Program-made: the position numbers and the translations under genes
Notes under the pieces: model-generated
Told to the model about the DNA's origin: nothing
What the model saw: the letters and a program-made list of their open reading frames with translations, nothing else
The model's database searches: none
Shown here: piece by piece, positions 1-48,656 of the stretch
How positions within the stretch are numbered: the first letter of the stretch is position 1
Layout of the letters: each line of letters starts with the position of its first letter
IMG/VR virus record: IMGVR_UViG_2534681762_000009
Span: 1-48,656 of that record
Reading direction: 5' to 3' (one strand)
Origin: a virus
Taxonomy: Duplodnaviria > Heunggongvirae > Uroviricota > Caudoviricetes
Length of the DNA stretch: 48,656 bases

Positions 1-1131
1 TCAAATGACCAGTTTTTTCCATTCCTTACCGCGTGCGTCGTTGTAAATATCGGTCATTTTTTGATTCGAATGGCCTAGCAAAATTTTGGTATCAACCCCC
101 TGCTCTCTGAACAATCGCTCTGATAAAGATCTCTGCTCATGGAAAGAGGGAGGGGTGCCATTAGCACGCCAGTTGTAATCCACAGAATCCCGGGCTTTTT
201 TAAATGCAACGGTTAATGTTGCTGGCTTAACCATCCCGCCGCGCTTAGCTGTCCCTTTCGCGTGATGGTGGTGCAATAGCCACGGACTAAGAACGCAATC
301 GCGGCAGGATGACACCACATCATCCAGGGTGAGATTTAATTTATCGCAACGCAGAGCCAGAGGGATGGCAATCCGGGTTCCTGTTTTTTGCTGTTCGACA
401 TGAAGATAACCATCCCGGATATCCGAAAATTGCATTTTGCAAATATCTGAAAGGCGCTGGCCTGTCATCAGTGCCAGCAGCATACCGCGCTGTAAAAAGT
501 AACCATCCTTTTCCGCTGCGTTATAAATCATCATCCACTCATCAAAAGTCAGTCGCTGTCTTGATATCCGCACCTGCGGTTTTTTTGCCGATTCTGCAGG
601 GTTAAAGCCTGGCGGGACATCGCCCGTTTGCTGAGCTTCCCGGAAAACATCGATCAGTACCTTCCTGAAAATTTGTCCCATTCTGTTATGTCCTCTGGCC
701 TTGTACTCTTCCAGTACTGATACCACATCTTTTACGGTTATGGCATCTAACGGTCTGGTGCCAAAACGTTCATCAAATACCCTGAGAGGGGCCGCTTTCT
801 GTTTCAGCGTGTTGAGTTTGATCTCGCCGTTTTCATATCTTTCCTGTTGAATTTTTCTGTAATTATTCAGAAAAATGGTAACGGTTGATGAACCGCCGGT
901 ATCACTAATAATTTTCTCCTGCAGACTGAGCATTTGTTCCATTTGCTGCCGGGCAAGACGGCTGTTCGCTTCTGCTGCAATAGTTTCTGCCAGTTTCTGG
1001 TCAATACTGCCGAGACCGTGATTTTTGCCTGTTATGGGATGCCTGTAACGCCAGTAAACTTTGTTATTTCTTTTGTCAAAATACGGAGATAATCCCGGAA
1101 CATTGGTTTTATATTTTCGCGGGCGCGCCAT
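1..1131 (-). CDS. int: Phage integrase, tyrosine recombinase family
   Basis: 376-aa ORF at prophage left end; C-terminal region has the conserved His/Arg and tyrosine (…LLGHSNQKMTDIYNDARG…) typical of lambda-type integrases; overlapped at its 5' end by a small xis-like ORF. Confidence 0.9.
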   Translation of the reverse strand: MARPRKYKTNVPGLSPYFDKRNNKVYWRYRHPITGKNHGLGSIDQKLAETIAAEANSRLARQQMEQMLSLQEKIISDTGGSSTVTIFLNNYRKIQQERYENGEIKLNTLKQKAAPLRVFDERFGTRPLDAITVKDVVSVLEEYKARGHNRMGQIFRKVLIDVFREAQQTGDVPPGFNPAESAKKPQVRISRQRLTFDEWMMIYNAAEKDGYFLQRGMLLALMTGQRLSDICKMQFSDIRDGYLHVEQQKTGTRIAIPLALRCDKLNLTLDDVVSSCRDCVLSPWLLHHHHAKGTAKRGGMVKPATLTVAFKKARDSVDYNWRANGTPPSFHEQRSLSERLFREQGVDTKILLGHSNQKMTDIYNDARGKEWKKLVI

Positions 1132-1357
1132 CTTCCAGTATCCTCTTCAAAGCAGGGTGATCTGTGGCGATCACCTCCGGCTTGTTTACCATTCCGACAA
1201 AGCGAGCTTGCGGATCCACTCGCCAGCGTCTTCCAACTTTTTTGGGGAGAGGAAATATCATTCCGGCTTTAGCGTATTTACTTAACGTACTCGGAGTTGG
1301 GACCGGTTCACTGAATTCCTCTTTTGCCCACTCAGTGAGCAGAATAAGTCTTGCCAT
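1109..1357 (-). CDS. xis: Excisionase-like DNA-binding protein
   Basis: 82-aa ORF immediately upstream of and overlapping int start by 23 nt, same strand; small basic protein; position equals lambda xis. Confidence 0.6.
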   Translation of the reverse strand: MARLILLTEWAKEEFSEPVPTPSTLSKYAKAGMIFPLPKKVGRRWRVDPQARFVGMVNKPEVIATDHPALKRILEDGAPAKI

Positions 1358-1421
1358 GAGCGTCGTTCGCTAATCATGGTCGCCGCCACTATAGCTGGTG
1401 GGCAACGACCGGGGTTGAACA

Positions 1422-2873
1422 TTAAAAATCAGCCTGATTCGGGATCAGTTTTTGCCAGATAACTGAAACGTATTTTGCCTGGTAACGGGCGTCATCAAGT
1501 GCATTATGGCGCTCACCTTCGAATGGAATAGCCGTTCTGGCATCGAAGTCTATGGCTTTCCCCAGCTCAACGATTGTGCGTACATCGCGATCGTTGTAGT
1601 AACGCCACGGGCAGGGGATCCCCTGCCGTTCGTATGAACGGCGCAAAATCGTGTTGTCGAAGTTGGCTCCATTTCCCCAGACCTGAACAAAAAATTCACC
1701 GGAGTTTTCGTCGATAAATTCCCGCAATTGTAACAGTGCATCATCTAACGGGATTTCATCGGTCATAATGGCAGACTGCGCTTCACGTGATTGCTTCAGC
1801 CACCTTTTAATGACGTCACGATCAATGACTCCGCCAGCAGTTTCCAGATCGATAGTCTTACTAAATTCCGGTCCCATATCTCCGGTTTGCGGATCGAAAA
1901 ATATTGCACCTATTGAGATAATCGGGGCATCAGGATTTTTTCCCATGGTTTCAAGGTCGATCATTAGATGGTCACACGTCCTGCTGGTGGATGTGATAAC
2001 GTGATGACCGTTCATCGTAATTAAGGGATCTGCCGTCTCGCCAGTTTCACTATCGCTGGCGTGATCCTGAGCGCTACCAGCATTCTCCTTGTGTGGATGT
2101 TCAGCGCCTTCCATTTCCTTCGGATCATTTTCCTGAACTTCAACCTGATTCTCTTCATCGAATGTTTCCTGGTATGTTGCGTCACCCATCACCGCGCCAC
2201 AATCAGGGCAGTTGCCGCCACCGCTTTGACCGCAGGCGGTGCAGACTTTTTCCACTTCCTGTTGCGCTACTGGCTCAGGTTGTTTCGTTTCTGGCTCGTT
2301 TTGTTGCGTATTTGGGCTGTTTTGTTCCGCTTTCTGGTCGTTCTGTTCCGATTCTTGCTGGTTCTGGTTTACAGAATCGCGGGTCTCAATCCCCTTTACC
2401 CATTTCGGATCATTCGGGTCGCTAATCCCTTCAACAAATTCTCCGCGAGAGGCAGCAAGCAACTTATCGGCGTCAGGCTGGCTGATATTGGCTGCCTGCA
2501 TAATTTTGTTTACTTCGTCAGCGGTAACTTTTACCGGCTCTGGTTGTGCGGTCGTGTCAGATGCACCAGTATTTTGTTGTGAACCTGAGTACGTGCCGTT
2601 TTTACGTGCGAAGTATTCCTCTTTTGTGATTTCCGTAGCTCCCAAGGCTAGTGCCTTATCCAGACCAGAAAGTTTGTTTGCGCGACCGTATTTTTCGCCA
2701 TCCTTGTCGGTGAAGAGGAAGTAGAACGGCCCCTCACGCTCTACAGATGGTTCGACTTCCACTTTGCATTCGGTTTTTTCGTTGCCCGGAATTGCCGTTT
2801 CCACTGCATCAGTTTCTGGTACTGGCGACGAGAGAGTATCAACAGCGCTCTGATTTGTTCCTTCATTCTTCAA
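1422..2873 (-). CDS. Exonuclease with C-terminal DEDDh (DnaQ-like) 3'-5' exonuclease domain; N-terminal Q/N/E-rich low-complexity region and CxxC…CxxC zinc ribbon
   Basis: C-terminal motifs MIDLETMG … H-x4-D ([11 protein letters not shown]) characteristic of DEDDh exonucleases; [16 protein letters not shown] zinc-ribbon; long uninterrupted ORF in early-left operon. Confidence 0.75.
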
Positions 2874-3894
2874 ACACGCCCTTTGTCGTCAGGTATTCAG
2901 TAATGTATTTGTTCAGTGCTACGGGATCTTTGTGAATGTCGATCGGACGCTCACGGACAAGGCCAAAAATAGTTTGGCGGTCGTAGCGAAGGGCATCAGG
3001 CTGTTTGCGCATTGATGCCGAGATACGCTTCCAGTCTTCGCGGTCGTTGTCGATAACTTCATTTTTTGCCCAGCGATGGATGCTGCCGTCAATGTTTCCG
3101 GCATCCACATCACCAGGCCAGAGAGCGTAGGCCAGTTCGTCATCCAGTGTTTTCCATGTCTGCTTGTATTCGCGATGAATGGCAGCAATGACCGGGCTGA
3201 TTTTTCCTGTTGAATTTTCAGTGTACTGTTGATTGGCTCTGGCGCGGGCGAGATCAACAACAGACGTGTATTTTCCGGTTTCCTTGCGTTCACCTTCGCG
3301 ACGTTTTTTCCAGATGCGCATCTCTGCCTGAATTTCGGGCCATTTAGCACCAGGAATACATTTATGCTTAACCCACCCAATGGCGTGCAACTTAAGCTCC
3401 GGATACATGGCGTTAACTTCTGGCATTTTCATCAACGCTTCAACGATATGTCCGTCGAATGTTGCCATGTCTTCCTGCAACAATTCCTGTGCGCTAATAA
3501 CCATATCAACGGTGATGTTTTCACATGTGTCGAACTTAACCATGACAGCGTTCTGTACTTCAGGGGCCAGCTTGTCAAAAGTGACGTTCATCGGATCGGA
3601 TTCAGTCTCAACCGGGACAAAAGAAGCAGACTCCTCATCCCAGCGGTTTTCCTGCATATATTCAGCATCCCATGAATCGAGGGCAGGGCGGGGTATGCCA
3701 GGTTTATCCTCGCAGACAATAAATTTATAAGCGCAGTCCTGAGCAGCCGGATAATGTTCCAGGAATTGCCAGTGAAATTTTGCTCGAGCACGGCGTTCGT
3801 CGCCAGCTTCAATGGCTGTGGCTACAGCCACAGCGCCTTCTTCCCTTGTTGCCAGTTCGTCAGGAATAGCGGCGCAAATAAAGACTTTACTCAT
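2863..3894 (-). CDS. Conserved prophage protein of unknown function (early-left operon)
   Basis: Long ORF (frame open to 3930); start chosen at Met with GAGG RBS 10 nt upstream (MSKVFICAA…); overlaps downstream exonuclease gene start by 11 nt suggesting translational coupling. Confidence 0.6.
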
Positions 3895-3986
3895 TTGTTT
3901 TAACCTCATGACAGATTTAAGGATGAACAAATCCCTGCCATTGCTGGCATATAAGAATGAAACCGGATATTTATTACGGAACTGTT

Positions 3987-4178
3987 TTAAAGACCTGCCG
4001 GGATTTCGATATTATCCTGGTGAATAACTTTATCGACCGGGTAACAGTTACCGGGAATTTTCTGTTCGGTTGCTGCAGTCATACACTCCTGCATTGTCCT
4101 GTGAACACTGACTGCAATATCAACTGGCTCTCCGGAAACAAGAAAAACTGTCAGAACAAGCACAAATGCTGAATTCAT
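3987..4178 (-). CDS. Small protein with N-terminal signal peptide (YdfD-like position downstream of dicB)
   Basis: 63-aa ORF from internal Met with AAAGGA RBS; hydrophobic N-terminus MNSAFVLVLTVFLVSG; start ATG overlaps dicB stop (ATGA). Confidence 0.5.
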   Translation of the reverse strand: MNSAFVLVLTVFLVSGEPVDIAVSVHRTMQECMTAATEQKIPGNCYPVDKVIHQDNIEIPAGL

Positions 4179-4363
4179 TGTGCACATCCTTTTGGCATCA
4201 GACGTAAACGAGCCAGCATTGAAACAATGCATATTTTATTTAATAGCTCCCGTTCTTGTTTTCTCTTGTTAATGGCATCTTCAGTAAATACTGGGTTACT
4301 GATAGTGACACCAATTTCAAAACAACCTTCAGACGTATTAACGTTTGGTAATAACGTTTTCAT
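4175..4363 (-). CDS. dicB: DicB-like cell-division inhibitor (62 aa)
   Basis: 62-aa ORF MKTLLPNVNTSEGCFEIGVTISNPVF… with GAGGA RBS; matches my recollection of Qin-prophage DicB and lies directly downstream of a DicF-like sRNA, as in the Qin dicB operon. Confidence 0.65.
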   Translation of the reverse strand: MKTLLPNVNTSEGCFEIGVTISNPVFTEDAINKRKQERELLNKICIVSMLARLRLMPKGCAQ

Positions 4364-4532
4364 TATCGCGTCCTCAACAATGAATTTTGTGATGCAGTGC
4401 CTGGTGCCTCCAGGTGACGTTAACCAGTTAACAATTAACGCCGGATACAGAGAATCCACCCATAACACTGTTTTTGGTTTTAACTGTTCCGCGTGCGCTC
4501 AGCCGCATTCACCACATCACAAAATTCACTTT

Positions 4533-4590
4533 AAAAAGGGCGGCAGAGCAGTCACGGAGTAAAACTGATACCGCCAAACGTCACCAGAAA
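4533..4590 (-). ncRNA. dicF: DicF-like small regulatory RNA (ftsZ-targeting antisense sRNA family)
   Basis: Minus-strand sequence reads TTTCTGGTGACGTTTGGCGGTATCAGTTTTACTCCGTGACTGCTCTGCCGCCCTTTTT, matching the DicF sRNA as I recall it, ending in a GC stem plus U-tract; located between ydfC-like ORF and dicB-like ORF in a ~380-nt non-coding stretch. Confidence 0.6.
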
Positions 4591-4849
4591 ATTGATAACA
4601 GAGGGCGTTGCAGCGGGGTTGTCACTTAAGCGTATGGTCAACCTGACAACCCGGTGTCCTCAACGGGGAAGGAATAACCCCGCCATACTTACCGCCGCGC
4701 CATTTTGCGGGTTGCCACAACCGGAAGCGCACGGTCGAATTAAATTTAACGACACCGTACAGTGAGACGAACTTCGCCGTGCGCTTTCGTGTTGTGTGCC
4801 TGCTTTTAACCACGTCAGGCGAGGTGGTATCCTTAAAATCACCACAGTT

Positions 4850-5425
4850 TTAAGGATTCATTAAGCAATGTCGCAACCACCAATAAATCCGCTTAAGAAC
4901 ATGAAAATTGATTACTGGTATAAAGCGCTTACAGTTGTTGGCGCTGCGTTGTTTGTCTTTAATGGAACGTCTTTTTTTGACAGATATCCCGTTGTTCCAT
5001 TGGGTTTTTTGTCCTCCGGCATCTTTTTTATTGGTTTGGGGGAGTGGATTAATCACCCTCTCAAAGTGAGATTTATTGGCCCTGGAGTTTGGACTCGTGG
5101 ATATAATCGTTCTTCGTGCGCACTCGGTATCATCTTCGACATACTTGGTTGTTTCCTGATTGTTACAGGAGTCGTCAAGTTCTTCTGATGTAAAACCGCA
5201 AATGGGGCACGTAACGGGAATTTTGAAAAGCGTTTCTCCGGGTTCCAGAACAAAATTTTCTGCGGTCTGATTTTGCTTCTCATATTTGTGCTCCGCGTCA
5301 TTGTGAGAGCACATTCTTATTCTGAGTGCCTGTTTAAACTCACTGAAGCTGAGAGCTTCTTCGCCTTCGGCAAGGCCTTCGAAGTATTCTTCGTAAGCCT
5401 TTTCCATGATTGTGTCGAAATCCAT
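4850..5425 (-). CDS. Qin-type early operon protein (YdfB/YdfC-like, possibly fused); contains CPICG zinc-finger-like motif
   Basis: ORF from Met (MDFDTIMEKAYEEYFEG…) with AGGTGA RBS; N-terminal half looks protein-like, C-terminal ~80 aa are basic/low-complexity and are fully overlapped by an antisense membrane-protein ORF, so true 3' end uncertain. Confidence 0.45.
   Translation of the reverse strand: MDFDTIMEKAYEEYFEGLAEGEEALSFSEFKQALRIRMCSHNDAEHKYEKQNQTAENFVLEPGETLFKIPVTCPICGFTSEELDDSCNNQETTKYVEDDTECARRTIISTSPNSRANKSHFERVINPLPQTNKKDAGGQKTQWNNGISVKKRRSIKDKQRSANNCKRFIPVINFHVLKRIYWWLRHCLMNP
4868..5188 (+). CDS. Candidate small inner-membrane protein (3 predicted TM helices) encoded antisense within the early-left operon
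   Basis: 106-aa ORF with three clean hydrophobic helices (ALTVVGAALFVFNG, LGFLSSGIFFIGLGEWI, ALGIIFDILGCFLIVTGVV); AAGGA upstream of ATG; opposite-strand membrane gene in this operon is reminiscent of sieB placement in Rac; may instead be an antisense artefact. Confidence 0.3.
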   Translation: MSQPPINPLKNMKIDYWYKALTVVGAALFVFNGTSFFDRYPVVPLGFLSSGIFFIGLGEWINHPLKVRFIGPGVWTRGYNRSSCALGIIFDILGCFLIVTGVVKFF

Positions 5426-5426
5426 A

Positions 5427-5582
5427 TCACTCACCTGAGTTTCTTTCCAGCCAGCGACGGGCACCATTTTCGGTTTTAAACGTTTTGCTTTTGGTATACG
5501 TCATTGCGGTGAACGTACCGTCCTGGTTGGGGAACACGCCACATACCAGAGATTCGCTGTTGCCAAGATTGATAGTATCCAT
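5427..5582 (-). CDS. YdfA-like small protein (51 aa), first gene of early-left operon
   Basis: 51-aa ORF from Met (MDTINLGNSESLVCGVFPNQDG…) with GAGG RBS; immediately downstream of left operator palindromes. Confidence 0.5.
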   Translation of the reverse strand: MDTINLGNSESLVCGVFPNQDGTFTAMTYTKSKTFKTENGARRWLERNSGE

Positions 5583-5767
5583 GCTGACCTCATTTCCCCT
5601 TAACGCCGGGGTAGCGGAACAAAAACCTGCTGCATAGTTATTAAAGTTGTACCCTGCCGTCATGTTCTTACGCCTCGGGCTGGCTACTTAACCCCTGACC
5701 ACTGCCTGGTAACTCGAAGTATTGCCCTGCATTCTGTGGAGCGGGGTGAGTTGGTATGAAAAGAAGG

Positions 5768-5805
5768 ATACCCATAGGTATTTAAAAAGTAAATACCCAT
5801 GGGTA
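5768..5805. promoter_or_regulatory. Left operator region (OL-like): two palindromes ATACCCATAGGTAT and TACCCATGGGTA
   Basis: Perfect 12-bp palindrome TACCCATGGGTA (5793-5804) and near-palindrome ATACCCATAGGTAT (5768-5781), same half-site family as sites between repressor and cro-like genes. Confidence 0.5.
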
Positions 5806-5847
5806 ACTTTTTGCGGTGTCTTAACTGGTGACTAGTTGTTTGGTGAG

Positions 5848-6267
5848 CTATGATGCGTTTTGTGCTTTCTTTTTACGGATTTCTTCGTAGATCATATTGT
5901 AATACTGTTTTTTCTCTTCAAGAGTTTTTAATAAGTTATCCGCTTCACTTTCTGGCAGTTCGTCTAAGAGATCTAAAAAAATACGTTGTCGTGGCGTTAG
6001 AACCCTTGTTTCATAACTGGAGGCTGTGTTCGTTGATGATGAAACGATACCATCCATCCATCCCCGGGGTAACCCAAAGGACTCTTCGATAATCTCCACC
6101 ATATCATCAGCGATCCGTTTTTTTCCCTTTTTCCCCTCTGGGTACAACATTCTTGATACATAAGAAGGCTCGCGCCCGATCTTTCTGGCCACGTTAACCG
6201 CTTTACCATCGCATTTCTCATCACGAATTTTGATGAGTTGCTGTCGTCTAAATTCATATTTGTCCAT
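5848..6267 (-). CDS. Prophage repressor (HTH; DicA/RacR/CI-like)
   Basis: 139-aa ORF with HTH segment (KAVNVARKIGREPSYVSRM), divergent from cro-like gene, flanked on both sides by related palindromic operators. Confidence 0.75.
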   Translation of the reverse strand: MDKYEFRRQQLIKIRDEKCDGKAVNVARKIGREPSYVSRMLYPEGKKGKKRIADDMVEIIEESFGLPRGWMDGIVSSSTNTASSYETRVLTPRQRIFLDLLDELPESEADNLLKTLEEKKQYYNMIYEEIRKKKAQNAS

Positions 6268-6302
6268 AGGTAAATAATAGATGCGATTACTGCAAGGTAA
6301 AC

Positions 6303-6343
6303 AACCTGTGGGTATTGACTTTTGTTTACCTGTAGGTATTCTT
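6303..6343. promoter_or_regulatory. Right operator/promoter region (OR/PR-like): ACCTGTGGGTAT and TACCTGTAGGTA palindromes overlapping TTGACT -35 and TATTCT -10
   Basis: Inverted repeats TACC-N4-GGTA at 6327-6338 and 6304-6315; TTGACT at 6315-6320 with a -10-like hexamer 16-17 bp downstream, ~25 nt upstream of cro-like start. Confidence 0.5.
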
Positions 6344-6367
6344 TGCTGTGTTTACTAAGGAGTAGCT

Positions 6368-6649
6368 ATGGAAGAATTAAGAATATTTCTCAATTCTCTT
6401 TCGTCAGATGAACAGCGTATGTTTGCATGCGAGTGTGGTACCAGCATCGGTTATCTAAGAAAGGCATTGAGTAAAGGTCAAGTGTTAGGGGCATCGTTAT
6501 GTGTCCTTATTGAGCGAGCCAGTAATGGTGAAGTTACACGTCAGCAACTAAGGCCTTTTGATTGGATGAATATTTGGCCCGAGCTGGAAGATACCAAAAC
6601 GTTAACACAACCACTTTCTAGGAGCTTGATTCATGAAAATCAAGCATGA
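6368..6649 (+). CDS. Cro-like/YdaS-like HTH protein
   Basis: 93-aa ORF, AAGGAG RBS, divergent from repressor; HTH-like segment (CGTSIGYLRKALSKGQ); resembles Rac ydaS position. Confidence 0.65.
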   Translation: MEELRIFLNSLSSDEQRMFACECGTSIGYLRKALSKGQVLGASLCVLIERASNGEVTRQQLRPFDWMNIWPELEDTKTLTQPLSRSLIHENQA

Positions 6650-7058
6650 ACACATCCGCATGGCGATGAATGCCTGGGCGCATCCGGACGGTGAAAAAGT
6701 TCCGGCAGCTGAAATAACCAGGGCTTATTTTGAACTGGGTATGACGTTCCCAGAACTGCATGACGACAGCCATCCGGAAGCCCTGGCTCGCAATACCCAG
6801 AAAATTTTCCGCTGGGTAGAGAAAGACACCCCTGATGCAGTTGAAAAAATTCAGGCGTTGTTACCAGCGATCGAAAAGGCAATGCCACCTTTGCTGGTGG
6901 CCAGAATGCGCAGCCACAGTTCAGCTTATTTTCGGGAGCTGGTGGAGACGCGGGAGCGACTGGTGAGAGACGCTGATGATTTTGTCGCAGTGGCAATCGC
7001 CGGTTTCAATCAGATGAACCGTGGTGGCCCGGCAGGAAATGCTGTGGCAGTGCATTGA
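6633..7058 (+). CDS. CII-like/YdaT-like protein
   Basis: 141-aa ORF overlapping the cro-like gene end by 17 nt; position of cII in the lambdoid map. Confidence 0.5.
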   Translation: MKIKHEHIRMAMNAWAHPDGEKVPAAEITRAYFELGMTFPELHDDSHPEALARNTQKIFRWVEKDTPDAVEKIQALLPAIEKAMPPLLVARMRSHSSAYFRELVETRERLVRDADDFVAVAIAGFNQMNRGGPAGNAVAVH

Positions 7059-7123
7059 GTGATAATAGCCATATCGAATCGCTTCCGGCAACTCGTGAGT
7101 AAAAAGATTCGGTATCAGAAGAG

Positions 7124-8200
7124 GTGAGTATGGCTAACGCCTGGCTCAGATTATGGCATGACATGCCAAATGACCCTAAGTGGCGAACAATTGCCAGGGT
7201 GTCAGGGCAGCCAATTGCAACAGTGATGGCAGTGTATATCCACCTCCTGGTGAGCGCGTCACGAAATGTCACGCGAGGTCACATTGATGTCACGACAGAA
7301 GATTTGGCAAGTGCGCTCGACGTGACAGAAGAGGTAATTGATTCAATTTTGCAGACGATGCAGGGGCGGGTACTTGATGGTGATTTAATCACTGGATGGG
7401 AAAAACGCCAGGTGCTTAAAGAGGACAACGGCAATATTTCGCAAACCGCAAAATCTCCTGCAGAGCGCAAGAGGGCGCAGCGAGAGAGGGAAAGAAAGCG
7501 GGAACAAAATGGCGATTGTCACGGCGCATCACGAAATGTCACGCACATGTCACGACGAGTCACGACATATAAAGATACAGATAAAGATACAGATCAAGAA
7601 GATCAAAACACTATGGTCCATGGCGTAAAAAACGCCACGAACCAGGCAGGGGATGTTCAGACCGTCAATCCTGGTCAGCCAGCAGGCACGATACCGGAAG
7701 CCGATTCAGCGTATGCGCTGAAAGCCGATTCGGGCGCTGTGCAGCAGGTGATGACCCAAAGGCCGGAACAATCACACCAACTGCAGCAGCCTGAAGCCGA
7801 TTCCGCCATTCAGCGGGAAGCCGATCGGGTAGTCCCGGAAAACACCGGGCTGTCTGTGGGACGAGTGGATTATCCGGATGTGTTCGAACAGGTCTGGCGG
7901 GAGTACCCGTTGCGTGCCGGAGCAAACCCGAAGAAATCCGCTTTCAGTGCCTGGAAGGCCAGATTACGCGAGGGGGTGCCACCAGAGGCCATGCTGGATG
8001 GCGTGAGGCGTTACGCAAGATACTTGGCGGCTACCGGGAAAACGGGAACGGAATTTGTTCAGCGAGCGACGACGTTTTTTGGACCGGACCGGAATTTTGA
8101 GAACCCCTGGTTGCTCCCGGTAAGCGGCACGAACAACCAGCGTTGTGTGAATCATATTTCTGAACCGGATAACGAAATTCCGCCGGGCTTCAGGGGGTAA
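7124..8200 (+). CDS. Replication initiation protein (O-like), origin iterons embedded in coding sequence
   Basis: 358-aa ORF with AAGAGG RBS; contains two clusters of GTCACG-type iterons followed by an AT-rich tract inside the gene, the lambdoid ori arrangement. Confidence 0.65.
   Translation: MSMANAWLRLWHDMPNDPKWRTIARVSGQPIATVMAVYIHLLVSASRNVTRGHIDVTTEDLASALDVTEEVIDSILQTMQGRVLDGDLITGWEKRQVLKEDNGNISQTAKSPAERKRAQRERERKREQNGDCHGASRNVTHMSRRVTTYKDTDKDTDQEDQNTMVHGVKNATNQAGDVQTVNPGQPAGTIPEADSAYALKADSGAVQQVMTQRPEQSHQLQQPEADSAIQREADRVVPENTGLSVGRVDYPDVFEQVWREYPLRAGANPKKSAFSAWKARLREGVPPEAMLDGVRRYARYLAATGKTGTEFVQRATTFFGPDRNFENPWLLPVSGTNNQRCVNHISEPDNEIPPGFRG
7259..7295. repeat. Iteron cluster 1 (4 x TCACG repeats; includes 16-bp TCACGAAATGTCACGC)
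   Basis: gtcacgaaatgtcacgcgaggtcacattgatgtcacgac; the 16-mer is repeated exactly at 7529-7544. Confidence 0.5.
7518..7610. repeat. Iteron cluster 2 (5 x (G/A)TCACG at ~10-bp spacing) plus AT-rich tract: putative ori
   Basis: gtcacggcgcatcacgaaatgtcacgcacatgtcacgacgagtcacgacat followed by ataaagatacagataaagatacagatcaagaagatcaaaaca. Confidence 0.55.
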
Positions 8201-8240
8201 GTGTTAATTTCTGGTCATGAGGTAATTTTCAGGAGGGCTT

Positions 8241-8663
8241 GTGGCAAAAGTTTTTACACAAGAAGAGCGGGAAAAAATTAAAGGGCAGGTTGTTGAACTC
8301 GTACGCCAGAGTGGGCGCGAGACGTTACGACAACTGGAAACTAAAACTGGGGCAACAAGATATCTGATGAGCGTTCTGGCCAGAGAGCTGGTTGCCAGTG
8401 GCGATGTATACAACTCTGGTTACGGGTTATTCCCGTCTGAACAGGCGCGTAAGGACTGGCAAAATGCCCGTAAAAAGCTCTCAAGGGCAAAGCTGAAGAA
8501 ACCATCTGCGGTTGATCCGGACCTTATCTGGTCATTACCTGACGGAGAAATACGTCGCTACGACAGGCGTCAGAACATAATCTGTCGCGAGTGCCGGAAG
8601 AGCGAAGTTATGCAGCGCATATTGTCGTTTTATCAGGGTAATTTTCAGAAGGTGCTGTTGTGA
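8241..8663 (+). CDS. Hypothetical protein in replication module (position of P/helicase loader but too small)
   Basis: 140-aa ORF, GTG start with GGAGGG RBS, immediately after O-like gene. Confidence 0.5.
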   Translation: MAKVFTQEEREKIKGQVVELVRQSGRETLRQLETKTGATRYLMSVLARELVASGDVYNSGYGLFPSEQARKDWQNARKKLSRAKLKKPSAVDPDLIWSLPDGEIRRYDRRQNIICRECRKSEVMQRILSFYQGNFQKVLL

Positions 8664-8768
8664 GCCAAATTAACAATCGGAACTTCGTGAAGAGAAAGCA
8701 TAATCCAAATCTGAATAATTAAGTTCAGCACTGTAAATAAAATTTAATCCTTAACTGGAGGTATATCT

Positions 8769-8981
8769 ATGTCAAATACACAGAAAATTATTAACACTGA
8801 AAAATATAACGAGTGGGTGAAAAAATTCTCTGAACAGATTTTTAAAATTACTGGCGACGAGAATGTGGCAAAAAATGAATTAGAACCGTGGACACCTGAA
8901 GGAAACGCACCAAATTATTGCTGGTGGGAAGTTGATCCGGTTGATGCTGCAAATGAAGCCATGAGTTACCACAACGATTAA
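8769..8981 (+). CDS. Small hypothetical protein (nin-like region)
   Basis: 70-aa ORF with GGAGG RBS; followed by a GAAA-tetraloop hairpin (8992-9007). Confidence 0.55.
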   Translation: MSNTQKIINTEKYNEWVKKFSEQIFKITGDENVAKNELEPWTPEGNAPNYCWWEVDPVDAANEAMSYHND

Positions 8982-9013
8982 TGTCGGGAGGCCGCCCGAA
9001 AGGGCGGTAAGAA

Positions 9014-9232
9014 ATGACTACATTATTCAGAAAAGAATATCCGCAAAAAAGTAGAGCGACAGAATTTTTGTTTCTCATTCTGTTTATCGTATTGATGATA
9101 CCGATATCCCCTCTAATTTTTGTCTGGGCAATCGGGAAAATAATTGAGCCAGTTACTGAATTGTATACCGACGTTGTATGGGCGTCGTTCAACACACTGC
9201 ACAATAAAATTAATCCGTATAAGGAAAACTGA
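9014..9232 (+). CDS. Small predicted membrane protein
   Basis: 72-aa ORF with one long hydrophobic segment (FLFLILFIVLMIPISPLIFVWAIG). Confidence 0.4.
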   Translation: MTTLFRKEYPQKSRATEFLFLILFIVLMIPISPLIFVWAIGKIIEPVTELYTDVVWASFNTLHNKINPYKEN

Positions 9233-9233
9233 T

Positions 9234-9497
9234 ATGGCAACTTTGACAAAAAAAGAACGGGCATGGTTGAACGAATTACAGGAAGTTCTTGATCGCTGTC
9301 CATCACCGAAAAAAATTGGCTTTTACACCATTGGCGATAAAAGCATTTACCTGTATGACCTACGCCGCATGGATGAAATCATGGAGGCTCTTGATAATCG
9401 TTCGTCGATGGATTGGTGTGTTGCTGTTCATGATATGAATGCAGGGTTTGATGAAAAGATTTTGTTCCCCTCATCAGTTGAAAGCACTGCGGGTTAA
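9234..9497 (+). CDS. Small hypothetical protein
   Basis: 88-aa ORF from ATG with AAGGA RBS (MATLTKKERAWLNEL…). Confidence 0.5.
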   Translation: MATLTKKERAWLNELQEVLDRCPSPKKIGFYTIGDKSIYLYDLRRMDEIMEALDNRSSMDWCVAVHDMNAGFDEKILFPSSVESTAG

Positions 9498-9507
9498 GGA
9501 GTAACAC

Positions 9508-9675
9508 ATGACCACTATTACCAAAGAACGTATTGAATTGTTCATTAAAAACCCGCTTGAAAACGGGCTTACCCGTGGTGAACAAATGGAACTGGCACGG
9601 ATTGCGCTGGCATCGCTGGAAGCAGAGCCGGTTGTGTTCTGGTTTGAAAAATATCAAGAAGGGGCTACGGCATGA
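9508..9675 (+). CDS. Small hypothetical protein (55 aa), paralogous N-terminus to the next gene
   Basis: Not in supplied ORF track (<60 aa); AAGGAG RBS; [12 protein letters not shown]… ; stop overlaps next start (ATGA). Confidence 0.45.
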
Positions 9676-10016
9676 CGACTTTTACCAGAGAGCAGTTAAT
9701 AGCTCACGCAGAGGAGACTATTGAAGCACAGAGACTGTGCATACCGGGCACAATCGACCATGACATCATCCGCACATATAAGATGGATATTGCTGTTCTG
9801 GAAATCGCACTGGTATCGCTGGCAGCAGAGCCAGCCGGTAAATTGCATGAATACAAACCAGTGGGATATCAGCGTCTGGTCGATGAGTTAACCATGCTGG
9901 TAAAGCAGTTAACCTGGCAACTGAGGAAAGCGAAGCCAGACTGCAAATTACCGGATAAGGCGATGAGTTATCTGGAGCGGAACGGACTGATAAGCGTGGA
10001 GGATATTTTACGATGA
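9672..10016 (+). CDS. Small hypothetical protein (114 aa)
   Basis: [15 protein letters not shown]… shares N-terminal pattern and IAL(A/V)SL(E/A)AEP segment with preceding ORF; ATGA-coupled to neighbours. Confidence 0.55.
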
Positions 10017-10096
10017 CCTGGCCTGAAGCATTAACAACGGTAGGAATTGCGATGGCGGTGGCGCTGGTGGTGTATTCGATTTGCCGCTGGGGATAA
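10013..10096 (+). CDS. Possible 27-aa membrane micro-protein
   Basis: [27 protein letters not shown]; ATGA-coupled to upstream gene; speculative. Confidence 0.3.
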
Positions 10097-10307
10097 AAAC
10101 GGTTTGCGGGAAAAGGAGAGTTAAGTAGAATTGCAGCGGGTGCTTGAGGCTATCTGTCTCAGGCATGAACACCAAAAGGCAGATAGAGAAAAGCCCCAGT
10201 TAACATTACGCGTCCGGCAAGACGCTTAACATTAATCTGAGGCCATATCTATGCTCTACACACGTAGGTTAGCCTCTTACGTGCCGAAAGGCAAGGAGAA
10301 GCAGGCT

Positions 10308-10463
10308 ATGAAGCAGCAAAAGGCGATGCTAATCGCCCTGATCGTCATCTGTTTAACCGTCATTGTGACGGCACTGGTAACGAGGAAAGACCTCTGCGAG
10401 GTACGAATCCGAACCGGCCAGACGGAGGTCGCTGTCTTCACAGCTTACGAACCTGAGGAGTAA
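10308..10463 (+). CDS. hok: Hok/Gef family type I toxin (small membrane toxin)
   Basis: MKQQKAMLIALIVICLTVIVTALVTRKDLCEVRIRTGQTEVAVFTAYEPEE: canonical Hok family sequence (TM helix + conserved C-terminal CEV/R…EVAAF-like motif); in-frame upstream extension from 10251 resembles a mok-like leader ORF. Confidence 0.8.
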   Translation: MKQQKAMLIALIVICLTVIVTALVTRKDLCEVRIRTGQTEVAVFTAYEPEE

Positions 10464-10532
10464 GAGACCTGGCGGGGGAGAAATCCCTCGCCACCTCTGA
10501 TGTGTCAGGCATCCTCAACGCACCCGCACTTA

Positions 10533-10560
10533 ACCCGCTTCGGCGGGTTTTGTTCTTTTT
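10533..10560 (+). terminator. Rho-independent terminator (copy 1 of AACCCGCTTCGGCGGGTTTTGTT)
   Basis: CCCGC-TTCG-GCGGG stem-loop followed by TTTTGTTCTTTTT. Confidence 0.6.
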
Positions 10561-10707
10561 GTGAAAAAAATTCCCTTAAAGGAGATTTTTTTAACTAAAA
10601 AGGTTTACTTTGCTTTCGTATATGGTAAATTTTAGGAATTAGAATTTAAGCGCCCATCAGGCTTGCGTTAGGCAAGTCTGCTAAATCAACAAATTGAGGA
10701 TAAAATC

Positions 10708-11067
10708 ATGGCACTCACTGAATTCGGTAAGGCCGTTAGAAAAGCGAGGATCGATACTGACAGTACTCTTCTGACTATGTCTCAAGAACTGGGCACTACG
10801 CCAGCGTTTCTTAGCGGTTTAGAAACTGGTAGCAAAAAAATACCTCTGAAGTGGGTTAAGAAGATTGATTCTTACTTCAAGGCCAAAGGTGTAGAAATTG
10901 AAGGGTTACAGGAGTTAGCGGCAGTTGCGAATGACTCAGTTCCAGTAAACGGTTTGTCTCAGCAACAGAAAATGCTTGTAGCGGGATTCGCTAAGTCGCA
11001 GTTTACGCCGGAACAGCTAAAGAGTTTTGCAGATTTATTGCAAAAGATTAATAACAATGAGGGGTAA
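10708..11067 (+). CDS. XRE-family HTH transcriptional regulator
   Basis: 119-aa ORF, GAGGA RBS; N-terminal HTH (LTMSQELGTTPAFLSGLETG); directly upstream of and nearly abutting a metallopeptidase gene. Confidence 0.8.
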   Translation: MALTEFGKAVRKARIDTDSTLLTMSQELGTTPAFLSGLETGSKKIPLKWVKKIDSYFKAKGVEIEGLQELAAVANDSVPVNGLSQQQKMLVAGFAKSQFTPEQLKSFADLLQKINNNEG

Positions 11068-11069
11068 TT

Positions 11070-11546
11070 ATGTATCAAATGAGAGGTAACAGGGTGTCAC
11101 CGATGCAAGAAGAAGAAATAGCCTACAGAGCTATAAACTTCTGTAATGCTATTGGTCTTACAGCCTCAAAGCGCAAAAGAAAGCGTTATGATATGTTCTT
11201 TGAAAGCCTGTCAATTTATGGGGTTACTCTTGACGTCAGGACCGACAAAGAGTGGGAGGCTCTGACGTATGATCTAACTATCGGACATTGTGACCCCGCT
11301 TCTCTAACAATTACGGTTCCCAATAAAATATATGTGAATGCTTGCCTTGGGGAAGAGCATGCACTTGCTGTTATCTTCCACGAGCTAGGTCATTTGCTTC
11401 TTGGACACAAAGCAGTTTTACACTTTTCAGTTAAAGAACCTACTCGTATTGAGGATGCAGAATGGCAGGCAGATACATTTGCGGATATCGTACTGGAAAC
11501 AATTGGCGTGAGAACACAACAGATGTCGTTCGATTTTTATATGTAA
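11070..11546 (+). CDS. ImmA/IrrE-family (COG2856-like) zinc metallopeptidase
   Basis: 158-aa ORF with HEXXH motif (IFHELGHLLLGH); 2-nt gap from XRE gene; GAGGGG RBS. Confidence 0.8.
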   Translation: MYQMRGNRVSPMQEEEIAYRAINFCNAIGLTASKRKRKRYDMFFESLSIYGVTLDVRTDKEWEALTYDLTIGHCDPASLTITVPNKIYVNACLGEEHALAVIFHELGHLLLGHKAVLHFSVKEPTRIEDAEWQADTFADIVLETIGVRTQQMSFDFYM

Positions 11547-11571
11547 AAGCCCTGCGCTAACAGGGCTTTTA
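11546..11571 (+). terminator. Rho-independent terminator
   Basis: AAAGCCCTG-cgctaa-CAGGGCTTTT immediately after the peptidase stop. Confidence 0.6.
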
Positions 11572-11713
11572 GGGACGGAAAGTGCGCTAACACATTCCGT
11601 AGTGTATGGAGATAATCCAATCACAACACTTTTTGTAGACAAGCGAAGTGTAGTGGTTCTCCCAACAAAGTGCAACCTGTGTGGATTCACAGGTGAGCAG
11701 GGAAAACGAAATC

Positions 11714-11863
11714 ATGGCAATGGGTACCTGTCGCAAATGTGGCTGTCCATGTGAGATCATTTTTCGCTACTCTGTGTGTGTAGATGGTGTAATGCGCCAC
11801 GCGAAAAAAGGGAAGCCTTTCCCGATCCCACTTTGCAGTTGTAGTGGCAAGCACGCAGCTTGA
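11714..11863 (+). CDS. Small cysteine-rich protein (49 aa; zinc-ribbon-like)
   Basis: MAMGTCRKCGCPCEIIFRYSVCVDGVMRHAKKGKPFPIPLCSCSGKHAA; 8 Cys in 49 aa; weak RBS. Confidence 0.4.
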   Translation: MAMGTCRKCGCPCEIIFRYSVCVDGVMRHAKKGKPFPIPLCSCSGKHAA

Positions 11864-11879
11864 TATTCAGTACTGACAA

Positions 11880-11908
11880 AACCCGCTTCGGCGGGTTTTG
11901 TTTTTTCT
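11880..11908 (+). terminator. Rho-independent terminator (copy 2 of AACCCGCTTCGGCGGGTTTTGTT)
   Basis: Same 23-bp stem-loop as at 10533, followed by TTTTTTC. Confidence 0.6.
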
Positions 11909-11978
11909 TGGCATTCAGGTTTACAATTCGCACGTCAGCCTGAACAACTGGCACCTGCTGCGCCAGCAGAGAAAGACG

Positions 11979-12257
11979 ATGGCGCACAATACCAAATCAC
12001 ACAATTCTGATAATTCAGCTGTCTTTGCCAGCAGGCACGGGCGGCGTTCCCGCACATTCAAATCTGATTGGTACCAGCATCCCCCATGTACTGAAGAACA
12101 AGCTGAATGGCTAATTCAGTGCTACCGCAGACACGGATACGAGATTAAGAAAGCCCTCAGCCTCGATTATCGTCACTGGATAATCTCCGTCAGGCTTCCT
12201 TACTCTGAACGCCCACCGCGTCCGTCCCGCACATTCCAGCAACGCATCTGGAGGTAA
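11979..12257 (+). CDS. Hypothetical protein (Rem-like position)
   Basis: 92-aa ORF from ATG (MAHNTKSHN…); stop abuts next gene start. Confidence 0.45.
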   Translation: MAHNTKSHNSDNSAVFASRHGRRSRTFKSDWYQHPPCTEEQAEWLIQCYRRHGYEIKKALSLDYRHWIISVRLPYSERPPRPSRTFQQRIWR

Positions 12258-12258
12258 C

Positions 12259-13305
12259 GTGCGGGTATTACTTCGACCTGTTCTGGTACCGGAACTCGGG
12301 CTGGTGATCGTTAAGCCGGGCCGTGAATCCATGCCGGTATTCCACAATACCCGGGTACTGGTGGAGCCGGAACCGAAAAGCATGCGTAATCTGTCGTCCG
12401 GGGTCGTTCCTGCCGTTCGCCAGCCGCTGGCGGAGGATAAATCATTACTGCCATTTTTCAGCGACGAACGAGTGATTCGTGCTGCTGGTGGCGCTGGCGC
12501 ATTGTCTGACTGGTTACTGCGCCATGTTAAATCCTGCCAGTGGCCACACGGCGATTATCACCACAGTGAAACCGTCATTCACCGTTATGGTACCGGCGCA
12601 ATGGTGTTGTGCTGGCACTGCGACAACCAGCTGCGCGACCAGACCTCCGAATCACTCGGGCAACTTGCTCACCAAAACCTGTCTGCATGGATGATTGACG
12701 TCATACGCCATGCAATGAATGGCTCGCAGGAACGGGAATTATCGCTGGCTGAATTATCCTGGTGGGCGGTCCGCAATCAGGTGGCGGACGCGCTACCGGA
12801 AGCGGTATTACGTCGTTCGCTGGGGTTGCGTGCGGAAAAAATCCGCTCAATGTACCGTGAAAGCGACATCGTACCGGGAGAGCAGACCGCCACCAGCATA
12901 CTGAAGCAGCGCACAAAAAATCTTGCGCCGCTGCCTCACGCCCACCAGCAAAACCCGCCACAGGAAGAGACGGTGGTCAGCATTGCCGTTGATCCTGAGT
13001 CTCCGGAATCTTTCATGAAACGACCTAAACGTCGCCGCTGGGTTAACGAGAAATACACACGCTGGGTGAAGACACAGCCGTGTGCGTGTTGTGGTAAGCC
13101 AGCCGACGATCCCCATCACCTGATTGGTCATGGTCAGGGCGGAATGGGGACAAAATCTCACGATATTTTCACGCTACCGCTGTGTCGGGAGCATCACAAC
13201 GAGCTTCATGCGGATCCTCTGGCGTTCGAAGAAAAGCATGGTTCTCAGGTTGATTTAATTTTTCGTTTTCTTGATCACGCCTTTGCAACTGGCGTGCTTG
13301 GGTAA
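12259..13305 (+). CDS. DUF968/YdfU-like protein with C-terminal HNH-like Cys/His motif
   Basis: 348-aa ORF, GTG start with GGAGG RBS; C-terminus CACCGKPADDPHHLIGHGQGGMGTKSHDIFTLPLCREHHNELH resembles HNH/zinc-binding nuclease motifs. Confidence 0.6.
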   Translation: MRVLLRPVLVPELGLVIVKPGRESMPVFHNTRVLVEPEPKSMRNLSSGVVPAVRQPLAEDKSLLPFFSDERVIRAAGGAGALSDWLLRHVKSCQWPHGDYHHSETVIHRYGTGAMVLCWHCDNQLRDQTSESLGQLAHQNLSAWMIDVIRHAMNGSQERELSLAELSWWAVRNQVADALPEAVLRRSLGLRAEKIRSMYRESDIVPGEQTATSILKQRTKNLAPLPHAHQQNPPQEETVVSIAVDPESPESFMKRPKRRRWVNEKYTRWVKTQPCACCGKPADDPHHLIGHGQGGMGTKSHDIFTLPLCREHHNELHADPLAFEEKHGSQVDLIFRFLDHAFATGVLG

Positions 13306-13317
13306 AAGAGGTGACTG

Positions 13318-13692
13318 ATGCTCATAGATTTGGTTTTACCTTACCCGCCGACGGTGAACACTTACTGGCGACGCCGTGGCAGCACATATTTTATCTCGGA
13401 GGAGGGAAAGCGTTATCGCCGGGCTGTGGCGCTTATTGTTCGCCAGCAGCGGCTGAAATTAAGCCTGTCCGGAAGGCTGGCGATAAAGGTGATTGCAGAG
13501 CCACCGGATAAGCGTCGTCGCGACCTGGACAATATTCTGAAAGCACCACTGGATGCGCTGACGCATGCCGGACTTCTCATAGACGACGAGCAGTTTGATG
13601 AAATCAATATTGTGCGCGGTCAGCGCGTTCCTGGGGGGCGGCTGGGCGTGAAGATTTACCCCATAATGCTTGAAGGGCAGGTCAAAAAATGA
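13318..13692 (+). CDS. rusA: RusA-family Holliday junction resolvase
   Basis: 124-aa ORF MLIDLVLPYPPTVNTYW…RRRDLDNILKAPLDALTHAGLLIDDEQ: canonical RusA motifs (PPSVN-like, D-x-DN catalytic acidic residues); AAGAGG RBS. Confidence 0.8.
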   Translation: MLIDLVLPYPPTVNTYWRRRGSTYFISEEGKRYRRAVALIVRQQRLKLSLSGRLAIKVIAEPPDKRRRDLDNILKAPLDALTHAGLLIDDEQFDEINIVRGQRVPGGRLGVKIYPIMLEGQVKK

Positions 13693-14510
13693 AACTGGAA
13701 GATTTACCGAAATACTACTCCCCAAAATCCCCCGGCCTGACTGATGCATCGGCCTCAACGTCGAAAGATGCGCTGAGTATCACTGATGTGATGGCCGCGC
13801 AGGGCATGACACAGAATCGGGCTGAGATGGGGTTTTCTGCGTTCCTTGGGAAAATGGGCATTAGTATGAATGACAGAGAGCGGGCAACAGAATTGCTGAC
13901 AGAATATGCACTCAGTCGGTGTGATCGCGTGGCGGCGTTAAGAAAACTCCCGGCAGAAATAAAACCGGCAGTGATGCGTATTATGGCTTCGTATGCGTTT
14001 GAAGATTATGCCCGCAGCGCGGCGAGCAAAAAACAGTGCTCCTGCTGTCACGGAAAAAAATTTATTGAAAGCGAGGTTTTTACAAACAAGATCCAGTATC
14101 CGGATGGTAAGCCGCCGGTATGGGCAAAGTGTACGAAAGGTGTGTATCCGTCTTACTGGGAAGAATGGAAAAAAGTCAGGGAGGTGGTAAAAGTTGCCTG
14201 TCCGGAGTGTGGCGGAAAGGGTGAGGTTTCCACCGCCTGTAAGGATTGCCGTGGGCGTGGTGTCGCCATTCATCGTGAAGAGTCGGTAAAACGTGGTATG
14301 CCTGTTATCAGAGACTGCCAGCGTTGTGGTGGTCGTGGCTGTGAAAGACTACCATCAACGGAGGCATTTAATGCCATATGCAAAGTGACGAGTGCTATCA
14401 CGCTTGATACGTGGAAAAAATCAGTGAAACGCTTTTACGATACGTTGGTGGTTCGGTTTGACATTGAAGAGGCATGGGCGGAGCGGCAGTTAAAGAGGGT
14501 AACGCGATAG
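13689..14510 (+). CDS. Late-gene antiterminator Q-like protein with CxxC-x-G-x-G zinc-finger repeats
   Basis: 273-aa ORF in the Q position (after rusA, before a short terminated transcript and the lysis/structural genes); repeated CxxCxGxG motifs (CPECGGKGE…CKDCRGRGV…CQRCGGRGC). Confidence 0.55.
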   Translation: MKLEDLPKYYSPKSPGLTDASASTSKDALSITDVMAAQGMTQNRAEMGFSAFLGKMGISMNDRERATELLTEYALSRCDRVAALRKLPAEIKPAVMRIMASYAFEDYARSAASKKQCSCCHGKKFIESEVFTNKIQYPDGKPPVWAKCTKGVYPSYWEEWKKVREVVKVACPECGGKGEVSTACKDCRGRGVAIHREESVKRGMPVIRDCQRCGGRGCERLPSTEAFNAICKVTSAITLDTWKKSVKRFYDTLVVRFDIEEAWAERQLKRVTR

Positions 14511-14591
14511 TGTTGTTGATTTTTCCCGAATCTGTGGTAAATTTGCTCTAACGATGGGCGTTTTATGCCTGACGTTAGAAGATTTTTTACA

Positions 14592-14615
14592 CCCCGCCGC
14601 CTGGCGGGTTTTTTA
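14592..14615 (+). terminator. Rho-independent terminator downstream of Q (tR'-like)
   Basis: CCCGCC-gcct-GGCGGG followed by TTTTTTAT, ~80 nt after Q stop. Confidence 0.5.
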
Positions 14616-14736
14616 TGACTGAAATCGCGTCAGTATAGTAAACGCGCTGGTGGCGGTGAATACCTGTCTTTCAGCTTGCTGGCTTTTTCGACAAGAGTTA
14701 TTGGTGTGTCACGTTAACCGGAAAAGGGAAAAAGAC

Positions 14737-14934
14737 ATGCTAAAACAGCAGGATATGACAGAAACCGCCAGAGTGGTGTTTAATGAATTAAGCGTTACCG
14801 AACCGGCGACAGTCGGGGAGATAGCGCAGAATACTTACCTTTCACGCGAACGCTGCCAGTTAATACTGACCCAGCTGGTTATGGCGGATCTGGCAGACTA
14901 TCAGTTCGGTTGTTACAGACGCCTTCCGCAGTGA
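14737..14934 (+). CDS. Small hypothetical protein (possible winged-helix)
   Basis: 65-aa ORF from ATG (MLKQQDMTETARVVFNELSV…) with GGGAAAAAG RBS-like; stop lies within a terminator hairpin. Confidence 0.4.
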   Translation: MLKQQDMTETARVVFNELSVTEPATVGEIAQNTYLSRERCQLILTQLVMADLADYQFGCYRRLPQ

Positions 14935-14948
14935 AGGCTTTTTTATTT
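14921..14948 (+). terminator. Rho-independent terminator
   Basis: GCCTTC-cgcagt-GAAGGC followed by TTTTTTATTT. Confidence 0.5.
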
Positions 14949-15084
14949 GTGGTAAATGGGCGGCTGGTGGGTGTTAGGGGCACCCACCAGCCATCTGCTC
15001 ATGCGTTGGGTTCACAAGCAAACCTCAGGCCCACTGCTTTGCGCAAAAGCAGAATGAGCCTATCAGAGACAGGCTTAATGATCC

Positions 15085-16134
15085 ATGCTTAATACTGTAA
15101 AAATATCCAGTTGTGAGTTAATCAACGCCGACTGCCTGGAATTTATCCGGTCGTTACCCGAAAATTCTGTTGACCTGATAGTCACGGACCCGCCGTACTT
15201 TAAAGTGAAGCCTGAGGGCTGGGATAACCAGTGGAAGGGCGACGATGATTACCTGAAGTGGCTGGACCAGTGTCTGGCGCAGTTCTGGCGGGTGCTGAAA
15301 CCTGCCGGAAGTCTTTACCTGTTCTGTGGTCATCGCCTGGCATCTGATATCGAAATCATGATGCGTGAACGCTTCAGTGTGCTGAACCATATTATCTGGG
15401 CGAAGCCGTCCGGACGCTGGAACGGATGCAACAAGGAAAGCCTGCGGGCGTATTTCCCCGCCACAGAGCGCATTCTGTTCGCGGAACATTATCAGGGGCC
15501 GTATCGTCCGAAAGATGCCGGGTATGCGGCGAAGGGCAGTGCACTGAAACAGCATGTGATGGCCCCGCTGATTTCTTACTTTCGTGATGCGCGCGCGGCC
15601 CTGGGGATAACGGCAAAACAGATTGCAGATGCCACAGGAAAGAAAAACATGGTGTCGCACTGGTTCAGTGCCAGTCAGTGGCAGCTACCGAACGAAAGCG
15701 ATTATCTGAAATTACAGTCGCTGTTTGCCCGGGTGGCAGAAGAGAAACATCAGCGCGGTGAACTGGAAAAGCCCCACCACCAGCTGGTGGATACGTATAC
15801 GTCACTGAACCGGCAGTATGTGGAGCTGCAGAGTGAATATAAGCATCTGCGGCGGTATTTTGGTGTGACGGCGCAGGTGCCGTACACGGATGTGTGGACA
15901 CATAAACCGGTGCAGTTCTATCCCGGGAAACATCCGTGCGAAAAACCGGCAGAAATGCTGCAGCAGATAATCAGCGCAAGCAGTCGTCCGGGTGACCTGG
16001 TTGCAGATTTTTTTATGGGCTCAGGTTCAACGGTAAAAGCGGCACTGGCGCTCGGGCGTCGTGCGATTGGCGTTGAGCTGGAGACCGGACGTTTTGAGCA
16101 GACAGTCAGGGAAGTTCAGGATTTAATCGTTTGA
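15085..16134 (+). CDS. Orphan DNA methyltransferase (N6-adenine/N4-cytosine class, DPPY motif)
   Basis: 349-aa ORF with catalytic DPPY (VTDPPYF) and C-terminal SAM-binding (FFMGSGST) motifs; no adjacent restriction endonuclease gene. Confidence 0.8.
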   Translation: MLNTVKISSCELINADCLEFIRSLPENSVDLIVTDPPYFKVKPEGWDNQWKGDDDYLKWLDQCLAQFWRVLKPAGSLYLFCGHRLASDIEIMMRERFSVLNHIIWAKPSGRWNGCNKESLRAYFPATERILFAEHYQGPYRPKDAGYAAKGSALKQHVMAPLISYFRDARAALGITAKQIADATGKKNMVSHWFSASQWQLPNESDYLKLQSLFARVAEEKHQRGELEKPHHQLVDTYTSLNRQYVELQSEYKHLRRYFGVTAQVPYTDVWTHKPVQFYPGKHPCEKPAEMLQQIISASSRPGDLVADFFMGSGSTVKAALALGRRAIGVELETGRFEQTVREVQDLIV

Positions 16135-16183
16135 AATGGATGAGATTGCAGAATTAATTACGCACCATTATTATTCTGCTCCC

Positions 16184-16259
16184 GGCCCTTTAGCTCAGTG
16201 GTGAGAGCGAGCGACTCATAATCGCCAGGTCGCTGGTTCAAATCCAGCAAGGGCCACCA
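16184..16259 (+). tRNA. tRNA with CAU anticodon (Ile2/lysidine-type, ileZ-like; could also be read as Met)
   Basis: Folded by hand: acceptor GGCCCTT/AAGGGCC, D-arm GCTC…GAGC, anticodon loop CTCATAA, T-arm GGTCGCTGGTTCAAATCCAGC, 3' ACCA; close to E. coli ileX-type sequence. Confidence 0.8.
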
Positions 16260-16268
16260 TATCACATA

Positions 16269-16345
16269 CCACCATTAGCTCATCGGGATAGAGCGCCAGC
16301 CTTCGAAGCTGGTTGCGCGGGGTTCGAGTTCTCGATGGCGGTCCA
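16269..16345 (+). tRNA. tRNA-Arg (anticodon UCG)
   Basis: Folded by hand: acceptor CCACCAT/ATGGCGG (one A-C mismatch), D-arm GCTC…GAGC, anticodon stem CCAGC/GCTGG with loop CTTCGAA, T-loop TTCGAGT, 3' TCCA. Confidence 0.7.
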
Positions 16346-16359
16346 TTTATCGGTATTCT

Positions 16360-16405
16360 GCGTTGTTAGCTCAGCCGGACAGAGCAATTGCCTTCTAAGC
16401 AGCTG
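16360..16405 (+). pseudogene. Truncated tRNA-Arg(UCU)-like remnant (5' half only)
   Basis: GCGTTGT-TA-GCTCAGCCGGACAGAGC-A-ATTGC-CTTCTAA-GCAGC matches tRNA 5' half and anticodon arm, but no canonical T-arm or complementary acceptor 3' strand downstream. Confidence 0.35.
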
Positions 16406-16769
16406 TGGTTGCACTCCTGTTGTTTCTGGTGGTGATGGTGGACTTCAGCAGCCGGATAATGTCGGTGCTGTCTGATGGTGTTTTGGTGGCGGGTGTGTGG
16501 TTGTTGCTTTCCCGTTGCTGAAAAAGAAAGCATCAGGCGATTAGCAGGGTATCAGTTACACGTTGAAATTTTTAAATACCTCACAATTCCACAGCTTGAT
16601 GATTGTCTGGCTGCCGGAGAATTTGTTAAAAATTACATCGCATGGTGAATCCCCCTGTGCGGAGGGGTAATCAGCGAGTAGGTATATGGGATAATCGCGG
16701 ATTCAGGTGCTGGTACTGAATTCACCGGGAGGCACCCGGCACCATGCAATGGCACATAGCGCCACTCTC

Positions 16770-16800
16770 CAGCCCCTCTCCGGAGGGGCTGTTTATATTG
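16770..16800 (+). terminator. Rho-independent terminator
   Basis: CAGCCCCTC-tccg-GAGGGGCTG followed by TTTATATTGATTTTG. Confidence 0.5.
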
Positions 16801-16825
16801 ATTTTGTCAGATGTGAGTAAACTCC

Positions 16826-17161
16826 TTATGGACTTTGTTGTTTTAGCCCATAAGGACATATTTGCAGAGTGCAACGGTTATTAAAGCATTCATTCAATAC
16901 GTTATCTGTATTTGTAGGGCATTCCTGGCTGTTTTTGATTAAATTCCAGAATGTTTTATTGAATGGTACTACGTTGTAAATGGTTACAGGTAGCACTTTG
17001 TTATTGAGCATGATGCCTGTGTGAGTCAGTGTAAATATACTTTCAGGAGGTAAGAAAGCATCCGATTGATACCAGATTATTAATTTTATTTTACTCCATA
17101 TGACTGAAAAAGATATTCCGCATGATGGCTGGATAACTGTATCAATCACAATCCACTTCAT
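16826..17161 (-). CDS. AT-rich hypothetical protein at the stx-equivalent locus (antisense to flanking genes)
   Basis: 111-aa ORF with AAGGAAA RBS 5 nt upstream of ATG; strongly AT-rich relative to flanks; C-terminal Cys cluster ([23 protein letters not shown]); no recognisable family from sequence alone. Confidence 0.45.
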
Positions 17162-17421
17162 TTAGTTTCCTTGTTTATGCCTTGCTGGTGATGTTCTGAA
17201 AAGTATAAATGATATTTTTGATTGTAAACCATAGAGCAGAATTATTTTTCTGATGTTGTTTATTGTTTATTTAAATGCAGGGTGGTTTATATCTCGTCTT
17301 GTAGTTTATCCATGCATATCTGCTTGATGATGAGGTTTTTATTTAAGGTATGGTTTTGTGTTTTTTCTGTATTACATGTCAGGTATTTTAAAGAATCATT
17401 TTTCAGATGGTGGAAAGAACC

Positions 17422-19278
17422 ATGGCATTTAAACACTATGATGTTGTCAGGGCGGCGTCGCCGTCAGATCTTGCGGAAAAGCTGACACATAAACTGAAAG
17501 AGGGCTGGCAGCCGTTTGGTAGTCCGGTGGCCATAACCCCTTATACCCTGATGCAGGCGATTGCAGCAGAAGGTGATGTGGTCGTCAGTGGTGCAACTGA
17601 GCCGGAGTGGTACTACGTCATCGTACTGGCCGGGCAATCCAATGCCATGGCTTACGGTGAAGGGCTTCCGCTTCCGGATTCATACGATGCGCCCCATCCG
17701 CGCATTAAGCAACTGGCCCGTCGTAACACAGTGACTCCCGGTGGTGAAGTATGCGTATTTAACGACATCATTCCTGCTGACCATTGTCTGCATGATGTTC
17801 AGGATATGAGTACGATTAATCATCCCCGGGCTGACCTGAGCAAAGGGCAGTACGGCTGTGTCGGACAGGGCTTACATATTGCCAAAAAACTGCTTCCGTA
17901 TATCCCTAATAACGCGGGGATCCTGCTGGTACCATGCTGTCGTGGTGGTTCGGCATTCACCCAGGGCACGGAGGGGACATTCAGCGAGTCCACGGGGGCC
18001 AGTCAGGATTCGGCTCGCTGGGGAGTGGGTAAGCCGTTATATCAGGATCTGCTTTTCCGCACGAAGGCAGCATTGCAGAAAAATCCGAAAAACGTTTTGC
18101 TGGCGATATGCTGGATGCAGGGGGAATTCGATATGACGAATGCCAGTTACGCCCAGCAGCCAGCAGCATTTCTTGCAATGGTACAGCAGTTCCGTGCTGA
18201 CCTTGCCGGGCTGGCGGCGCAGTGTCACGGTGGAAGTCCGGCATCAGTCCCCTGGATTTGTGGCGACACGACATACGCGTGGAAACAAGAACACGGTACG
18301 CAATATGAAGTGGTATATGGTGCATATAAAGGTAAAGAATCCCAGCAGATTTATTTTGTTCCCTTTATGACCGATGGTAGCGGAGTTAATACACCGACAA
18401 ACAACCCGTCAGAAGATCCTGATATTGCCGGGTCTGGTTATTACGGTTCGGCATCCCGAACGAACAAAAACTGGGTATCATCAAATCGCCCGACGCATTT
18501 CAGCTCATGGGCGCGTCGTGGCATTATTCCCGATCGTATGGCAACTGCTATTCTGAACGTAGCCGGTCGCACCTTAGCCTTCATTAGTGGTAAGGCACCG
18601 GAAATCAAACCCTCGCCCGGCGGCGACACTCCATCGGGGCCGTCTGATGGTGACACATCCGTTCGTACAGTCTCCCTGCTGCCGACAGCCGGAGAGGCTG
18701 CTGCGCAGGGCTGGACCATCACCGGCGGCAGTGTTGCGCTGGAAGATGGTGTGTTTAAGGTTACCAAGCAGAGCAATAAAACTTGGTCCCTGATGCATCC
18801 GGTGGATGACGCAGTCTCCCTGCTGACACGGGGTGGCAGACTGAGCTGTAAGTTTCGACTGTCAGGCGCACTGACCAACAACCAGTTCGGTCTGGGAATT
18901 TATCTGTATACCGATGTAGCGTTACCTGACGTCGTGGCGATGACCGGGACTGGTAACCCGTTCCTGATGTCGTTCTTCACCCAGACCACAGACGGCAAAC
19001 TGAATCTGATGCATCACAGGAAAGCAGGAAACACAAAGTTGGGCGAGTTCGGGAATTACAGTAACGACTGGCAGACGCTGGAGCTGGTGTTCACCGCCGG
19101 CAGTGCCACGGTTACTCCGAAACTGAATGGAGTGGCTGGCCCGGCATTCCAGGTCATAAAAGACAGTCTGACACTGGGGCTGAATGCGCTGACGCTGACG
19201 GATATTACCAAAAATGCAGCGTATGGCGTTGAGATAGAAAGTCTGGTGCTGGAGATAAATGCACCAGCATCATCATAA
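17422..19278 (+). CDS. NanS-p-like prophage esterase (DUF1737 + sialate O-acetylesterase-like domain)
   Basis: 618-aa ORF; N-terminal MAFKHYDVVRAASPSDLAEKL… and large conserved protein at the position occupied by nanS-p downstream of stx in Stx phages; assignment from recollection, not searched. Confidence 0.65.
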   Translation: MAFKHYDVVRAASPSDLAEKLTHKLKEGWQPFGSPVAITPYTLMQAIAAEGDVVVSGATEPEWYYVIVLAGQSNAMAYGEGLPLPDSYDAPHPRIKQLARRNTVTPGGEVCVFNDIIPADHCLHDVQDMSTINHPRADLSKGQYGCVGQGLHIAKKLLPYIPNNAGILLVPCCRGGSAFTQGTEGTFSESTGASQDSARWGVGKPLYQDLLFRTKAALQKNPKNVLLAICWMQGEFDMTNASYAQQPAAFLAMVQQFRADLAGLAAQCHGGSPASVPWICGDTTYAWKQEHGTQYEVVYGAYKGKESQQIYFVPFMTDGSGVNTPTNNPSEDPDIAGSGYYGSASRTNKNWVSSNRPTHFSSWARRGIIPDRMATAILNVAGRTLAFISGKAPEIKPSPGGDTPSGPSDGDTSVRTVSLLPTAGEAAAQGWTITGGSVALEDGVFKVTKQSNKTWSLMHPVDDAVSLLTRGGRLSCKFRLSGALTNNQFGLGIYLYTDVALPDVVAMTGTGNPFLMSFFTQTTDGKLNLMHHRKAGNTKLGEFGNYSNDWQTLELVFTAGSATVTPKLNGVAGPAFQVIKDSLTLGLNALTLTDITKNAAYGVEIESLVLEINAPASS

Positions 19279-19428
19279 AAAGTGAGCCAGTCAAATGGAA
19301 GGTATCGTTAAACTCACCGGTAGTGTCAGTGGGTCGTCTGAGATGCCTGCATGAGTTATCAGAGCCATCAGTACTTAACTGGTGGCTTTTTTTATTGTTG
19401 TCAGCTTCCGGATAACGGGAGACGGGGT

Positions 19429-19644
19429 ATGTACCAGATGGAAAAAATCACAACAGGTGTGTCATACACCACGTCAGCGGTGGGAACGGGCTACTGGTTC
19501 CTGCAGTTGCTGGACAGGGTTTCCCCGTCTCAGTGGGCGGCAATAGGCGTGCTGGGGAGTCTGCTGTTTGGGCTGCTGACATATCTGACTAACCTGTATT
19601 TCAAAATCAGAGAGGACCGTCGTAAGGCTGCACGGGGAGAGTAA
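19429..19644 (+). CDS. S: Holin (class with dual-start MYQM motif)
   Basis: 71-aa ORF from MYQM with GGAGA RBS; two TM segments and charged C-terminus ([13 protein letters not shown]); immediately upstream of lysis genes. Confidence 0.75.
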
Positions 19645-19648
19645 TTCA

Positions 19649-19963
19649 ATGACTCAAAACTATGAACTGATTGTGAAAGGGATCCGCAATTTTGAGAATA
19701 AAGTTACGGTAACTTTAGCGTTACGGGACAAAAAACGCTTTGACGGTGAAATTTTTGACCTGGACATCTCGCTGGACCGTGTTGAAGGTGCCGCGCTGGA
19801 GTTTTATGAGGCAGCAGCCAGAAGGAGCATCAGACAGGTCTTCATGGATGTTGCTGCCGGGTTATGTGAAGGGGACGAGCTGTTGCCAGAAACGCGCCCC
19901 TGTTCAGAGGCGCGGTATACCATAAAAATTAACAGTTCTGATAACTCGATTACGGGTTGTTAG
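19649..19963 (+). CDS. Hypothetical protein within lysis cassette
   Basis: 104-aa ORF between holin and endolysin. Confidence 0.55.
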   Translation: MTQNYELIVKGIRNFENKVTVTLALRDKKRFDGEIFDLDISLDRVEGAALEFYEAAARRSIRQVFMDVAAGLCEGDELLPETRPCSEARYTIKINSSDNSITGC

Positions 19964-20018
19964 CTTTTTGCAGTTGGCTTTCCAGTATCTTTCATTGGTA
20001 GCATCCTGATAAATATCC

Positions 20019-20552
20019 ATGAGCGCAAAAATCAAATACGGCCTGTCAGCTGCTGTTCTGGCGCTGATTGCTGCAGGCGCGTCTGCTCCTCAAATACTTG
20101 ACCAGTTTCTGGATGAAAAAGAGGGTAACCACACTACGGCATACCGCGATGGTTCCGGTATATGGACCATCTGTCGTGGTGCCACAATGGTGGATGGTAA
20201 GCCCGTCATACCGGGAATGAAGCTGTCGAAGGAAAAATGCGACCAGGTTAACGCTATTGAACGTGATAAGGCGCTGGCATGGGTGGAGCGCAATATTAAA
20301 GTACCACTGACCGAACCACAGAAAGCGGGTATAGCGTCATTCTGTCCCTATAACATTGGCCCCGGTAAGTGTTTCCCGTCGACGTTTTATAAGCGGCTGA
20401 ATGCCGGTGATCGTAAGGGCGCATGCGAGGCGATTCGCTGGTGGATAAAAGATGGTGGGCGCGATTGCCGCATACGTTCAAATAACTGCTATGGACAGGT
20501 TATTCGTCGTGACCAGGAAAGCGCATTAGCCTGTTGGGGGATAGATCAGTGA
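20019..20552 (+). CDS. R: Endolysin (lysozyme, glycoside hydrolase 24-like, SAR-type N-terminal signal-anchor)
   Basis: 177-aa ORF; hydrophobic N-terminus ([15 protein letters not shown]) followed by lysozyme catalytic E…D…T triad region ([23 protein letters not shown]). Confidence 0.85.
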
Positions 20553-21007
20553 GCAGAGTCGCAGCGATTATTTATACTCTGGTTATCTGCACCATCGTCT
20601 GCCTGTCATGGGCTGTTAATCATTACCGCGATAACGCCATTACCTACAAAGCCCAGCGCGACAAAAATGCCAGAGAACTGAAGCTGGCGAACGTGGTAAT
20701 TACTGACATGCAGATGCGTCAGCGTGATGTAGCAGAACTCGACGCCAGATACACAAAGGAGCTTGCTGATGCTAACGCGACTATCGAAAGTCTTCGTGCT
20801 GATGTTTCTGCTGGGCGTAAGCGCCTGCAAGTCGCCGCCACCTGTGCAAAGTCAACGACCGGAGCCAGCAGCATGGGCGATGGAGAAAGCCCAAGACTTA
20901 CAGCAGATGCTGAACTCAATTATTACCGTCTCCGAAGTGGAATCGACAAGATAACCGCTCAGGTCAACTACCTGCAGGAGTACATCAGGACGCAGTGCTT
21001 AAAATAA
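20549..21007 (+). CDS. Rz: Rz-like i-spanin
   Basis: GTG start overlapping R stop (GTGA); N-terminal TM ([20 protein letters not shown]) and coiled-coil-like periplasmic domain. Confidence 0.7.
20763..20954 (+). CDS. Rz1: Rz1-like o-spanin (lipoprotein) embedded in Rz in +1 frame
   Basis: ORF wholly inside Rz; lipobox LLGVSAC followed by proline-rich segment ([13 protein letters not shown]). Confidence 0.65.
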
Positions 21008-21045
21008 TTTTAATTTCACTGAAATTTAATACGTGACTTTCAGGA

Positions 21046-21075
21046 AAATGCCTCGCAGATGCGGGGCATTTTTGT
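21046..21075 (+). terminator. Rho-independent terminator after lysis cassette
   Basis: AAATGCCTCGC-agat-GCGGGGCATTT followed by TTGT. Confidence 0.55.
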
Positions 21076-21423
21076 ACAGGTATTTCACCGCGCACCGCAG
21101 CGCACTCAACCACGTCGAACCAAACCCTTTGGAATGAGCCTTTGAGTAGTCAGTTAGTGCTGGTGAGCCTTGACGGGCTGATCTCCTATGCAGCAAAGGT
21201 TCATCTCAAAGTAAGACGAACGCTATGACAAACCAAGATTCTATAGACCTATCTGATCTTCGTGGAATGGTCAGTTTTCCAGACAAAAGGTAATCACCAT
21301 AGTCGTATGGCTATGAATCTTGTTGCTGCAGATAAGCATTTTGTGATTGAAGTGGTCAAATCTCTCAAATGCAGTAAAATGCAGTGCGCTATAATTCAAT
21401 AACGGAGGGAGTAAGGAGAAGTC

Positions 21424-22044
21424 ATGAAAGATCAAGATGTTAGGTTCGCGGTGCATCATAAGCTTTTGAAAGAATCGCATTTAGATCCAGACTGCCTTGT
21501 GGTCGATGAATTTTCCATATCCCTTGGCGCCAGTAGAGCAGACATTGCTGTAATAAATGGTGTTATACACGGGTACGAGCTCAAAAGTGAATATGACTCT
21601 TTGGAGCGTTTGCCTCTTCAAATCAAGCATTATTCTTCTGTAATGGACAAGGTTACTCTTGTCGTAGCTGAGAAACACCTTGAGGGAGCATTAAAGTTAA
21701 TCCCAGGTTGGTGGGGCGTTAAAACGGTTTCTGTTGGGCCAAAAGGCGCCATTCTTATAAAGCACATGCGTGGAGAAAAGCTTAATCGAAACCATGACAC
21801 ATTGATGCTCGCTCAATTGCTTTGGAAAGATGAATGTATCGACGTACTTGAACGATGGGGCTATTCCAAAGGAATCAAAAGCAAGCCCCGATTTGAGTTA
21901 TGGAATATTATTGCGGAAAATATTCCAATAGCGAATCTCAGGCCTGAAGTCAGAACAGCCTTAAAGAAACGCGTAGGCTGGAAAGTTAAGGCTTGGCAGG
22001 CTGAGTCTGCGCCAACCAATAAAGCTGTCTCACGACTAACGTAA
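21424..22044 (+). CDS. Hypothetical protein with PD-(D/E)xK nuclease-like motif (AT-rich accessory gene)
   Basis: 206-aa ORF; very strong RBS (GGAGGGAGTAAGGAGAAGTC-ATG) and consensus TATAAT 28 nt upstream; motif RADIAVINGVIHGYELKS (D … E-x-K after a β-strand-like segment); AT-rich vs flanks. Confidence 0.6.
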   Translation: MKDQDVRFAVHHKLLKESHLDPDCLVVDEFSISLGASRADIAVINGVIHGYELKSEYDSLERLPLQIKHYSSVMDKVTLVVAEKHLEGALKLIPGWWGVKTVSVGPKGAILIKHMRGEKLNRNHDTLMLAQLLWKDECIDVLERWGYSKGIKSKPRFELWNIIAENIPIANLRPEVRTALKKRVGWKVKAWQAESAPTNKAVSRLT

Positions 22045-23053
22045 TATGGTGCGTATGTGCAACTTTACGCCATTCTTTAGAGCCGCCAGATTTGTTAGCG
22101 CCTAATGATCTTTGGTAAATGTAATCATCCCCCCAACTAAATTTGGAGCCAAAGACTTGATACTCTGGCGAACTAACAAGGGTAGTACATAAGTTTTTAG
22201 TTTGGCCCCATCCATTTCCTTTAACTGCGGTACCTTTTACAAAGATCCATGAGGTATCGTTCGAATATCTCACTGAGACATACTGAGACATGAAGCGTGG
22301 GTCTACGCTCGTAATGGTAGAGCTAGCGGTGGGATAATCACTAAAACTTGGCGTTCTTCCATTGCTAAAATTCTGTACTACGTACATCCAAAGATCGTAT
22401 TCATGGCGCGGAATATGATGAACTTGATGTTGCGGTATCCCTGCCTGTGATGCCGGGTATGCGGTTGAAGATAAAATCAAGTTTCTCCACGGAGCTTGGC
22501 CTGATAATGTGTTGACCATGCTTAATGCTTGTTGTTTTAAACTATCAGTTGCGTTTTGAATATCTCCAAAATCAATGATTACATCAATTAAACTAGGATG
22601 AATATTTAAGTGGTTAACCAGACTTGTGAATTGGTGCCATGTCTGGGGGGTGATAGACATAGCGAGCCCATTGATTAAGTTGCGTTGAACAGCATGTATA
22701 TAGTTTGTTGAATATGCGGGAGAAACAACAGGGATAATTTCCTTACCATTTACTCTAGCATCTTGGATACACATATCTAGAGGATGATGGCGGCTCGAAC
22801 CATGTTTATCTAAATATTTAACATCCAGCAAAACAGGACGATTGGCTTTCCAGGATGCCGCAAGGTTAATACCGAAGTCAGATAAGTAAGAACTCAAACT
22901 CTTCTTGTAGCATTCGTTTTCATAATCCCAGTCTATGTCTGGAATGGTAATGATCGGAGTAAAACCAGAGAGCGTAGTTTGATCTAAAAGCATCAGAGAT
23001 TCATATTCAGCAGGCTTCCATTTCAGCTGTGGATAATATTGATGTTGACTCAT
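21986..23053 (-). CDS. Hypothetical protein (355 aa), convergent partner of the nuclease-like gene
   Basis: AAGGAG RBS 5 nt upstream of ATG; 3' end overlaps the plus-strand partner by 59 nt; AT-rich; no family assignable from sequence alone. Confidence 0.6.
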   Translation of the reverse strand: MSQHQYYPQLKWKPAEYESLMLLDQTTLSGFTPIITIPDIDWDYENECYKKSLSSYLSDFGINLAASWKANRPVLLDVKYLDKHGSSRHHPLDMCIQDARVNGKEIIPVVSPAYSTNYIHAVQRNLINGLAMSITPQTWHQFTSLVNHLNIHPSLIDVIIDFGDIQNATDSLKQQALSMVNTLSGQAPWRNLILSSTAYPASQAGIPQHQVHHIPRHEYDLWMYVVQNFSNGRTPSFSDYPTASSTITSVDPRFMSQYVSVRYSNDTSWIFVKGTAVKGNGWGQTKNLCTTLVSSPEYQVFGSKFSWGDDYIYQRSLGANKSGGSKEWRKVAHTHHITLVVRQLYWLAQTQPAKP

Positions 23054-23276
23054 TAAAACTCCTTAAAATCTTTACTTATCCTAAGTATAGTGTTATGGCG
23101 TAACGCCAATTGTTTTTATACACTTGAAAACATTGGGAAAAGTTGAGCTATATCTAAATTTACAAAATTGGATGTTATAGAAATCGAGGTTTCAACTAGG
23201 CATGGAACTGCAAAATTTTTAATGCCTGCACGCGAAAGTCGTTGGCGGGTCCTTTCCGGTGATCCAGATCGTTACG

Positions 23277-23288
23277 GGGCGGCGACCT
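23277..23288. other. cos: cosN cohesive-end site (GGGCGGCGACCT) with cosB region downstream to Nu1
   Basis: Exact lambda cohesive end sequence GGGCGGCGACCT followed by CGCG…TTTTC…CTATTTATGA, as at the lambda left end, ~215 bp upstream of Nu1 start. Confidence 0.8.
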
Positions 23289-23504
23289 CGCGCGTTTTCA
23301 CTATTTATGAGATTTTTTGAGGGGGTGGTTGTTGTTTAATTGTTTGGTATATCTAATTGATAAGTAAGGTGAAAATAAAATAAATACAACAACCTTACGA
23401 TGTGTTTTGATGTCGCCAATGCGAAAAATGTCAATGATATCAAATGGTTTTGCAAAAACACATGGTTGTTGTTTCGCTTTTTATCGATGACTTATGGAGA
23501 GGAG

Positions 23505-24011
23505 ATGGCCTTTTTATTGAATAAAAGTGATATGGCCTCCTCCATCGGTATCTCTGTTCAGGCATTTGATAAATGGGGCGTTCCTCCTGTTGAACGTCGG
23601 GGGAGGGAAGTTTTATATGACGTTAAAACTGTACTGGAGATAGATCGCGAGCGGCGACAACACAATCAGAGAACACCTGATGACGGGGGAGAACTGGAGG
23701 AAAGGCTGCTTCGGGCCAGAGCTGAACTGACAGAAGAACAGGCTGTAGCTCAAAAACTTAAAAATCAGGTAACCGAAGGTAAGCTCATCGATTCAGACTT
23801 CTGCGTTTTCGCCCTCAGCAAACTGGCGATGGCATTGTCCAGTACGCTTGATTCCATTCCGTTATCCATGCAGCGACAGTTCCCGGATTTAACGCCACGT
23901 CATATTGACCATCTGAAAACCCTTATTGCAAAGGGCGCAAATCAGTGTGCGCGGGCAGGGGATAAATTACCGGATTTGCTGGATGAATATATCAGAGCAA
24001 CAACTGAATAA
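23505..24011 (+). CDS. nu1: Terminase small subunit (Nu1-like)
   Basis: Strong similarity by eye to lambda Nu1 (…FCVFALSKLAMALSSTLDSIPLSMQRQFPDLTPRHIDHLK…); GGAGAGGAG RBS; 3' end overlaps terminase large subunit start. Confidence 0.8.
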   Translation: MAFLLNKSDMASSIGISVQAFDKWGVPPVERRGREVLYDVKTVLEIDRERRQHNQRTPDDGGELEERLLRARAELTEEQAVAQKLKNQVTEGKLIDSDFCVFALSKLAMALSSTLDSIPLSMQRQFPDLTPRHIDHLKTLIAKGANQCARAGDKLPDLLDEYIRATTE

Positions 24012-25911
24012 TATGGTGGCCGCCGTTTCGGTTGCGCTGCAGCCTCTGGTCAGGGTTGTACCGATGGCGGCAGTTGAATGGGCTGACCAGTATTATTATC
24101 TGCCGAAAGAATCCTCATACGGTGACGGCGAATGGAAAACGCTGCCGTTCCAGATCGCCATCATGAACAGTATGGGGAATGATCAGATCCGCACTGTTAA
24201 TCTGATTAAATCTGCCCGTGTTGGCTATACAAAGATGTTGCTGGGAGTCGCCGGGTATTTTATTGAGCATAAATCCCGAAACAGTCTGCTTTTTCAGCCC
24301 ACGGATTCTGCCGCTGAAGATTTTATGAAGTCTCACGTGGAGGCGACGATTCGGGACGTGCCATGCCTGAAAGATCTTTCCCCGTGGCTGGGTCGTAAAC
24401 ATCGTGACAATACTCTCACGCTGAAACGCTTTTCATCGGGGGTGGGCTTCTGGTGCCTGGGTGGTGCGGCAGCAAAAAACTACCGTGAAAAATCCGTGGA
24501 CGTGGTCTGCTATGACGAACTTTCCTCGTTCGAGCCGGATGTCGAAAAAGAGGGCTCGCCAACCCTGCTGGGGGATAAGCGTATTGAGGGCTCGGTATGG
24601 CCAAAATCCATTCGCGGCTCGACGCCTAAAATAAAAGGCTCCTGCCAGATCGAAAAAGCGGCCAACGAGTCGGCGCATTTCATGCGTTTTTATGTGCCCT
24701 GCCCGCACTGTGGGGAGGCGCAGTATCTGAAATTTGGCGATGAGTCCACGCCTTTTGGGCTTAAATGGGAGAAGGACAGCCCCGAAAGCGTTTTCTACCT
24801 CTGTGAGCATCATGGCTGCGTGATCCATCAGTCTGAACTGGACCAGAGTAACGGGCGGTGGATCTGTGAAAACACGGGCATGTGGACCCGTGACGGTCTG
24901 ACGTTTTTCAGCGCTGCGGGTAATGAAATTCCGCCGCCGCGCTCCATCACTTTCCATATCTGGACGGCGTACAGTCCGTTCACCACCTGGGTACAGATTG
25001 TCTATGACTGGCTGGATGCACTGAAAGATCCCAACGGCCTGAAAACCTTTGTGAACACCACGCTGGGCGAGACCTGGGAAGAGGCTGTGGGCGAAAAACT
25101 CGATCACCAGGTACTGATGGATAAGGTTGTGCGTTACACGGCGGCGGTGCCTGCCCGGGTGGTTTATCTGACGGCGGGCATTGACTCGCAGCGAAACCGT
25201 TTTGAGATGTATGTCTGGGGATGGGCTCCGGGAGAGGAAGCCTTTCTGGTGGATAAAATCATCATTATGGGGCGTCCCGATGAGGAAGAGACGCTGTTAC
25301 GTGTGGATGCGGCGATCAACAAAAAATACCGCCATGCAGACGGAACCGAAATGACTATTTCCCGTGTCTGCTGGGACATCGGGGGGATCGATGGCGAAAT
25401 CGTTTATCAGAGGTCAAAAAAACACGGTGTTTTCCGGGTGCTGCCGGTAAAAGGCGCATCTGTCTATGGCAAGCCGGTGATCACCATGCCAAAAACCCGC
25501 AATCAGCGGGGCGTGTATCTGTGTGAAGTGGGGACGGACACCGCAAAAGAAATTCTCTATGCCCGTATGAAAGCCGATCCCACGCCTGCGGATGAAGCCA
25601 CGTCGTATGCCATCCGTTTTCCTGATGATCCGGAGATTTTTTCGCAGACAGAGGCGCAGCAACTGGTCGCGGAAGAGCTTGTGGAGAAGTGGGAAAAAGG
25701 AAAGATGCGTCTGCTGTGGGATAACAAAAAGCGGCGTAACGAAGCGCTGGACTGCCTGGTGTATGCCTACGCGGCATTACGTGTGTCCGTGCAACGCTGG
25801 CAGCTTGATCTGGCTGTACTGGCAAAATCCCGGGAAGAAGAGACGACCCGGCCAACCCTTAAAGAACTGGCAGCGAAGCTGTCCGGAGGAGTGAATGGTT
25901 ACAGTCGCTGA
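23983..25911 (+). CDS. A: Terminase large subunit (gpA-like)
   Basis: MNISEQQ… aligns along its length with lambda gpA (VEWADQYYYLPKES, KRFSSGVGFWCLGGAAAKNYREKSVD, VCWDIGGIDGEIVYQRSKKHG). Confidence 0.95.
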   Translation: MNISEQQLNNMVAAVSVALQPLVRVVPMAAVEWADQYYYLPKESSYGDGEWKTLPFQIAIMNSMGNDQIRTVNLIKSARVGYTKMLLGVAGYFIEHKSRNSLLFQPTDSAAEDFMKSHVEATIRDVPCLKDLSPWLGRKHRDNTLTLKRFSSGVGFWCLGGAAAKNYREKSVDVVCYDELSSFEPDVEKEGSPTLLGDKRIEGSVWPKSIRGSTPKIKGSCQIEKAANESAHFMRFYVPCPHCGEAQYLKFGDESTPFGLKWEKDSPESVFYLCEHHGCVIHQSELDQSNGRWICENTGMWTRDGLTFFSAAGNEIPPPRSITFHIWTAYSPFTTWVQIVYDWLDALKDPNGLKTFVNTTLGETWEEAVGEKLDHQVLMDKVVRYTAAVPARVVYLTAGIDSQRNRFEMYVWGWAPGEEAFLVDKIIIMGRPDEEETLLRVDAAINKKYRHADGTEMTISRVCWDIGGIDGEIVYQRSKKHGVFRVLPVKGASVYGKPVITMPKTRNQRGVYLCEVGTDTAKEILYARMKADPTPADEATSYAIRFPDDPEIFSQTEAQQLVAEELVEKWEKGKMRLLWDNKKRRNEALDCLVYAYAALRVSVQRWQLDLAVLAKSREEETTRPTLKELAAKLSGGVNGYSR

Positions 25912-26101
25912 ACTGCAGGCGCTGCGTCAGGCGCGCCTTGATTTATTAACCGGTAAACGGGTGGTGTCTGTCCAGAAAGATGGTCGCAGAATTGAATATA
26001 CGGCGGCTTCTCTGGATGAGCTTAACCGGGCGATCAATGATGCGGAGTCGGTACTGGGGACAACCCGGCGTCGCCGTCGTCCGCTGGGAGTGAGGTTATG
26101 A
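25895..26101 (+). CDS. W: Head-tail joining protein (gpW-like)
   Basis: 68-aa ORF similar to lambda W (LTGKRVVSVQKDGRRIEYTAAS). Confidence 0.85.
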   Translation: MVTVAELQALRQARLDLLTGKRVVSVQKDGRRIEYTAASLDELNRAINDAESVLGTTRRRRRPLGVRL

Positions 26102-27690
26102 AACGAACGCCTGTCCTGATTGATGTGAACGGCGTTCCGCTTCGTGAGAGTCTCAGCTACAACGGGGGCGGTGCAGGATTTGGCGGGCAAATGGCTGAGT
26201 GGTTGCCACCGGCGCAGAGTGCCGATGCGGCCCTGCTACCCGCGTTGCGTCTGGGGAATGCCCGGGCAGATGATCTGGTGCGCAATAACGGAATAGCGGC
26301 TAATGCGGTGGCTCTGCATAAGGATCACATTGTCGGGCATATGTTTCTGATCAGCTACCGTCCGAACTGGCGCTGGCTGGGGATGCGGGAGACCGCAGCA
26401 AAAAGCTTTGTCGATGAGGTGGAGGCGGCTTGGTCGGAATACGCCGAAGGGATGTTTGGCGAGATCGACGTGGAAGGAAAACGCACGTTCACGGAATTTA
26501 TCCGTGAAGGTGTGGGCGTTCATGCGTTTAACGGCGAAATCTTTGTGCAGCCGGTCTGGGATACGGAAACCACGCAGTTATTCCGTACGCGTTTTAAAGC
26601 CGTGAGTCCGAAACGGGTGGACACGCCTGGACACGGTATGGGGAACCGTTTTCTGCGGGCCGGTGTGGAGGTCGATCGATATGGCCGTGCCGTCGCGTAC
26701 CATATTTGTGAGGACGATTTTCCGTTCTCTGGTAGTGGACGATGGGAACGGATCCCGCGTGAACTTCCCACCGGGCGTCCGGCCATGCTGCATATTTTCG
26801 AGCCGGTGGAGGACGGGCAGACCCGTGGGGCTAATCAGTTTTACAGCGTCATGGAACGGCTGAAGATGCTCGATTCCCTGCAGGCAACACAGCTTCAGTC
26901 GGCCATAGTGAAGGCGATGTATGCAGCGACGATTGAAAGTGAACTTGATACCGAAAAGGCCTTTGAATATATCGCCGGTGCGCCGCAGGGGCAGAAGGAT
27001 AATCCGCTTATTAATATTCTGGATAAGTTCTCCACCTGGTATGACACGAATAGCGTGACGCTGGGCGGTGTCAAAATTCCGCACCTTTTCCCCGGTGATG
27101 ATCTGAAACTTCAGACCGCGCAGGATTCAGACAATGGATTTTCGGCGCTTGAACAGGCGCTGCTGCGGTATATCGCCGCCGGTCTTGGCGTTTCCTACGA
27201 ACAGTTGTCCCGTGATTACTCGAAGGTCAGTTATTCAAGTGCCCGCGCATCCGCCAATGAGTCGTGGCGCTATTTTATGGGGCGGCGAAAATTTATTGCG
27301 TCCCGGCTGGCCACGCAGATGTTTTCCTGCTGGCTGGAAGAGGCACTTCTTCGGGGGATTATTCGTCCGCCACGGGCACGTTTTGATTTTTATCAGGCGC
27401 GATCAGCCTGGTCACGGGCTGAGTGGATTGGAGCCGGAAGAATGGCCATTGACGGGCTCAAGGAGGTTCAGGAATCAGTGATGCGCATTGAGGCCGGACT
27501 GAGCACGTATGAGAAAGAGCTGGCGCTGATGGGCGAGGATTATCAGGACATTTTCCGCCAGCAGGTCAGGGAATCTGCAGAGCGGGAAAAAGCCGGACTC
27601 TCACGTCCGGTGTGGATAGCGCAGGCGTATCAGCAGCAGATAGCGGAGAGTCGCAGGCCGGAAGAGGAGACAACACCACGTGAGACGTAA
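26098..27690 (+). CDS. B: Portal protein (gpB-like)
   Basis: 530-aa ORF in portal position, lambda-B-like length and context. Confidence 0.9.
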   Translation: MKRTPVLIDVNGVPLRESLSYNGGGAGFGGQMAEWLPPAQSADAALLPALRLGNARADDLVRNNGIAANAVALHKDHIVGHMFLISYRPNWRWLGMRETAAKSFVDEVEAAWSEYAEGMFGEIDVEGKRTFTEFIREGVGVHAFNGEIFVQPVWDTETTQLFRTRFKAVSPKRVDTPGHGMGNRFLRAGVEVDRYGRAVAYHICEDDFPFSGSGRWERIPRELPTGRPAMLHIFEPVEDGQTRGANQFYSVMERLKMLDSLQATQLQSAIVKAMYAATIESELDTEKAFEYIAGAPQGQKDNPLINILDKFSTWYDTNSVTLGGVKIPHLFPGDDLKLQTAQDSDNGFSALEQALLRYIAAGLGVSYEQLSRDYSKVSYSSARASANESWRYFMGRRKFIASRLATQMFSCWLEEALLRGIIRPPRARFDFYQARSAWSRAEWIGAGRMAIDGLKEVQESVMRIEAGLSTYEKELALMGEDYQDIFRQQVRESAEREKAGLSRPVWIAQAYQQQIAESRRPEEETTPRET

Positions 27691-29185
27691 TCTTTCACAC
27701 ATTATTGCCGCAGCATTCAATGAACCGCTGCTTCTGGAGCCCGCCTATGCGCGGGTTTTCTTTTGCGCGCTCGGGCGCGAGATGGGGGCAGCAAGTCTTT
27801 CGGTACCACAACAACAGGTACAGCTTGATGCTCCCGGAATGCTGGCTGAAACGGACGAGTACATGGCCGGAGGTAAACGACCGGCCCGTGTTTACCGGGT
27901 GGTGAACGGTATTGCTGTACTGCCGGTGACCGGCACGCTGGTGCACCGGCTGGGCGGTATGCGGCCATTTTCCGGAATGACAGGCTATGACGGCATTGTC
28001 GCCTGTCTTCAGCAGGCAATGGCAGATAGCCAGGTGCGGGGCGTACTGCTGGACATTGACAGTCCGGGCGGGCAGGCCGCCGGCGCGTTTGACTGCGCTG
28101 ACATGATTTACCGCCTCCGTCAGCAGAAGCCGGTCTGGGCACTGTGCAATGACACGGCCTGTTCTGCAGCCATGCTGCTGGCGTCGGCCTGCTCCCGACG
28201 GCTGGTTACCCAGACATCCCGTATCGGCTCCATTGGCGTGATGATGAGCCATGTCAGCTATGCCGGTCATCTGGCGCAGGCCGGGGTGGATATCACGCTG
28301 ATTTATGCCGGGGCGCACAAGGTGGATGGCAATCAGTTTGAAGCCTTACCGGCAGAGGTGCGTCAGGACATGCAGCAGCGGGTTGATGCGGCGCACCGGA
28401 TGTTTGCCGAAAAAGTGGCGATGTATACGGGGCTGTCTGTGGAAGCTGTCACGGGGACAGAGGCTGCCGTTTTTGAAGGTCAGTCCGCTATTAAGACCGG
28501 ACTGGCGGATGAATTAATCAATGCGTCGGATGCCATCAGCGTGATGGCTGCGGCGCTGAACACTCATGATACAGGAGGCACTATGCCGCAATTAACTGCA
28601 ACGGAAGCTGCCGCGCAGGAGAACCAGCGAGTGATAGGGATCCTGACGTGTCAGGAAGCGAAAGGACGTGAACAGCTTGCCACGATGCTGGCAGGACAAC
28701 AGGGCATGAGCATTGAACAGGCCCGGGCGATTCTGGCCGCGGCGGCACCACAGCAGCCGGTGGCATCCGCGCAGAGTGAAGCCGATCGCATTATGGCGTG
28801 TGAAGAAGCGAACGGTCGTGAACAACTGGCGGCAACGCTGGCGGCGATGCCGGAGATGACGGTGGAAAAAGCCCGCCCGATCCTGGCTGCCTCACCGCAG
28901 GCGAATGCCGGGCCCTCACTTCGTGATCAGATCATGGCCCTGGATGAGGCAAAAGGGGCAGAAGCGCAGGCTGAAAAACTGGCGGCCTGCCCGGGAATGA
29001 CCGTGGAGAACGCCCGGGCTGTGCTGGCTGCGGGATCAGGTAAGGCCGAACCGGTCTCTGCATCCACAACCGCCCTGTTTGAACATTTCATGGCGAATCA
29101 TTCACCGGCAGCGGTGCGGGGTGGCGTGTCACAGACGTCAGCAGACGGTGATGCGGACGTGAAAATGCTCATGGCCATGCCATGA
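27680..29185 (+). CDS. C: Head maturation protease/scaffold (gpC-like, S49/ClpP-type) with C-terminal tandem repeats (Nu3-like region nested)
   Basis: 501-aa ORF after portal; three ~40-aa tandem repeats (…GREQLA…L A…M(S/T)(I/V)E(Q/K)AR(A/P)ILAA…) in C-terminal third. Confidence 0.8.
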   Translation: MRRNLSHIIAAAFNEPLLLEPAYARVFFCALGREMGAASLSVPQQQVQLDAPGMLAETDEYMAGGKRPARVYRVVNGIAVLPVTGTLVHRLGGMRPFSGMTGYDGIVACLQQAMADSQVRGVLLDIDSPGGQAAGAFDCADMIYRLRQQKPVWALCNDTACSAAMLLASACSRRLVTQTSRIGSIGVMMSHVSYAGHLAQAGVDITLIYAGAHKVDGNQFEALPAEVRQDMQQRVDAAHRMFAEKVAMYTGLSVEAVTGTEAAVFEGQSAIKTGLADELINASDAISVMAAALNTHDTGGTMPQLTATEAAAQENQRVIGILTCQEAKGREQLATMLAGQQGMSIEQARAILAAAAPQQPVASAQSEADRIMACEEANGREQLAATLAAMPEMTVEKARPILAASPQANAGPSLRDQIMALDEAKGAEAQAEKLAACPGMTVENARAVLAAGSGKAEPVSASTTALFEHFMANHSPAAVRGGVSQTSADGDADVKMLMAMP

Positions 29186-29221
29186 AGTCAGTGCTGACCA
29201 TCAATATGAGGTTTTAACAAA

Positions 29222-29569
29222 ATGGTGACGAAAACCATCACTGAACAGCGTGCGGAAGTACGTATTTTTGCCGGTAATGATCCGGCTCATACCGCCACAG
29301 GCAGCAGCGGGATTTCTTCTGCAACACCGGCTCTGACGCCCCTGATGCTGGATGAAGTCACCGGGAAACTGGTGGTCTGGGATGGACAGAAAGCCGGTAG
29401 TGCGGTTGGCATACTGGTACTGCCGCTTGAAGGCACAGAGACGGTGCTGACCTATTACAAGTCGGGGACCTTTGCGACGGAGGCAATCCGCTGGCCTGAC
29501 AGTGTGGATGAACACAAAAAGGCAAATGCCTTTGCCGGCACAGCCCTGAGTCACACGGCTCTGCCGTAA
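29222..29569 (+). CDS. D: Head decoration protein (gpD-like)
   Basis: Similarity to lambda D (DPAHTATG…TPLMLD…KLVVWDG…AVGIL…YYKSGTF). Confidence 0.9.
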   Translation: MVTKTITEQRAEVRIFAGNDPAHTATGSSGISSATPALTPLMLDEVTGKLVVWDGQKAGSAVGILVLPLEGTETVLTYYKSGTFATEAIRWPDSVDEHKKANAFAGTALSHTALP

Positions 29570-29626
29570 CACGTTATCAGGCCACCATGGCGGCCTGACT
29601 GATTTCTGAATGAAAGGAACTGATTT

Positions 29627-30655
29627 ATGGGATTGTTTACGACCCGCCAGTTACTCGGTTATACCGAACAAAAAGTGAAATTCCGTGCGCTGTTTCTGGA
29701 GCTGTTTTTCCGCCGTACGGTGAATTTCCACACCGAAGAGGTGATGCTGGACAAAATTACCGGAAAAACGCCGGTGGCGGCCTATGTCTCCCCGATCGTT
29801 GAAGGAAAAGTGCTTCGCCATCGCGGTGGTGAAACCCGCGTGTTACGTCCGGGCTACGTCAAGCCGAAACACGAATTTAATTACCAGCAGGCGGTTGAGC
29901 GCCTTCCTGGTGAAGATCCGGCTCAGCTGAACGACCCGGCCTACCGTCGTCTGCGTATCATTACCGATAACCTCAAACAGGAAGAGCACGCCATTGTCCA
30001 GGTGGAAGAAATGCAGGCGGTGAATGCCGTGCTGTATGGCAAATACACCATGGAAGGGGATCAGTTTGATACTGTCGAGGTGGATTTCGGGCGCTCTGAA
30101 GGAAATAACATTGAGCAGGCTGACGGTAAAAAATGGTCTGAGCAGGACCGTGATACGTTTGATCCGACGCATGATATTGACCTCTACTGCGATCAGGCCA
30201 GCGGCCTTGTGAATATCGCCATTATGGACGGTACGGTCTGGCGTCTGCTGAATGGCTTTAAGCTGTTCCGCGAAAAACTGGATACCCGTCGCGGCTCAAA
30301 TTCACAACTCGAAACGGCAGTGAAAGATCTGGGCGCAGTGGTGTCCTTCAAGGGGTATTACGGCGATCTGGCCATTGTGGTGGCGAAAACGTCTTATGTG
30401 GCAGAGGACGGTACCGAAAAACGTTATCTGCCGGAGGGCATGCTGGTGCTGGGGAATACGGCAGCAGAGGGCATTCGTTGCTATGGTGCCATTAAGGATG
30501 CACAGGCGTTGTCTGAAGGAGTGGTGGCTTCTTCCCGTTACCCGAAACACTGGCTGACCGTGGGCGATCCGTCCTGTGAATTCACCATGACGCAGTCCGC
30601 TCCGCTGATGGTGCTGCCGGATCCGGATGAGTTTGTGGTGGTACAGGTGAAATAA
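29627..30655 (+). CDS. E: Major capsid protein (gpE-like)
   Basis: Close similarity to lambda E throughout (YVSPIV, PGYVKPKHE, QVEEMQAVNAVLYGKYTM, TMTQSAPLMVLPDPDEFV). Confidence 0.95.
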   Translation: MGLFTTRQLLGYTEQKVKFRALFLELFFRRTVNFHTEEVMLDKITGKTPVAAYVSPIVEGKVLRHRGGETRVLRPGYVKPKHEFNYQQAVERLPGEDPAQLNDPAYRRLRIITDNLKQEEHAIVQVEEMQAVNAVLYGKYTMEGDQFDTVEVDFGRSEGNNIEQADGKKWSEQDRDTFDPTHDIDLYCDQASGLVNIAIMDGTVWRLLNGFKLFREKLDTRRGSNSQLETAVKDLGAVVSFKGYYGDLAIVVAKTSYVAEDGTEKRYLPEGMLVLGNTAAEGIRCYGAIKDAQALSEGVVASSRYPKHWLTVGDPSCEFTMTQSAPLMVLPDPDEFVVVQVK

Positions 30656-30663
30656 TCCGTGAG

Positions 30664-30692
30664 CGGGGGCGAAATGCCCCCGTGTCTTTTTT
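30664..30692 (+). terminator. Stem-loop with U-tract between E and FI (attenuator/terminator)
   Basis: CGGGGGC-gaaat-GCCCCCG followed by TGTCTTTTTTC. Confidence 0.45.
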
Positions 30693-30706
30693 CACAGGAG
30701 GCTGAG

Positions 30707-31090
30707 ATGGCAACAAAAGAAGAAAATCTGAATCGTCTTCGTCAACTGGCTGGCCTGCTGGGGCGCGAGGCGGATATGTCGGGGAGTGCTGCGGATATTG
30801 CTCAACGTGTGTCTGAGTGGGAAGAGGAGCTTGCTGTTTCCCCGGAGGGCATTATGCACTCTGATGAGAGCGGGGCTGATCAAAATCACACAGACGATGG
30901 TGAGCAGTTGAACAACACGGATGCTCCGGATGATGTTAAAGCCGTCCGGGTACGGAAGTGCCTGCAAGTAATGGGGTATTGCCCGGAGACAGGTCGTCCC
31001 GTTGAGCTGGCGTTACGGGGTATGCGTGTTCTGGTGCCATCATCACTGGCAACGGCCATGATACAGCACGGAACGGCTGAATATGCGTGA
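30707..31090 (+). CDS. DNA packaging protein FI-like
   Basis: 127-aa ORF from ATG with GGAGG RBS, position between E and FII. Confidence 0.65.
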   Translation: MATKEENLNRLRQLAGLLGREADMSGSAADIAQRVSEWEEELAVSPEGIMHSDESGADQNHTDDGEQLNNTDAPDDVKAVRVRKCLQVMGYCPETGRPVELALRGMRVLVPSSLATAMIQHGTAEYA

Positions 31091-31436
31091 TTTTCAGAAT
31101 GCCTTTGATGCTGCCCTCGCCGGGGTAGACAGTACGATCGTTGAAGTGATGGGGCTCTGTGCGCAGTTCACCTCGGGGGCACAGTGTGGCAGCGAAGTTC
31201 AGGGGGTTTTTGATGATCCGGAGTCGCTGGGGTTTGCCGGTGGCGGGGTCCGTATTGAAGGAAGCAGCCCGTCATTATTTGTGCGGACGGATACGGTTCG
31301 TGCCGTGCGGCGTGGTGACACGCTGACCATTAATGGTGAGATATTCTGGGTGGATCGTGTTTCTCCGGATGACGGGGGCAGCTGTTATCTCTGGCTCAAC
31401 CGTGGTCAACCACCCGCAGTTAACCGGCGACGATAA
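31083..31436 (+). CDS. Head-tail connector FII-like
   Basis: Similarity to lambda FII (GVFDDPES…GVRIEGSSPSLFVRTD…RRGDTLTI…FWVDRVSPDDGGSC.LWL.RG.PPAVNRRR). Confidence 0.85.
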   Translation: MRDFQNAFDAALAGVDSTIVEVMGLCAQFTSGAQCGSEVQGVFDDPESLGFAGGGVRIEGSSPSLFVRTDTVRAVRRGDTLTINGEIFWVDRVSPDDGGSCYLWLNRGQPPAVNRRR

Positions 31437-31451
31437 ACGCAGGGTGAAATT

Positions 31452-31985
31452 ATGGCGATAAAAGGGCTTGATCAGGCGATTGACAATCTGAGCCGGGTTC
31501 GTAAAAACGCCATTCCGGCGGCTTCAGCAATGGCCATTAACCGCGTGGCCACAACGGCGATTAATCAGTCTTCATCACAGGTTGCCCGGGAGACAAAGGT
31601 TCGCCGGAAACTGGTAAAGGAACGGTCCAGACTGAAACGGGCGACGGTCAGAAATCCGAATGCCAAAATTATCGTTAACCGCGGTGATCTCCCTGTGATT
31701 AAGCTGGGGATCAGGATGCTGGGGCGTCGCCCGAACAGCATACTTAAAGCCGGTCAGCATCGGTATCAGCGGGCATTTATTCAGCGATTAAAAAATGGTC
31801 GCTGGCATGTCATGCAGCGTGTGGCCGGGAAAAACCGTTACCCCATTGATGTGGTGAAAATCCCGATGGCGGCCCCACTGAAACAGGCATTTGATGAGAA
31901 TGTTGACCGTATCCGGCGTGAACGCCTGCCTAAAGAACTGGCATACGCGCTGAAACAACAACTGAGGATTGCAATAAAACGATGA
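31452..31985 (+). CDS. Z: Tail completion protein Z-like
   Basis: 177-aa ORF in Z position. Confidence 0.8.
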   Translation: MAIKGLDQAIDNLSRVRKNAIPAASAMAINRVATTAINQSSSQVARETKVRRKLVKERSRLKRATVRNPNAKIIVNRGDLPVIKLGIRMLGRRPNSILKAGQHRYQRAFIQRLKNGRWHVMQRVAGKNRYPIDVVKIPMAAPLKQAFDENVDRIRRERLPKELAYALKQQLRIAIKR

Positions 31986-32377
31986 AACACACTGACATTC
32001 GTGCCGCAGTGCTGGATGCACTCGAGCAGCATGAACACGGGGCGACGCTGTTTGATGGTCGCCCCGTTGTTTTTGACGAAGAGGATTTTCCTGCGATCGC
32101 GGTTTATCTGACGGATGCAGAGTATACCGGTGAAGAGCTGGATGCAGATACCTGGCGGGCCACGCTGCATATTGAGGTGTTTTTACCGGCACAGGTACCG
32201 GATTCAGAGCTTGATCAGTGGATGGAAAGCCGGATTTACCCGGCGATGACCGCGATCCCGGCACTGGCAGGACTGATTACCACGATGGTTACGCAGGGCT
32301 ATGAGTATCGTCGTGATGACGATATGGCGTTATGGAGTTCTGCAGATCTGACTTATTCCATTACATACGAGATGTGA
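31982..32377 (+). CDS. U: Tail terminator U-like
   Basis: 131-aa ORF in U position, ATGA-coupled to Z. Confidence 0.8.
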
Positions 32378-32384
32378 GGACGAT

Positions 32385-33137
32385 ATGGCAACACCAAATC
32401 CCCTAGAGCCGGTAAAAGGTGCCGGTACCACTCTGTGGGTTTACAACGGCAAGGGTGATGCTTATGCAAACCCGTTGTCAGACGATGACTGGCAGCGACT
32501 GGCTAAGGTGAAGGATCTGACGCCGGGCGAGATGACGGCAGAATCCTACGATGATAACTACCTGGATGATGAAGACGCGGACTGGACCGCGACCGGGCAG
32601 GGGCAGAAATCTGCAGGTGATACCAGTTTTACGCTGGCCTGGAAACCGGGAGAGGAAGGCCAGAAAGGGCTTATAGGCTGGTTTGAAAGCGGCGATGTCC
32701 GGGCCTATAAAATCCGTTTTCCGAATGGCACGGTGGATGTGTTTCGTGGCTGGGTCAGCAGTATCGGTAAGGCCGTGACGGCGAAAGAAGTGATCACCCG
32801 CACGGTGAAAGTCACTAACGTGGGTAAACCTTCTGTAGCGGAAGAACGCAGCAAAATTACGCCGGTCAGTGCGATTAAGGTGACGCCGACATCCGGTACG
32901 GTGGCAAAAGGGAAAACAACCACCCTGACGGTTTCTTTTGAGCCGGAAAGTGCAACCGACAAGACGTTCAGAGCGGTTTCCGCCGATCCGTCGAAAGCCA
33001 CCATTAGTGTGAAAGATATGACAATTACGGTAAACGGCGTGGCGACAGGTAAGGTGCAGATCCCTGTGGTGAGCGGAAATGGTCAGTTCGCCGCAGTGGC
33101 TGAAGTCACCGTTACTGAAGCGGGCGCTGCAGGGTAA
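32385..33137 (+). CDS. V: Major tail protein V-like with C-terminal Ig-like domain
   Basis: 250-aa ORF; C-terminal T/V/K-rich β-rich region ([31 protein letters not shown]). Confidence 0.9.
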
Positions 33138-33150
33138 ACGGAGGTAATAC

Positions 33151-33582
33151 ATGTTTCTGAAAACAGAACAATTTGAATATAACGGTGTGTCTGTCACGCT
33201 TTCCGAATTGTCTGCGCTGCAGCGTATCGAGCATCTTGCCCTCCTGAAACGGCGTGCAGAACAGGCAGAATCCTGCGGCAACCTGCAGGTAAGCGTGGAA
33301 GATCTCGTCAGAACCGGCGCGTTTCTGGTGGCGATGTCCCTGTGGCATAACCATCCACAGAAAACGCAGTCACCGTCAATGAATGAGGCCGTGATGAAGA
33401 TAGAGCAGGAAGTGCTCACCACCTGGCCTGCCGATGCCATTGCCCGGGCGGAAGACGTGGTGTTGTGCCTGTCCGGGATGATCGAAGCTGTTCGTCCGGA
33501 TACTGATATTACTGAAGTGGCGAAAAATAACACGCTGACTGATGATGATTTTTCTGCGGGAAAGTCTTCGACGGCGAGCTGA
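33151..33582 (+). CDS. G: Tail assembly chaperone G-like
   Basis: 143-aa ORF; contains slippery heptamer G-GGA-AAG near 3' end. Confidence 0.85.
   Translation: MFLKTEQFEYNGVSVTLSELSALQRIEHLALLKRRAEQAESCGNLQVSVEDLVRTGAFLVAMSLWHNHPQKTQSPSMNEAVMKIEQEVLTTWPADAIARAEDVVLCLSGMIEAVRPDTDITEVAKNNTLTDDDFSAGKSSTAS
33558..33564 (+). promoter_or_regulatory. Programmed -1 ribosomal frameshift slippery site (G GGA AAG) for G-T fusion
   Basis: GGGAAAG in zero frame as G-GGA-AAG; the -1 frame from this point is continuous with the T-like ORF at 33609-34022. Confidence 0.7.
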
Positions 33583-33608
33583 ACTTTGCCCTCAGACTGG
33601 CGCGTGAG

Positions 33609-34022
33609 ATGGGGAGACCCGACTGGCGCGCCATGCTTGCCGGGATGACATCCACCGAATATGCCGACTGGCACCGTTTTTACCGCACGCATTATTTTCA
33701 GGATACCCAGCTGGATATGCATTTTTCCGGGCTGACGTACGCTGTACTCAGCCTGTTTTTTTGCGATCCGGATATGCATCCCTCTGATTTCAGTCTGCTT
33801 GTCCCCCGGCATGAGGAAGAGCAGGTGGAGAGGCCGGATGAGGACAAAATGCTGATGCAGAAAGCGGCAGGACTTGCCGGAGGCGTCCGGTTCGGTGGGG
33901 ACGGAGGGCGCGATATTTTATCGTCTGCGGATGTGGCGGATGTCATGGTGGATGATGCCGCATTAATGATGGCTTCAGCGGGGATTCCGGGAGGTGTGAG
34001 ATATGTCCCAGCCGGTTGGTGA
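33609..34022 (+). CDS. T: T-like extension of tail assembly chaperone (expressed as G-T frameshift fusion)
   Basis: ORF in -1 frame relative to G, in frame with shifted reading from slippery site; overlaps H start. Confidence 0.75.
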   Translation: MGRPDWRAMLAGMTSTEYADWHRFYRTHYFQDTQLDMHFSGLTYAVLSLFFCDPDMHPSDFSLLVPRHEEEQVERPDEDKMLMQKAAGLAGGVRFGGDGGRDILSSADVADVMVDDAALMMASAGIPGGVRYVPAGW

Positions 34023-36576
34023 TCTTGTTATTGACCTTAGTCTGGATGCTGTCCGTTTCGATGAGCAGATGAGCCGGGTAAGGCGTCATTTTTCAGGTCT
34101 GGATACCGACGCCAGAAAAACCGCCAGTGCTGTTGAACAGGGCCTGAGCCGCCAGGCGCTGGCTGCACAAAAAGCCGGGATTTCCGTCGGGCAGTATAAA
34201 GCGGCCATGCGAACCCTGCCCGCACAGTTTACGGATATCGCCACGCAGCTTGCAGGTGGTCAGAATCCCTGGCTGATCCTGCTGCAACAGGGCGGTCAGG
34301 TGAAGGACTCCTTCGGCGGGATGATCCCCATGTTCAGGGGGCTTGCCGGTGCGATCACCCTGCCGATGGTCGGGGTCACCTCGCTGGCGGTGGCGACAGG
34401 TGCGCTGGTGTACGCCTGGTACCAGGGAGATTCCACGCTTTCAGCGTTTAATAAAACCCTGGTTCTTTCCGGTAATCAGTCCGGACTGACTGCCGATCGT
34501 ATGCTGACTCTCTCAAGAGCCGGGCAGGCAGCAGGGCTGACGTTTAACCAGGCGAGAGAGTCACTGGCAGCCCTGGTGAATGCCGGTGTGCGTGGTGGTG
34601 AACAGTTTGATGCCATCAACCAGAGTGTCGCGCGTTTTGCGTCTGCATCCGGTGTGGAGGTGGATAAAGTCGCTGAAGCCTTCGGGAAGCTGACCACTGA
34701 CCCGACGTCGGGACTGATGGCGATGGCGCGCCAGTTCCGTAACGTGACGGCAGAGCAGATTGCGTATGTTGCACAGCTGCAGCGTTCCGGAGACGAGGCC
34801 GGGGCATTGCAGGCGGCGAACGATATCGCCACGAAAGGCTTTGATGAGCAGACCCGTCGCCTGAAAGAAAACATGGGAACACTGGAGACCTGGGCGGATA
34901 AAACAGGGAAGGCATTCAAATCGATGTGGGATGCCATTCTGGATATCGGTCGTCCTGAATCCTCAGCGGATATGCTCGCCAGTGCGCAGAAGGCATTTGA
35001 TGAGGCGGATAAAAAATGGCAGTGGTACCAGAGCCGGAGCCAGCGCCGGGGAAAGACCTCCTCTTTTCGTGCGAACCTTCAGGGGGCATGGGATGACCGG
35101 GAAAATGCCCGTCTGGGTCTGGCAGCGGCCACGCTGCAGTCGGATATGGAAAAAGCCGGTGAACTGGCGGCAAGGGACCGGGCTGAGCGTGAGGCGTCAC
35201 AGCTGAAGTATACCGGAGAGGCGCAGAAGGCGTATGAGCGCCTGCAGACGCCACTGGAGAAATATACCGCCCGTCAGAAAGAGCTGAATAAGGCCCTGAA
35301 AGACGGAAAAATCCTGCAGGCGGATTACAACACGCTGATGGCGTCGGCAAAAAAGGATTATGAATCGACGCTGAAAAAGCCGTCAGGTGTGAAGGTGTCT
35401 GCCGGTGAGCGCCAGGAAGACCGGGCGCATGCAGCCATGCTGGCGCTTGAAACCGAGCTCAGGACGCTGGAAAAACACAGCGGTGTGAATGAGAAAATCA
35501 GCCAGCAGCGCCGGGATTTATGGGAAGCGGAAAATCAGTATGTGGTCCTGAAAGAGGCCGCCACGAAACGGCAGTTATCTGAGCAGGAAAAATCCCTGCT
35601 GGCTCATGAGAAAGAGACGCTGGAGTACAAACGCCAGCTGGCTGAGCTGGGAGACAAGATTGAACACCAGAAGCGGCTGAATGAGCTGGCACAGCAGGCG
35701 GCGCGGTTTGAACAGCAGCAGAGCGCGAAGCAGGCGGCAATCAGCGCAAAAGCCCGCGGCCTCACTGACCGTCAGGCGCAGCGGGAGTCGGAAGAGCAGC
35801 GCCTTCGTGAGGTGTACGGTGATAATCCGGTTGCGCTGGCGAAGGCCACATCTGCACTGAAGAACACCTGGTCTGCGGAGGAGCAGCTTCGTGGAAGCTG
35901 GATGGCCGGGATGAAGTCCGGCTGGGGCGAGTGGGCGGAAAGTGCGACGGACAGTATGTCGCAGGTAAAAAGTGCAGCCACGCAGACCTTTGACGGTATT
36001 GCACAGAATATGGCAGCGATGCTGACCGGCAGCGAACAGAACTGGCGTGGTTTCACCCGTTCTGTGCTGTCCATGCTGACAGAGATTTTTCTGAAGCAGG
36101 CGATGGTGGGGATAGTCGGGAGTATCGGCAGCGCCATTGGCGGGGCTGTTGGTGGCGGCGCATCCGCGTCAGGCGGTACAGCCATTCAGGCTGCGGCGGC
36201 GAACTTCCATTTCGCGACCGGGGGATTTACGGGGACGGGGGGTAAATATGAACCTGCGGGGATTGTTCATCGCGGGGAGTTTGTCTTCACGAAGGAGGCG
36301 ACCAGCCGGATTGGTGTCGGCAATCTGTACCGCCTGATGCGGGGCTATGCGGAAGGTGGTTATGTCGGCGGTGCCGGAAGTCCGGCGCAGATGCGGCGGG
36401 CGGAAGGCATTAATTTTAATCAGAACAATCACGTGGTGATTCAGAACGACGGCCCCAACGGGCGGGCAGGGCCGCAGCTGATGAAAGCGGTGTATGAGAT
36501 GGCCCGCAAGGGGGCACAGGATGAACTCCGGCTGCAGTTGCGTGATGGCGGTATGTTATCAGGGAGCGGTGGATGA
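34003..36576 (+). CDS. H: Tail tape measure protein (gpH-like)
   Basis: 857-aa ORF, coiled-coil rich, Gly-rich C-terminal region (GSIGSAIGGAVGGGASASGGTAIQ). Confidence 0.9.
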   Translation: MSQPVGDLVIDLSLDAVRFDEQMSRVRRHFSGLDTDARKTASAVEQGLSRQALAAQKAGISVGQYKAAMRTLPAQFTDIATQLAGGQNPWLILLQQGGQVKDSFGGMIPMFRGLAGAITLPMVGVTSLAVATGALVYAWYQGDSTLSAFNKTLVLSGNQSGLTADRMLTLSRAGQAAGLTFNQARESLAALVNAGVRGGEQFDAINQSVARFASASGVEVDKVAEAFGKLTTDPTSGLMAMARQFRNVTAEQIAYVAQLQRSGDEAGALQAANDIATKGFDEQTRRLKENMGTLETWADKTGKAFKSMWDAILDIGRPESSADMLASAQKAFDEADKKWQWYQSRSQRRGKTSSFRANLQGAWDDRENARLGLAAATLQSDMEKAGELAARDRAEREASQLKYTGEAQKAYERLQTPLEKYTARQKELNKALKDGKILQADYNTLMASAKKDYESTLKKPSGVKVSAGERQEDRAHAAMLALETELRTLEKHSGVNEKISQQRRDLWEAENQYVVLKEAATKRQLSEQEKSLLAHEKETLEYKRQLAELGDKIEHQKRLNELAQQAARFEQQQSAKQAAISAKARGLTDRQAQRESEEQRLREVYGDNPVALAKATSALKNTWSAEEQLRGSWMAGMKSGWGEWAESATDSMSQVKSAATQTFDGIAQNMAAMLTGSEQNWRGFTRSVLSMLTEIFLKQAMVGIVGSIGSAIGGAVGGGASASGGTAIQAAAANFHFATGGFTGTGGKYEPAGIVHRGEFVFTKEATSRIGVGNLYRLMRGYAEGGYVGGAGSPAQMRRAEGINFNQNNHVVIQNDGPNGRAGPQLMKAVYEMARKGAQDELRLQLRDGGMLSGSGG

Positions 36577-36902
36577 AAACCTTTCGCTGGAAAGTGAAGC
36601 CGGATATGGAGGTGAACTCGCAGCCATCGGTGCGTGAAGTGCGTTTTGGTGACGGGTACTCACAGCGTATGGCGGCAGGGCTGAATGCTGACCTGAAAAC
36701 ATACAGGGTGACGCTTTCCGTGACCCGGGAGGAGGCCCGGCATCTGGAAGCGTTCCTGGCAGAGCACGGTGGCTGGAAGGCATTTTTGTGGAAGCCACCC
36801 TATGCATACCGGCAGATAAAGGTGACCTGTGCCGGGTGGTCTGCGCGGGTCGGGATGTTGCGCGTTGAGTTCAGCGCGGAGTTTAAGCAGGTGGTGAACT
36901 GA
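36573..36902 (+). CDS. M: Minor tail protein M-like
   Basis: 109-aa ORF ATGA-coupled to H. Confidence 0.85.
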   Translation: MKTFRWKVKPDMEVNSQPSVREVRFGDGYSQRMAAGLNADLKTYRVTLSVTREEARHLEAFLAEHGGWKAFLWKPPYAYRQIKVTCAGWSARVGMLRVEFSAEFKQVVN

Positions 36903-37600
36903 TGCAGGATATTCGCGAAGAAAGTCTGAACGAGTCGGTTAAGTCAGAGCAGTCACCGCGGGTGGTACTCTGGGAAATCGACCTGACGGTACAGGGTGGT
37001 GAGCGGTATTTTTTCTGTAATGAGCTGAATGAAAAAGGGGAGCCGGTCACCTGGCAGGGGCGTAAGTATGAGGCATACCCGATTGACGGCAGCGGCTTTG
37101 AGATGAACGGCCGGGGCAGCAGTGCCAGACCGTCGCTGACGGTGTCCAATCTGTTCGGTCTGGTCACCGGGATGGCGGAAGACCTGCAGAGTCTGGTGGG
37201 GGCCACGGTGGTCCGCCGCCGGGTGTATGCCCGTTTTCTGGATGCGGTGAATTTCGTTGCGGGCAATCCGGAGGCGGACCCGGAGCAGGAGCTGAGTGAC
37301 CGCTGGGTGGTGGAGCAGATGTCGCAGCTGACAGCCATGACGGCCTCGTTTGTGCTGGCTACACCGACCGAGACGGACGGGGCGCTGTTTCCCGGTCGCA
37401 TCATGCTGGCGAACACCTGTATGTGGGATTACCGGGGAGATGAATGCGGGTATAACGGTCCTGCGGTGGCGGATGAGTTCGACAACCCCACCACGGATAT
37501 CCGTAAGGACAGATGCAGCAAGTGCATGCGCGGGTGTGAACTGCGCAGGAATGTCGGCAATTTTGGCGGTTTCCTTTCCATTAATAAACTTTCGCAGTAA
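36902..37600 (+). CDS. L: Minor tail protein L-like (Cys cluster at C-terminus)
   Basis: 232-aa ORF; C-terminal CMWDYRGDECGY…CSKCMRGC. Confidence 0.9.
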   Translation: MQDIREESLNESVKSEQSPRVVLWEIDLTVQGGERYFFCNELNEKGEPVTWQGRKYEAYPIDGSGFEMNGRGSSARPSLTVSNLFGLVTGMAEDLQSLVGATVVRRRVYARFLDAVNFVAGNPEADPEQELSDRWVVEQMSQLTAMTASFVLATPTETDGALFPGRIMLANTCMWDYRGDECGYNGPAVADEFDNPTTDIRKDRCSKCMRGCELRRNVGNFGGFLSINKLSQ

Positions 37601-37610
37601 ATCCCGGTTT

Positions 37611-38354
37611 ATGACACAGACTGAATCAGCGATTCTGGCGCATGCCCGGCGGTGTGCGCCTGCGGAGTCGTGCGGCTTCGTGATAAGCACGCCGGAGGGG
37701 GAGTGGTATATCCCTTGTGTGAATATTTCTGCAGAGCCGGAGGCGTATTTTCGTATCGCACCGGAAGACTGGCTGCGGGCAGAGATGCAGGGGGAGATTG
37801 TGGCACTGGTCCACAGTCATCCTGGTGGGCTGCCCTGGCTGAGCGAGGCTGACCGGCGGCTGCAGATAAAAAGCGCACTGCCCTGGTGGCTGGTCTGCCG
37901 GGGTGACATTCACAAATTCCGCTGCGTGCCGCACCTGACGGGACGGCGCTTTGAGCACGGGGTGACGGACTGTTACACCCTGTTCCGGGATGCATACCAT
38001 CTGGCGGGGACTGAAATGCCGGATTTTCATCGCGAGGATGACTGGTGGCGCCACGGTCAGAACCTTTACCTGGACAATATGGCGGTCACCGGCTTTTACC
38101 GGGTGCCCCTGTCCTCTGCACAGGCGGGCGATATTCTGCTGTGCTGCTTTGGTGCTTCGGTACCGAACCATGCCGCCATTTACTGCGGCAACGGTGAGCT
38201 GCTTCACCATCTGCCTGAACAACTGAGTAAACGGGAGAGGTATTCCGAAAAATGGCAACGACGAACGCATTCTGTCTGGCGTCACCGCCACTGGCACGCA
38301 TCTGCCTTCACGGGGATTTGCAACGATTTGGCCGCCGCCTCAGCCTGTATGTGA
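37611..38354 (+). CDS. K: Tail assembly protein K-like (JAB/MPN + NlpC/P60-like)
   Basis: ORF from ATG at 37611 (MTQTESAILAHARRC…); HSHP JAMM-like motif (ALVHSHPGG) and Cys/His peptidase-like C-terminal half. Confidence 0.8.
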   Translation: MTQTESAILAHARRCAPAESCGFVISTPEGEWYIPCVNISAEPEAYFRIAPEDWLRAEMQGEIVALVHSHPGGLPWLSEADRRLQIKSALPWWLVCRGDIHKFRCVPHLTGRRFEHGVTDCYTLFRDAYHLAGTEMPDFHREDDWWRHGQNLYLDNMAVTGFYRVPLSSAQAGDILLCCFGASVPNHAAIYCGNGELLHHLPEQLSKRERYSEKWQRRTHSVWRHRHWHASAFTGICNDLAAASACM

Positions 38355-38932
38355 ACACGGCAGCGGAAGCCATTCGCGCCCTGTCGATGCAGATGCCGGG
38401 CTTTCGCCGTCAGATGAACGAAGGCTGGTACCAGATACGTATTGCCGGTGATGACACGGCACCGGAGGCGGTGTATGCCCGTCTTCACGAACAGCTGGGT
38501 GAGGGAACGGTCATCCACATTGTGCCGCGACTGGCCGGGGCCGGAAAGGGTGGACTGCAGATTGTGCTGGGGGCGGCAGCCATCGTGGGCTCTTTCTTCA
38601 CGGCCGGAGGCTCGATGGCGTTATGGGGTACAGCCCTGAGTGCCGGTGGTTTTTCTGCCACCACGATGCTGTTTTCACTGGGTGCCAGCATGATACTGGG
38701 CGGAGTGGCCCAGATGCTGGCCCCGAAGGCAAAAACACCGGATTACCGCGCAACGGATAACGGCAGACAGAACACGTACTTTTCCTCGCTGGATAACATG
38801 ATTGCCCAGGGGAACCCGATGCCGGTGCCTTACGGGGAAATGCTGGTTGGCTCCCGCCGTATATCCCAGGACATCAGCACCCGTGATGAAGGCGGGGGCG
38901 GAAAGGTCGTGGTTATCGGGCGGCAGGGGTAA
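38252..38932 (+). CDS. I: Tail assembly protein I-like
   Basis: 226-aa ORF (true start may be internal); hydrophobic Gly-rich middle region; precedes J. Confidence 0.75.
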   Translation: MATTNAFCLASPPLARICLHGDLQRFGRRLSLYVNTAAEAIRALSMQMPGFRRQMNEGWYQIRIAGDDTAPEAVYARLHEQLGEGTVIHIVPRLAGAGKGGLQIVLGAAAIVGSFFTAGGSMALWGTALSAGGFSATTMLFSLGASMILGGVAQMLAPKAKTPDYRATDNGRQNTYFSSLDNMIAQGNPMPVPYGEMLVGSRRISQDISTRDEGGGGKVVVIGRQG

Positions 38933-39144
38933 AAAGAATAAAAAAATCCCGCAGTGATCGCGGACAGGAACTGCGGGAGAGTTACGAAGATTAAGTGTAA
39001 GGAATTATTCTTATATCACGACAAAAAAATTAACGCAGAGAAATTATACGCGCCACAGTCAGTGTGTGAAAATGTGAAGATATTCAGAATTTTTATGCCA
39101 TTACCGGTTTTAACCAACAGGATTATCGGTGGGCATGAAAGAAA

Positions 39145-39171
39145 ACCCCGGTATCTGCTGATACCGGGGTT
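39145..39171. other. Strong 11-bp-stem hairpin in I-J intergenic insert
   Basis: AACCCCGGTAT-ctgctg-ATACCGGGGTT flanked by pyrimidine/T-rich sequence on both strands. Confidence 0.4.
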
Positions 39172-39275
39172 TCTCTTTAGCATGGCAGAAATGTGTTTCA
39201 TGCTTTTCGGGCGAAGGATATCCGACTTCTGTACGGAATGGCAAGTGGCGGTTAATTTATTCAGGGGAAGGCTGT

Positions 39276-42200
39276 ATGGGAAAAGGTGGCGGTAAGGCAC
39301 ACACGCCTCGTGAGGCGAAGGATAATCTCAAATCCACGCAGATGATGAGTGTGATTGATGCGATTGGTGAGGGACCGATAGAAGGTCCGGTGAAGGGACT
39401 GCAGAGTATTCTGGTGAACAAAACCCCGCTGACGGACACGGACGGTAATCCCGTGATACACGGTGTGACCGCGGTCTGGCGTGCCGGGGAGCAGGAGCAG
39501 ACACCACCGGAAGGCTTTGAGTCCTCCGGAGCTGAAACCGGACTGGGCGTGGAAGTGACGAAGGCAAAACCGGTGACGCGCACCATTACGTCCGCGAACA
39601 TTGACCGCCTGCGGGTTACCTTCGGGGTGCAGTCACTGGTGGAGACCACCTCAAAGGGTGACCGTAACCCGGCAACCGTCCGCCTGCTGATTCAGTTACA
39701 GCGTAACGGTAACTGGGTGACAGAAAAGGACGTCACCATTAACGGCAAGACCACCTCACAGTTCCTGGCCTCGGTGATTCTGGATAATCTGCCTCCCCGG
39801 CCCTTTAACATCCGGATGGTCAGGGAGACGGCGGACAGCACCACGGACCAGCTGCAGAATAAGACGCTGTGGTCGTCATACACCGAAATCATCGATGTGA
39901 AACAGTGCTACCCGAACACGGCCATTGTGGGGCTGCAGGTGGATGCGGAGCAGTTCGGCGGCCAGCAGATGACGGTGAACTACCATATCCGCGGTCGTAT
40001 CATCCAGGTGCCGTCAAACTATGACCCGGAAAAACGCACGTACAGTGGTATCTGGGACGGCAGTCTGAAACCGGCATACAGCAACAACCCGGCCTGGTGC
40101 CTGTGGGACATGCTGACTCACCCGCGCTACGGCATGGGAAAACGTCTGGGGGCGGCGGATGTGGACAAGTGGGCGCTGTATGCCATCGGGCAGTACTGCG
40201 ATCAGACGGTCCCGGATGGTTTCGGGGGGACCGAGCCGCGGATGACCTTTAATGCGTACCTGGCACAACAGCGTAAGGCGTGGGACGTTCTCAGTGATTT
40301 CTGCTCTGCGATGCGCTGTATGCCGGTATGGAACGGTCAGACGCTGACGTTCGTTCAGGACCGCCCGTCGGATGTGGTGTGGCCGTACACCAACAGCGAT
40401 GTGGTGGTGGATGATAACGGCGTGGGATTCCGCTACAGCTTCAGTGCCCTGAAGGACCGGCACACGGCGGTGGAGGTGAATTACACCGACCCGCAGAACG
40501 GCTGGCAGACCTCCACGGAACTGGTGGAAGACCCGGAAGCCATACTGCGCTACGGACGCAACCTGCTGAAGATGGACGCGTTCGGCTGTACCAGCCGCGG
40601 TCAGGCCCACCGTGCCGGACTGTGGGTGATAAAGACCGAACTGCTGGAAACGCAGACGGTGGATTTCACGCTCGGGTCTCAGGGGCTGCGGCACACACCC
40701 GGTGACATCATTGAAATCTGTGATAACGACTATGCCGGGACCCTGACCGGCGGACGTGTCCTGTCCATTGATGCTGCCACCCGCACCCTGACGCTGGACC
40801 GTGAAGTGACACTTCCGGAGACCGGTGCCGCCACGGTGAACCTGATTAACGGCAGCGGTAAGCCAGTGAGTGTGGACATCACCGAACACCCCGCGCCGGA
40901 CCGGATACAGGTCAGTACCCTGCCTGATGGTGTGGAGACATACGGGGTGTGGGGACTCTCCCTGCCGTCACTGCGCCGTCGCCTGTTCCGCTGTGTCTCC
41001 GTCCGGGAAAACACGGACGGCACCTTTGCCATCACGGCGGTGCAGCACGTACCGGAAAAAGAAGCCATCGTGGATAACGGTGCCCGCTTTGAGCCGCAGT
41101 CAGGTTCCCTGAACAGCGTCATCCCACCGGCAGTGCAGCACCTGACGGTGGAGGTGAGCGCAGCTGACGGCCAGTATCTGGCGCAGGCGAAATGGGACAC
41201 GCCGCGGGTGGTGAAGGGTGTGCGCTTCAGTCTGCGCCTGACCAGTGGTAAGGGAACGGATGCCAGACTGGTGACCACCGCCATCACCGCAGACACGGAG
41301 CACCGTTTCAGCGGCCTGCCGCTCGGGGAATACACCCTGACGGTGCGGGGGATAAACAGCTATGGCCAGCAGGGTGAACCTGCCACCACCACCTTCCGGA
41401 TTGCCGCACCGGCAGCACCGTCGCGGATTGAGCTGACGCCGGGCTATTTTCAGATAACCGCCACGCCGCATCTTGCCGTTTATGACCCGACGGTACAGTT
41501 TGAGTTCTGGTTCTCGGAAAAGCGGATTGCGGATATCAGGCAGGTTGAAACCGCAGCCCGCTATCTTGGCTCGGCGCTGTACTGGATAGCTGCCAGTATC
41601 AATATCAAACCGGGCCATGATTATTATTTTTATATCCGCAGTGTGAATACTGTTGGCAAATCGGCATTCGTGGAGGCTGTCGGTCGGGCGAGCGATGATG
41701 CGGAAGGTTACCTGGATTTTTTCAAAGGAGAAATCGGGAAAACACATCTGGCCCAGGAGCTGTGGACGCAGATTGATAACGGTCAGCTTGCGCCGGACCT
41801 GGCTGAAATCAGGACGTCCATTACGAATGTCAGCAATGAAATCACGCAGACCGTCAATAAAAAACTGGAAAATCAGAGTGCGGCAATCCAGCAGATACAG
41901 AAAGTTCAGGTTGATACAAATAATAACCTGAACAGCATGTGGGCCGTGAAACTGCAGCAGATGCAGGACGGACGCCTTTATATTGCGGGTATCGGTGCCG
42001 GTATTGAGAATACGCCAGCAGGAATGCAGAGTCAGGTGCTGCTGGCGGCAGACAGGATTGCGATGATTAATCCTGCGAATGGCAACACAAAGCCGATGTT
42101 TGTTGGTCAGGGCGATCAGATATTTATGAATGAAGTGTTCCTGAAATATCTGACGGCTCCCACCATTACCAGCGGCGGTAATCCTCCGGCATTTTCCCTG

Positions 42201-42749
42201 ACACCGGACGGGCGGCTGACGGCGAAAAATGCCGATATCAGCGGTAACGTGAATGCGAACTCCGGGACGCTCAACAACGTCACGATTAACGAGAACTGTC
42301 GGGTTCTGGGAAAATTGTCCGCGAACCAGATTGAAGGCGATCTCGTTAAAACAGTGGGCAAAGCTTTCCCCCGGGACTCCCGTGCACCGGAGCGGTGGCC
42401 ATCAGGAACCATTACCGTCAGGGTTTATGACGATCAGCCGTTTGACCGGCAGATTGTTATTCCGGCGGTGGCATTCAGCGGCGCTAAACATGAGAAAGAG
42501 CATACTGATATTTACTCCTCATGCCGTCTGATAGTGCGGAAAAACGGTGCTGAAATTTATAACCGTACTGCGCTGGATAATACGCTGATTTACAGTGGTG
42601 TTATTGATATGCCTGCCGGTCACGGTCACATGACACTGGAGTTTTCGGTGTCAGCATGGCTGGTAAATAACTGGTATCCCACAGCAAGTATCAGCGATTT
42701 GCTGGTTGTGGTGATGAAGAAAGCCACTGCAGGCATCACGATTAGCTGA
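39276..42749 (+). CDS. J: Central tail fibre/host specificity protein J-like
   Basis: 1157-aa ORF after I; lambda-J-like length and position. Confidence 0.95.
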
Positions 42750-42767
42750 ATTTTATAACCCAGATAC

Positions 42768-42794
42768 GGGCGCCAGAAATGGCGCCTTTTTTAT
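42768..42794 (+). terminator. Rho-independent terminator after J
   Basis: GGGCGCC-agaaat-GGCGCC followed by TTTTTTATTG. Confidence 0.6.
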
Positions 42795-42816
42795 TGTAGA
42801 AAAGCGAGAGGTAATT

Positions 42817-43416
42817 ATGCGTAAATTATGTGCTGTTATTTTGTCCGCAGTAGTCTGGCAGGTCGCCGCTGCTACGCCAGCGAGTGCAGCAGAACATCAG
42901 TCCACGCTGAGCGCGGGGTATCTCCATGCCTCGACGAACGTTCCCGGTAGTGATGATCTGAACGGGATTAACGTGAAATACCGTTATGAGTTTACGGACG
43001 CGCTGGGGCTGATTACGTCCTTCAGTTATGCCAATGCTGAGGATGAGCAAAAAACGCGCTACAGCGATACCCGCTGGCATGAAGATTCCGTGCGTAACCG
43101 CTGGTTCAGCGTGATGGCGGGGCCGTCTGTACGCGTGAATGAATGGTTCAGCGCGTATTCGATGGCGGGTGTGGCTTACAGCCGTGTGTCGACTTTCTCC
43201 GGGGATTATCTCCGCGTAACTGACAACAAGGGGAAAACGCACGATGTGCTGACCGGAAGTGATGACGGTCGCCACAGCAACACGTCTCTGGCGTGGGGGG
43301 CTGGCGTGCAGTTTAACCCGACCGAATCCGTGACCATTGACCTTGCTTATGAAGGTTCCGGTAGTGGCGACTGGCGATCGGATGCATTTATTGTTGGTAT
43401 CGGATACCGTTTCTGA
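42817..43416 (+). CDS. lom: Outer membrane β-barrel protein Lom (Ail/Lom family)
   Basis: 199-aa ORF with signal peptide (MRKLCAVILSAVVWQVAAATPASA) and C-terminal aromatic residue (…GIGYRF) typical of OMP barrels; Lom position after J. Confidence 0.9.
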   Translation: MRKLCAVILSAVVWQVAAATPASAAEHQSTLSAGYLHASTNVPGSDDLNGINVKYRYEFTDALGLITSFSYANAEDEQKTRYSDTRWHEDSVRNRWFSVMAGPSVRVNEWFSAYSMAGVAYSRVSTFSGDYLRVTDNKGKTHDVLTGSDDGRHSNTSLAWGAGVQFNPTESVTIDLAYEGSGSGDWRSDAFIVGIGYRF

Positions 43417-43521
43417 CAACAGACGCCGATTTATCTTCTGTAAATATTGTTATGATACGCAGGTTCATCCACCTTATGGGGTGAACTGCGTTTGAGGAAA
43501 CGTAAAGTTACACTGTCCTGA

Positions 43522-43556
43522 AGCCCGTGGCGTCACTGCTGCGGGCTTTTTTTATT
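43522..43556 (+). terminator. Rho-independent terminator after lom
   Basis: AGCCCG-loop-CGGGCT followed by TTTTTTTATT. Confidence 0.55.
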
Positions 43557-43567
43557 GGTGGAAAAGT

Positions 43568-46500
43568 ATGACAGTAAAAATTTCTGGCGTGCTTAAAGAT
43601 GGCACAGGAAAACCAGTACAGAACTGCACCATTGTGCTGAAGGCCAGACGAACCAGCAGCACGGTGGTGGTGAACACGGTGGCCTCTGAAAATCCGGATG
43701 AAGCCGGACGTTACAGCATGGATGTTGAGCATGGTCAGTACAGCGTCACCCTGCTGGTTGAAGGTTTTCCGCCTTCACATGCCGGGACCATTACCGTCTA
43801 TGAAGGTTCCAGACCAGGTACGCTGAATGATTTTCTCGGTGCCATGACGGAGGATGATGTCCGACCGGAGGCACTGCGCCGCTTTGAGCAGATGGTGGAA
43901 GAAGTGTCACGTAACGCCTCCGCGGTTGCACAGAATACGGCAGCCGCGAAAAAATCAGCCAGCGATGCCAGTGCATCAGCCAGCGAGGCGGTAACTCATG
44001 CAACCGATGCTGCAGCCTCAGCACGTGCCGCCAGCACGTCAGCCGGACAGGCCGCGTCGTCGGCTCAGTCAGCGTCTTCCAGCGCAGGAACGGCATCGAC
44101 AAAGGCCCGTGAAGCAGCAAAAAGTGCTGCTGCTGCAGAGTCATCAAAAAGCGCGGCAGCTACCAGCGCCAGTGCCGCGAAAACGTCAGAAACGAATGCC
44201 GCAGCATCACAAAAATCGGCAGCCACTTCTGCATCCACAGCGACCACGAAGGCGTCAGAAGCTGCCACCTCGGCACGGGGTGCGGCGGCCTCAAAAGAGG
44301 CAGCGAAATCTTCAGAAACGAATGCATCATCAAGTGCCAGTAGTGCAGCTTCCTCGGCAACGGCGGCAGGAAATTCCGCGAAGGCGGCAAAGACGTCCGA
44401 GACGAACGCCAGGTCTTCTGAAACGGCAGCGGGACAGAGTGCCTCAGCTGCGGCAGGCTCAAAAACAGCGGCTGCATCATCTGCCAGTGCCGCGTCAACA
44501 AGTGCCGGGCAGGCCTCAGCCAGTGCCACCGCCGCCGGAAAATCGGCAGAAAGCGCCGCATCATCCGCTTCAACAGCCACAACGAAGGCTGGCAAAGCCA
44601 CTGAACAGGCCAGTGCAGCAGCAAGGTCTGCTTCCGCAGCGAAGACATCCGAGACGAACGCGAAAGCGTCGGAAACCAGCGCAGAATCCTCAAAAACGGC
44701 TGCCGCATCGTCCGCCAGTTCGGCGGCGTCATCGGCATCATCGGCGTCAGCTTCAAAAGATGAGGCGACCAGACAGGCGTCAGCAGCGAAGGGCAGCGCC
44801 ACGACAGCATCCACGAAGGCGACAGAGGCAGCTGGCAGTGCGACGGCGGCAGCACAGAGCAAAAGTACGGCGGAATCCGCGGCAACGCGCGCCGAGACAG
44901 CGGCAAAACGGGCAGAGGATATTGCATCCGCCGTGGCGCTTGAGGATGCAAGTACGACGAAAAAGGGGATAGTACAGCTCAGCAGTGCGACCAACAGCAC
45001 ATCTGAAACGCTTGCCGCGACACCGAAGGCAGTTAAAGCAGCGAATGACAATGCGAATGGCAGGGTACCATCTAACCGAAAAGTTAACGGGAAAGCACTG
45101 ACTGCGGATATAACATTAACACCGAAAGATATTGGCACTTTAAATTCAGTAACGATCTCTTTCTCTGGCGGGGCAGGGTGGTTCAAACTGGCAACGGTTA
45201 CCATGCCACAAGCGAGTTCCATCGTTTACATCGCATTGATTGGTGGCGCTGGTTACAACGTCGGCTCCCCACAGCAGGCAGGCATTTCAGAACTGGTTCT
45301 ACGAGCAGGCAATGGAAAGCCCAAAGGGATTACCGGAGCTTTGTGGAAGCGTACAGCCGTCGGATTAACGAATTTCGCCTGGATCAACACATCCGGCGAT
45401 ACATATGATATTTACGTTGAGATTGGCAATTATGCGACGAGTGTAAATATCCATTGGGATTGTACTACAAATGCGTCAGTTTCTATTTATACCTCGCCAA
45501 CATATTCAGCGAGTAAGCCTTCCAGCGTTACCGGTGGTGTTGTTTATACGATGTATAGCTCACATCAGAAACCTACACCATCAGATATTGGAGCGCTGCC
45601 AACGACTGGAGGGACTATTTCAGGTCCGTTGTCTGTTACTGATGGGATCACCGGGGCACTGAAGGGGAACGCCGATACCGCGACGAAACTTGCGGCAGCC
45701 CCAAAAATTAACGGTGTTAAGTTTGATGGCTCGGCGGATATTAACCTCACGTCGGAAAATATTGGTGCATTTGCCCGACGTTCGACGGGGGCTTATGCGG
45801 ATTCGGATGGAGCCGTTCCCTGGAATGCCGAATCAGGCGCTTACAATGTCACCCGCTCTGGCGACAGCTATATTCTGGTTAACTTCTATACCGGAGTCGG
45901 AAGTTGCCGGACCCTGCAGATGAAGGCGCATTACAGAAATCGTGGTCTGTTCTACCGTTCTTCAAGAGACGGTTATGGTTTTGAGGAAGACTGGGCAGAA
46001 GTTTATACCTCGAAAAATCTTCCACCAGAAAGCTACCCAGTTGGCGCACCAATCCCGTGGCCATCAGATACCGTTCCGTCTGGTTATGCCCTGATGCAGG
46101 GGCAGACTTTTAACAAATCTGCCTAGCCGAAACTTGCAGCCGCTTATCCGTCAGGCGTGATCCCTGATATGCGTGGCTGGACGATTAAGGGCAAACCTGC
46201 CAGTGGTCGGGCCGTATTGTCTCAGGAACAGGACGGCATTAAATCGCATACCCACAGCGCCAGCGCATCCAGTACGGATTTGGGGACGAAAACCACATCG
46301 TCGTTTGATTACGGCACTAAATCCACGAATAACACCGGGGCGCATACGCACAGTCTGAGTGGCTCTACGGGGTCTGCCGGTGTTCATACTCATGGTAATG
46401 GTATTCGTTGGCCAGGAGGCGGCGGTTCTGCGTTAGCATTTTATGATGGCGGTGGGTTCACTTATGTCCAGAATTCACAGTATCAAGTAAGCCCGGGGAC

Positions 46501-46738
46501 TTCTTCCTATAGATCGTATTATCAACGTATTCAGACACAGTCAGCAGGTGCTCATACCCACTCGCTGTCTGGTACTGCAGCAAGTTCTGGCGCACATGCA
46601 CATACTGTAGGTATTGGTGCGCATACGCACTCCGTTGCGATTGGTTCACATGGACACACCATCACCGTTAACGCTGCGGGTAACGCGGAAAACACCGTCA
46701 AAAACATCGCATTTAACTATATTGTGAGGCTTGCATAA
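43568..46738 (+). pseudogene. stf: Side tail fibre (Stf-like) interrupted by in-frame amber codon at 46124-46126
   Basis: 852-aa ORF ends …[12 protein letters not shown]; reading continues in the same frame as [28 protein letters not shown]… through the His-rich C-terminal domain to 46738; the C-terminal domain ORF begins only with a GTG 31 nt after the stop. Confidence 0.7.
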
Positions 46739-47322
46739 TGGCATTCAGAATGAGTGAACAAGCACGGACCATAAAAATTTATAATCTGCTGGCCGGAACT
46801 AATGAATTTATTGGTGAAGGTGACGCATATATTCCGCCTCATACAGGTCTGCCAGCAAACAGTACCGATATTGCACCGCCAGATATTCCGGCTGGCTTTG
46901 TGGCTGTTTTCAACAGTGATGAGGCATCGTGGCATCTCGTTGAAGATCATCGGGGTAAAACGGTTTATGACGTAGCTTCCGGCGACGCGTTATTTATTTC
47001 TGAACTCGGCTTATTACCGGAAAATGTTACCTGGTTATCGCCGGAAGGGGAGTTTCAGAAGTGGAACGGCACAACCTGGGTGAAAGATGCAGAAGCAGAA
47101 AAACTGTTCCGGATCCGGGAGGCGGAAGAAACAAAAAACAACCTGATGCAGGTAGCCAGTGAGCATATTGCGCCGCTTCAGGATGCTGCAGATCTGGAAA
47201 TTGCAACGGAGGAAGAAACCTCATTGCTGGAAGCCTGGAAAAAGTATCGGGTGTTGCTGAACCGTGTTGATACATCAACTGCACCTGATATTGAGTGGCC
47301 TACGAACCCTGTCAGGGAGTAA
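46738..47322 (+). CDS. tfa: Tail fibre assembly protein (Tfa-like)
   Basis: 194-aa ORF ATGA-like coupled to stf end; typical Tfa N-terminus ([17 protein letters not shown]…). Confidence 0.85.
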
Positions 47323-47376
47323 TCATTGGGATTATGCCGCAGCACGTCTTAAGCAAGAACGTGCTGCGGTTGGATG

Positions 47377-48045
47377 CTATTTTTTCCCTGAAGCGGAAAA
47401 CATTACTACAGTACCTTGAACCTTGGTTTTAACATTCTCGAAATGCTCTGAGAGTATATGTGTTAAGCCTTCTTCGGAATCTTTTGTGTTTGAAAAGATG
47501 CCTTTCTGATTGTAAATGCGCATCAGTTTTTGACCGAAGCTATTGTGCACAACTCCATCGCCAAGAATTGTGGCTCCGTATAGAGTTCCATCGTCAGTTA
47601 AGGCCTGCGCCGCATTGCGTATTACACAGCTTTTTGTAGATATATTTCCAGGCAGGCAGTGAAGAAGGTAAAACATGGAAATGGAATCAAATTGACCATG
47701 TAACGCCGCGGGATAAGGTTCAAAAACATCATGGCTAATTTTATGTTTAATTTTTGATTCCCCAGCCCTTGTAGATGCCGCGTTCAGGCTAGCTTCGTTC
47801 AAATCCATTAAAGATATCAGACTACTCTCAGGTACGTGAGTAAGGTAAAACCCAGTTCCAACACCAATATCCAGATGGTTGTTACCTACATGTTCCAGAA
47901 AGTGTGGAAGAAGGTGTTCCTTTGTAGGACATCCCCATGCAAGCCGATTTGATACTCCCAAAACCCACCAGTCATAAAGCTTTAGGGTAAGTGGTGTGTA
48001 AATTTTAGCCCCATCATCTGTGTTTTTTTTCATTGATTTCACCAT
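47377..48045 (-). CDS. Class I SAM-dependent methyltransferase (cargo gene)
   Basis: 222-aa ORF with Rossmann motif I (LDIGVGTGFY) and acidic residue at end of β2 (LMDLNEASL); opposite strand to tail genes; AT-rich; bracketed by duplicated tfa 3' sequences. Confidence 0.75.
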   Translation of the reverse strand: MVKSMKKNTDDGAKIYTPLTLKLYDWWVLGVSNRLAWGCPTKEHLLPHFLEHVGNNHLDIGVGTGFYLTHVPESSLISLMDLNEASLNAASTRAGESKIKHKISHDVFEPYPAALHGQFDSISMFYLLHCLPGNISTKSCVIRNAAQALTDDGTLYGATILGDGVVHNSFGQKLMRIYNQKGIFSNTKDSEEGLTHILSEHFENVKTKVQGTVVMFSASGKK

Positions 48046-48101
48046 GTTATAGTTTTATTTGTGAATTAAATCAATTATGGCGATGAATTACAAGGGGTTA
48101 A

Positions 48102-48371
48102 ATGCTGCCGCAGCATAGCGATATTGAAATAGCCTGGTATGCTTCGATACAGCAGGAGCCGAATGGCTGGAAGACCGTCACCACACAGTTCTACATCCAG
48201 GAATTCAGTGAGTATATTGCGCCACTGCAGGATGCTGTAGATCTGGAAATCGCAACGGAGGAAGAAAGATCGTTGCTGGAGGCATGGAATAAATATCGGG
48301 TATTGTTGAATCGTGTTGATACATCAACTGCACCTGATATTGAGTGGCCTGCAAATCCTGTCAGGGAGTAA
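48102..48371 (+). CDS. Second Tfa-like C-terminal domain protein (possibly truncated paralogue)
   Basis: 89-aa ORF whose C-terminal 60 aa are near-identical to Tfa C-terminus (IAPLQDA(A/V)DLEIATEEE…[15 protein letters not shown](T/A)NPVRE). Confidence 0.55.
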
Positions 48372-48374
48372 TCA

Positions 48375-48656
48375 TTGGGATTATGCCGCAGACACGTCGT
48401 ATGCAGGAACGTGCTGCGGTTAGTTTGTGAGCTTTCGATAGTGGTTGTTATTTTTGCCCTTATTTGTTCCGGAGGCCATGGTTCAATGGTCCGTCTGCCC
48501 CCTGTGGTGATGTCAGCAAAATCAGCCACTGCGCGAACCACAATAGCCCGGGAAGATGCTGAAGATCACCAGGTAAAGCTATCAGCGCAGAAACTGGAAG
48601 AACTGCTCGCATCAATGGTTAAGGATGAGGTTGATCGCAATGATGGGATTTATTGA
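48375..48656 (+). CDS. Hypothetical ORF at window end
   Basis: 93-aa ORF ending with stop at 48654-48656; no recognisable motifs; real start uncertain. Confidence 0.2.
   Translation: MGLCRRHVVCRNVLRLVCELSIVVVIFALICSGGHGSMVRLPPVVMSAKSATARTTIAREDAEDHQVKLSAQKLEELLASMVKDEVDRNDGIY

Follow-up and report, generated by a model that had tools for sequence, protein, structure and literature searches.

What kind of early region is encoded near the left end of the 48,656-nucleotide stretch of caudoviral DNA analysed here (IMG/VR record IMGVR_UViG_2534681762_000009, hereafter the window), and how are its parts related to those of the known Escherichia coli prophages? The initial annotation, made by reading the nucleotide sequence, had placed a DicF small RNA and a DicB division inhibitor in an early-left operon like that of the Qin prophage, and had regarded the region as a mosaic in which this operon is combined with a right arm of the Rac type. 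On the basis of the observed sequence identities, the order and family membership of the genes, the operator-like motifs and the prevalence, the region is almost certainly an early-left operon of the dicBF type from a lambda-like E. coli prophage, and it would operate by the mechanism proposed below.

DicF, dicB and ydfD in a Qin-type operon

The features of the early-left operon, in order of their coordinates within the window, are as follows.

1422..3894, minus strand: ydfE-type exonuclease gene, 823 aa in relatives, here present as ORFs of 355 aa and 483 aa
3987..4178, minus strand: ydfD, lysis protein of 63 aa, with an ATG start that shares bases with the stop codon of dicB (ATGA)
4175..4363, minus strand: dicB, 62 aa, cell-division inhibitor, expected by K-12 identity to act via MinC and ZipA
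4364..4537, minus strand: dicB 5' leader (DicF-dicB spacer), structured, STnc100-like, with the hairpin UCACCUGGAGGCACCAGGCAC
4538..4590, minus strand: DicF sRNA (53-nt form), assigned from Rfam RF00039, K-12 identity and fold; the U-tract of its intrinsic terminator extends to 4533
4591..4807, minus strand: conserved untranslated leader 5' of DicF; Qin homology begins at 4807
4868..5188, plus strand: 106-aa hydrophobic ORF, antisense inside the early-left operon, standing in place of ydfC
5324..5425, minus strand: ydfB remnant, the first 34 codons matching K-12 ydfB and the sequence diverging beyond
5427..5582, minus strand: ydfA (DUF1391), first gene of the early-left operon

The 58-nt DicF string given in the initial annotation occurs exactly at 4590..4533 on the minus strand, and the span of 4175-4600 given there for DicF and DicB is accurate. 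On the Rfam DicF model (RF00039, gathering score 48), which had been suggested as a check, the small RNA scores 76.7 bits (4589..4538, minus strand, covering positions 1-52 of the 52-position model; whole-window E 2.8e-15), and it is identical in 53/53 bases, including the 5' and 3' pairing regions, to the 53-nt dicF of K-12 (NC_000913 1649382-1649434). It folds into a terminator hairpin with a U5 tail (-15.9 kcal/mol, z -2.3), an energy matched by 2/200 shuffles. The 62-aa ORF, for which a comparison with DicB had likewise been suggested, is DicB: it is identical to the K-12 protein at 62/62 positions, with 136.8 bits on Pfam PF05358 (cut-off 27, positions 1-62 of 62) and 132.8 bits on NCBIfam NF049927 (cut-off 100). 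As sequence matches, those of DicF and DicB exceed any chance origin. YdfD is also 100% identical to its K-12 counterpart, scores 91 bits on Pfam DUF1482 and is labelled 'lysis protein YdfD' by PGAP, its function having been described previously (PMC8835842); of the host-directed products, the initial annotation had correctly named DicF and DicB as division inhibitors and had missed YdfD as the third toxic product of the operon. Two further candidates were discarded, namely a GTG-extended 97-aa dicB ORF (4468..4175, as called in phage HannyBb), since the Pfam and NCBIfam models and K-12 use the 62-aa form, and a plus-strand ORF antisense to dicB (4227-4562), which has no support and is regarded as spurious.

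The Qin-like arrangement that had been proposed for the operon is borne out by comparison with Qin itself, which in K-12 reads ydfABC-dicF-dicB-ydfDE under DicA/DicC and has the same gene order and polycistronic layout as the window: from ydfA to DicF, dicB and ydfD, all lie on one strand in K-12 order, with DicF inside a polycistronic prophage operon and upstream of dicB. Positions 4807..3128 of the window are 98.7% identical to Qin, and 4705..3128, a stretch that begins 115 nt upstream of DicF and holds DicF, dicB, ydfD and ydfE as far as the IS2 cut, is free of mismatches, so that all of the processing and pairing determinants mapped in K-12 within it are retained. Within the DicF leader, 4738 to 4591 differs from Qin by a single mismatch, at 4706, and the leader as a whole folds with a z of -2.4. 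Processing of the DicF precursor, with its RNase III and RNase E sites, has been demonstrated in K-12 (PMC10448788); from K-12 identity, which in the 190-nt precursor region is broken only by the base at 4706, an RNase III precursor of 190 nt at about 4727..4538 and an RNase E cut at 4590/4591, giving the 5' end of the 53-nt form, may be predicted. An RNAduplex calculation with K-12 ftsZ (-60..+30) yields a duplex of -38.5 kcal/mol over ftsZ -29..+26, spanning the ribosome-binding site, although this energy is equalled by 75/1000 shuffled DicF sequences (7.5%) and is not discriminating. The assignment of ftsZ pairing consequently rests on sequence identity and on the compensatory mutations by which pairing with the ftsZ ribosome-binding site was proven for the K-12 RNA, which has the same sequence (PMC5069750). 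More generally, the processing, targets and phenotypes of DicF, DicB and YdfD would be expected to follow those established by K-12 experiments on identical sequence, among them the action of DicB through MinC and ZipA, known for the same-sequence K-12 protein (PMC6832061).

The dicB leader, also identical to K-12, gives a full-length but sub-threshold match to Rfam STnc100 (4331-4540; 34.4 bits versus a gathering score of 47, E 2.8e-5). It is 79% identical to the kilS-kilR spacer of Rac, and its consensus fold, calculated from four sequences only, keeps 17/44 pairs via two-sided changes.

The upstream segment, the exonuclease gene and the state of the prophage

At the upstream end of the operon, the ydfA product is 94% identical to K-12 YdfA and 84% identical to Rac YdaF, matches Pfam DUF1391, and is called by PGAP in an identical locus elsewhere (L001), while the ydfB remnant, 34 aa at 100% identity to K-12, is labelled 'protein YdfB, incomplete'. 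The sole early-left segment that differs from Qin is 4807-5325, a 518-bp replacement of ydfC that holds the antisense 106-aa ORF. Around 60 clusters of homologous proteins, about 100-110 aa in length and ranging from E. coli to Yersinia, Herminiimonas and Reinekea, are found for this ORF, which has no Pfam domain; against phage mEp390, 4868-5188 scores 75.5 bits in the plus frame and 25 bits in the minus frame. A 205-aa minus-strand ORF (4850-5467; phrog_35040), called in HannyBb, was rejected beyond its YdfB-like first 48 aa because of the far better conservation of the opposite frame and the wide 106-aa family. Existing phage annotations place the locus of the 106-aa gene on the wrong strand. 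Lying between the early-left promoter and DicF, this antisense membrane-protein gene (4868-5188) could, by convergent transcription, cut read-through and gate DicF and DicB in the lysogen.

The architecture of this operon recurs in Rac of K-12, which shares with the window a DUF1391 gene (ydaF/ydfA), an sRNA with a DicF-like terminator, a homologous structured leader and a small division inhibitor. The DicF/DicB and KilS/KilR loci have the terminator hairpin and the leader in common at 79-90% identity, with STnc100 matches on both leaders, while KilS of Rac reaches 39.1 bits with the DicF model, short of its threshold of 48, and has a different 5' seed from DicF. It may tentatively be suggested that DicF/DicB is one version of a modular lambdoid early-left cassette, composed of an sRNA, a structured STnc100-like leader and a small division inhibitor, of which KilS/KilR would be a second version with sRNA seed and protein cargo swapped; in the window the cassette is faced, in addition, by the antisense gene. 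A side observation is that KilS of Rac is a diverged relative of DicF.

Compared with the K-12 Qin copy, which is cut by IS2, ydfE of the window is of full length and is followed by xis and int, though it is frameshifted. The exonuclease gene is interrupted at 2867 by an additional A that other loci (L004 and L001) lack, and this single-base insertion splits it into an N-terminal ORF matching phrog_2082 exonuclease (positions 1-343 of 823), the first 257 aa of which share 99.6% identity with the ydfE pseudogene of K-12, and a C-terminal ORF carrying an Rv2179c-like 3'-5' exonuclease domain. This frameshift may point to a decaying prophage and is, together with the truncated ydfB and the missing ydfC, part of the case for a different reading, by which the operon is a silent relic in a defective prophage, DicF and DicB having been kept by hitch-hiking or host domestication and not as a working lytic programme. 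The 100% identity of the segment to cryptic Qin suggests recent exchange with a defective element, and expression of the K-12 operon occurs in stationary phase and during stress, irrespective of phage growth (PMC10448788). However, one frameshift in a recombination gene that is not essential leaves a lambdoid phage able to function, near-identical cassettes occur in the isolated phages HannyBb, Tritos and mEp460, and phage genes are retained from integrase through tail genes: the window holds integrase, excisionase, the repressor/cro/CII-like switch, a replication initiator and Q antiterminator as well as lysis genes, terminase, portal and tail genes, the structural genes occupying its right half. 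The relic reading is considered unlikely.

The prophage extends from its integrase as far as the tail fibres, and relatives carrying this integrase adjoin ompW, so that the integrase and the probable attachment site differ from those of Qin (ompW-side in the window, rspB-side in Qin). With the ompW-site prophages (PPompW of O157 strains; that of E. coli EC0026B) and phage HannyBb, the window shares most early and late genes at 98-99% identity, including integrase, xis, exonuclease, dicB and DicF; these relatives differ in having an intact exonuclease gene and other immunity modules (a true racR in EC0026B). A HokD homologue was also found in the window by homologue search.

The immunity region and the right arm

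The immunity region to the right of the operon contains the following features.

5768..5806: pair of operator-like palindromes, ATACCCATAGGTAT and ATACCCATGGGTAA, at a spacing of 25 bp, a putative OL overlapping the early-left promoter
5848..6267, minus strand: 139-aa repressor in the CI position
6261..6342: divergent promoter/operator region (OR); sites resembling operators lie at 6302-6315 and 6326-6339, with a half-site close to 6261-6274
within 6261..6342, plus strand: pR-like promoter, TTGACT-16-TATTCT
within 6261..6342, minus strand: pRM-like promoter, TTTACC-16-TATTAT, with its end 7 nt upstream of the ATG of the repressor
6368..6649, plus strand: 93-aa Cro-like regulator, distantly YdaS-like
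6626..6643: YdaT operator OM, TTGATTCATGAAAATCAA, predicted by motif, spanning the ydaT-like start codon at the cro-like/ydaT junction
6633..7058, plus strand: 141-aa YdaT-family protein, lambda CII equivalent

The 139-aa repressor matches the transcriptional regulators of phrog_5736 (E 4e-70), with no match in Pfam and only insignificant winged-helix (Z-alpha) matches in the PDB. Only its C-terminal 46 aa are DicA-like (a weak 33%), the NCBIfam DicA model giving 23.9 bits against a cut-off of 101, and blastp and tblastn found no match to RacR in this protein or anywhere in the window; judged by these comparisons it is neither RacR nor DicA. Homologues of Rem, RacR, DicC, KilR, SieB, YdfC and RelE were searched for in the window and none was found, so that the immunity set differs from that of Qin (no DicA, DicC or Rem) and RacR, KilR and SieB of Rac are absent. 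The repressor has no recognisable self-cleavage domain, and the window no Rem-like antirepressor.

The interval between the repressor gene and the cro-like gene contains divergent sigma-70-like promoters, and operator-like palindromes lie on both sides of the repressor gene. Allowing at most one mismatch, 4 operator-like sites are found in the window (0.84 expected), 3/4 of them in the immunity region, and the repeats suggest that the repressor may bind there. A terminator-like match at 5805..5769 and mir-2041 matches at the same place were rejected as RNA, since it is the two operator palindromes that give the appearance of a hairpin. Directly 3' of the palindromes, at 5758, begins the homology to the early-left leader of Rac, and the putative early-left promoter has best hexamers that agree with the consensus at 8/12 positions, a weak fit that was not picked up by the promoter scan. 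From the layout, this promoter and this repressor are the probable controls of the dicBF operon; the repressor control assumed in the initial annotation is a sound reading of the arrangement, since DicF and DicB lie leftward of the divergent repressor/cro switch.

Rightward of the switch, the 93-aa Cro-like protein matches phrog_35 (E 5e-23) and PDB 8c7k, 'Phage antirepressor protein Cro' (E 1.2e-10). Its description as YdaS-type could not be upheld, since it scores 25.8 bits on Pfam PF15943 (YdaS_toxin), below the gathering score of 30 and over residues 35-66 only, and aligns to Rac YdaS at 54% over 28 aa only; on the strength of its matches it is kept as a Cro-type HTH protein. The CII-like, YdaT-type gene, by contrast, was recognised correctly: the 141-aa protein scores 39.6 bits on Pfam PF06254 (YdaT_toxin; gathering score 21), belongs with the CII-like activators of phrog_163, and matches PDB 8bt1 (E 5e-80) and, with 3 of its 141 aa differing (about 98% identity, E 1e-90), the E. 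coli O6 protein of PDB 3c4r. The YdaT family is one of CII-equivalent tetramers with a POU-like HTH. The motif TTGATT-N6-AATCAA, which has been footprinted at the ydaS/ydaT junction of CP-933P (PMC9986795), has one exact match in the window, at the start of this gene, and none occurs in any of 100 shuffles (0/100).

The cryptic prophage CP-933P of E. coli O157:H7, with its PaaR2/YdaS/YdaT set, has in common with the window the layout of divergent CI-like, Cro-like and YdaT genes, the same operator at the cro/ydaT junction, and a repressor promoter that appears to yield a near-leaderless transcript. The two differ in that CP-933P has a paaA2-parE2 toxin-antitoxin pair, where the window has none behind the repressor, and in their operator repeats, which are of the ATACC-N4-GGTAT type in the window and 18-bp palindromes of the GTTTAGTAA type in CP-933P, whose Cro-like protein (8c7k) is only a distant relative of that of the window (E about 1e-10). 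Taken by its protein and motif matches, the right arm reads as a switch like those of 3c4r and CP-933P, made up of a Cro-like protein and a YdaT protein as the equivalent of CII.

The Rac-type character ascribed to the right arm accordingly holds at the level of the family, both arms being of the YdaS/YdaT type with distant proteins, and fails for the module of Rac itself, YdaT of the window being 33% identical to that of Rac over its full length and RacR being missing. A literal Qin-Rac recombinant, with the right arm derived from Rac, would accord with the 85% identity of the early-left leader (5595-5758) and the 87% identity of ydfA to the racR-ydaG-ydaF region of Rac, with a 30-nt stretch at the YdaT operator that is 97% identical to Rac, where this operator is present at one mismatch, and with the true racR of close ompW-site prophages. 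This derivation is nevertheless contradicted by the protein comparisons, including the 28-aa extent of the YdaS alignment and the near identity of the YdaT-like protein to 3c4r; moreover, the operators are unlike anything in Rac and 813 genomes carry the immunity module as one unit, which makes such a recombinant highly improbable. The contrast drawn between Qin and Rac was also overdrawn, because the right arm of Qin has a YdaT-like gene of its own, ydfX (37% over 95 aa, E 4e-7).

Proposed mechanism, biological role and distribution

In the reading preferred here, the 139-aa repressor of the lysogen would bind the ATACC-N4-GGTAT-type operators on either side of its own gene and shut the leftward promoter. 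[quoted passage not shown] With Hfq, DicF would pair with the ftsZ ribosome-binding site, and also with xylR, pykA and manX mRNAs, blocking translation, and read-through would yield YdfD and DicB, the latter binding MinC and bringing it to the Z ring via ZipA, so that division would stop; DicB would also stop ManYZ-dependent DNA entry of superinfecting phage. This scheme is in keeping with published work, in which dicBF operons are described in many different prophages (PMC5069750) and dicB/kil genes sit downstream of a CI-like gene in prophages of the YdaS/YdaT type (PMC8630535). The kil gene in the pL operon of lambda provides a functional and positional analogy, kil and dicBF both being small repressor-controlled early-left genes that block formation of the FtsZ ring in lytic development (PMC3961180; PMC8630535). 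In contrast, lambda kil is unrelated in sequence, its product works via ZipA and FtsZ directly and DicB via MinC, and lambda has no DicF-like sRNA.

The main selected role might instead be the exclusion of superinfecting phage together with a rewiring of metabolism, filamentation being a side effect of overexpression. In experiments on the identical K-12 products, DicB made cells about 100-fold resistant to lambda and phage 434, by way of ManYZ and MinC (PMC6832061), DicF represses manX, xylR and pykA, ftsZ repression alone leaves its toxicity unexplained (PMC5069750), and the cassette is kept in 72% of complete E. coli genomes (3,927/5,426), often in several copies. Such a role is, however, compatible with division inhibition, because the DicB-MinC interaction is needed for both phenotypes, whereas a location matching that of lambda kil, and KilS/KilR as the parallel module of Rac, point to division control as the shared theme, and the PADLOC defence models match neither DicB nor YdfD, nor the 106-aa ORF. 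As the principal function, exclusion is therefore regarded as doubtful, and division control remains the preferred reading.

The combination of the cassette with this immunity module is not a rare one: the exact combination is present in 423 complete E. coli genomes, and prophages with racR and dicB exist too. In other genomes, identical DNA bears the PGAP labels dicB, ydfD, ydfA and 'toxin YdaT family protein'. The DicF-DicB pair of the window is thus real but not new; DicF, DicB, YdfD, their operon, processing, targets and spread among E. coli prophages have all been published, and the DNA is annotated in hundreds of RefSeq genomes. The value for annotation lies in the intact form of the operon, of which K-12 Qin keeps only an IS2-cut stump, and in a cassette that travels with interchangeable immunity modules. 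The link between KilS and DicF, the STnc100-like leader and the antisense membrane-protein gene could slightly refine the annotation of early-left regions and current views of how dicB and kilR are controlled.

The dicBF operon and its left-arm context

The minus strand at 4590..4533 reads TTTCTGGTGACGTTTGGCGGTATCAGTTTTACTCCGTGACTGCTCTGCCGCCCTTTTT, letter for letter the string that the initial annotation had taken for the DicF sRNA, and this identification is borne out both by a full-length match to the Rfam DicF model (RF00039; 4589..4538, minus strand; 76.7 bits, gathering score 48, E 2.8e-15; Rfam 15, whole window) and by exact agreement of 4590..4538 with the annotated 53-nt dicF of K-12 MG1655 (53/53). 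On folding, the RNA forms the expected terminator hairpin with U5 immediately after it. The next ORF on this strand (4363..4175), which had been called DicB-like, is identical to K-12 DicB at 62 of 62 residues and scores well over the curated thresholds of both PF05358 (Pfam) and NF049927 (NCBIfam).

Features of the left arm, from the repressor gene leftward.
6267..5848, minus strand: repressor gene, 139 aa
5768-5806: palindromes ATACCCATAGGTAT and ATACCCATGGGTAA
5758-5595, minus strand: leader, with 85% identity to the spacer between racR and ydaG of Rac
5582..5427, minus strand: ydfA, 94% identical to K-12
5425..5324, minus strand: ydfB, first 34 codons only
4807-5325: 518-bp segment unrelated to Qin, between the ydfB remnant and 4807
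From 4807 leftward to DicF, minus strand: conserved untranslated leader
4590..4538, minus strand: DicF
Between DicF and dicB, minus strand: spacer, 174 nt
4363..4175, minus strand: dicB
4178..3987, minus strand: ydfD, 100% identical to K-12, its ATG overlapping the dicB stop
3894..1422, minus strand: ydfE-type exonuclease gene, followed by xis and int

Homology to the K-12 prophage Qin spans 4807 to 3128 at 98.7% identity, with 0 mismatches over 4705 to 3128, and stops at the point of the IS2 interruption in K-12 ydfE; the window therefore carries the uninterrupted form of an operon that is kept as a stump in K-12. The ydfE-type exonuclease, which has 823 aa in relatives, is here divided into ORFs of 355 and 483 aa by an extra A at 2867 (GAAGAATG versus GAAG-ATG in two relatives), a change that is either genuine and inactivating or due to a sequencing error.

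The sole segment differing from K-12 Qin (4807-5325) surrounds a hydrophobic 106-aa ORF (4868-5188, plus strand), which lies antisense within the early-left operon in place of ydfC. Its homologues fall into ca. 60 clusters with lengths of about 100-110 aa and range from E. coli to Yersinia, Herminiimonas and Reinekea; searches of Pfam, PHROG, NCBIfam and PADLOC gave no match. In comparison with phage mEp390, its plus frame scores 75.5 bits and the annotated opposite frame 25 bits; with the opposite frame so much less conserved, the 205-aa call in phage HannyBb (CDS0038), phrog_35040 and mEp390 gp39 are probably wrong-strand annotations.

Repressor, operators and the YdaT-like right arm

The layout and the operator-like repeats suggest that the early-left operon is controlled by the 139-aa repressor. 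The motif ATACC-N4-GGTAT occurs with at most one mismatch at 4 sites in 48.6 kb (0.84 expected), three of which adjoin the repressor gene (5768, 5793 and 6326); a further copy with 2 mismatches is found at 6302, as well as a half-site overlapping the repressor start. A "terminator" at 5805..5769 and matches to mir-2041 were rejected, as both correspond to the two operator palindromes at 5768-5806. The candidate early-left promoter retains just 8 of 12 consensus positions, and we infer its placement from the operators and from the Rac homology that begins directly downstream of them. Directly downstream of the left operators, the leader at 5595-5758 is Rac-like, although neither these operators nor the repressor is related to Rac; the sharp mosaic joint falls at the presumed start of transcription. 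Between the repressor and Cro-like genes there is a rightward promoter-like sequence, TTGACT-16-TATTCT, and a leftward one, TTTACC-16-TATTAT, whose end is 7 nt from the repressor ATG, a near-leaderless arrangement reminiscent of the leaderless cI and paaR2 transcripts (PMC8630535).

Only the last 46 aa of the repressor resemble DicA, and weakly (NCBIfam DicA, 23.9 bits, cut-off 101); the protein shows no similarity to RacR and no detectable autocleavage domain. Homologues of RacR, DicC, Rem, KilR, SieB and YdfC are encoded nowhere in the window, which accordingly lacks a Rem-like antirepressor.

The right arm had been described as Rac-type (YdaS/YdaT-like), a label that is correct at the level of the YdaT family and imprecise with respect to Rac itself. 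The 141-aa protein (6633-7058) passes the Pfam YdaT_toxin threshold (39.6 bits versus 21), belongs to phrog_163 (CII-like activator), differs from PDB 3c4r at 3 of 141 residues and matches 8bt1 at E 5e-80. The 3c4r protein, from an E. coli O6 cryptic prophage, is 84% identical to the YdaT of the O157:H7 prophage CP-933P, whose binding site, TTGATT-N6-AATCAA, lies at the end of ydaS (PMC9986795). This motif has a single mismatch-free occurrence in the window, at 6626-6643 across the ydaT-like start codon (0/100 shuffles). The operator site is also present in Rac, with one mismatch, but Rac YdaT is only 33% identical to the 141-aa protein; Qin YdfX is 37% identical to it over 95 aa. The neighbouring 93-aa protein (6368-6649), whose similarities clearly mark it as a Cro-type regulator (phrog_35; PDB 8c7k, E 1.2e-10), falls under the Pfam YdaS threshold (25.8 versus 30), and its alignment with Rac YdaS is confined to 28 aa. 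Given such distant YdaT and YdaS relatives and no RacR, the right arm is of the YdaT family but is not Rac's own module. The proposed contrast of a Qin left arm with a Rac right arm was also overdrawn, because Qin too carries a YdaT-like gene.

The DicF-dicB spacer and Rac KilS

The sRNA KilS of Rac lies upstream of kilR, the position that DicF (4538-4590) occupies upstream of dicB, and shares the terminator hairpin with DicF but differs in the 5' part. The KilS region (Rac locus L003, 7411-7466, minus strand) scores 39.1 bits on the Rfam DicF model, below the threshold of 48 (E 1.2e-5), and the kilS-kilR spacer (170 nt after KilS) is 79% identical to the DicF-dicB spacer. The paper naming KilS makes no mention of DicF.

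The DicF-dicB spacer (4331-4540, minus strand) and the kilS-kilR spacer (L003 7223-7409, minus strand) both match Rfam STnc100 over its full length, at scores of 34.4 bits (E 2.8e-5) and 28 bits that stay under the threshold of 47. A genuine copy of STnc100, scoring 132 bits, is present in the late region of the window, at 16610-16800 (plus strand). These elements share the hairpin UCACC(U/G)GGAGGCACC(A/C)GGCAC, which includes a compensatory change. In a consensus fold of four sequences, 17 of 44 pairs are kept via two-sided changes; this is only suggestive of a conserved structure, since two of the four are nearly identical.

Distribution of the cassette and expected activity

The DicF-dicB element is textbook knowledge, already annotated and published: dicBF loci have been reported in different prophages and in multiple copies (PMC5069750), and kil or dicB genes downstream of a CI-like gene in YdaS/YdaT-type prophages (PMC8630535). 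The 426-bp DicF-dicB stretch (at least 80% coverage) is found in 3,927 of 5,426 complete E. coli genomes, at a median of two and a maximum of nine places per genome. The 1.3-kb immunity module occurs in 813 genomes and the 3.2-kb combination of dicB and immunity in 423, several 100% identical, where PGAP labels comprise dicB, ydfD, ydfA and "toxin YdaT family protein". The cassette is also found in isolated phages, among them HannyBb, Tritos and mEp460, and in O157 PPompW prophages. The best whole-prophage matches have the integrase in common, adjoin ompW and carry dicB plus a genuine racR; the right half of the window consists of lambda-like structural genes with 98% identity to a prophage of E. 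coli 55989. Prophages that directly adjoin ompW in other E. coli genomes (locus L004, 2317-4131) have the same 376-aa integrase (1-1131), whereas K-12 Qin and a 100%-identical dicB/immunity locus (L001) adjoin rspB; prophages that differ in attachment site therefore carry the same cassette.

Several further loci were observed. A hok/sok type I toxin-antitoxin locus (10138-10463; Rfam sok, 117 bits) encodes a HokD 100% identical to that of K-12 Qin. In the nin-like region (10708-11546, plus strand), adjacent genes for an HTH protein (119 aa) and an ImmA/IrrE-type metallopeptidase (158 aa; Pfam Peptidase_M78, 24.6 bits) give weak PADLOC matches to capH/capP-like regulators and could form a module that cleaves a repressor or regulates defence. 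Two phage-borne tRNA genes (16184-16345, plus strand) lie downstream of the genes for the Q antiterminator and a methyltransferase: one has the anticodon CAT, which ARAGORN assigns to Met and PGAP, in a relative, to tRNA-Ile, and the other is tRNA-Arg (TCG). Rfam IS009 (RF02111) has a full-length match (225.7 bits) at the tail-fibre end of the prophage (47081-47279, plus strand).

As DicF, DicB and YdfD are identical to the K-12 molecules, the biochemistry established in K-12 can be applied to them. DicF is excised from a polycistronic transcript by RNase III, as a 190-nt species, and by RNase E, as the 53-nt species (PMC10448788); the former would map here to ca. 4727..4538, with one base differing from K-12. 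An Hfq-binding RNA, DicF pairs with the ribosome-binding site of ftsZ and so represses it, as compensatory mutations proved, and it further represses xylR, pykA and manX (PMC5069750); the computed energy of the DicF-ftsZ duplex was not discriminating. DicB binds MinC, delivering it to the Z ring through ZipA, and also blocks ManYZ-dependent phage DNA entry (PMC6832061), and YdfD, a lysis protein, inhibits IspG (PMC8835842). Derepression from the 139-aa repressor would be predicted to release DicF, DicB and YdfD to act as their K-12 counterparts do.

What the first reader, a model, noticed from the sequence alone, without database searches (positions are those of the whole stretch)
7255..7610. 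Two iteron clusters and an AT-rich tract inside the replication initiator gene
Cluster 1 (7259-7295) and cluster 2 (7518-7566) each contain four to five (G/A)TCACG repeats at roughly helical spacing and share an exact 16-bp element TCACGAAATGTCACGC. Cluster 2 is followed directly by an AT-rich stretch with repeated AAGATACAGAT units (7567-7610). Lambda has a single iteron block inside O; two blocks about 260 bp apart is less usual and may reflect a duplicated or bipartite origin.
Basis: seen in the sequence. Interest (0 to 1): 0.45.

Follow-up and report, generated by a model that had tools for sequence, protein, structure and literature searches.

The report
Two-part replication origin inside initiator gene
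A very common E. coli prophage carries its likely replication origin inside the gene for its own initiator protein, and besides the usual block of binding sites next to an easily melted stretch it has a second, co-evolving block written into the part of the gene that encodes the DNA-binding domain.

Summary
GTCACG-type units at 10-11 nt spacing form array 1 (7258-7294, four units, plus an inverted copy at 7321-7326) and array 2 (7518-7564, five units). Array 2 abuts a 73% A+T, purine-rich tract (7565-7610). All lie in the 356-aa 'phage replisome organizer' gene (7130-8200).

The units fall in all three codon phases. In 20 relatives from hosts of 34-70% G+C, synonymous codons inside array 1 are frozen while the rest of the domain is nearly saturated.

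In 74 of 80 related loci analysed (the window itself included), a phased array plus an A+T/purine-rich tract sits at the linker. In 59 of the 74 the same core recurs about 200-260 nt upstream. The core differs between lineages (GTCACG, GTAACG, GTGACG, GCAACG, CGAACGC) and both arrays change together.

Best reading: a lambda/SPP1-style origin embedded in the initiator gene. Array 2 plus the tract is the core; array 1 is an auxiliary initiator-binding block. Array 1 is not a duplicated origin, because it has no A+T tract of its own. Its role, helper through looping or brake, is unresolved, and no binding or replication experiment exists.

New variant of a known kind. The module is in 1817 of 5426 complete E. 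coli genomes.

The parts
7130..8200 (+). Initiator gene ('phage replisome organizer'), 356 aa. ATG at 7130 after GAGGTG; the listed ORF starts at GTG 7124.
   Evidence: ORF list. PHROG 3729, E 5e-255. NCBI name. It lies downstream of ydaS/cro-like and ydaT/cII-like genes.
7130..7414 (+). Coding region for the N-terminal winged-helix-like DNA-binding domain (residues 1-95).
   Evidence: AlphaFold2 pLDDT is 80-91, with H29-45, a loop, H56-63, H67-77 and a beta hairpin 78-87. Sub-threshold but full-length match to Pfam PF09681, 16.5 bits against a cutoff of 23.3. The domain is conserved in 80+ loci.
7258..7294 (+). Array 1: four direct units, GTCACG 7258, GTCACG 7268, GTCACA 7278 and GTCACG 7289. 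It spans codons 43-55, the end of helix 1 and the H1-H2 connector.
   Evidence: Synonymous sites are frozen in 20 relatives: GTC ACG 20/20, GGT CAC 20/20, TCA 19/20, GCG 18/20. The core covaries with array 2.
7321..7326 (-). Inverted copy of the unit (CGTGAC on the + strand), in codons D64-V65-T66.
   Evidence: (I6). At least 5 of 6 bases match in 18 of 20 relatives. V65 is GTG in 18 of 18. In L108 (core GTAACG) it becomes CGTTAC through a synonymous GTG to GTT change.
7518..7564 (+). Array 2: five direct units, GTCACG 7518, ATCACG 7528, GTCACG 7538, 7549 and 7559. It spans codons 130-145 in the disordered linker.
   Evidence: A phased chain of at least 3 units lies at the same place in 74 of 80 loci.
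7565..7610 (.). A+T-rich, purine-rich (top strand) tract with 6/12-nt repeats (GATAAA/GATACA). Presumed DNA unwinding element.
   Evidence: G+C is 0.36. A+T is 0.73 and purine 0.71 in the 45 nt after the array. The equivalent tract is richer in A+T than its locus in 72 of 74 loci, mean 0.64 against 0.43. AAGATACAGAT occurs twice.
7614..7644 (.). Inverted repeat / hairpin (13-bp stem, 5-nt loop) bordering the A+T tract.
   Evidence: (I7). Conservation could not be tested, since only a near-identical relative shares it. Its membership in the origin is uncertain.
7859..8200 (+). Coding region for the C-terminal helical domain and tail (residues 244-356). Presumed recruiter of host helicase or primosome.
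   Evidence: AlphaFold2 helices 250-316. PHROG 1701 'DnaD-like helicase loader'. The last 20 residues are nearly identical to the C-terminal end of E. coli DnaT. This domain is swapped among relatives along with the downstream helicase or loader gene.

Best explanation
This is the phage's origin of replication, embedded in the gene of its own initiator in the manner of lambda ori in O and SPP1 oriL in gene 38.

The winged-helix N-terminal domain of the 356-aa replisome organizer recognises a core of about 7 bp, (T)GTCACG. Units repeat every 10-11 bp, so successive monomers would sit on one face of the helix.

Array 2 (five units, 7518-7564) directly abuts a 45-nt A+T- and purine-rich tract (7565-7610). 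That tract would melt once the array is loaded, and the C-terminal domain would then bring in the host helicase machinery. Array 2 plus the tract is the core origin.

Array 1 (four direct units at 7258-7294 plus one inverted at 7321-7326, 260 bp upstream) is a second block of sites for the same protein. It has been written into the codons for a structurally tolerant connector of the DNA-binding domain. Most likely it acts as an auxiliary block that raises local initiator occupancy and cooperates with array 2 by looping the roughly 225 bp between them.

Shown here: the anatomy, DNA-level selection on both arrays, co-variation of the two arrays, and universality of array 2 plus the tract.

Inferred: that the initiator binds these units, that the tract unwinds, that the fragment is an origin, and above all the sign (helper or brake) and looping mechanism of array 1.
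For: 1. Gene identity and position: PHROG 3729, NCBI 'phage replisome organizer', downstream of cro/cII-like genes. In relatives it is followed by DnaC-like, primase-helicase or DnaB genes.

2. The repeats are DNA elements. They occupy three codon phases. Under synonymous redraws 8 TCACG are observed against 1.3-2.1 expected, with 0 of 5000 redraws reaching 8.

3. Purifying selection acts on array 1 as DNA. In 20 collinear relatives, conserved degenerate codons inside array 1 have normalised codon entropy 0.14, against 0.84 for 43 other conserved codons (Mann-Whitney p 7e-7). The only free third position is the one that falls in a spacer.

4. Co-variation. The core was defined from the linker zone alone. 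It recurs in the upstream zone at a mean of 2.95 copies, with at least 2 copies in 59 of 74 loci. Mismatched cores give 0.50. Five core types occur, with at least five switches on a rough tree, and both arrays follow each switch.

5. A phased array plus an A+T/purine-rich tract is present in 74 of 80 loci, and the tract is richer in A+T than its locus in 72 of 74.

6. The layout matches experimentally proven SPP1 oriL: five 10-11-nt units followed by an A+T-rich repeat tract in the linker of gene 38 (PMC5737612, PMC6316719). It also matches lambda ori, with iterons plus an A+T tract in the middle of O (PMC7466680).

7. Array 1 maps to the end of helix 29-45 and the lower-confidence connector 46-55. 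Array 2 and the tract map to a disordered linker. Close variants gain or lose 7-aa (21-nt, two-unit) blocks in both arrays.

8. The domain-swap junction between N- and C-terminal modules lies at the tract. This is as expected if the N-domain and its sites travel together.
Against: There is no experimental evidence for binding, unwinding or origin activity in this family, and four literature searches aimed at this family found no description.

Array 1 is absent from about a fifth of family members, mostly distant ones. It is therefore not essential for the origin type.

Helical phasing between the arrays is only weakly supported. The resultant length is 0.41-0.47 at periods 10.0-10.33 and 0.32 at 10.5, uncorrected. 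No conserved weak sites lie between the arrays. Looping is therefore not supported by sequence alone.

The winged-helix assignment rests on an AlphaFold2 model with no significant structural match.

In iteron plasmids, secondary arrays are usually negative regulators (my own knowledge).
Confidence: 0.6

Rival explanations
1. Array 1 is a negative control element. It would titrate initiator away from array 2, pair with array 2 of the same or a sister molecule (handcuffing), or block RNA polymerase inside the initiator gene so that the protein limits its own synthesis. The core origin reading of array 2 plus the tract stays the same.
For: It has the same sequence and the same DNA-level conservation as the main array, so it binds the same protein. 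It lies inside the transcribed gene, 130 nt from the start codon. It is dispensable in some lineages. Secondary iteron arrays of P1 (incA) and F (incC) act this way (my own knowledge).
Against: A lytic burst gains little from throttling initiation. Array 1 is kept in phages of many genera with very different C-terminal partners. Nothing in the sequence distinguishes a brake from a helper.
Confidence: 0.25
2. Array 1 is a by-product with no function as DNA. Either a conserved peptide (ASRNVTRGH.DVT) happens to be encoded by these words, or there was a recent duplication or gene conversion from array 2.
For: The peptide ASRNVT is encoded in both places. The protein segment is conserved among relatives at about 70% identity.
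Against: The motif is read in three phases. Synonymous positions are frozen over hosts of 34-70% G+C, while the neighbouring spacer position is free. Lineages with other cores have a different peptide there that spells their own core. Family members without array 1 keep the fold with an unrelated connector sequence.
Confidence: 0.03
3. The repeats serve something other than replication initiation. Candidates are a centromere-like site (arrays of 10-11-bp units as in R1 parC), sites for a repressor or host factor, or an RNA or DNA hairpin formed by direct and inverted copies.
For: Direct plus inverted copies could pair (I6). Arrays of 10-11-bp units are typical of ParR-type centromeres (my own knowledge). 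The complement of the unit resembles a -35 hexamer.
Against: The repeats are always inside the initiator gene, and they co-vary with the N-terminal domain of that protein. They are always followed by an A+T-rich tract. The RNA fold is unremarkable, z = -1.0, and there is no Rfam hit. No partition genes are adjacent. There are no DnaA-box or IHF consensus sites.
Confidence: 0.07

Closest known systems
Bacillus phage SPP1 oriL / replisome organizer G38P
   Same: The origin is embedded in the initiator's own gene, in the linker between an N-terminal DNA-binding part and a C-terminal part. It consists of about five direct units at 10-11-nt spacing (GAAACGACAC / GAAAAAGACAC), followed at once by an A+T-rich tract of short repeats, with a purine-rich coding strand. 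Binding and origin function are shown experimentally for SPP1 (PMC5737612, PMC6316719). NCBI names the window protein 'phage replisome organizer'.
   Different: No significant sequence match was found. Neither protein reaches Pfam PF09681 here: SPP1 gave no hit and the window N-domain gave 16.5 bits against a cutoff of 23.3. I saw no second array in the N-domain coding part of gene 38. SPP1's second binding region, oriR, is kilobases away and has its own A+T tract. The C-terminal domain is different (Phg_2220_C).
Phage lambda ori-lambda / O protein (and Stx-phage variants)
   Same: The origin lies in the middle of the initiator gene. It has iterons bound by the N-terminal domain and an adjacent A+T-rich tract. 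The iteron number varies between relatives and adds residues to the protein (PMC7466680). The N-domain and its sites form one specificity module, and the C-domain contacts the helicase loader.
   Different: The protein has no Phage_rep_O homology. Lambda iterons are about 19 bp, four in one block. Here the units are 10-11 bp in two blocks 260 bp apart. This prophage has no P-like or DnaC-like gene next door.
Lactococcal replisome organizers (TP901-1 ORF13, Tuc2009 Rep2009)
   Same: These proteins bind direct repeats located inside their own genes, and the repeats are the origin (PMC8965321).
   Different: TP901-1 ORF13 has an unrelated N-domain (HTH_36) and a DnaB_2 C-domain. It shows no similarity to the window protein. 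Its repeats sit only in the linker region.
Satellite phage P4 ori plus crr (my own knowledge, not checked here)
   Same: The same short octamer iteron occurs in two separated blocks bound by one initiator. The second block is needed in cis, and looping between the blocks has been seen. This is the nearest functional analogy for a helper role of array 1.
   Different: The P4 blocks are about 4.5 kb apart and outside the coding sequence of the DNA-binding domain. The initiator is an unrelated primase-helicase.
Secondary iteron arrays of plasmids P1 (incA), F (incC), R6K (my own knowledge, not checked here)
   Same: A second array of the same iterons lies near the rep gene and modulates the main origin by titration, handcuffing or looping.
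   Different: Those are Rep_3-type initiators with 19-22-bp iterons and non-coding arrays. The arrays mainly serve copy-number control of a stably kept plasmid.

Membership tests
Lambda-type origin with O initiator (Pfam PF04492 Phage_rep_O) | Initiator N-terminal domain homologous to lambda O | tested here: not met
   No Phage_rep_O hit at E <= 0.01 or at E <= 10 for the N-domain.
Lambda-type origin with O initiator (Pfam PF04492 Phage_rep_O) | Origin inside the initiator gene: iterons followed by an A+T-rich tract | tested here: met
   The lambda layout is taken from PMC7466680.
Lambda-type origin with O initiator (Pfam PF04492 Phage_rep_O) | Iterons of about 19 bp, in one block of four (six in Stx phages) | tested here: not met
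   Units of 10-11 nt, in two blocks of 4(+1) and 5.
Phage replisome organizer (Pfam PF09681 Phage_rep_org_N; SPP1 G38P type) | N-terminal domain matches the family profile above its curated threshold | tested here: inconclusive
   PF09681 gives E 0.0085 and 16.5 bits against a cutoff of 23.3, but the match aligns end to end (residues 5-123 to profile 1-119 of 121). Weak PHROG hits to 'replisome organizer' families, 4e-5 and 8e-4. NCBI assigns this name.
Phage replisome organizer (Pfam PF09681 Phage_rep_org_N; SPP1 G38P type) | Short direct repeats plus an unwinding tract embedded in the organizer's own gene | tested here: met
   Same layout seen in SPP1 gene 38.
Phage replisome organizer (Pfam PF09681 Phage_rep_org_N; SPP1 G38P type) | The protein binds those repeats and the fragment supports replication | not testable with these tools
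   Needs footprinting and an origin-cloning assay. The only indirect support is co-variation of the core with protein lineage.
Bipartite origins with an auxiliary initiator-binding block (P4 ori/crr, R6K type) | The same initiator-binding unit occurs in two separated blocks | tested here: met
   Exact 16-mer shared by both blocks. Own core recurs in both zones in 59 of 74 loci. Both blocks follow each change of core.
Bipartite origins with an auxiliary initiator-binding block (P4 ori/crr, R6K type) | The second block is required in cis or stimulates firing; DNA between the blocks loops | not testable with these tools
   Sequence hints only. The inter-array phase shows a weak concentration, R 0.41-0.47 at periods 10.0-10.33 and R 0.32 (p 0.08) at 10.5. 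Array 1 is missing in about a fifth of relatives.
Iteron plasmid origins (Rep_3 type) | Iterons of 17-22 bp, DnaA box(es), and a Rep_3 initiator | tested here: not met
   Units of 10-11 nt. No DnaA-box consensus in 6500-8500 apart from one at 8252, outside the origin. No Rep_3 Pfam hit.

The most novel reading that the evidence does not exclude
Array 1 is a true overlapping code. A surface connector of the initiator's winged helix has been recoded, repeatedly and in step with each change of DNA specificity, so that the gene segment encoding the DNA-binding domain is itself a loading platform for that domain. This would allow cis-preferential loading, possibly co-translational, and loop-driven firing of the adjacent origin.

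In the same reading, the hexamer repeats of the unwinding tract (GATAAA/GATACA), which stay the same while iteron cores change, are a sequence-specific single-strand site for the initiator or for a host factor.
Probability: 0.15. Interest if true: 0.7.

Novelty: new variant of a known kind. Interest (0 to 1): 0.5.

Why it matters
This replication module sits in a third of complete E. coli genomes (1817 of 5426). It also occurs in prophages of Pseudomonas, Aeromonas, Bordetella, Burkholderia, Ralstonia and many others. I found no description of its origin.

The family offers a natural series of specificity switches in which protein and two site arrays changed together: GTCACG, GTAACG, GTGACG, GCAACG and CGAACGC. 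This is a ready-made system for decoding winged-helix recognition.

It is also suited to asking what a second iteron block does. Array 1 lies in coding DNA, so it can be destroyed by synonymous recoding without touching the protein.

Practically, it predicts incompatibility and cross-interference groups among co-resident prophages. It also gives a sequence signature for annotating origins of this type: a phased array of ...ACG units followed by (C/T)AGATAAAGA.

Tried and rejected
Literature:
- Searches for replisome organizer plus iterons, GTCACG plus origin, phage D3 plus iterons, 'two sets of iterons', lambdoid plus replisome organizer, TP901-1 ORF13, and oriJ plus Rac. None describes this family.
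- The r1t organizer paper (PMC136552) is not held.

Structure and homology:
- Foldseek against the PDB gave no significant match. The best hits were MarR-type winged helices at E of about 0.8.
- A profile search of the PDB with the N-domain alignment found nothing.

RNA explanation:
- Rfam found nothing relevant.
- The fold of array 1 has z = -1.0 and the fold of array 2 plus the tract has z = -1.2.

Host-factor sites: no DnaA-box or IHF consensus in the origin.

A second distant site like SPP1 oriR: none in the window.

Duplicated whole origin: rejected, because there is no A+T tract after array 1.

Initiator filament spreading between the arrays: there are no conserved weak sites on the lattice apart from the inverted copy.

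Fixed helical phase between the arrays: only a weak signal that depends on the chosen period.

Plasmid use of the module as natural proof of autonomous replication: 11 records, mostly prophage pieces in large plasmids or mislabelled chromosomes, so uninformative.

Conservation of the 7614-7644 hairpin: only a near-identical relative shares that segment, so it is untestable.

The first scan of viral contigs returned only near-identical E. coli prophages and added no diversity.

Full report
**1. The observation.** The stretch 7255-7610 reads as described.
- TCAC(G/A) begins at 7259, 7269, 7279 and 7290, and again at 7519, 7529, 7539, 7550 and 7560. Spacings are 10, 10, 11 and 10, 10, 11, 10.
- The 16-mer TCACGAAATGTCACGC occurs exactly twice in 48.6 kb, at 7259 and 7529.
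- AAGATACAGAT occurs twice, at 7572 and 7584, within a tract where G+C falls to 0.36.
- TCACG is not over-represented in the window as a whole, with 113 copies against 100 expected. It is the most locally clustered of all 5-mers.
- No other phased cluster of the motif exists in the window.

**2. The gene and its surroundings.**
- Everything lies in the ORF 7130-8200 (+), 356 aa.
- The protein matches PHROG 3729 'replication initiation protein' end to end, E 5e-255. Its C-terminal half matches 'DnaD-like helicase loader' and 'primosomal protein' PHROGs. NCBI calls it 'phage replisome organizer'.
- Pfam gives nothing above threshold. The N-domain alone gives a sub-threshold but full-length match to PF09681 Phage_rep_org_N, 16.5 bits against a cutoff of 23.3.
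- Upstream lie a repressor gene on the opposite strand, then a ydaS/cro-like gene and a ydaT/cII-like gene. Downstream lies a DUF977/Ren-like gene. This is the replication slot of a lambdoid early-right operon.
- The N-domain plus origin DNA is present in 1817 of 5426 complete E. coli genomes and in several sequenced E. coli phages at 97-99% identity.

**3. Codon accident or DNA element?** Three tests agree that it is a DNA element.
- The unit is read in all three phases: TCA-CGA, GTC-ACG, G-GTC-AC and T-GTC-AC-G.
- With the protein held fixed and synonymous codons redrawn, either from the window's codon usage or by permutation within the gene, 1.3-2.1 TCACG are expected against 8 observed. 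None of 5000 redraws reached 8 in either scheme.
- I compared 20 collinear relatives with the same core, from hosts whose loci range from 34% to 70% G+C.
  - Conserved degenerate codons inside array 1 are frozen: GTC ACG 20/20 twice, GGT CAC 20/20, TCA 19/20, GCG 18/20.
  - Mean top-codon frequency there is 0.92 and normalised entropy 0.14.
  - The 43 other conserved codons of the same domain are close to saturation, at 0.52 and 0.84 (Mann-Whitney p 7e-7).
  - The one array-1 codon whose third base varies freely, R49, is the one whose third base falls in a spacer.

**4. Relatives.**
- A tblastn search of phage records with the N-domain found relatives in Aeromonas, Pseudomonas, Ralstonia, cyanobacterial and uncultured phages. 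A scan of one genome per species gave 80 further loci across Gamma-, Beta- and Alphaproteobacteria and a few other groups.
- Read by eye, four phage loci all show the same plan with their own unit:
  - GTCACG in Aeromonas phage pAEv1818 and Pseudomonas phage phi1.
  - CGAACGC in both blocks of an uncultured phage.
  - GCAACG in both blocks of Ralstonia phage Firinga.
- Automated over 80 loci, the most locally clustered 6-mer of each ~3.4-kb locus is in most loci one of two things. Either it is the unit, found at +128..+187 and +350..+450 from codon 1, or it is the hexamer repeat of the A+T tract.
- I then defined the core from the linker zone only.
  - 74 of 80 loci have a phased chain of at least 3 units.
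  - The same core recurs upstream at a mean of 2.95 copies, with at least 2 copies in 59 of 74 and at least 3 in 51 of 74.
  - Cores from other lineages give 0.50 copies.
- Core types are GTCACG, GTAACG, GTGACG, GCAACG(C) and CGAACGC. On a rough tree there are at least five switches, and both blocks follow each one.
- In L108 even the inverted copy tracks the switch, through a synonymous GTG to GTT change in a conserved valine codon.
- The 45 nt after the last unit of array 2 average 0.64 A+T against 0.43 for the locus, higher in 72 of 74 loci. The top strand there is 72% purine. The tract usually opens with (C/T)AGATAAAGA whatever the iteron core is.
- About a fifth of loci, mostly the most distant ones, have array 2 and the tract but no array 1. 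Their connector peptide is unrelated.
- The stretch after array 1 is not A+T-rich, 0.44 against 0.39.

**5. Where the arrays fall in the protein.** An AlphaFold2 model built on 26 homologues gives three regions:
- a confident N-domain (residues 1-95, pLDDT 80-91) with a helix-helix-helix-beta-hairpin order typical of winged helices, followed by a basic helix at 110-127;
- a disordered stretch at 128-243;
- a helical C-domain.

Array 1 (codons 43-55) encodes the end of helix 29-45 and the lower-confidence connector. The inverted copy (codons 64-66) encodes the turn before the presumed recognition helix. Array 2 and the tract (codons 130-160) encode the start of the disordered linker.

No solved structure matches significantly, so 'winged helix' is a model-based description.

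Close E. coli variants differ by 7-residue (21-nt, two-unit) blocks in both arrays. Relatives that swap N- or C-terminal modules break at the tract.

**6. Comparison with known systems.**
- Lambda has iterons plus an A+T tract in the middle of O (PMC7466680). This is the same logic with an unrelated protein, longer iterons and one block.
- SPP1 oriL is experimentally an origin bound by G38P (PMC5737612, PMC6316719). In sequence it looks strikingly like array 2 plus the tract: five 10-11-nt units, then A+T-rich short repeats, in the linker of gene 38. I saw no upstream array there.
- TP901-1 ORF13 also binds repeats in its own gene (PMC8965321). It has a different N-domain, and its repeats lie only in the linker.
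- Two separated blocks of the same unit are known from P4 (ori and crr), R6K, P1 and F. These comparisons rest on my own knowledge and were not checked here.
- I know of no precedent for a second block inside the coding sequence of the initiator's own DNA-binding domain, and I found none in the searches.

**7. Mechanism.**
- Best supported: initiator N-domains load side by side on array 2. The adjacent A+T- and purine-rich tract opens, and the C-domain brings in helicase.
- In this prophage no helicase or loader gene follows. The last 20 residues nearly copy the C-terminal end of host DnaT. Host machinery is therefore probably recruited through that tail. This step is inferred.
- Array 1 binds the same protein. 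This is inferred from co-variation and purifying selection.
- Its role is open. I favour a helper that raises occupancy and loops to array 2, at about 0.4 within an overall confidence of 0.6. The main rival is a brake acting by titration, handcuffing or blocking transcription of the initiator gene (0.25).
- Sequence cannot settle this. The inter-array distance varies from 157 to 309 nt. The phase signal is weak and depends on the chosen period. No intermediate sites are conserved.

**8. Verdict.** It is a new variant of a known kind of origin, in a very widespread and apparently unstudied prophage replication module. Interest is moderate.

Noticed in passing
window 8138-8197 (last 20 codons of the initiator): The C-terminal tail QRCVNHISEPDNEIPPGFRG is nearly identical to the C-terminal end of E. 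coli DnaT / primosomal protein 1 ([20 protein letters not shown]; PDB 6aep, 2ru8, 9zbt). It looks like mimicry of a host replication-restart factor. The paper I read (PMC13377028) does not say what this tail contacts.
   Followed up: partly
window 8200-10100; L001 3361-4101; L002 3397-5226; L004 2640-3939: No helicase or helicase-loader gene follows the initiator in this prophage; the next gene is DUF977/Ren-like. Relatives with the same N-domain are followed by a DnaC-like loader, a primase-helicase or a DnaB-like helicase, and they have different C-terminal domains.
   Followed up: partly
window ~7565-7640; proteins P0045, P0098, P0100, P0055, P0103: The recombination junction between N- and C-terminal modules lies at the A+T tract. 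Some E. coli proteins have a different N-domain with the same C-domain. Others have the same N-domain and arrays with a DnaT_2 (PF17948) C-domain, common in O157 strains.
   Followed up: partly
window 7614-7644: An inverted repeat with a 13-bp stem and 5-nt loop lies immediately right of the A+T tract. It scores as terminator-like on the minus strand. Its position recalls, from my own knowledge, the palindrome beside lambda's A+T tract. Conservation could not be tested.
   Followed up: partly
window 7542-7515, minus strand: A promoter-like pair of hexamers (GTGACA, 16 nt, GACAAT) is built from complements of the array 2 units. The complement of the unit resembles a -35 box, so the arrays might fire or block leftward transcription.
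   Followed up: no
window 7156-7164: GCATGACAT has the complement ATGTCATGC, which matches 8 of 9 bases of the extended unit ATGTCACGC. It is a weak inverted site in codons W-H-D-M, and 11 of 20 relatives keep at least 5 of 6 bases. It may simply reflect the conserved peptide.
   Followed up: partly
related loci, 45 nt after array 2 (for example L127, L133, L153, L159): The hexamer repeats of the A+T tract (GATAAA, GATACA, GAGAAG) stay much the same across lineages whose iteron cores differ, including hosts of 60-70% G+C. No explanation so far accounts for this. They could be a sequence-specific single-strand site and not merely A+T richness.
   Followed up: partly
L129 and L150 (Serratia and Pantoea genomes): The same N-domain is fused to a different C-terminal part (..YYVYFV..GISSNPWAR..). 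These loci have no arrays of this type, but they have CTACGTAGTA-like repeats where array 2 would be.
   Followed up: no
protein P0019 (E. coli, 302 aa, 4 contigs): An in-frame deletion removes most of array 2 and the whole A+T tract. This is probably a prophage that has lost its origin.
   Followed up: no
window 5848-7058: The immunity and early region resembles that of the Rac prophage: a repressor on the opposite strand, then a YdaS_toxin-like gene (sub-threshold Pfam match, 25.8 bits against a cutoff of 30) and a YdaT_toxin-like gene. PHROGs labels these two as cro-like and cII-like regulators.
   Followed up: no

Follow-up and report, generated by a model that had tools for sequence, protein, structure and literature searches.

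Since the 1980s the hok/sok family has counted as a textbook system. In Escherichia coli genomes that carry the locus considered here in identical form, RefSeq annotates a 51-aa gene, ‘hokD’, and nothing more. This raises the question of whether that gene lies in its prophage by itself or within a complete toxin–antitoxin module, and what such a module might do there. Here we address the question for a 48,656-nt stretch of viral DNA (IMGVR_UViG_2534681762_000009:1-48656; hereafter the window, with positions counted from its first letter). Positions 10126–10559 almost certainly hold a complete, intact hok/mok/sok type I toxin–antitoxin module of the hokD/hokW subgroup. The discovery value is small: public genomes already carry annotations of this subgroup, experiments have characterized its closest relative, and prophages are known to be enriched in hok. 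The gain lies in annotation, with base-level positions for mok, the predicted Sok, the two promoters and the elements of the RNA switch.

Identity, distribution and setting of the locus

The locus is an already known and very common element. Many E. coli chromosomes carry its 501-base region with 100% identity, inside prophage, and 3,828 of 5,426 complete E. coli genomes have a near-full-length copy (at least 80% of this region); related places number two per genome in the median and up to nine. The host is a lambdoid, Qin-like E. coli prophage, and the locus occupies its early-right (nin-like) region: in an identical genome the prophage adjoins potC, and the locus is flanked by replication and nin-like genes on one side and by DUF968, RusA and antiterminator genes on the other. 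An earlier reading of this DNA, made without database searches (hereafter the sequence-only reading), had proposed Rfam as a check. Rfam family RF01794, which is named ‘sok’ yet models the leader of the hok strand, indeed matches at 10138–10313 (+) over model positions 1–157 of 157 (117.1 bits, gathering score 59; E = 4e-26).

The toxin gene and its leader reading frame

The coding part of the locus comprises two reading frames with a common stop codon, each preceded by a Shine–Dalgarno (SD) sequence:

10239–10242 (+), mok SD GAGG, inside CUGAGGC at 10237–10243 and 8 nt upstream of the ATG at 10251
10251–10463 (+), mok, 70 codons, in frame with hok
10293–10299 (+), hok SD AAGGAGA, read from the sequence and overlapping the –35 box of sok on the opposite strand
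10308–10463 (+), hok toxin gene, 51 aa, MKQQKAMLIALIVICLTVIVTALVTRKDLCEVRIRTGQTEVAVFTAYEPEE, identified by Pfam and by sequence identity

The 51-aa ORF was originally described as a canonical Hok/Gef toxin, and this is borne out by its match to Pfam HOK_GEF (PF01848) over profile positions 1–42 of 42 (82.9 bits, cut-off 22; E = 1.2e-23). Other Escherichia and Shigella genomes have an ORF annotated hokD whose product is the same in sequence, and RefSeq names the protein HokD. It scores 48.5 against the NCBIfam Hok subfamily model, below the cut-off of 73, a shortfall explained by the derivation of that model from R1-type sequences. HokD of this same protein sequence is toxic when expressed, and served as the toxic control in a survey of Hok homologues (bioRxiv 10.1101/2025.08.07.668861); HokW is toxic when expressed as well (PMC8621323). 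Toxicity would likewise be expected of the exact copy in the window in its native context. The CAAGG at the hok SD is invariant in the alignment of homologous loci. As a separate observation, the codon for Tyr47 of Hok (TAC) and the G that follows it (10446–10449) form the UACG editing motif of TadA, intact in the window copy; about 6% of the K-12 hokD mRNA is reported to be edited at this motif, changing Tyr to Cys (PMC12214031).

The upstream in-frame extension from 10251 that the sequence-only reading had noticed is present, with a 70-aa product and the same stop codon as hok. Its interpretation as mok agrees with the layout annotated for mokW and mokC, but the in-frame arrangement itself is not a hallmark of the family, as the frame differs among close relatives: mok is in frame with hok in the window, in 933W, in most hokC-type loci and in all Photorhabdus and Pantoea loci, and in the +1 frame in R1, in hokB and in a 90%-identical P1-like plasmid copy. 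Such variation fits mok acting via its translation, not its product. By analogy with R1, translation of mok and hok would be coupled here; the R1 counterpart of the mok-SD GAGG is a site of loss-of-function mutations (PMC9841398).

Elements and folding of the hok mRNA

The following elements could be placed along the predicted hok transcript:

10104–10109 (+), candidate hok –35 box TTGCGG, weak, with a 16-nt spacer to the –10 box
10126–10131 (+), –10 box TAGAAT of the putative hok promoter, conserved
10138–10149 (+), predicted 5′ end of the hok mRNA and tac element, GGGUGCUUGAGG, at position 1 of the RF01794 model; pairs with fbi in the full-length minimum free energy (MFE) fold
10150–10186 (+), leader hairpin, CUAUCUGUCU / AGGCAGAUAG, with a 10-bp stem of 10150–10159 and 10177–10186
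10156–10166 (+), segment that pairs with tac in the metastable hairpin at the 5′ end of the growing transcript, from the MFE of the first 30–50 nt
10191–10199 (+), ucb or anti-SD, AAGCCCCAG, bound to the mok SD region while the mRNA is closed and to tac once it is open
10272–10276 (+), dcb, GCCUC, which binds the mok SD once the mRNA is open and accessible to Sok, from the MFE of the 140-nt leader
10471–10492 (+), 3′ UTR stem-loop, GGCGGGGGAGAAATCCCTCGCC (GGCGGGGGAG-AAAU-CCCUCGCC), with conserved helices 18 and 19
10513–10525 (+), fbi, CCTCAACGCACCC / CCUCAACGCACCC, complementary to tac with one bulged C and paired in the MFE
10532–10559 (+), intrinsic terminator of the hok mRNA, AACCCGC-UUCG-GCGGGUU and a U run, with its hairpin at 10532–10549; also found in K-12 hokD

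The T, A and final T of the hok –10 box are invariant in 39 homologous loci and stand at a fixed distance from the conserved 5′ end of the mRNA, a pattern that points to promoter activity. A generic promoter scan of the locus detected neither the hok nor the sok promoter, the former because its –35 box is poor and the latter because its –10 box matches TATAAT at only three of six positions. The one match that the scan did return, TTAACA-18-TATGCT at 10226–10255 (+), is no more than chance would give (1 found, 0.7 expected) and was not used.

The full-length transcript (10138–10556) folds with an MFE of –173.2 kcal/mol (z = –7.65 relative to shuffles), with tac closed on fbi and ucb paired with the CUGAGGC that holds the mok SD. 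Taken as a duplex, tac/fbi has an energy of –21.5 kcal/mol, a value reached by one of 200 shuffled UTRs. At full length the closed form is favoured by ∼13 kcal/mol over a forced tac/ucb pairing (–173.2 versus –160.3), whereas after removal of fbi and the terminator the open form comes within ∼2 kcal/mol of the MFE (–143.6 versus –145.7). Plain MFE folding of this truncated mRNA gave no spontaneous switch, the metastable/closed leader staying ahead of tac/ucb by those ∼2 kcal/mol, and constrained folds were therefore compared instead. For the nascent leader, the MFE at 30–50 nt is the small hairpin that holds tac, and at 60–140 nt it is tac/ucb together with SD/dcb; the tac/ucb stem also belongs to the consensus structure of RF01794. 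These computed states match those described for the R1 hok mRNA, from which the role of the metastable hairpin is known and in which, as here, dcb adjoins the sok –10 box (PMC9841398). The P1-like plasmid copy matches 10136–10525 only, that is, from the predicted 5′ end of the mRNA to the end of fbi.

Two further parts of the sequence-only reading bear on these structures. The leader repeat TATCTG…CAGATA that it had picked out lies at 10151–10156 and 10180–10185 and is part of the 10-bp stem. It had also described stacked hairpins at the 3′ end as consistent with fbi elements; the hairpins exist (10471–10492 and 10532–10549), but fbi itself is the segment at 10513–10525, between the 3′ UTR stem-loop and the terminator, and not the GGCGGGGGAG...CCCTCGCC stem-loop. 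The latter has a counterpart in R1 that keeps the processed mRNA stable at its 3′ end, and a protective role of this kind is probable here; in R1, function is lost when mutations destabilize the final stem-loop of the truncated mRNA (PMC9841398). In its layout of GC hairpin, spacer and terminator the hok 3′ UTR (10472–10553) also resembles isrK, a Salmonella Hfq-binding sRNA (Rfam), at 27 bits against a gathering score of 50; we regard this and the other sub-threshold Rfam matches in the 3′ UTR as probably generic hairpin-plus-terminator resemblance.

The predicted Sok antisense RNA and its promoter

On the minus strand, opposite the leader, we place two features:

10294–10266 (–), putative sok promoter, with –35 box TTGCCT (10294–10289), 17-nt spacer and –10 box TAACCT (10271–10266)
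10259 to ∼10189 (–), predicted Sok antisense RNA, ∼71 nt, its ends transferred from the annotation of sokW (933W) and sokC (K-12)

A minus-strand Sok over the leader had been anticipated from the outset, with promoter prediction on that strand as the proposed test. It was not the generic scan but homology to sokW that located the promoter, in a stretch identical to sokW; annotated Sok begins 8 nt inside mok in both 933W and K-12, which puts the predicted start at 10259 here. The window and 933W are identical over 10265–10310, and the promoter is thus the same as one that has been tested: primer YO-421 of Takada et al. alters TAGGTTA, the complement of TAACCTA, in the ‘pro-less’ sokW mutant, which loses antitoxin activity (PMC8621323). 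In that system sokW supplied in trans partly restored protection after the –10 mutation, hokW and sokW RNAs were both seen by Northern blot, and sokW counteracts HokW (PMC8621323). The counterpart in R1 is TTGCGC-17-TATCCT.

Predicted Sok begins with a 5′ tail that is the complement of the mok AUG and SD and continues as a long hairpin ending GGGGCUUUU; its fold (–35.5 kcal/mol, z = –5.9) is terminator-like. In the R1 literature a YUNR (U-turn) motif is held to be important. The predicted target loop CUCUACACA contains no YUNR motif, and 933W has CUGA at that place. Among 12 close relatives, 10243–10267 is the most variable non-loop stretch of the transcript (mean pairwise difference 0.32–0.38) between almost invariant flanks (0–0.01), and within it fall the start of mok, the 5′ tail of Sok and the target loop. 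Such hypervariability, combined with up to nine related loci per genome, makes diversifying selection possible, a point to which we return below.

Conservation and covariation of the RNA structures

Pairing was assessed by counting paired cells in 39 non-identical homologous loci from Escherichia, Kluyvera, Pseudocitrobacter, Photorhabdus, Pantoea and plasmids. An alignment of eight Hok proteins was too diverse to seed the genome search, for which three close sequences were used. The first R1-type plasmid locus (L004), with IS150 in its leader, was dropped and L009 used in its place; L005 and L008, with foreign sequence instead of a leader, were also replaced, the replacement loci being L009 and L006. 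Mutually exclusive pairings are conserved throughout:

Whole closed structure, 83.8% paired, slid controls 38–44%, 52 pairs changed on both sides (39 loci)
tac/fbi helix, 89.9% paired, U-A changed to C-G in 10 loci (39 loci)
Anti-SD helix (ucb/mok SD, helix 5), 86.9% paired, six pairs changed on both sides (39 loci)
tac/ucb stem, 98.9% paired, almost invariant (39 loci)
SD/dcb helix, 97.9% paired (39 loci)
5′ metastable hairpin, 94.9% paired, slid controls 33–45% (39 loci)
Leader hairpin 10150–10186 (helix 2), 93.3% paired, three pairs changed on both sides
3′ UTR stem-loop, helices 18 and 19, 92–94% paired, three pairs changed on both sides

A search that does not depend on the alignment gave the same placement of fbi: the best partner of the first 13 nt lies 45–56 nt past the hok stop codon in all 38 undisrupted 3′ UTRs, in duplexes of –18 to –26 kcal/mol, the exception being K-12 hokC, with IS186 directly behind it. 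Neither a chance ORF nor a decayed pseudo-locus is compatible with a structure that is intact and covaries, or with the database identities.

Four loci show what remains when the 5′ part is altered. L018 and L023 are K-12-type relE-hokD fusions that have lost the leader, tac is mutated in L017 (ATGACTGCATGTGG), and the upstream sequence of L057 is unrelated; all four retain fbi even without its partner, and their Hok is the same or similar.

Comparison with characterized hok/sok systems

The closest named relative is hokW/mokW/sokW of the Stx2 phages 933W and Sp5 (VT2-Sakai) (GenBank AF125520; PMC8621323), at 92–93% identity (92% over 10013–10535). It too lies in a lambdoid prophage, and it shares with the window the order of the elements, the in-frame 70-codon mok, the 71-nt Sok with an extended hairpin, an identical sok promoter, hok SD and hok start region, and the same 27-aa ORF just upstream. 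The two differ in four C-terminal residues of Hok (TAYEPEE in the window, VDYESEK in HokW) and in eight substitutions clustered in the Sok 5′ tail/target region (10244–10264). The homology stops within the terminator, so that the 3′ flank is another one, and the 933W locus sits at the far right end of its prophage whereas that of the window is in the nin-like early-right region.

The hokD (relF) gene of the K-12 Qin prophage is 97% identical in nucleotide sequence over 10294–10560, which covers the hok SD, coding sequence, 3′ stem-loop, fbi and terminator, and like the window copy it lies upstream of a DUF968 (ydfU-like) gene. In contrast to the window copy, it is without promoter, tac, ucb, mok start, dcb and sok, and has relBE fused upstream in their place. 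The window copy thereby shows the form of the truncated K-12 hokD before it lost its leader.

The reference system, hok/sok (parB) of plasmid R1, has tac, metastable hairpin, ucb, mok SD and dcb in the same order, a sok promoter overlapping the hok SD, and the 3′ stem-loop, fbi and terminator, and the same mutually exclusive pairings are possible in it (PMC9841398). Its Hok, however, is only 39% identical, its mok is in the +1 frame, its Sok/anti-SD hairpin is without the extra insert of ∼16–18 nt found in the window, and it is plasmid-borne and acts in post-segregational killing. Chromosomal hokC (gef)/mokC/sokC of E. coli is closer in its Hok (82% identical), in its in-frame mok of 69 codons and in a Sok that starts 8 nt inside mok; it differs in that the K-12 copy has lost the fbi pairing, with IS186 just downstream, and the hairpin insert is absent.

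Proposed mechanism

The mechanism established for plasmid R1 can be applied to the window by homology and by the conservation of structure. A weak promoter (–10 box TAGAAT) would give a hok mRNA of ∼420 nt starting near 10138, with tac held in the small 5′ hairpin during transcription. Once the 3′ end is made, tac (10138–10149) would pair with fbi (10513–10525) and close the molecule, with ucb (10191–10199) over the mok SD keeping out both ribosomes and Sok. Slow trimming at the 3′ end would then take off fbi and allow refolding to tac/ucb and SD/dcb, exposing the mok start region. As long as Sok is present, this unstable antisense RNA of ∼71 nt, transcribed from the minus-strand TTGCCT-17-TAACCT promoter, would pair with the exposed region and block translation of mok and, through coupling, of hok, after which the duplex would be degraded. 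If Sok synthesis stops, the stable processed mRNA would be translated, and the 51-aa Hok would enter the inner membrane and kill or arrest the cell. Slow 3′ processing, duplex cleavage by RNase III and differential RNA stability are known for R1 (PMC9841398); in hokW the dependence on RNase III is only partial, and smaller hokW RNA species have been seen (PMC8621323).

Biological role of the module

What the prophage gains from the module is most likely an aid to killing and lysis on induction, as judged by analogy with hokW in Sp5. There, mitomycin C leads to a RecA-dependent loss of sokW RNA and to production of HokW in the inner membrane, and hokW/sokW brings growth arrest ∼40 minutes earlier and releases about twice as many phages on induction, leaving normal growth unaffected (PMC8621323).

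The setting of the window locus suggests how induction could act on Sok. The locus lies in sense orientation downstream of the early-right genes, and scanning detected no strong terminator from ∼5,400 up to that of hok. Transcription reading through after induction would run into the sok promoter and could turn Sok off by transcriptional interference, which would explain the so far unexplained RecA-dependent loss of sokW RNA in Sp5. We tentatively combine this with the variability of the Sok 5′ tail described above: prophage copies of hok/sok may be under diversifying selection against Sok/target cross-reaction, and read-through on induction may silence Sok. Both holding together is speculative and, in our estimation, rather improbable, perhaps a one-in-several prospect. 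If true, the first part offers a testable explanation for the coexistence of several hok/sok copies per genome, and the second a testable explanation of how prophage induction triggers Hok.

Stabilization of the prophage or exclusion of other phages is also possible, and the same module might serve mainly as an abortive-infection defence against superinfecting phages or as a prophage-stabilizing element rather than as a lysis aid. We consider this doubtful, if still a serious contender. R1 hok/sok on a high-copy plasmid cut the plating efficiency and plaque size of T4 (cited in PMC8621323), hok genes are four-fold enriched in prophages (bioRxiv 10.1101/2025.08.07.668861), and the neighbours of the window locus, a helix-turn-helix protein and an ImmA/IrrE peptidase, resemble accessory cargo, with relBE elsewhere in the prophage. 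The sole prophage experiment on a close relative, however, is that on Sp5, with faster killing, doubled phage release and unaffected normal growth (PMC8621323), and the survey that reported the prophage enrichment saw no enrichment of hok beside defence systems (bioRxiv 10.1101/2025.08.07.668861). The sequence itself favours neither role.

It is very improbable that the locus is anatomically complete yet functionally silent, a decaying copy like K-12 hokA, hokC, hokD and hokE that is kept by riding in a prophage. Most K-12 chromosomal hok loci are reported to be inactivated (bioRxiv 10.1101/2025.08.07.668861; PMC12214031), and chromosomal hokA, hokB and hokC gave no post-segregational killing in earlier tests (bioRxiv 10.1101/2025.08.07.668861), so that intact anatomy is no guarantee of R1-like behaviour; the hok and sok promoters, moreover, match consensus weakly. 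Against this, the window locus has no insertion sequence, frameshift or truncation, and all its regulatory elements are intact and pair as in active loci. Given that K-12 hokD keeps 10294–10560 only, the window copy is the complete version and not the decayed one. In addition, the 93%-identical hokW/sokW is experimentally active (PMC8621323), and near-full-length copies persist in the 3,828 genomes noted above.

Other features of the prophage

A 23-nt sequence of the hok terminator, AACCCGCTTCGGCGGGTTTTGTT, is present twice in the window, at 10532–10554 and at 11880–11902. The 1.3 kb between the copies encode a helix-turn-helix protein (10708–11067) and an ImmA/IrrE-type M78 peptidase (11070–11546). 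In a Shigella flexneri prophage (L019) this segment is absent and a single terminator copy joins both flanks; the segment is either a cargo insertion or, where it is absent, has been removed by deletion between the repeats.

On the other side of the locus, a 27-aa hydrophobic ORF (10013–10096) shares an ATGA overlap with the stop codon of the ORF before it, and the homology with 933W begins exactly at its ATG. By tblastn it occurs in 88 phage records at 63–96% identity, mostly unannotated or hypothetical; protein-family profile searches (Pfam, NCBIfam) returned no family match for it.

Further RNA and toxin–antitoxin features lie elsewhere in the window. A relB/relE-type pair (∼2914–3385, –) is found near the immunity region, ∼7 kb from hok and on the opposite strand. 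A full-length Rfam match to DicF (4538–4589, –; 76.7 bits) lies ∼3 kb from dicB, inside and antisense to a gene that RefSeq calls a YdaT-family toxin in an identical genome. Other Rfam matches are to STnc100 (16610–16800, +; 132 bits), IS009 (47081–47279, +; 226 bits) and two tRNAs downstream of the antiterminator region (16184–16342, +), where RefSeq lists three (Ile, Arg, Arg).

Follow-up and report, generated by a model that had tools for sequence, protein, structure and literature searches.

The stretch of DNA analysed here, hereafter the window, is 48,656 nt long. Between two copies of one terminator it carries an XRE-type regulator gene, an ImmA/IrrE-type peptidase gene and a 49-aa Cys-rich ORF, with a sok/hokD locus as the left neighbour and a conserved non-coding element between the second and third genes. 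The features are located as follows.

10138–10463, plus strand: sok/hokD type I toxin–antitoxin locus, left neighbour outside the cassette (Rfam, Pfam)
10532–10558, plus strand: terminator copy 1, the hokD terminator and left boundary of the insert (terminator-like; exact 23-nt core shared with copy 2)
10591–10607, no strand assigned: palindrome TTAACTAAAAAGGTTTA, candidate XRE operator overlapping the −35 of its own promoter (conserved motif)
10604–10631, plus strand: predicted promoter of the XRE–ImmA operon, with −35 TTTACT at 10604–10609, a 16-nt spacer and a TG-extended −10 TAAATT at 10626–10631 (read from sequence)
10708–11067, plus strand: XRE-type helix-turn-helix protein, 119 aa (weak Pfam, PADLOC HTH_VI, PGAP)
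11070–11546, plus strand: minimal ImmA/IrrE-type (M78, COG2856) zinc metallopeptidase, 158 aa (Pfam PF06114, motif, fold model)
11545–11700, no strand assigned: conserved structured non-coding element of roughly 155 nt between ImmA and the small ORF (conservation, hairpins)
11545–11570: hairpin H1, bidirectional terminator-like
11576–11599: hairpin H2
11602–11666: hairpin P3
11671–11699: hairpin P4, which holds CTGT-N8-ACAG at 11677–11692
11670–11675 (−35) and 11647–11652 (−10), minus strand: predicted promoter (positional conservation)
11714–11863, plus strand: third gene of the module, small basic zinc-ribbon-like protein (CxxC...CxC), 49 aa (orthologues, dN/dS)
11875–11906, plus strand: terminator copy 2, the 3′ terminator of the cassette and right boundary of the insert (12-bp stem and T-run)

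This layout agrees with the initial annotation, in which the gene pair, the downstream ORF and the duplicated terminator had been recognized, with terminator coordinates only 1–2 nt off. The conserved non-coding element, the palindrome at the XRE promoter and the SOS-type genes that recur nearby were absent from it. The XRE ORF closes with a TAA stop, ATG 11070 of the peptidase gene follows after 2 nt, and the third ORF encodes 7 Cys. In the 48.6-kb window there are exactly two copies of the 23-bp terminator core AACCCGCTTCGGCGGGTTTTGTT (10532–10554 and 11880–11902), and none is expected from 100 shuffles. With one mismatch, the repeat grows to 27 nt (10532–10558 and 11880–11906), and its start-to-start spacing is 1348 bp, for an insert of 1.35 kb (10559–11906). 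Upstream of the cassette, sok lies immediately adjacent (Rfam, 117 bits, 10138–10313) and hok matches Pfam HOK_GEF at 2.9e-23. The GC-content is 42% in the cassette, compared with 51% in the window and 54% in the right flank.

Among 5,426 complete E. coli genomes, 48 contain the cassette, all copies being at least 98% identical and located at one and the same site, and no copy was found in the plasmid collection. Strain O55:H7 RM12579 is one carrier. An uninterrupted junction with a single terminator, with hok/sok present and the cassette absent, occurs in about 2,490 genomes (~2,492). When both cassette junctions were aligned to two empty sites (L050 and L051), the empty sites held one terminator copy, and the sequence to the right of terminator copy 2 was the same as their right flank. 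Thus, the earlier suggestion of a cassette inserted at the hok terminator stands: the segment between the terminator copies is a true indel, with 48 filled and ~2,492 empty sites, and its insertion history is directly visible in the data. Alternatively, the cassette could be ancestral and the empty sites could have arisen by deletion, the two terminator copies recombining with each other. Empty sites outnumber filled ones 50-fold and the cassette has a foreign GC-content, both of which make this opposite polarity less likely.

The slot after the hok terminator is hypervariable and holds unrelated cargos in other prophages, including rem in K-12, a lipoprotein-like ORF with a second terminator copy after it and a 290-bp insert. 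In K-12 and APEC mosaics, the breakpoint falls exactly at the hokD terminator, which is the pattern expected from homology-guided exchange between phages. Duplication of a target site by a transposase or site-specific recombinase would also leave a direct repeat that brackets the insert exactly, and the terminator copy trailing the second, unrelated cargo fits such an origin. However, no transposase, integrase/recombinase gene or terminal inverted repeats were found in the insert, the 23–27 bp of the repeat exceed the usual duplication length, and all 48 E. coli copies occupy one site with no independent insertions seen. The exact mosaic breaks argue in the same direction, as does the distant relative L048, which has an identical 21-nt terminator core 3′ of the small ORF in a non-hok context, so that the right terminator copy is most simply the cassette's own. 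Taken with these observations, target-site duplication is very unlikely. Most likely, as judged from the sequence comparisons, the segment is a self-contained accessory ('moron'-type) cassette that was acquired once by a Rac/Qin-like lambdoid prophage via recombination at the hokD terminator. Lambdoid morons are accessory units that sit as insertions between conserved genes of a phage, each with a promoter and a terminator of its own. The present cassette shares with them presence or absence between close, collinear relatives, a predicted promoter and terminator belonging to the insert itself, a deviant base composition and a position in a hypervariable slot of a nin-like region; there is no essential difference, and the insertion as such belongs to the moron class.

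For the XRE protein, helix-turn-helix matches remain below the Pfam thresholds (HTH_31, 15.9 bits with a threshold of 27; HTH_3, 13.5 bits with a threshold of 23), PADLOC gives HTH_VI at E=1.1e-6 and CapH at E 0.0097, and PGAP labels the gene as a helix-turn-helix domain protein. Orthologues with 68–86% identity adjoin ImmA in Klebsiella phages. In aligned upstream regions of 12 module variants, the predicted XRE–ImmA promoter is conserved in position and lies below the threshold of a consensus scanner. The motif TTAACY-N5-RGTTAA is kept over the −35 in seven variants (the window, L002, L003, L005, L006, L007 and L048), about 123–133 nt upstream of the FGKAVRKAR motif at the N-terminal start of XRE and about 110 nt before the ATG. 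Across the window, the XRE-type palindrome has 7 matches with at most one mismatch, compared with 0.86 expected. The XRE repressor probably binds this palindrome and so autoregulates its own promoter. Searches for an XRE-type palindrome at a conserved position found none around the small ORF and none in the promoter region of hok/sok; hence any XRE control of the third gene would rest on co-transcription through H1.

The peptidase ORF (11070–11546) contains IFHELGHLLLGH. RefSeq/PGAP places the start of this gene at an internal Met (11103), but the start at 11070 is better because the N-terminus MYQMRGNRVSP is conserved in homologues. The protein matches Pfam PF06114 (Peptidase_M78) with 24.6 bits (E 2.4e-5), above the gathering score of 22, which confirms its earlier assignment to the ImmA/IrrE type, and it matches the phrog_87 metallo-protease at 7e-17. 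Its HExxH motif is H104-E105-L-G-H108, and H104, E105 and H108 are invariant in 44 homologues, as are E128, E131, W132, Q133, A134, D135 and F137, which match the block E-x-x-E-x-x-A-[ND]-x-F-A. The HExxH...E active site is therefore intact, with E128 and E131 as candidates for the downstream Glu that would serve as third zinc ligand. An AF2 model (pLDDT 86) finds selecase and Deinococcus PprI/IrrE as best folds (prob 0.95–0.99, TM about 0.47). In the Foldseek search against PDB, PprI 8sln was matched with prob 0.99, E 0.027 and TM 0.48 and IrrE 3dti with prob 0.95, none of the PDB matches reaching E ≤ 0.001; phmmer of ImmA against PDB sequences gave no match.

Orthologues of the small ORF lie 3′ of ImmA in Klebsiella, Erwinia, Atlantibacter, Enterobacter, Yersinia and Parashewanella, and Cys-less homologues that retain the core FR...GKxFxIP occur in Neisseria and Cupriavidus. 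With this conservation in distant hosts and dN/dS of about 0.06–0.3 (synonymous sites being saturated), the small ORF is a real gene, as the initial annotation had supposed; it is under purifying selection and belongs to the module. Members of the family have net charges of +4 to +10 (most +6 or more) and GRAVY values of 0.14 to −0.9, and the AF2 model (pLDDT 79) is all-beta, a predicted zinc ribbon. The family is represented by only 16 representative clusters among 1.84 billion proteins, and tblastn against 50,697 phage records matched only two Klebsiella phages. Fold searches gave no match in PDB and only the protein's own orthologue among viral models, with no fold or family match pointing to a target in either set.

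At least eight genomic contexts other than the present one hold the same trio without hok, in prophages or islands of Klebsiella, Enterobacter, Erwinia, Yersinia, Parashewanella, Neisseria and Cupriavidus. The order XRE–ImmA–small ORF is constant, and the gap before the third gene is about 170–205 nt (about 170–180 nt in Enterobacterales). Both order and gap are kept in Klebsiella phages, in Erwinia/Atlantibacter/Enterobacter and in Neisseria, Parashewanella and Cupriavidus, and the trio is additionally present in Enterobacteriaceae and Yersinia; in Providencia the XRE–ImmA pair is present, with no small ORF called downstream. Contexts of the module include Mu-like, P2-like and chromosomal ones with unrelated repressors. 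Its conservation and portability are direct observations. Recurrent neighbours are dinI, SRAP/yedK and umuDC, with SRAP also next to the Cupriavidus module and recA- and lexA-like genes near that of L048. Many of these contexts are SOS-repair islands, not defence islands; in Yersinia the module adjoins int and a reverse-transcriptase/trypsin gene, and elsewhere it occupies tail-region and end-of-prophage slots.

These distributions bear on whether the XRE/ImmA pair regulates the adjacent hok/sok, or is the main induction switch of the prophage. Physical adjacency is the only point in favour of either. Outside E. coli, hok is missing from every context in which the cassette occurs; conversely, hok/sok followed by this terminator is present without the cassette in the many empty genomes above, and the hok/sok promoter region has no XRE-type palindrome. 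Moreover, the prophage possesses its own RacR-type switch, as had been anticipated: its immunity region is RacR/YdaS/YdaT-like, with a 138-aa repressor without an S24 self-cleavage domain. Both roles are thus extremely improbable. The functional tie to Hok suggested by their proximity did not survive the comparison, since the trio does without hok elsewhere and the slot holds unrelated cargos in other prophages.

Conservation of the non-coding element extends over 29 unique variants, drawn from 41 viral contigs and, in addition, from genomes. The element is under constraint stronger than that at synonymous sites of the small ORF, and its hairpins are preserved through compensatory changes. Loops of H1 and H2 (in the window 11555–11562 and 11585–11592) are identical to each other in 15 of 17 variants, compared with 4 of 226 mismatched pairs, and no third or complementary copy of the shared loop sequence was found at a conserved position inside the module. 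On the minus strand, the position of the predicted promoter is conserved in 17 of 17 variants and the terminator likewise, and a 96-nt RNA is predicted to run from 11640 to 11545 and to end at H1 (93–100 nt across variants). Candidate plus-strand sigma-70 promoters for the small ORF within the element were positionally inconsistent across variants. Strand signals conflict: the promoter and the T-run of ImmA-linked variants favour the minus strand, whereas G·U pairs in P3 and P4 favour the plus strand, and in Stx1-type variants and L038 the terminator T-run is longer on the plus strand. With a 4-T run, H1 of the window may act as a terminator.

Rfam gave no match to the element, either for 11545–11713 (to E=5), for six other variants (E≤0.01) or in the whole window (gathering score), and the literature on prophage sRNAs (AgvB, AsxR and Pas sRNAs) and on COG2856/umuDC gave no description of the element or the trio. 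A conserved ORF-like frame (VLPTKCNL...) is non-coding, having a stop in the Stx1 variant and frame shifts in others. Readings of the hairpins as nut/boxA-boxB or integron attC were dropped because the motifs misfit the consensus sequences. The element and the small ORF also occur without XRE/ImmA (L023 and L038), and in Stx1 phages the element lies upstream of an unrelated 44-aa ORF; hence the third gene may be an independent unit with its own promoter.

The CTGT-N8-ACAG palindrome in P4 lies 22 nt before the small ORF, 3′ of a terminator-like hairpin and about 3 kb past the replication genes, and is retained in most enterobacterial variants. Its LexA PWM score is 11.5, compared with 12.5–27.4 for 23 E. 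coli reference boxes and with a chance maximum of 11.6 in a 48-kb shuffle. LexA control of the small ORF in the window is not supported by this score, which is at chance level. In Stx1-type variants a second box, strong with a score of 17.2 by the same PWM, lies over the SD. Two variants (L029 and L023) replace the palindrome by a different hairpin of the same shape, which suggests a hairpin in RNA or DNA instead of a LexA site.

If the small ORF were nevertheless a LexA-controlled antirepressor, comparable with those of Gifsy (GfoA and GftA), 186 (Tum) and N15 (AntC), it would couple the RacR/YdaS/YdaT-type prophage to SOS, and XRE/ImmA would be an accessory layer. Gifsy repressors are related to DicA/RacR, and small LexA-controlled antirepressor genes lie there 3′ of replication genes, beside dinI and after terminator-like palindromes (PMC3121763). 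The likeness is considerable: a small gene of a lambdoid prophage whose repressor is non-cleavable and of DicA/RacR type, located after the replication genes and preceded by terminator-like and LexA-box-like palindromes, with dinI often near. Retention of the palindrome in most enterobacterial variants and the strong Stx1-type box also favour this reading. However, the box in the window is below the weakest reference box and is lost in the two variants with the replaced hairpin, and the small ORF is linked to XRE/ImmA and occurs outside lambdoid phages, including contexts with unrelated repressors. Only 48 genomes of the prophage family have the cassette. In addition, the protein is a predicted 49-aa zinc ribbon, and no similarity to known antirepressors emerged from the fold and family searches. 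On this balance, an antirepressor role is distinctly improbable.

The reading that we put forward, with about an even chance of being correct, is that protease and repressor form a damage-responsive switch in this moron-type cassette, with the small basic protein as its output. XRE bound to the palindrome over its own promoter would keep the operon nearly silent. Upon a cue, the co-translated minimal ImmA/IrrE metalloprotease would cleave XRE, by analogy with its family; the cue would most likely be DNA damage or single-stranded DNA, as with IrrE/PprI, ImmA and CapP. Transcription would then increase, read past the weak hairpin H1 and continue along the structured leader into the third gene, producing a 49-aa basic zinc-ribbon protein that may act on a nucleic acid or protein target. 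A second gate would be provided by the element, from whose predicted constitutive opposite-strand promoter a ~96-nt RNA ending at H1 would oppose low-level read-through. The suggested link to damage derives from the repeated presence of dinI, SRAP/yedK and umuDC as neighbours, and of recA- and lexA-like genes in L048.

Switches made of a repressor and a protease are known, while neither the third gene nor the non-coding element has been described before. As in ImmR/ImmA of Bacillus subtilis ICEBs1 (also phi105 and Listeria MpaR), genes for an XRE repressor and a COG2856/M78 HExxH protease are adjacent and co-oriented on a mobile element, and the repressor probably autoregulates. In contrast, the present pair is not at a divergent promoter that governs excision or lytic genes, conservation downstream is limited to one gene, for a 41–61-aa basic protein, the protease is minimal (158 aa), and the prophage that harbours the pair has a RacR-type switch besides; cleavage is here assumed by analogy. 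DdrO/IrrE (PprI) of Deinococcus likewise combines an XRE repressor with an M78 protease, structure matches of our peptidase include ssDNA-bound PprI and IrrE, and the theme of DNA damage is shared, here via the neighbouring dinI, SRAP and umuDC. However, the similarity to IrrE is marginal (Foldseek E about 0.03, TM about 0.47), IrrE has an extra C-terminal GAF-like domain, its gene is unlinked to ddrO, and DdrO/IrrE controls a chromosomal regulon through RDRM sites. In CapH/CapP of CBASS, a pair of HTH repressor and metallopeptidase de-represses an adjacent effector operon on DNA damage, as the cassette may do by analogy. PADLOC matches to this pair are weak (E 0.0097 and 0.0035) and far below family level, gene order and output (a tiny protein) differ, and no CBASS genes were found in the window or related loci, nor is another known defence gene adjacent to the cassette.

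A toxin–antitoxin or abortive-infection system offers another explanation of the same parts, in which the effector would be the small basic protein, acting as a toxin, with XRE as repressor or antitoxin. ImmA would sense infection and release the effector, and the opposite-strand RNA would serve as a type I-like antitoxin. Double negative control by a repressor and a predicted antisense RNA would suit a harmful product, and the element and small ORF can stand alone in the fashion of a type I locus. The module also sits in prophage accessory slots typical of defence genes (beside int and the reverse-transcriptase/trypsin gene in Yersinia, and in tail-region and end-of-prophage positions). COG2856–Xre pairs have been classed as TA-like (PMC2701414), and an Xre–peptidase fusion is a component of the defence system PD-lambda-2 (PMC9519451), both of which count for this explanation. 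SOS-linked type I TA loci (tisB/istR-1, dinQ/agrB and symE/symR) resemble the cassette in their small ORF, long structured leader, LexA-box-like palindrome and opposite-strand small RNA (predicted here) ending in a rho-independent terminator. However, the protein is hydrophilic, basic and soluble, unlike the membrane toxins of Hok/TisB type, and the overlap of the predicted RNA with the leader lies a long way upstream of the SD. Moreover, no PADLOC system model was matched (CapH/CapP/RmrA only weakly, E about 0.001–0.01), NCBIfam gave no system-level match, and the many SOS-repair contexts argue against a defence role. This explanation is therefore rather doubtful.

A broader reading is less likely than not. 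Tentatively, the trio and the ~155-nt element could form an undescribed, widely travelled three-component system of Beta- and Gammaproteobacteria, present in lambdoid, Mu-like and P2-like prophages and in umuDC islands. In such a system the tiny basic zinc-ribbon protein would be the effector or activator of the protease/repressor switch, and the element would encode a new small RNA. The pair of identical hairpin loops in this RNA, which diversify rapidly, would determine specificity, perhaps towards a partner acting in trans, in analogy to boxB or c4-type immunity RNAs. If this is true, the module would represent a new class of regulatory or defence modules that respond to DNA damage or infection.

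XRE/COG2856 pairs are among the commonest unexplained gene pairs on mobile elements, and to our knowledge almost none of the Gram-negative pairs has a known output. A fixed third gene and a constrained element beside dinI, SRAP and umuDC provide a concrete candidate output for this switch. The co-varying identical loops and the conserved opposite-strand promoter offer a clean entry point to a new phage small RNA, and the hokD terminator emerges as a place where Rac/Qin-like prophages repeatedly exchange cargo. The module may be a damage sensor parallel to SOS in prophages of E. coli, Klebsiella, Yersinia and Neisseria meningitidis.

The initial annotation had placed an XRE gene, an ImmA/IrrE-type peptidase gene and a downstream Cys-rich ORF between two copies of one terminator. 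This arrangement was confirmed, because the window contains exactly two copies of the 23-nt terminator core (AACCCGCTTCGGCGGGTTTTGTT), where none is expected by chance, and the repeat extends to 27 nt with one mismatch. Only trivial corrections of the coordinates were needed, and the layout is as follows.

Ending at 10463: hokD
10532–10558: terminator copy 1
10708–11067: XRE ORF, 119 aa
11070–11546: peptidase ORF, 158 aa, with IFHELGHLLLGH, 2 nt after the XRE ORF
Between peptidase ORF and 49-aa ORF: non-coding stretch, 167 nt
11714–11863: small ORF, 49 aa, seven cysteines
11875–11906: terminator copy 2

Genome comparisons also bore out the proposal that the segment is a cassette-like indel at the hok terminator. 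Only 48 of 5,426 complete E. coli genomes matched a 2.2-kb query spanning both flanks over its whole length, and the insert alone (10555–11879) was near-complete in the same number, always on the chromosome and with at least 98% identity, whereas a synthetic empty junction consisting of left flank, one terminator and right flank was contiguous in about 2,492 genomes. When both window junctions were aligned with two empty sites, the empty sites had a single terminator, the left flank was continuous with copy 1 and the right flank with copy 2. Moreover, G+C content is 42% in the insert, 51% in the window and 54% in the right flank. The insert is a discrete, foreign insertion of single origin in a cargo slot. 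Truncated cassettes were found in E. coli NZ_CP148507.1 and NZ_CP035817.1, one lacking the first 270 nt (promoter and start of the XRE gene) and the other consisting of the first 590 nt only, and they possibly reflect decay or further recombination.

The slot behind the hokD terminator is hypervariable, and its cargo differs between prophages: rem in K-12 Qin, a lipoprotein-like 130-aa ORF between an incomplete and a complete terminator copy in APEC E18005, and a 290-bp AT-rich insert in E. coli S21EC. In K-12, similarity to the window stops directly 3′ of the terminator, and matches in APEC and poultry strains that start at the terminator carry cargo inserted just before it. The hokD terminator is a recurrent mosaic boundary. 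On the right, a 92-aa ORF (11979–12257), without Pfam match, named "hypothetical protein" in all relatives and always located 5′ of the DUF968 gene, is the conserved border of the slot. In a distant relative of the cassette outside any hok context (L048), the end is the same 21-nt terminator core, which is why we take the right copy to be the terminator that belongs to the cassette itself. A target duplication by transposition could also produce a terminator pair, but it is very unlikely since the insert has neither transposase nor inverted repeats and only one insertion site of the cassette was found. We interpret the insertion as recombination between phages, either homology-guided or illegitimate, at a terminator they share; in Hendrix's terms, a moron occupies a moron slot.

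The host element is a lambdoid prophage of Escherichia coli with the gene order replication genes, hok/sok, DUF968, RusA and Q. Its immunity region (5848–7058) is of RacR/YdaS/YdaT type, and the presumptive prophage repressor there (138 aa) has no Pfam match and no S24 self-cleavage domain. In addition to sok, Rfam finds the known prophage-associated small RNAs DicF, STnc100 and IS009 in the window, with gathering-score matches at the following positions.

4538–4589, minus strand: DicF
16610–16800: STnc100
47081–47279: IS009

The 119-aa protein has a sub-threshold HTH in Pfam and a PADLOC HTH match at 1e-6, and is 68–86% identical to annotated XRE regulators of two Klebsiella phages. When the sequences upstream of the gene in 12 variants are aligned, they share a predicted promoter (−35 TTTACT, TG-extended −10 TAAATT), whose −35 is overlapped by a palindrome, TTAACY-N5-RGTTAA (10591–10607 in the window). 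Such a layout is what one would expect if an XRE repressor controls its own gene, the palindrome being its putative binding site. The 158-aa protein is a minimal ImmA/IrrE-type protease that matches Pfam Peptidase_M78 above the curated cut-off. Its HEXXH-E active site is intact: H104, E105, H108, E128 and E131, together with W132, Q133, A134 and D135, do not vary across 44 aligned homologues with identities as low as 37%. The best solved relatives of its AlphaFold model (pLDDT 86) are selecase and Deinococcus PprI/IrrE, at high Foldseek probability with weak E-values.

The Cys-rich ORF is a real gene belonging to the module. Orthologues lie 3′ of the protease gene in Klebsiella, Erwinia, Atlantibacter, Enterobacter, Yersinia and Parashewanella, and in Neisseria meningitidis (Mu-like prophage) and Cupriavidus the ORF in this position has no cysteines but keeps the core hhFR...G+hh...GKxFxIP. 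Between variants, synonymous sites are saturated (pS 0.5–0.99) while pN is 0.05–0.4, giving dN/dS of about 0.06–0.3. The products are basic, with net charges between +4 and +10, rather than hydrophobic, and the AlphaFold model is all-beta and zinc-ribbon-like (pLDDT 79), with no informative match in fold searches. Among 1.84 billion representative proteins, a search with a profile retrieved 16 clusters only, and the gene is absent from most annotations, PGAP making no call in NC_017656.

The trio of genes is portable. It lies between sppA and dinI in Klebsiella phage ST13-OXA48phi12.4, between yedK/SRAP and umuDC in Klebsiella phage ST846-OXA48phi9.2, Enterobacter and Atlantibacter, 3′ of SRAP in Cupriavidus, beside recA- and lexA-like genes in L048, between tail genes in the N. 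meningitidis prophage, and beside int and a reverse-transcriptase/trypsin gene in Yersinia. In Providencia, XRE-ImmA stands at a P2-like prophage end and no small ORF was called downstream. Five Enterobacteriaceae loci (L060–L064, about 2385–6575) share a compact prophage-end island, dinI-SRAP (yedK)-XRE-ImmA-49-aa ORF followed by umuC-umuD on the opposite strand, and this arrangement is widespread (262 blocks in the collection index). The three-gene module is conserved, with an intact protease active site and a selected small ORF. The functional tie to Hok suggested initially was not supported, as hok is absent from all these non-E. coli contexts, and regulation of hok by the pair, its neighbour in the window, is hardly credible.

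The non-coding stretch between peptidase gene and small ORF is strongly constrained. It aligns across E. coli, Klebsiella, Erwinia, Atlantibacter and Enterobacter and, unexpectedly, with Stx1 phages, where it occupies the rex position 3′ of an unrelated gene and 5′ of an unrelated 44-aa ORF. Two loci (L023 and L038) have the element and small ORF without XRE/ImmA. A pattern from its invariant parts retrieved 41 viral contigs and 29 distinct sequences, and no Rfam family matched it in any variant searched. Four hairpins are present in the window.

11545–11570: H1, GC-rich, overlapping the protease stop codon
11576–11599: H2, stem with compensatory substitutions
11602–11666: P3, long, between the invariant GTGTATGGAG and TAGYGGTTCTCCYAAC
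11671–11699: P4, just 5′ of the ribosome-binding site

Escherichia phage SH2026Stx1 (1938–3310) has, in sequence, cI, a 113-aa protein that matches PADLOC candidate PDC-S43 (7e-42), a 177-aa phrog_2602 protein, the element, the 44-aa ORF (phrog_21154) and N.

A predicted sigma-70-like promoter on the minus strand (TTGNNN-17-TANNCT) occupies the same alignment column in 17 of 17 variants analysed, and was also seen by eye in the Neisseria sequence. Since an A-run preceding H1 is a T-run on that strand, promoter and H1 predict an RNA of 93–100 nt, from 11640 to 11545 in the window. Strand evidence is conflicting: G·U pairs in P4 and the lower stem of P3 favour plus-strand RNA, whereas the minimum free energies calculated for H2 and P3 point slightly towards the minus strand, and there may be transcripts from both. 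H1 and H2 display a common loop word of 6–8 nt, its two copies about 30 nt from each other, in 15 of the 17 variants, although 11 different loop sequences occur; of mismatched variant pairs, 4 of 226 share such a word. Both window loops (11555–11562 and 11585–11592) read GCGCTAAC. In some variants the word is inverted in one or both hairpins, in one variant in both together. No third or complementary copy was found at a conserved position, and loop sequence showed no correlation with the XRE recognition helix, which is invariant.

P4 contains CTGT-N8-ACAG (11677–11692). The window has two cores of this kind, and most enterobacterial variants retain the one in P4. Under a weight matrix derived from 23 E. 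coli LexA boxes, this site scored 11.5, below the weakest reference box (12.5) and level with the average maximum of shuffled windows (11.6), and in two variants a different hairpin of the same shape replaces the palindrome. LexA control of the small ORF in the window is hence possible but not supported. A further strong LexA-like box (17.2) is present in Stx1-type variants, where XRE/ImmA is missing; it lies over the ribosome-binding site, which in SH2026Stx1 is that of the 44-aa ORF, and there it reads GGCTGTATACAAAAACAGGA. The small ORF could be a Gifsy-like, LexA-controlled antirepressor against the RacR-type repressor, and parallels with the Gifsy system (PMC3121763) are real; however, the LexA-like palindrome scores poorly and the module is not restricted to Gifsy-type phages, making this improbable. 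Separately, the strongest LexA-like site of the whole window (15093–15112, TACTGTAAAAATATCCAGTT; score 24.1, well within the range of genuine E. coli boxes) starts 9 nt inside an N6/N4 DNA methylase ORF downstream of Q (15085–16134), and this methylase may therefore be under SOS control.

IrrE/PprI, ImmA and CapP cleave repressors on damage-type cues in their own systems. By analogy, XRE would repress its own operon and ImmA would cleave XRE on such a cue; the de-repressed transcript would reach the small ORF, whose basic zinc-ribbon product would be the output, and the predicted opposite-strand RNA would set a threshold. For this combination as a whole, we consider the balance about even. A rather doubtful alternative is that the module is a toxin or abortive-infection system whose effector is the small protein. 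The XRE/ImmA pair, already annotated by PGAP, and a moron-type insertion are ordinary. The fixed third gene, the element with co-varying identical loops and the recurrent linkage of the module to dinI, SRAP and umuDC, by contrast, have no description in Rfam, Pfam, PADLOC, PHROGs or the searchable literature.

Follow-up and report, generated by a model that had tools for sequence, protein, structure and literature searches.

The window, i.e., the whole 48,656-nt stretch of prophage DNA analyzed here, carries at 15085-16134 a gene whose product is, judged by sequence identity, an already known enzyme: an allele of M.EcoGI, the sister of M.EcoGII, encoded at the usual lambdoid prophage position. 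With high confidence, we interpret it as an orphan, prophage-borne beta-class non-specific N6-adenine methyltransferase with a likely late, Q-dependent role in anti-restriction.

The gene is an uninterrupted, ATG-initiated open reading frame on the plus strand, encoding 349 aa followed by a stop codon. Strain DA33133 contains identical DNA, for which RefSeq gives the same boundaries under the name ‘DNA-methyltransferase’ (WP_000935516.1). The gene and the two diagnostic motifs of its product are located as follows:

15085-16134, plus strand: methyltransferase coding sequence, M.EcoGI allele (open reading frame, PF01555, identity to the C227-11 copies)
15187-15198, plus strand: catalytic motif IV DPPY, residues 35-38 (regular expression on the translation)
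16012-16032, plus strand: SAM-binding motif I FMGSGST, residues 310-316 (regular expression on the translation)

The first-pass annotation had described a 349-aa methyltransferase with DPPY and FxGSGST motifs. The reading frame and both motifs are as it stated, and the HMM comparison that it proposed returned the Pfam family PF01555 (N6_N4_Mtase) over residues 29-340 with E=2.3e-44; the score of 152.4 bits against a cut-off of 26.7 bits places this match far beyond chance. The halves of the protein align separately to solved beta-class enzymes (E=1e-15 to 1e-26). The N-terminal part, which contains DPPY (residues 8-114 or 15-141), aligns to the chains 9c3u and 8urk, as does the C-terminal part with FMGSGST (residues 281/282-330/333); M.RsrI and CcrM were recovered as well, likewise in two separate parts. 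The beta class is defined by its motif order, DPPY and then FxGxG, and this order is present here, with DPPY at the N-terminal side, FMGSG (310-314) at the C-terminal side and the target-recognition domain (TRD) region between them. On these alignments and motifs, the product of 15085-16134 is assigned to the beta-class DNA amino-methyltransferases.

Three other assignments were considered and rejected. A Dam-type alpha-class (GATC) enzyme would have the reverse motif order, and PF02086 (D12 class) is absent from the Pfam matches. N4-cytosine enzymes in PF01555 usually have SPP[YF] rather than DPPY as motif IV; an N4-cytosine methyltransferase was discarded since motif IV is DPPY here and the nearest characterized relatives produce N6-methyladenine. 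Finally, the model of the ATGCAT-specific YhdJ (NCBIfam NF008572/PRK11524) reached 112.8 bits against a cut-off of 292 bits, in two partial stretches, and every score in the NCBIfam search was far under the respective family cut-off.

To identify the enzyme, the protein was compared with the two methyltransferase copies of strain C227-11. The M.EcoGII reference sequence was machine-read from the supplement of PMC11551740, with OCR errors, and was checked against the C227-11 genome, in which a search with L202, a relative from IMG/VR, retrieved the M.EcoGII locus. Copy 2 (WP_000935520.1; NZ_CP011331.1 1474103-1475152) equals the printed M.EcoGII sequence save for a few positions that resemble OCR errors. 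Copy 1 (WP_000935536.1; NZ_CP011331.1 2234080-2235129) differs from copy 2 at 16 positions, i.e., 333/349 residues are identical. As this equals the identity published for M.EcoGI and M.EcoGII, both in C227-11 (PMC5778455), copy 1 is M.EcoGI. The window protein is of the same length and identical to copy 1 at 348/349 residues (1046/1050 nucleotides), and it thus represents an M.EcoGI allele; its identity to copy 2 is 334/349 (95.7%). The only departure from M.EcoGI is A74 in place of V74, and M.EcoGII also has A74, each residue of the window protein being found in one or the other enzyme. The 15 substitutions relative to M.EcoGII are unevenly placed, with none in residues 1-134, 11 in 135-259 and four in 260-349, and the variable-region residues of M.EcoGI are those of the window protein. 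At the DNA level, there are 51 nucleotide differences from M.EcoGII against just 15 amino-acid differences, which suggests purifying selection on the gene.

The gene order provides a further likeness. The M.EcoGI locus of C227-11 is arranged as in the window, in the order DUF968, RusA, Q, 65-aa ORF, methyltransferase, tRNAs, DUF3927, IraM, SASA esterase and holin, although the window prophage has two tRNA genes and the C227-11 locus three. M.EcoGII (GenBank EGT69837.1 according to PMC11551740) shares with the window protein the N-terminal 134 residues, the motifs, the length and the late-operon slot before the tRNAs, whereas its prophage has another Q gene and a diverged small upstream ORF (~50%) of the mEp460 type. 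A third allele, M.EcoMV (EC958_1545, ST131 prophage Phi4), is reported as 99% identical to M.EcoGI (PMC4659465). The comparison made here used JJ1886, another ST131 strain, whose copy is identical to the window protein at 347/349 residues, with the substitutions L2A and D346G.

M.EcoGII is a commercial enzyme in wide use. Its published description is of a beta-class protein of 349 aa, encoded in a C227-11 (O104:H4) prophage, in which a central TRD separates DPPY from FxGxG; a very similar enzyme was noted in phage 1720a-02 (PMC5778455). When the C227-11 methyltransferases were cloned and analyzed by SMRT sequencing, two proved non-specific, modifying all adenines, and M.EcoGII methylated up to ~99% of the adenines of duplex DNA in vitro (PMC5778455). 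Its substrates in vitro also include single-stranded DNA, RNA and DNA:RNA hybrids. For M.EcoGI (Fang et al. 2012), later citing papers describe the enzyme as non-specific for adenine and the native strain as giving no methylation signature (PMC6602927, PMC4659465). The target specificity, which the first-pass annotation had called unknown, can thus be stated as far as these sources go, since both M.EcoGI (348/349) and M.EcoGII (334/349) were characterized as methylating adenine in any context (PMC5778455, PMC4659465, PMC6602927). From its identity to these enzymes, the window allele would be expected to carry out context-independent N6-adenine methylation as well. The annotation label should accordingly read M.EcoGI/M.EcoGII-type non-specific adenine methyltransferase, not ‘site-specific, specificity unknown’.

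The middle of the protein is taken up by the following element:

15487-15861, plus strand: central insert, residues ~135-259, predicted charged linker and helical target-recognition domain (unaligned to solved beta-class enzymes)

The stretch from residue ~115-141 to 280 has no alignment to solved beta-class methyltransferases, and the insert comprises about 140-165 residues. Within it, Pfam gave a weak HTH_3 match at residues 167-195, under the cut-off (E=0.031), and single-sequence AlphaFold2 placed helices at 150-259, with low confidence (mean pLDDT 43.5). In the published AlphaFold model of M.EcoGII, a Rossmann domain is formed by residues 1-134 and 260-349, while residues 160-237 fold into a four-helix bundle with an HTH, which is the target-recognition domain and is accompanied by a charged linker (PMC11551740). 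This linker is an extra element of M.EcoGII-type enzymes that M.PflMI is without, and M.EcoGII is dimeric by gel filtration (PMC11551740). According to that model, target recognition is located in the central insert, in agreement with the first-pass suggestion that the ~150-aa insert may carry this domain. Site-specific beta-class enzymes (YhdJ/PRK11524, M.RsrI, CcrM, the 8urk/9c3u chains, M.PflMI) share the fold and the motif order with the window protein, but their central region is unalignable with it and they read a defined site. In the window enzyme, the N-terminal (DPPY) and C-terminal (FxGxG) parts would build the Rossmann-fold catalytic domain, and the positively charged central helical HTH domain with the linker would bind nucleic acid without reading the bases. 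The enzyme, probably working as a dimer, would then convert adenine to N6-methyladenine in a SAM-dependent manner in essentially any context.

The genes flanking the methyltransferase are the following:

12259-13305, upstream of Q: DUF968 (Pfam; weak HNH-like match under the cut-off)
13318-13692, upstream of Q: RusA (Pfam)
13689-14510, plus strand: Q-type antitermination protein gene, 273 aa (PF03589, E=1e-49; RefSeq ‘antitermination protein’)
16184-16259 and 16269-16345, plus strand: two tRNA genes, CAT anticodon and Arg-TCG (ARAGORN, Rfam tRNA model, RefSeq)

The tRNA with the CAT anticodon is Met according to ARAGORN and Ile according to RefSeq. Beyond the tRNAs, the minus strand carries an IraM-like gene, which is followed by an esterase of the SASA/NanS type, and the prophage has no stx genes at the methyltransferase position. 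The location between Q (13689-14510) and the tRNA cluster (16184-16345), as first annotated, is thus correct. Eight flanking ORFs (12259-19275) were scanned against Pfam, and none matched a restriction endonuclease family. They comprise DUF968, RusA, Q and the SASA esterase, together with four small ORFs that matched no Pfam family, one of them being IraM in RefSeq; the neighbors that did match belong to ordinary lambdoid families. The methyltransferase is an orphan, with no partner endonuclease of a type II restriction-modification system among these neighbors, in agreement with the first-pass statement that no endonuclease gene is adjacent. DUF968 and RusA were considered as partner nucleases and rejected, as we take them to be standard lambdoid early-region (nin) genes. 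A partner nuclease is also unlikely because a non-specific methyltransferase offers no defined site to cut.

The order Q, small ORF, methyltransferase, tRNAs, SASA esterase and holin is common to both C227-11 loci and to Stx2a phages, including EH1910. In SfV, mEp460 and phiNP, Q and the holin gene flank the methyltransferase, and the tRNAs are missing. Phage 933W differs in that a NinG/Rap endonuclease gene precedes Q and the equivalent slot lacks a beta-class methyltransferase.

Between Q and the methyltransferase, the following elements were recorded:

14516-14543, plus strand: candidate late promoter TTGATT, 16 nt, TGgTAAATT (by eye)
14593-14615, plus strand: terminator-like GC hairpin and T-run after Q, tR'-like (terminator scan)
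14737-14934, plus strand: small 65-aa ORF, PHROG 331 (RefSeq CDS in DA33133, C227-11 and JJ1886; phrog_331, E=1e-36)
14921-14946, plus strand: terminator-like hairpin and T-run at the end of the 65-aa ORF (terminator scan)
14935-15084, plus strand: 150-nt leader (5' UTR) of the methyltransferase gene, predicted to be structured (conservation, RNA fold)
14962-14992, plus strand: perfect 12-bp hairpin or inverted repeat in the leader (read from the sequence; predicted pairing)

The candidate promoter scores 8/12, under the scan threshold of 9/12, and is conserved in a Stx2a phage sharing the same Q gene. In the terminator-like elements, the hairpins proper occupy 14593-14608 and 14921-14938. The first is kept in phages with a different Q gene, with the loop and some stem bases altered; the second has two stem pairs altered on both sides across phages. 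The corresponding region of 933W and SfV has an annotated late promoter and/or terminators. For the 65-aa ORF, winged-helix matches to TrmB, MarR_2 and HTH_24 were all sub-threshold (E=0.003-0.02), and a profile search against solved structures gave chance-level matches alone (E>=0.095). Its identity drops to about 50% across phages in which the leader stays conserved.

In phages of E. coli, Shigella (SfV), Citrobacter (phiNP) and Klebsiella, the leader contains long blocks without any change. Its predicted RNA fold has an energy of -74.3 kcal/mol (z=-4.33 against shuffled controls), and in one predicted stem GGUCAC pairs with UGAUC directly before the start codon. Covariation support for the fold is thin, because most pairs are invariant. 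No Rfam family was found for the leader, and a sub-threshold P26 match on the opposite strand (E=0.048) was dismissed as noise. The 5' arm of the hairpin at 14962-14992 contains a Chi site, GCTGGTGG (14963-14970), and this arm is invariant in independently retrieved phages. Among IMG/VR loci, the methyltransferase starts 131-133 nt downstream of a leader 22-mer in 94 of 98, and in 109 of 116 the leader is preceded by the 65-aa ORF; six among the exceptions listed retain the leader and the methyltransferase and have the 65-aa ORF missing. The 65-aa ORF, the leader and the methyltransferase gene were in this sense observed to travel as a module. As a separate observation, the window contains 15 Chi sites, 11 of them on the plus strand and all within 1394-20444, against 1.9 expected from shuffles.

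The conserved module might represent an undescribed control device for a toxic methyltransferase or, alternatively, a set of Chi sites shielding phage DNA from RecBCD, or both, a proposal that we put forward tentatively and consider unlikely. As a control device, the 65-aa ORF, the terminator and the leader could confine translation or transcription of the enzyme to late lytic growth, a purpose comparable to that of com/mom control in Mu or of the controller proteins found in restriction-modification systems. In the RecBCD version, invariant and correctly oriented Chi sites may protect rolling-circle phage DNA.

As to the role of the enzyme itself, we propose that the Q-dependent late transcript has the methyltransferase as its first gene of appreciable size, because the gene follows Q and precedes holin in SfV, mEp460 and phiNP, or is placed between Q and tRNA/stx in Stx phages. 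In the lysogen, the gene would be silent, with transcription upon Q antitermination after induction, since it occupies the start of the late operon, with Q and terminator-like hairpins before it; these hairpins are consistent with silence in the lysogen. Published data describe both M.EcoGI and M.EcoGII as unexpressed in the lysogen, and it was proposed that such enzymes are turned on at induction and overcome host restriction (PMC5778455, PMC12707154 for the proposal; PMC5778455 for expression). Replicating phage DNA would be blanket-methylated before packaging, and the progeny of this prophage would be protected from many restriction systems with adenine-containing sites. Strains over-expressing M.EcoGII grow slowly (PMC5778455, PMC12707154), so such an enzyme would need tight control.

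An anti-restriction role in vivo is likely and, as a proposal, is shared with the M.EcoGII paper (PMC5778455). The first-pass idea that the enzyme may protect phage DNA from host restriction is thus the function that the literature favors, extended here to this prophage; the literature searched contained no report of virion-DNA methylation after induction, of Q-dependent transcription or of a restriction-evasion phenotype. A high m6A load might in turn make the phage a target of type IV nucleases that depend on methyl-adenine, so that the net benefit would vary with the host. [quoted passage not shown] They are analogues of M.EcoGI and M.EcoGII rather than relatives, as Mom relies on unrelated chemistry and the M.HaeV type has the reverse motif order.

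Relatives of the gene were found in 1,978 of 5,426 complete E. coli genomes, with >=99% identity in 598 records, and the corresponding protein cluster at 90% identity has 5,932 members. Its DNA is 100% identical to genes annotated as ‘DNA-methyltransferase’ on many E. coli chromosomes. In the phage collection, it is located between Q and tRNA/stx in many Stx-converting phages, in phage 1720a-02 and in phiP27. M.EcoGII itself is absent from this collection, where tblastn identity reached at most 94%, and a full-text literature search for the peptide sequence gave no match.

Three further readings of the gene were weighed. It could encode a sequence-specific orphan methyltransferase, possibly one that regulates host genes epigenetically in lysogens, as the sizeable TRD-like central insert with its HTH, the site specificity of close structural relatives such as M.PflMI (PMC11551740) and the NCBI name ‘site-specific DNA-methyltransferase’ of some cluster members would suggest; another prophage methyltransferase, M.EcoGIII, does change host expression (PMC6602927). 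However, the protein shares 99.7% of its residues with M.EcoGI and 95.7% with M.EcoGII, which are both reported as non-specific, it has no residue foreign to this pair, and the methylomes of C227-11, EC958 and O111 attribute no motif to these genes (PMC6602927, PMC4659465). The effect on host gene expression that had first been suggested finds no backing in published data on the lysogens, as C227-11 gives no signature and M.EcoMV, the allele of EC958, was judged inactive by RT-PCR (PMC5778455, PMC4659465). We regard this reading as very improbable. An RNA substrate in vivo, either late phage transcripts or the adjacent downstream tRNAs, is also highly improbable as the main target. The activity of M.EcoGII on RNA, single-stranded DNA and DNA:RNA hybrids in vitro and the phage tRNA genes that consistently follow the gene in Stx-type prophages speak for it, but the holin gene comes directly after in SfV, mEp460 and phiNP, and expression of the gene led to extensive DNA methylation in vivo (PMC5778455). 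Moreover, the SUPREM paper presents its engineering as a great gain in RNA methylation efficiency, which implies that the native RNA activity is modest.

Very little probability is likewise given to the gene being a functionally irrelevant passenger, never expressed and kept by hitch-hiking in a cryptic prophage. The gene is reported as silent under laboratory growth in several strains (PMC5778455, PMC6602927, PMC4659465), Murray et al. described the M.EcoGII prophage as cryptic (PMC5778455), and the half-length families phrog_6025 (residues 1-204) and phrog_6952 (171-349) indicate that it may be split in some phage genomes. Against this, about 1,917 complete E. coli genomes have the gene at full length, as do functional phages such as SfV, mEp460, phiP27 and Stx phages. 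The excess of nucleotide over amino-acid differences from M.EcoGII (51 against 15), the strongly conserved 5' leader and the location at the start of the late operon, which is retained among phages whose Q genes differ, argue in the same direction.

Together, these results point to a non-specific adenine methyltransferase of the M.EcoGI/M.EcoGII type. A latent enzyme with the capacity to methylate every adenine is thus encoded in about one third of the complete E. coli genomes. Such a latent non-specific methyltransferase bears on phage host range, on restriction barriers and on the reading of methylomes after prophage induction.

The methyltransferase gene (15085-16134, + strand) is preceded by a 150-nt leader at 14935-15084, which carries long invariant blocks common to phages of E. 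coli, Shigella, Citrobacter and Klebsiella. The leader and the gene occurred together in 94 of the 98 IMG/VR loci that contain the leader's 22-mer. Strong secondary structure was predicted for this segment (z=-4.33), which is covered by no Rfam family. A hairpin at 14962-14992, with a Chi site in its 5' arm, is formed by a perfect 12-bp inverted repeat, and a second predicted stem pairs the bases directly 5' of the methyltransferase ATG. The features mapped around the leader and the gene were as follows:

12259-13305, + strand, gene for a DUF968 protein, two genes 5' of Q
14737-14934, + strand, 65-aa ORF, PHROG 331, function unknown
16610-16800, + strand, STnc100 sRNA, a strong full-length match to Rfam RF02076
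16826-17161, minus strand, IraM anti-adapter homologue

The methyltransferase itself was matched by two half-length PHROGs families annotated as DNA methyltransferase, phrog_6025 and phrog_6952, the matches covering residues 1-204 and 171-349 (E~1e-104). These half-length families may reflect some deposited phage genomes in which a frameshift or sequencing error has divided the gene into two ORFs. The DUF968 protein, whose HNH-nuclease-like match (HNHc_6, E=1e-4) is weak and falls below the cut-off, was considered and rejected as a restriction partner of the enzyme; we count its gene among the standard early-region (nin) genes of lambdoid phages.

Chi (GCTGGTGG) is present in 15 copies in the window versus 1.9 expected from shuffles, and set against the usual Chi density of E. 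coli the local excess would be just a few-fold. All 15 sites, ranging from 1394 to 20444, fall in the early, regulatory and lysis half of the prophage, with none in the structural-gene half. The + strand carries 11 of them, in the orientation believed to be read by RecBCD coming from the cos/lysis side, the position of cos being assumed. Within the methyltransferase coding sequence, two Chi sites of opposite orientation overlap at 15777-15790 (CCACCAGCTGGTGG), on the HHQLV codons of the linker region.

The prophage carries two tRNA genes, versus three in E. coli O104:H4 strain C227-11 and in Stx phages. The gene at 16184-16259, with a CAT anticodon, was called Met by ARAGORN; RefSeq labels the identical gene tRNA-Ile, in line with ileZ of 933W, and it is presumably a lysidine-modified tRNA-Ile2. 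Stx phages carry stxAB in a slot that, in the Stx2a phage EH1910, lies between the tRNAs and iraM. The corresponding slot of the window (16346-17406) lacks toxin genes; its contents are limited to the STnc100 match, the IraM homologue and a DUF3927 mini-ORF that is annotated in E. coli DA33133, whose locus is identical. The STnc100 match, scoring 132 bits versus a gathering score of 47 bits, is flanked by the tRNAs on one side and by the IraM-like gene on the other, and it ends in a terminator-like hairpin (16770-16791).

In most loci, the order 65-aa ORF, leader, methyltransferase was found. The 65-aa product gave winged-helix matches to TrmB, MarR_2 and HTH_24, all sub-threshold, and is labelled a TrmB family transcriptional regulator in some records. 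It may be a regulator of the methyltransferase.

Follow-up and report, generated by a model that had tools for sequence, protein, structure and literature searches.

The late region of this prophage raises the question of what stands where Stx-converting phages carry their toxin genes, and of how it came to be there. The window, by which we mean the whole stretch of 48,656 nucleotides analysed here, is a lambdoid prophage with an integrase gene at 1-1131 on the minus strand, a P21-type holin, lysozyme and lambda-like morphogenesis genes, and the prophage of the CFT073 potB island matches it at 93-97% identity across most modules. A preliminary description of this DNA had recognised a Q, tRNA, esterase and lysis architecture; the order Q, methylase, tRNAs, esterase, holin and lysozyme is indeed present (Table 1), and the proposed positional equivalence to the stx region of Stx phages is supported. 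Our analysis indicates that the interval is the late-operon cargo region of a lambdoid prophage that lacks stx and is a relative of the potB prophage of CFT073, and in this explanation, taken jointly with the parts set out below, we have high confidence. The iraL gene, STnc100, the tRNA cluster and nanS-p have all been described previously, in the literature or in curated libraries, and the locus is in this sense already explained; the value for the window is a corrected annotation, in which the cut third tRNA is recognised as a scar that is both inherited and widespread.

Table 1. Features of the late cargo region, with window coordinates, strand and supporting evidence.
Feature	Position	Strand	Evidence
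Late antiterminator Q, opening the late operon, which extends across the locus	13689..14510	+	Pfam Antiterm PF03589, E 1e-49; PGAP 'antitermination protein' in relative loci L001, L002, L004
Phage DNA adenine methyltransferase	15085..16134	+	Pfam N6_N4_Mtase, E 2e-44
tRNA with CAT anticodon, ileZ-type of Stx phages	16184..16259	+	ARAGORN Met; Rfam tRNA, 72.5 bits; PGAP tRNA-Ile in relative loci L001, L004
tRNA-Arg (TCG), argN-type	16269..16345	+	ARAGORN; Rfam tRNA, 44.9 bits
Third tRNA remnant, argO-type Arg-UCU, first 42 nt, 3' half deleted	16360..16401	+	Alignment to intact argO
tciB remnant (DUF3927 small membrane protein gene)	16402..16521	+	blastn to JLK-2012; Pfam; PGAP
STnc100-family phage sRNA gene	16610..16800	+	Rfam RF02076, 132 bits (gathering 47), E 4e-30
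Intrinsic terminator of STnc100	16770..16800	+	Terminator scan; last helix of the Rfam STnc100 model
AT-rich iraL cassette, bounded precisely by the terminator of STnc100 and the start codon of nanS-p	16801..17420		Composition; homology breakpoints
iraL, 111-aa RssB anti-adaptor of the IraM family	16826..17161	-	Identity to CFT073 IraL; NCBIfam; PDB
iraL 5' UTR (33 nt), TSS 17194, candidate -10 TATACT 17207-17202, candidate -35 TTTACA 17228-17223	17162..17228	-	5'-RACE match; alignment
nanS-p-type sialate O-acetylesterase, intact (DUF1737 + SASA + DUF6645)	17422..19278	+	Pfam; PGAP 'SASA family carbohydrate esterase' in relative loci L001, L002

Several further observations concern the prophage outside this interval. 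Terminator-like hairpins with long T runs lie just 3' of Q on the plus strand, at 14544-14608 and 14921-14938; these hairpins, among them CCCGCCGCCTGGCGGG followed by TTTTTT at 14593-14608, are candidates for the tR' terminator of the late promoter. Two ORFs between the lysis genes and the terminase (21424-23053) are candidate anti-phage defence cargo: the ORF at 21424-22044 on the plus strand matches PADLOC 'cll' (E 4e-31), and that at 21986-23053 on the minus strand matches Pfam Beta_protein and PADLOC PD-Lambda-2_C (E 4e-32). A megablast comparison with the CFT073 relative gave no match for 20772-23715. Additional Rfam matches at gathering level are DicF (4538-4589, minus strand), sok (10138-10313, plus strand, adjoining a hok-type region) and IS009 (47081-47279, plus strand).

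The third tRNA and its joint with tciB

The tRNA cluster had been described as ending in a truncated third gene, and this is confirmed: ARAGORN and a permissive Rfam scan (E<=1) both see two tRNAs only, and the third is present as a 42-nt stump. It keeps the 5' strand of the acceptor stem, the D arm, the UCU anticodon stem-loop and three of the five nucleotides of the 3' anticodon stem, and is identical to argO of the Stx2a phage Stx2_14040 and near-identical to argO of CFT073 up to ...CTTCTAAGCA, beyond which the sequences diverge. With nucleotides 1-42 only, it is without the complete cloverleaf, T arm and acceptor 3' strand of a functional tRNA-Arg(UCU). The missing 3' half has no copy within the window, and integration of an element into the third tRNA, which would predict such a displaced half, was rejected.

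Exactly at the tRNA breakpoint begins homology to the tciB gene of phage JLK-2012, nucleotide 22 of tciB corresponding to window position 16402, and this homology runs on through STnc100 with a blastn identity of 89%. The junction has no evident microhomology, and tciA is not present in the window. What is left of tciB lacks its first 21 nt, that is seven codons including the native start, and a 1-nt deletion frameshifts its 3' end, leaving an ORF of 38 codons that begins with GTG (16405-16521). The fusion could in principle encode a functional 38-aa DUF3927 membrane peptide, expressed via tRNA-operon or late transcription, as the ORF is open, scores above the Pfam cutoff (DUF3927, 42.6 bits), has a counterpart accepted by PGAP as a DUF3927 protein in relatives (WP_000226111.1), and lies at a junction kept at a level of at least 95% in 325 genomes. 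We consider this very unlikely. The match spans only positions 11-39 of the 53 in the profile, the GTG has no Shine-Dalgarno sequence, the frameshift replaces the conserved C-terminus, so that a full-length TciB/DUF3927 protein with its native start and conserved C-terminus is not encoded in the window, and PGAP labels the equivalent tciB 'frameshifted' in the closest relative (locus L001). That the junction is conserved, for its part, is accounted for by a recent common ancestor of these prophages.

The argO-tciB joint is most likely an inert scar of recombination or deletion. Precisely this joint is found in single copy in each of 325 of 5426 complete E. coli genomes, and four records of sequenced phages (vB_EcoS-640R1 and relatives) share it, which makes it an inherited feature of one prophage lineage; at least 80% of the interval 16100-17500 is found in 1234 of the same 5426 genomes. 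Since the stump is fused to tciB, the visible scar derives from cargo of the tciAB type and not from stx. In CFT073, the intact third tRNA is set off from the tciB remnant by DNA of which about 470 bp (locus L004, 32554-33024) have no match in the window or in the compared phage loci, JLK-2012 included; for the argO-tciB spacer of that strain, roughly 540 bp, no match was found in the window or in relative loci L002, L005, L006 and L007, and JLK-2012 matches 28 nt at its 3' edge.

The sRNA gene, the AT-rich cassette and its product

The tciB remnant is followed by a gene of the STnc100 sRNA family, whose Rfam match is full-length (model positions 1-206). It was at the end of this gene that the preliminary description had placed a strong plus-strand terminator. 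Hairpin and T-tract are there, with a 9-bp stem at 16770-16791 that contains seven G-C pairs, the T-tract TTTATATTGATTTTG after it, and a folding energy of -21.6 kcal/mol in a 60-nt context, but they form the 3' end of STnc100 according to Rfam and not a free-standing element. On the minus strand no T run follows the hairpin, which is thus not a canonical terminator for iraL, and a bidirectional terminator serving both strands was rejected in that sense. The STnc100 family is found in the same position in the Stx2a, Stx2c, phi296, CFT073 and JKHS016 loci, directly 3' of stx2B in the Stx2a and Stx2c phages and 5' of nanS-p in the stx-negative relatives. In Stx2 phages it overlaps the Hfq-binding sRNA EcOnc27/sRNA103, which has been detected experimentally according to work cited in PMC12711010, and the literature describes STnc100 as related to PasD. 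Most close relatives of the window have STnc100 in duplicate, as a tandem pair spaced at about 470 bp (3511-3704 and 3980-4168 in locus L002; 3466-3659 and 3935-4123 in locus L007); the window and strain AF58 have a single copy, which is consistent with recombination between tandem copies.

About 1 kb of AT-rich DNA had been reported to follow the tRNAs. The AT-richness holds, with a GC content of 32.9% over 16801-17420 where the neighbouring genes have about 53% and the window as a whole 51%, but the extent shrinks to about 620 bp, 16402-16800 being of normal GC content and holding the tciB remnant and the sRNA gene. Homology to the ira-less phages Stx2_14040, JLK-2012 and phi296 breaks off at 16756-16790 and sets in again at 17421-17429, where nanS-p starts (17422). 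The suggestion that this is foreign DNA is supported, in the form of a moron-like cassette with one real gene.

The single minus-strand ORF of the cassette, previously left without an assignable product, is iraL: all 111 of its 111 residues are identical to IraL of CFT073 (c1429, WP_000871291.1), a protein that PGAP names "anti-adapter protein IraM" in the CFT073 potB prophage. The ORF is real, with AAGGAAA at 17172-17166, 4 nt before the ATG, as had been noticed, and its doubtful points, conservation and transcription, are answered by its conservation within the IraM family and by its transcription in CFT073. NCBIfam NF007393 covers residues 1-110 with 162 bits against a cutoff of 121, and the crystallised IraM in PDB 8TWD aligns without gaps over residues 1-78 (E 9e-32). 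A Pfam-A scan of the ORF gave no match at E<=0.01; database relatives carry a precomputed PF11183. The amino acid identity to IraM of K-12 is 61.7% (the published value for IraL and IraM is 58.9%; PMC4045071). In a search of 5.8 billion proteins, no more than 20 clusters were returned, and Escherichia is the only source named among them. Within E. coli, iraL is present at an identity of at least 95% in about 1400 records, and K-12-type iraM (about 71% nucleotide identity) in most others.

The C-terminal Cys cluster pointed out earlier consists of C81, C92, C97 and C102; in 16 of 16 representatives of the IraM family, down to 53% identity, neither these four residues nor the 'ECP' and 'ICPYG' motifs vary. 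The Cys-bearing tail corresponds to iraL codons 81-111, window 16826-16921. For its crystal structure, IraM was shortened by this C-terminal tail, which was characterised as flexible and less conserved (PMC10844676), and an AlphaFold2 model built on the 16-sequence family alignment (mean pLDDT 51, tail below 40) is too poor to inform on the four-Cys tail. Among the 14 residues through which IraM contacts RssB in the crystal structure of their complex (PMC10844676), 10 are identical in IraL and the changes are T13S, L75I, H63N and I64V, a comparison that is only indicative because IraL has been reported to contact RssB differently from IraM (PMC4045071).

Promoter, expression and proposed function of iraL

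The expression signals of iraL are closely conserved with those of CFT073. The 5' end of the CFT073 iraL mRNA was mapped by 5'-RACE as ACATCACCAGCAAGGCATAAACAAGGAAAC (PMC4045071), and this sequence is found verbatim in the window at 17194-17165 on the minus strand. In the 139 nt upstream of the iraL ATG, 136 positions are identical to CFT073 and the candidate -35 and -10 hexamers are unchanged; the three differences lie just 3' of the -35 hexamer, at -1 and in the UTR. Our assignment of these hexamers, made from the sequence, is tentative, since the best pair of hexamers has a spacer of 15 nt. A PhoP-box-like repeat upstream of iraL was noticed by eye.

In CFT073, a fragment from -100 to +33 around the iraL TSS complements the deletion (PMC4045071), iraL is active in log phase in the absence of stress (PMC4045071), its transcript (c1429) is detected and increases by 1.6 log2 at 37 °C (PMC12890032), and its expression is up in a fur mutant (PMC7157518). 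IraL raises the level and the stability of RpoS in exponential phase and binds RssB (Hryckowian et al., 2014; PMC4045071). By analogy, iraL in a lysogen of the present prophage would be transcribed from a sigma-70 promoter of its own, which does not depend on the phage late promoter and reads in the antisense direction to it; the protein would bind the adaptor RssB and prevent the handover of RpoS to ClpXP, and RpoS would thereby be stabilised even in exponential growth. That the IraL of the window binds RssB and stabilises RpoS is predicted from its complete identity to the CFT073 protein and from the near-identical promoter.

The opposite has also to be weighed, namely that iraL does not affect the host, being cargo that is decaying or kept silent, whether through H-NS acting on AT-rich DNA or through convergent transcription. 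A GC content of 33% is typical of the islands targeted by H-NS, the rise of the CFT073 gene at 37 °C resembles that of many H-NS-silenced genes, and three substitutions in the promoter and UTR set the window apart from CFT073. Such silence is nonetheless improbable in our view, given that the product is unchanged relative to a functional protein, that the gene is so widely kept in E. coli at 95% identity or more, that the hexamers and the TSS are intact, and that in CFT073 the gene is active in unstressed log-phase cells (PMC4045071). We favour an active iraL that serves lysogenic conversion from a slot of its own, flanked by STnc100 and nanS-p, and not as a substitute for stx. Both the Q-dependent late transcript and STnc100 run towards iraL, and a second, weaker reading of this convergent arrangement is that antisense transcription may turn iraL off when the prophage is induced.

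Cargo slots, Stx2c phages and the place of stx

To place iraL with respect to stx, the window was compared with the loci of Stx2_14040 (Stx2a), an O157 Stx2c prophage, phi296, JLK-2012, CFT073, JKHS016 and vB_EcoS-640R1. The comparison yields one order, tRNAs, slot A, STnc100, slot B, nanS-p, conserved in six other loci. Slot A contains stx2AB, tciAB, a remnant or nothing, and slot B contains either a minus-strand gene of the IraM family or non-coding DNA of about 170-230 bp. In the window, the stxAB/tciAB position is taken by the 3' part of tciB, and the iraL cassette fills slot B exactly.

There is no stx in the window, as had been stated from the start: tblastn with Stx2A and Stx2B gives chance matches only (E>0.5), stxA and stxB are missing from between the tRNAs and nanS-p, where they would mark an Stx-converting phage, and the alignment to Stx2_14040 skips positions 5302-6712 of that phage locus (L005). 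The preliminary description saw in this the loss of stxAB and of the 3' half of the third tRNA from an ancestral Stx phage, with the toxin cargo replaced by AT-rich foreign DNA. The identity of 94% to the Stx2a phage Stx2_14040 in the methylase-tRNA block, from 14593 up to 16401, with stx2AB missing beyond, fits such a history, as does the presence of STnc100, which follows stx2B in Stx phages. We nevertheless regard it as highly improbable, because the tRNA stump is joined to tciB and not to stx, with no stx remnant, and because the AT-rich cassette lies 3' of STnc100, in a slot other than that of stx. The stx-equivalent slot holds no remnant other than that of tciB, and nothing indicates that this lineage ever carried stx. 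In CFT073, iraL stands beside an intact third tRNA, which separates truncation of the tRNA and acquisition of iraL into two events. The AT-rich spacer could also have been ancestral non-coding sequence; it is common to stx-negative relatives, as that would require, but it is coding.

A cassette homologous to that of the window coexists with stx2c in Stx2c phages, so that toxin and ira genes are not alternatives and a replacement of one by the other is unsupported. In the Stx2c prophage of O157:H7 strain 7.1_Anguil (locus L008), stx2cB (4437-4706) is followed by STnc100 (4781-4992), an ira gene on the minus strand (5003-5326) and nanS-p (from 5570 onward), and the STnc100-ira-nanS block is colinear with 16581-17477 of the window (68%). 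The protein, WP_001303568.1, has 107 aa and shares 74.8% amino acid identity with IraL and 65.4% with K-12 IraM. Genes of this type form a third clade of the IraM family, located directly after stx2cB and STnc100 in Stx2c phages (2851, 1717, Stx2c_*) and present also in some Stx2a phages. Of 5426 complete E. coli genomes, 236 have such a gene, and most of these are O157:H7. In the literature searched, we found no paper that names both IraM and Stx2c.

It is possible, though we put it forward only tentatively, that STnc100-ira-nanS is a module for lysogenic conversion which is of old standing and conserved in late regions of the stx type, in which case the Stx2c paralogue would also be an RssB anti-adaptor. 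If this were so, carriage of an Stx2c phage would be linked to raised RpoS, which might offer an explanation for the EHEC strains that have high log-phase RpoS and lack iraL, a point left open by Hryckowian et al. (2014; PMC4045071). The slot map itself places RpoS-stabilising ira genes and Shiga toxin genes in adjacent and compatible positions, and some Stx2c phages deliver both.

Compared with known systems, the region shares with the late cargo slot of Stx phages (tRNAs, stxAB, nanS-p) both the order and the flanking modules, and differs in having no stx. The stx-negative phage JLK-2012 (tRNAs, tciA-tciB, yjhS) has the same order and flanks as well, whereas the window is without tciA, its tciB is truncated and frameshifted, and its third tRNA is cut. 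The STnc100 of Stx2 phages has in common with that of the window the full-length match to the model and the position 5' of nanS-p in the late operon, but the copies in Stx phages follow stx2B and score about 159 bits, whereas the window copy follows the tciB remnant and scores 132. The ira gene of the Stx2c phages 2851 and 1717 occupies the slot between STnc100 and nanS-p in the orientation of the window iraL, the difference being the stx2cB gene upstream. K-12 IraM (YcgW; PDB 8TWD) belongs to the same family, NF007393, and shares the four C-terminal Cys residues, but its gene lies next to e14/icdC. The flanks of K-12 iraM have no homology to the phage slot outside the coding region, STnc100 is not found at that locus, and the region upstream of iraL shares no homology with the K-12 iraM promoter; the regulation described in the literature is different too, with K-12 iraM induced by a lack of Mg2+ and iraL active in log phase (PMC10844676, PMC4045071). 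Another close parallel is the CFT073 potB prophage, where the neighbours are those of the window (tRNAs, tciB remnant, STnc100, iraL, nanS-p and holin). It differs in retaining an intact third tRNA followed by about 560 bp of extra DNA, in having an IS200 in the place of the methylase, and in its truncated nanS-p, which in the window is intact.
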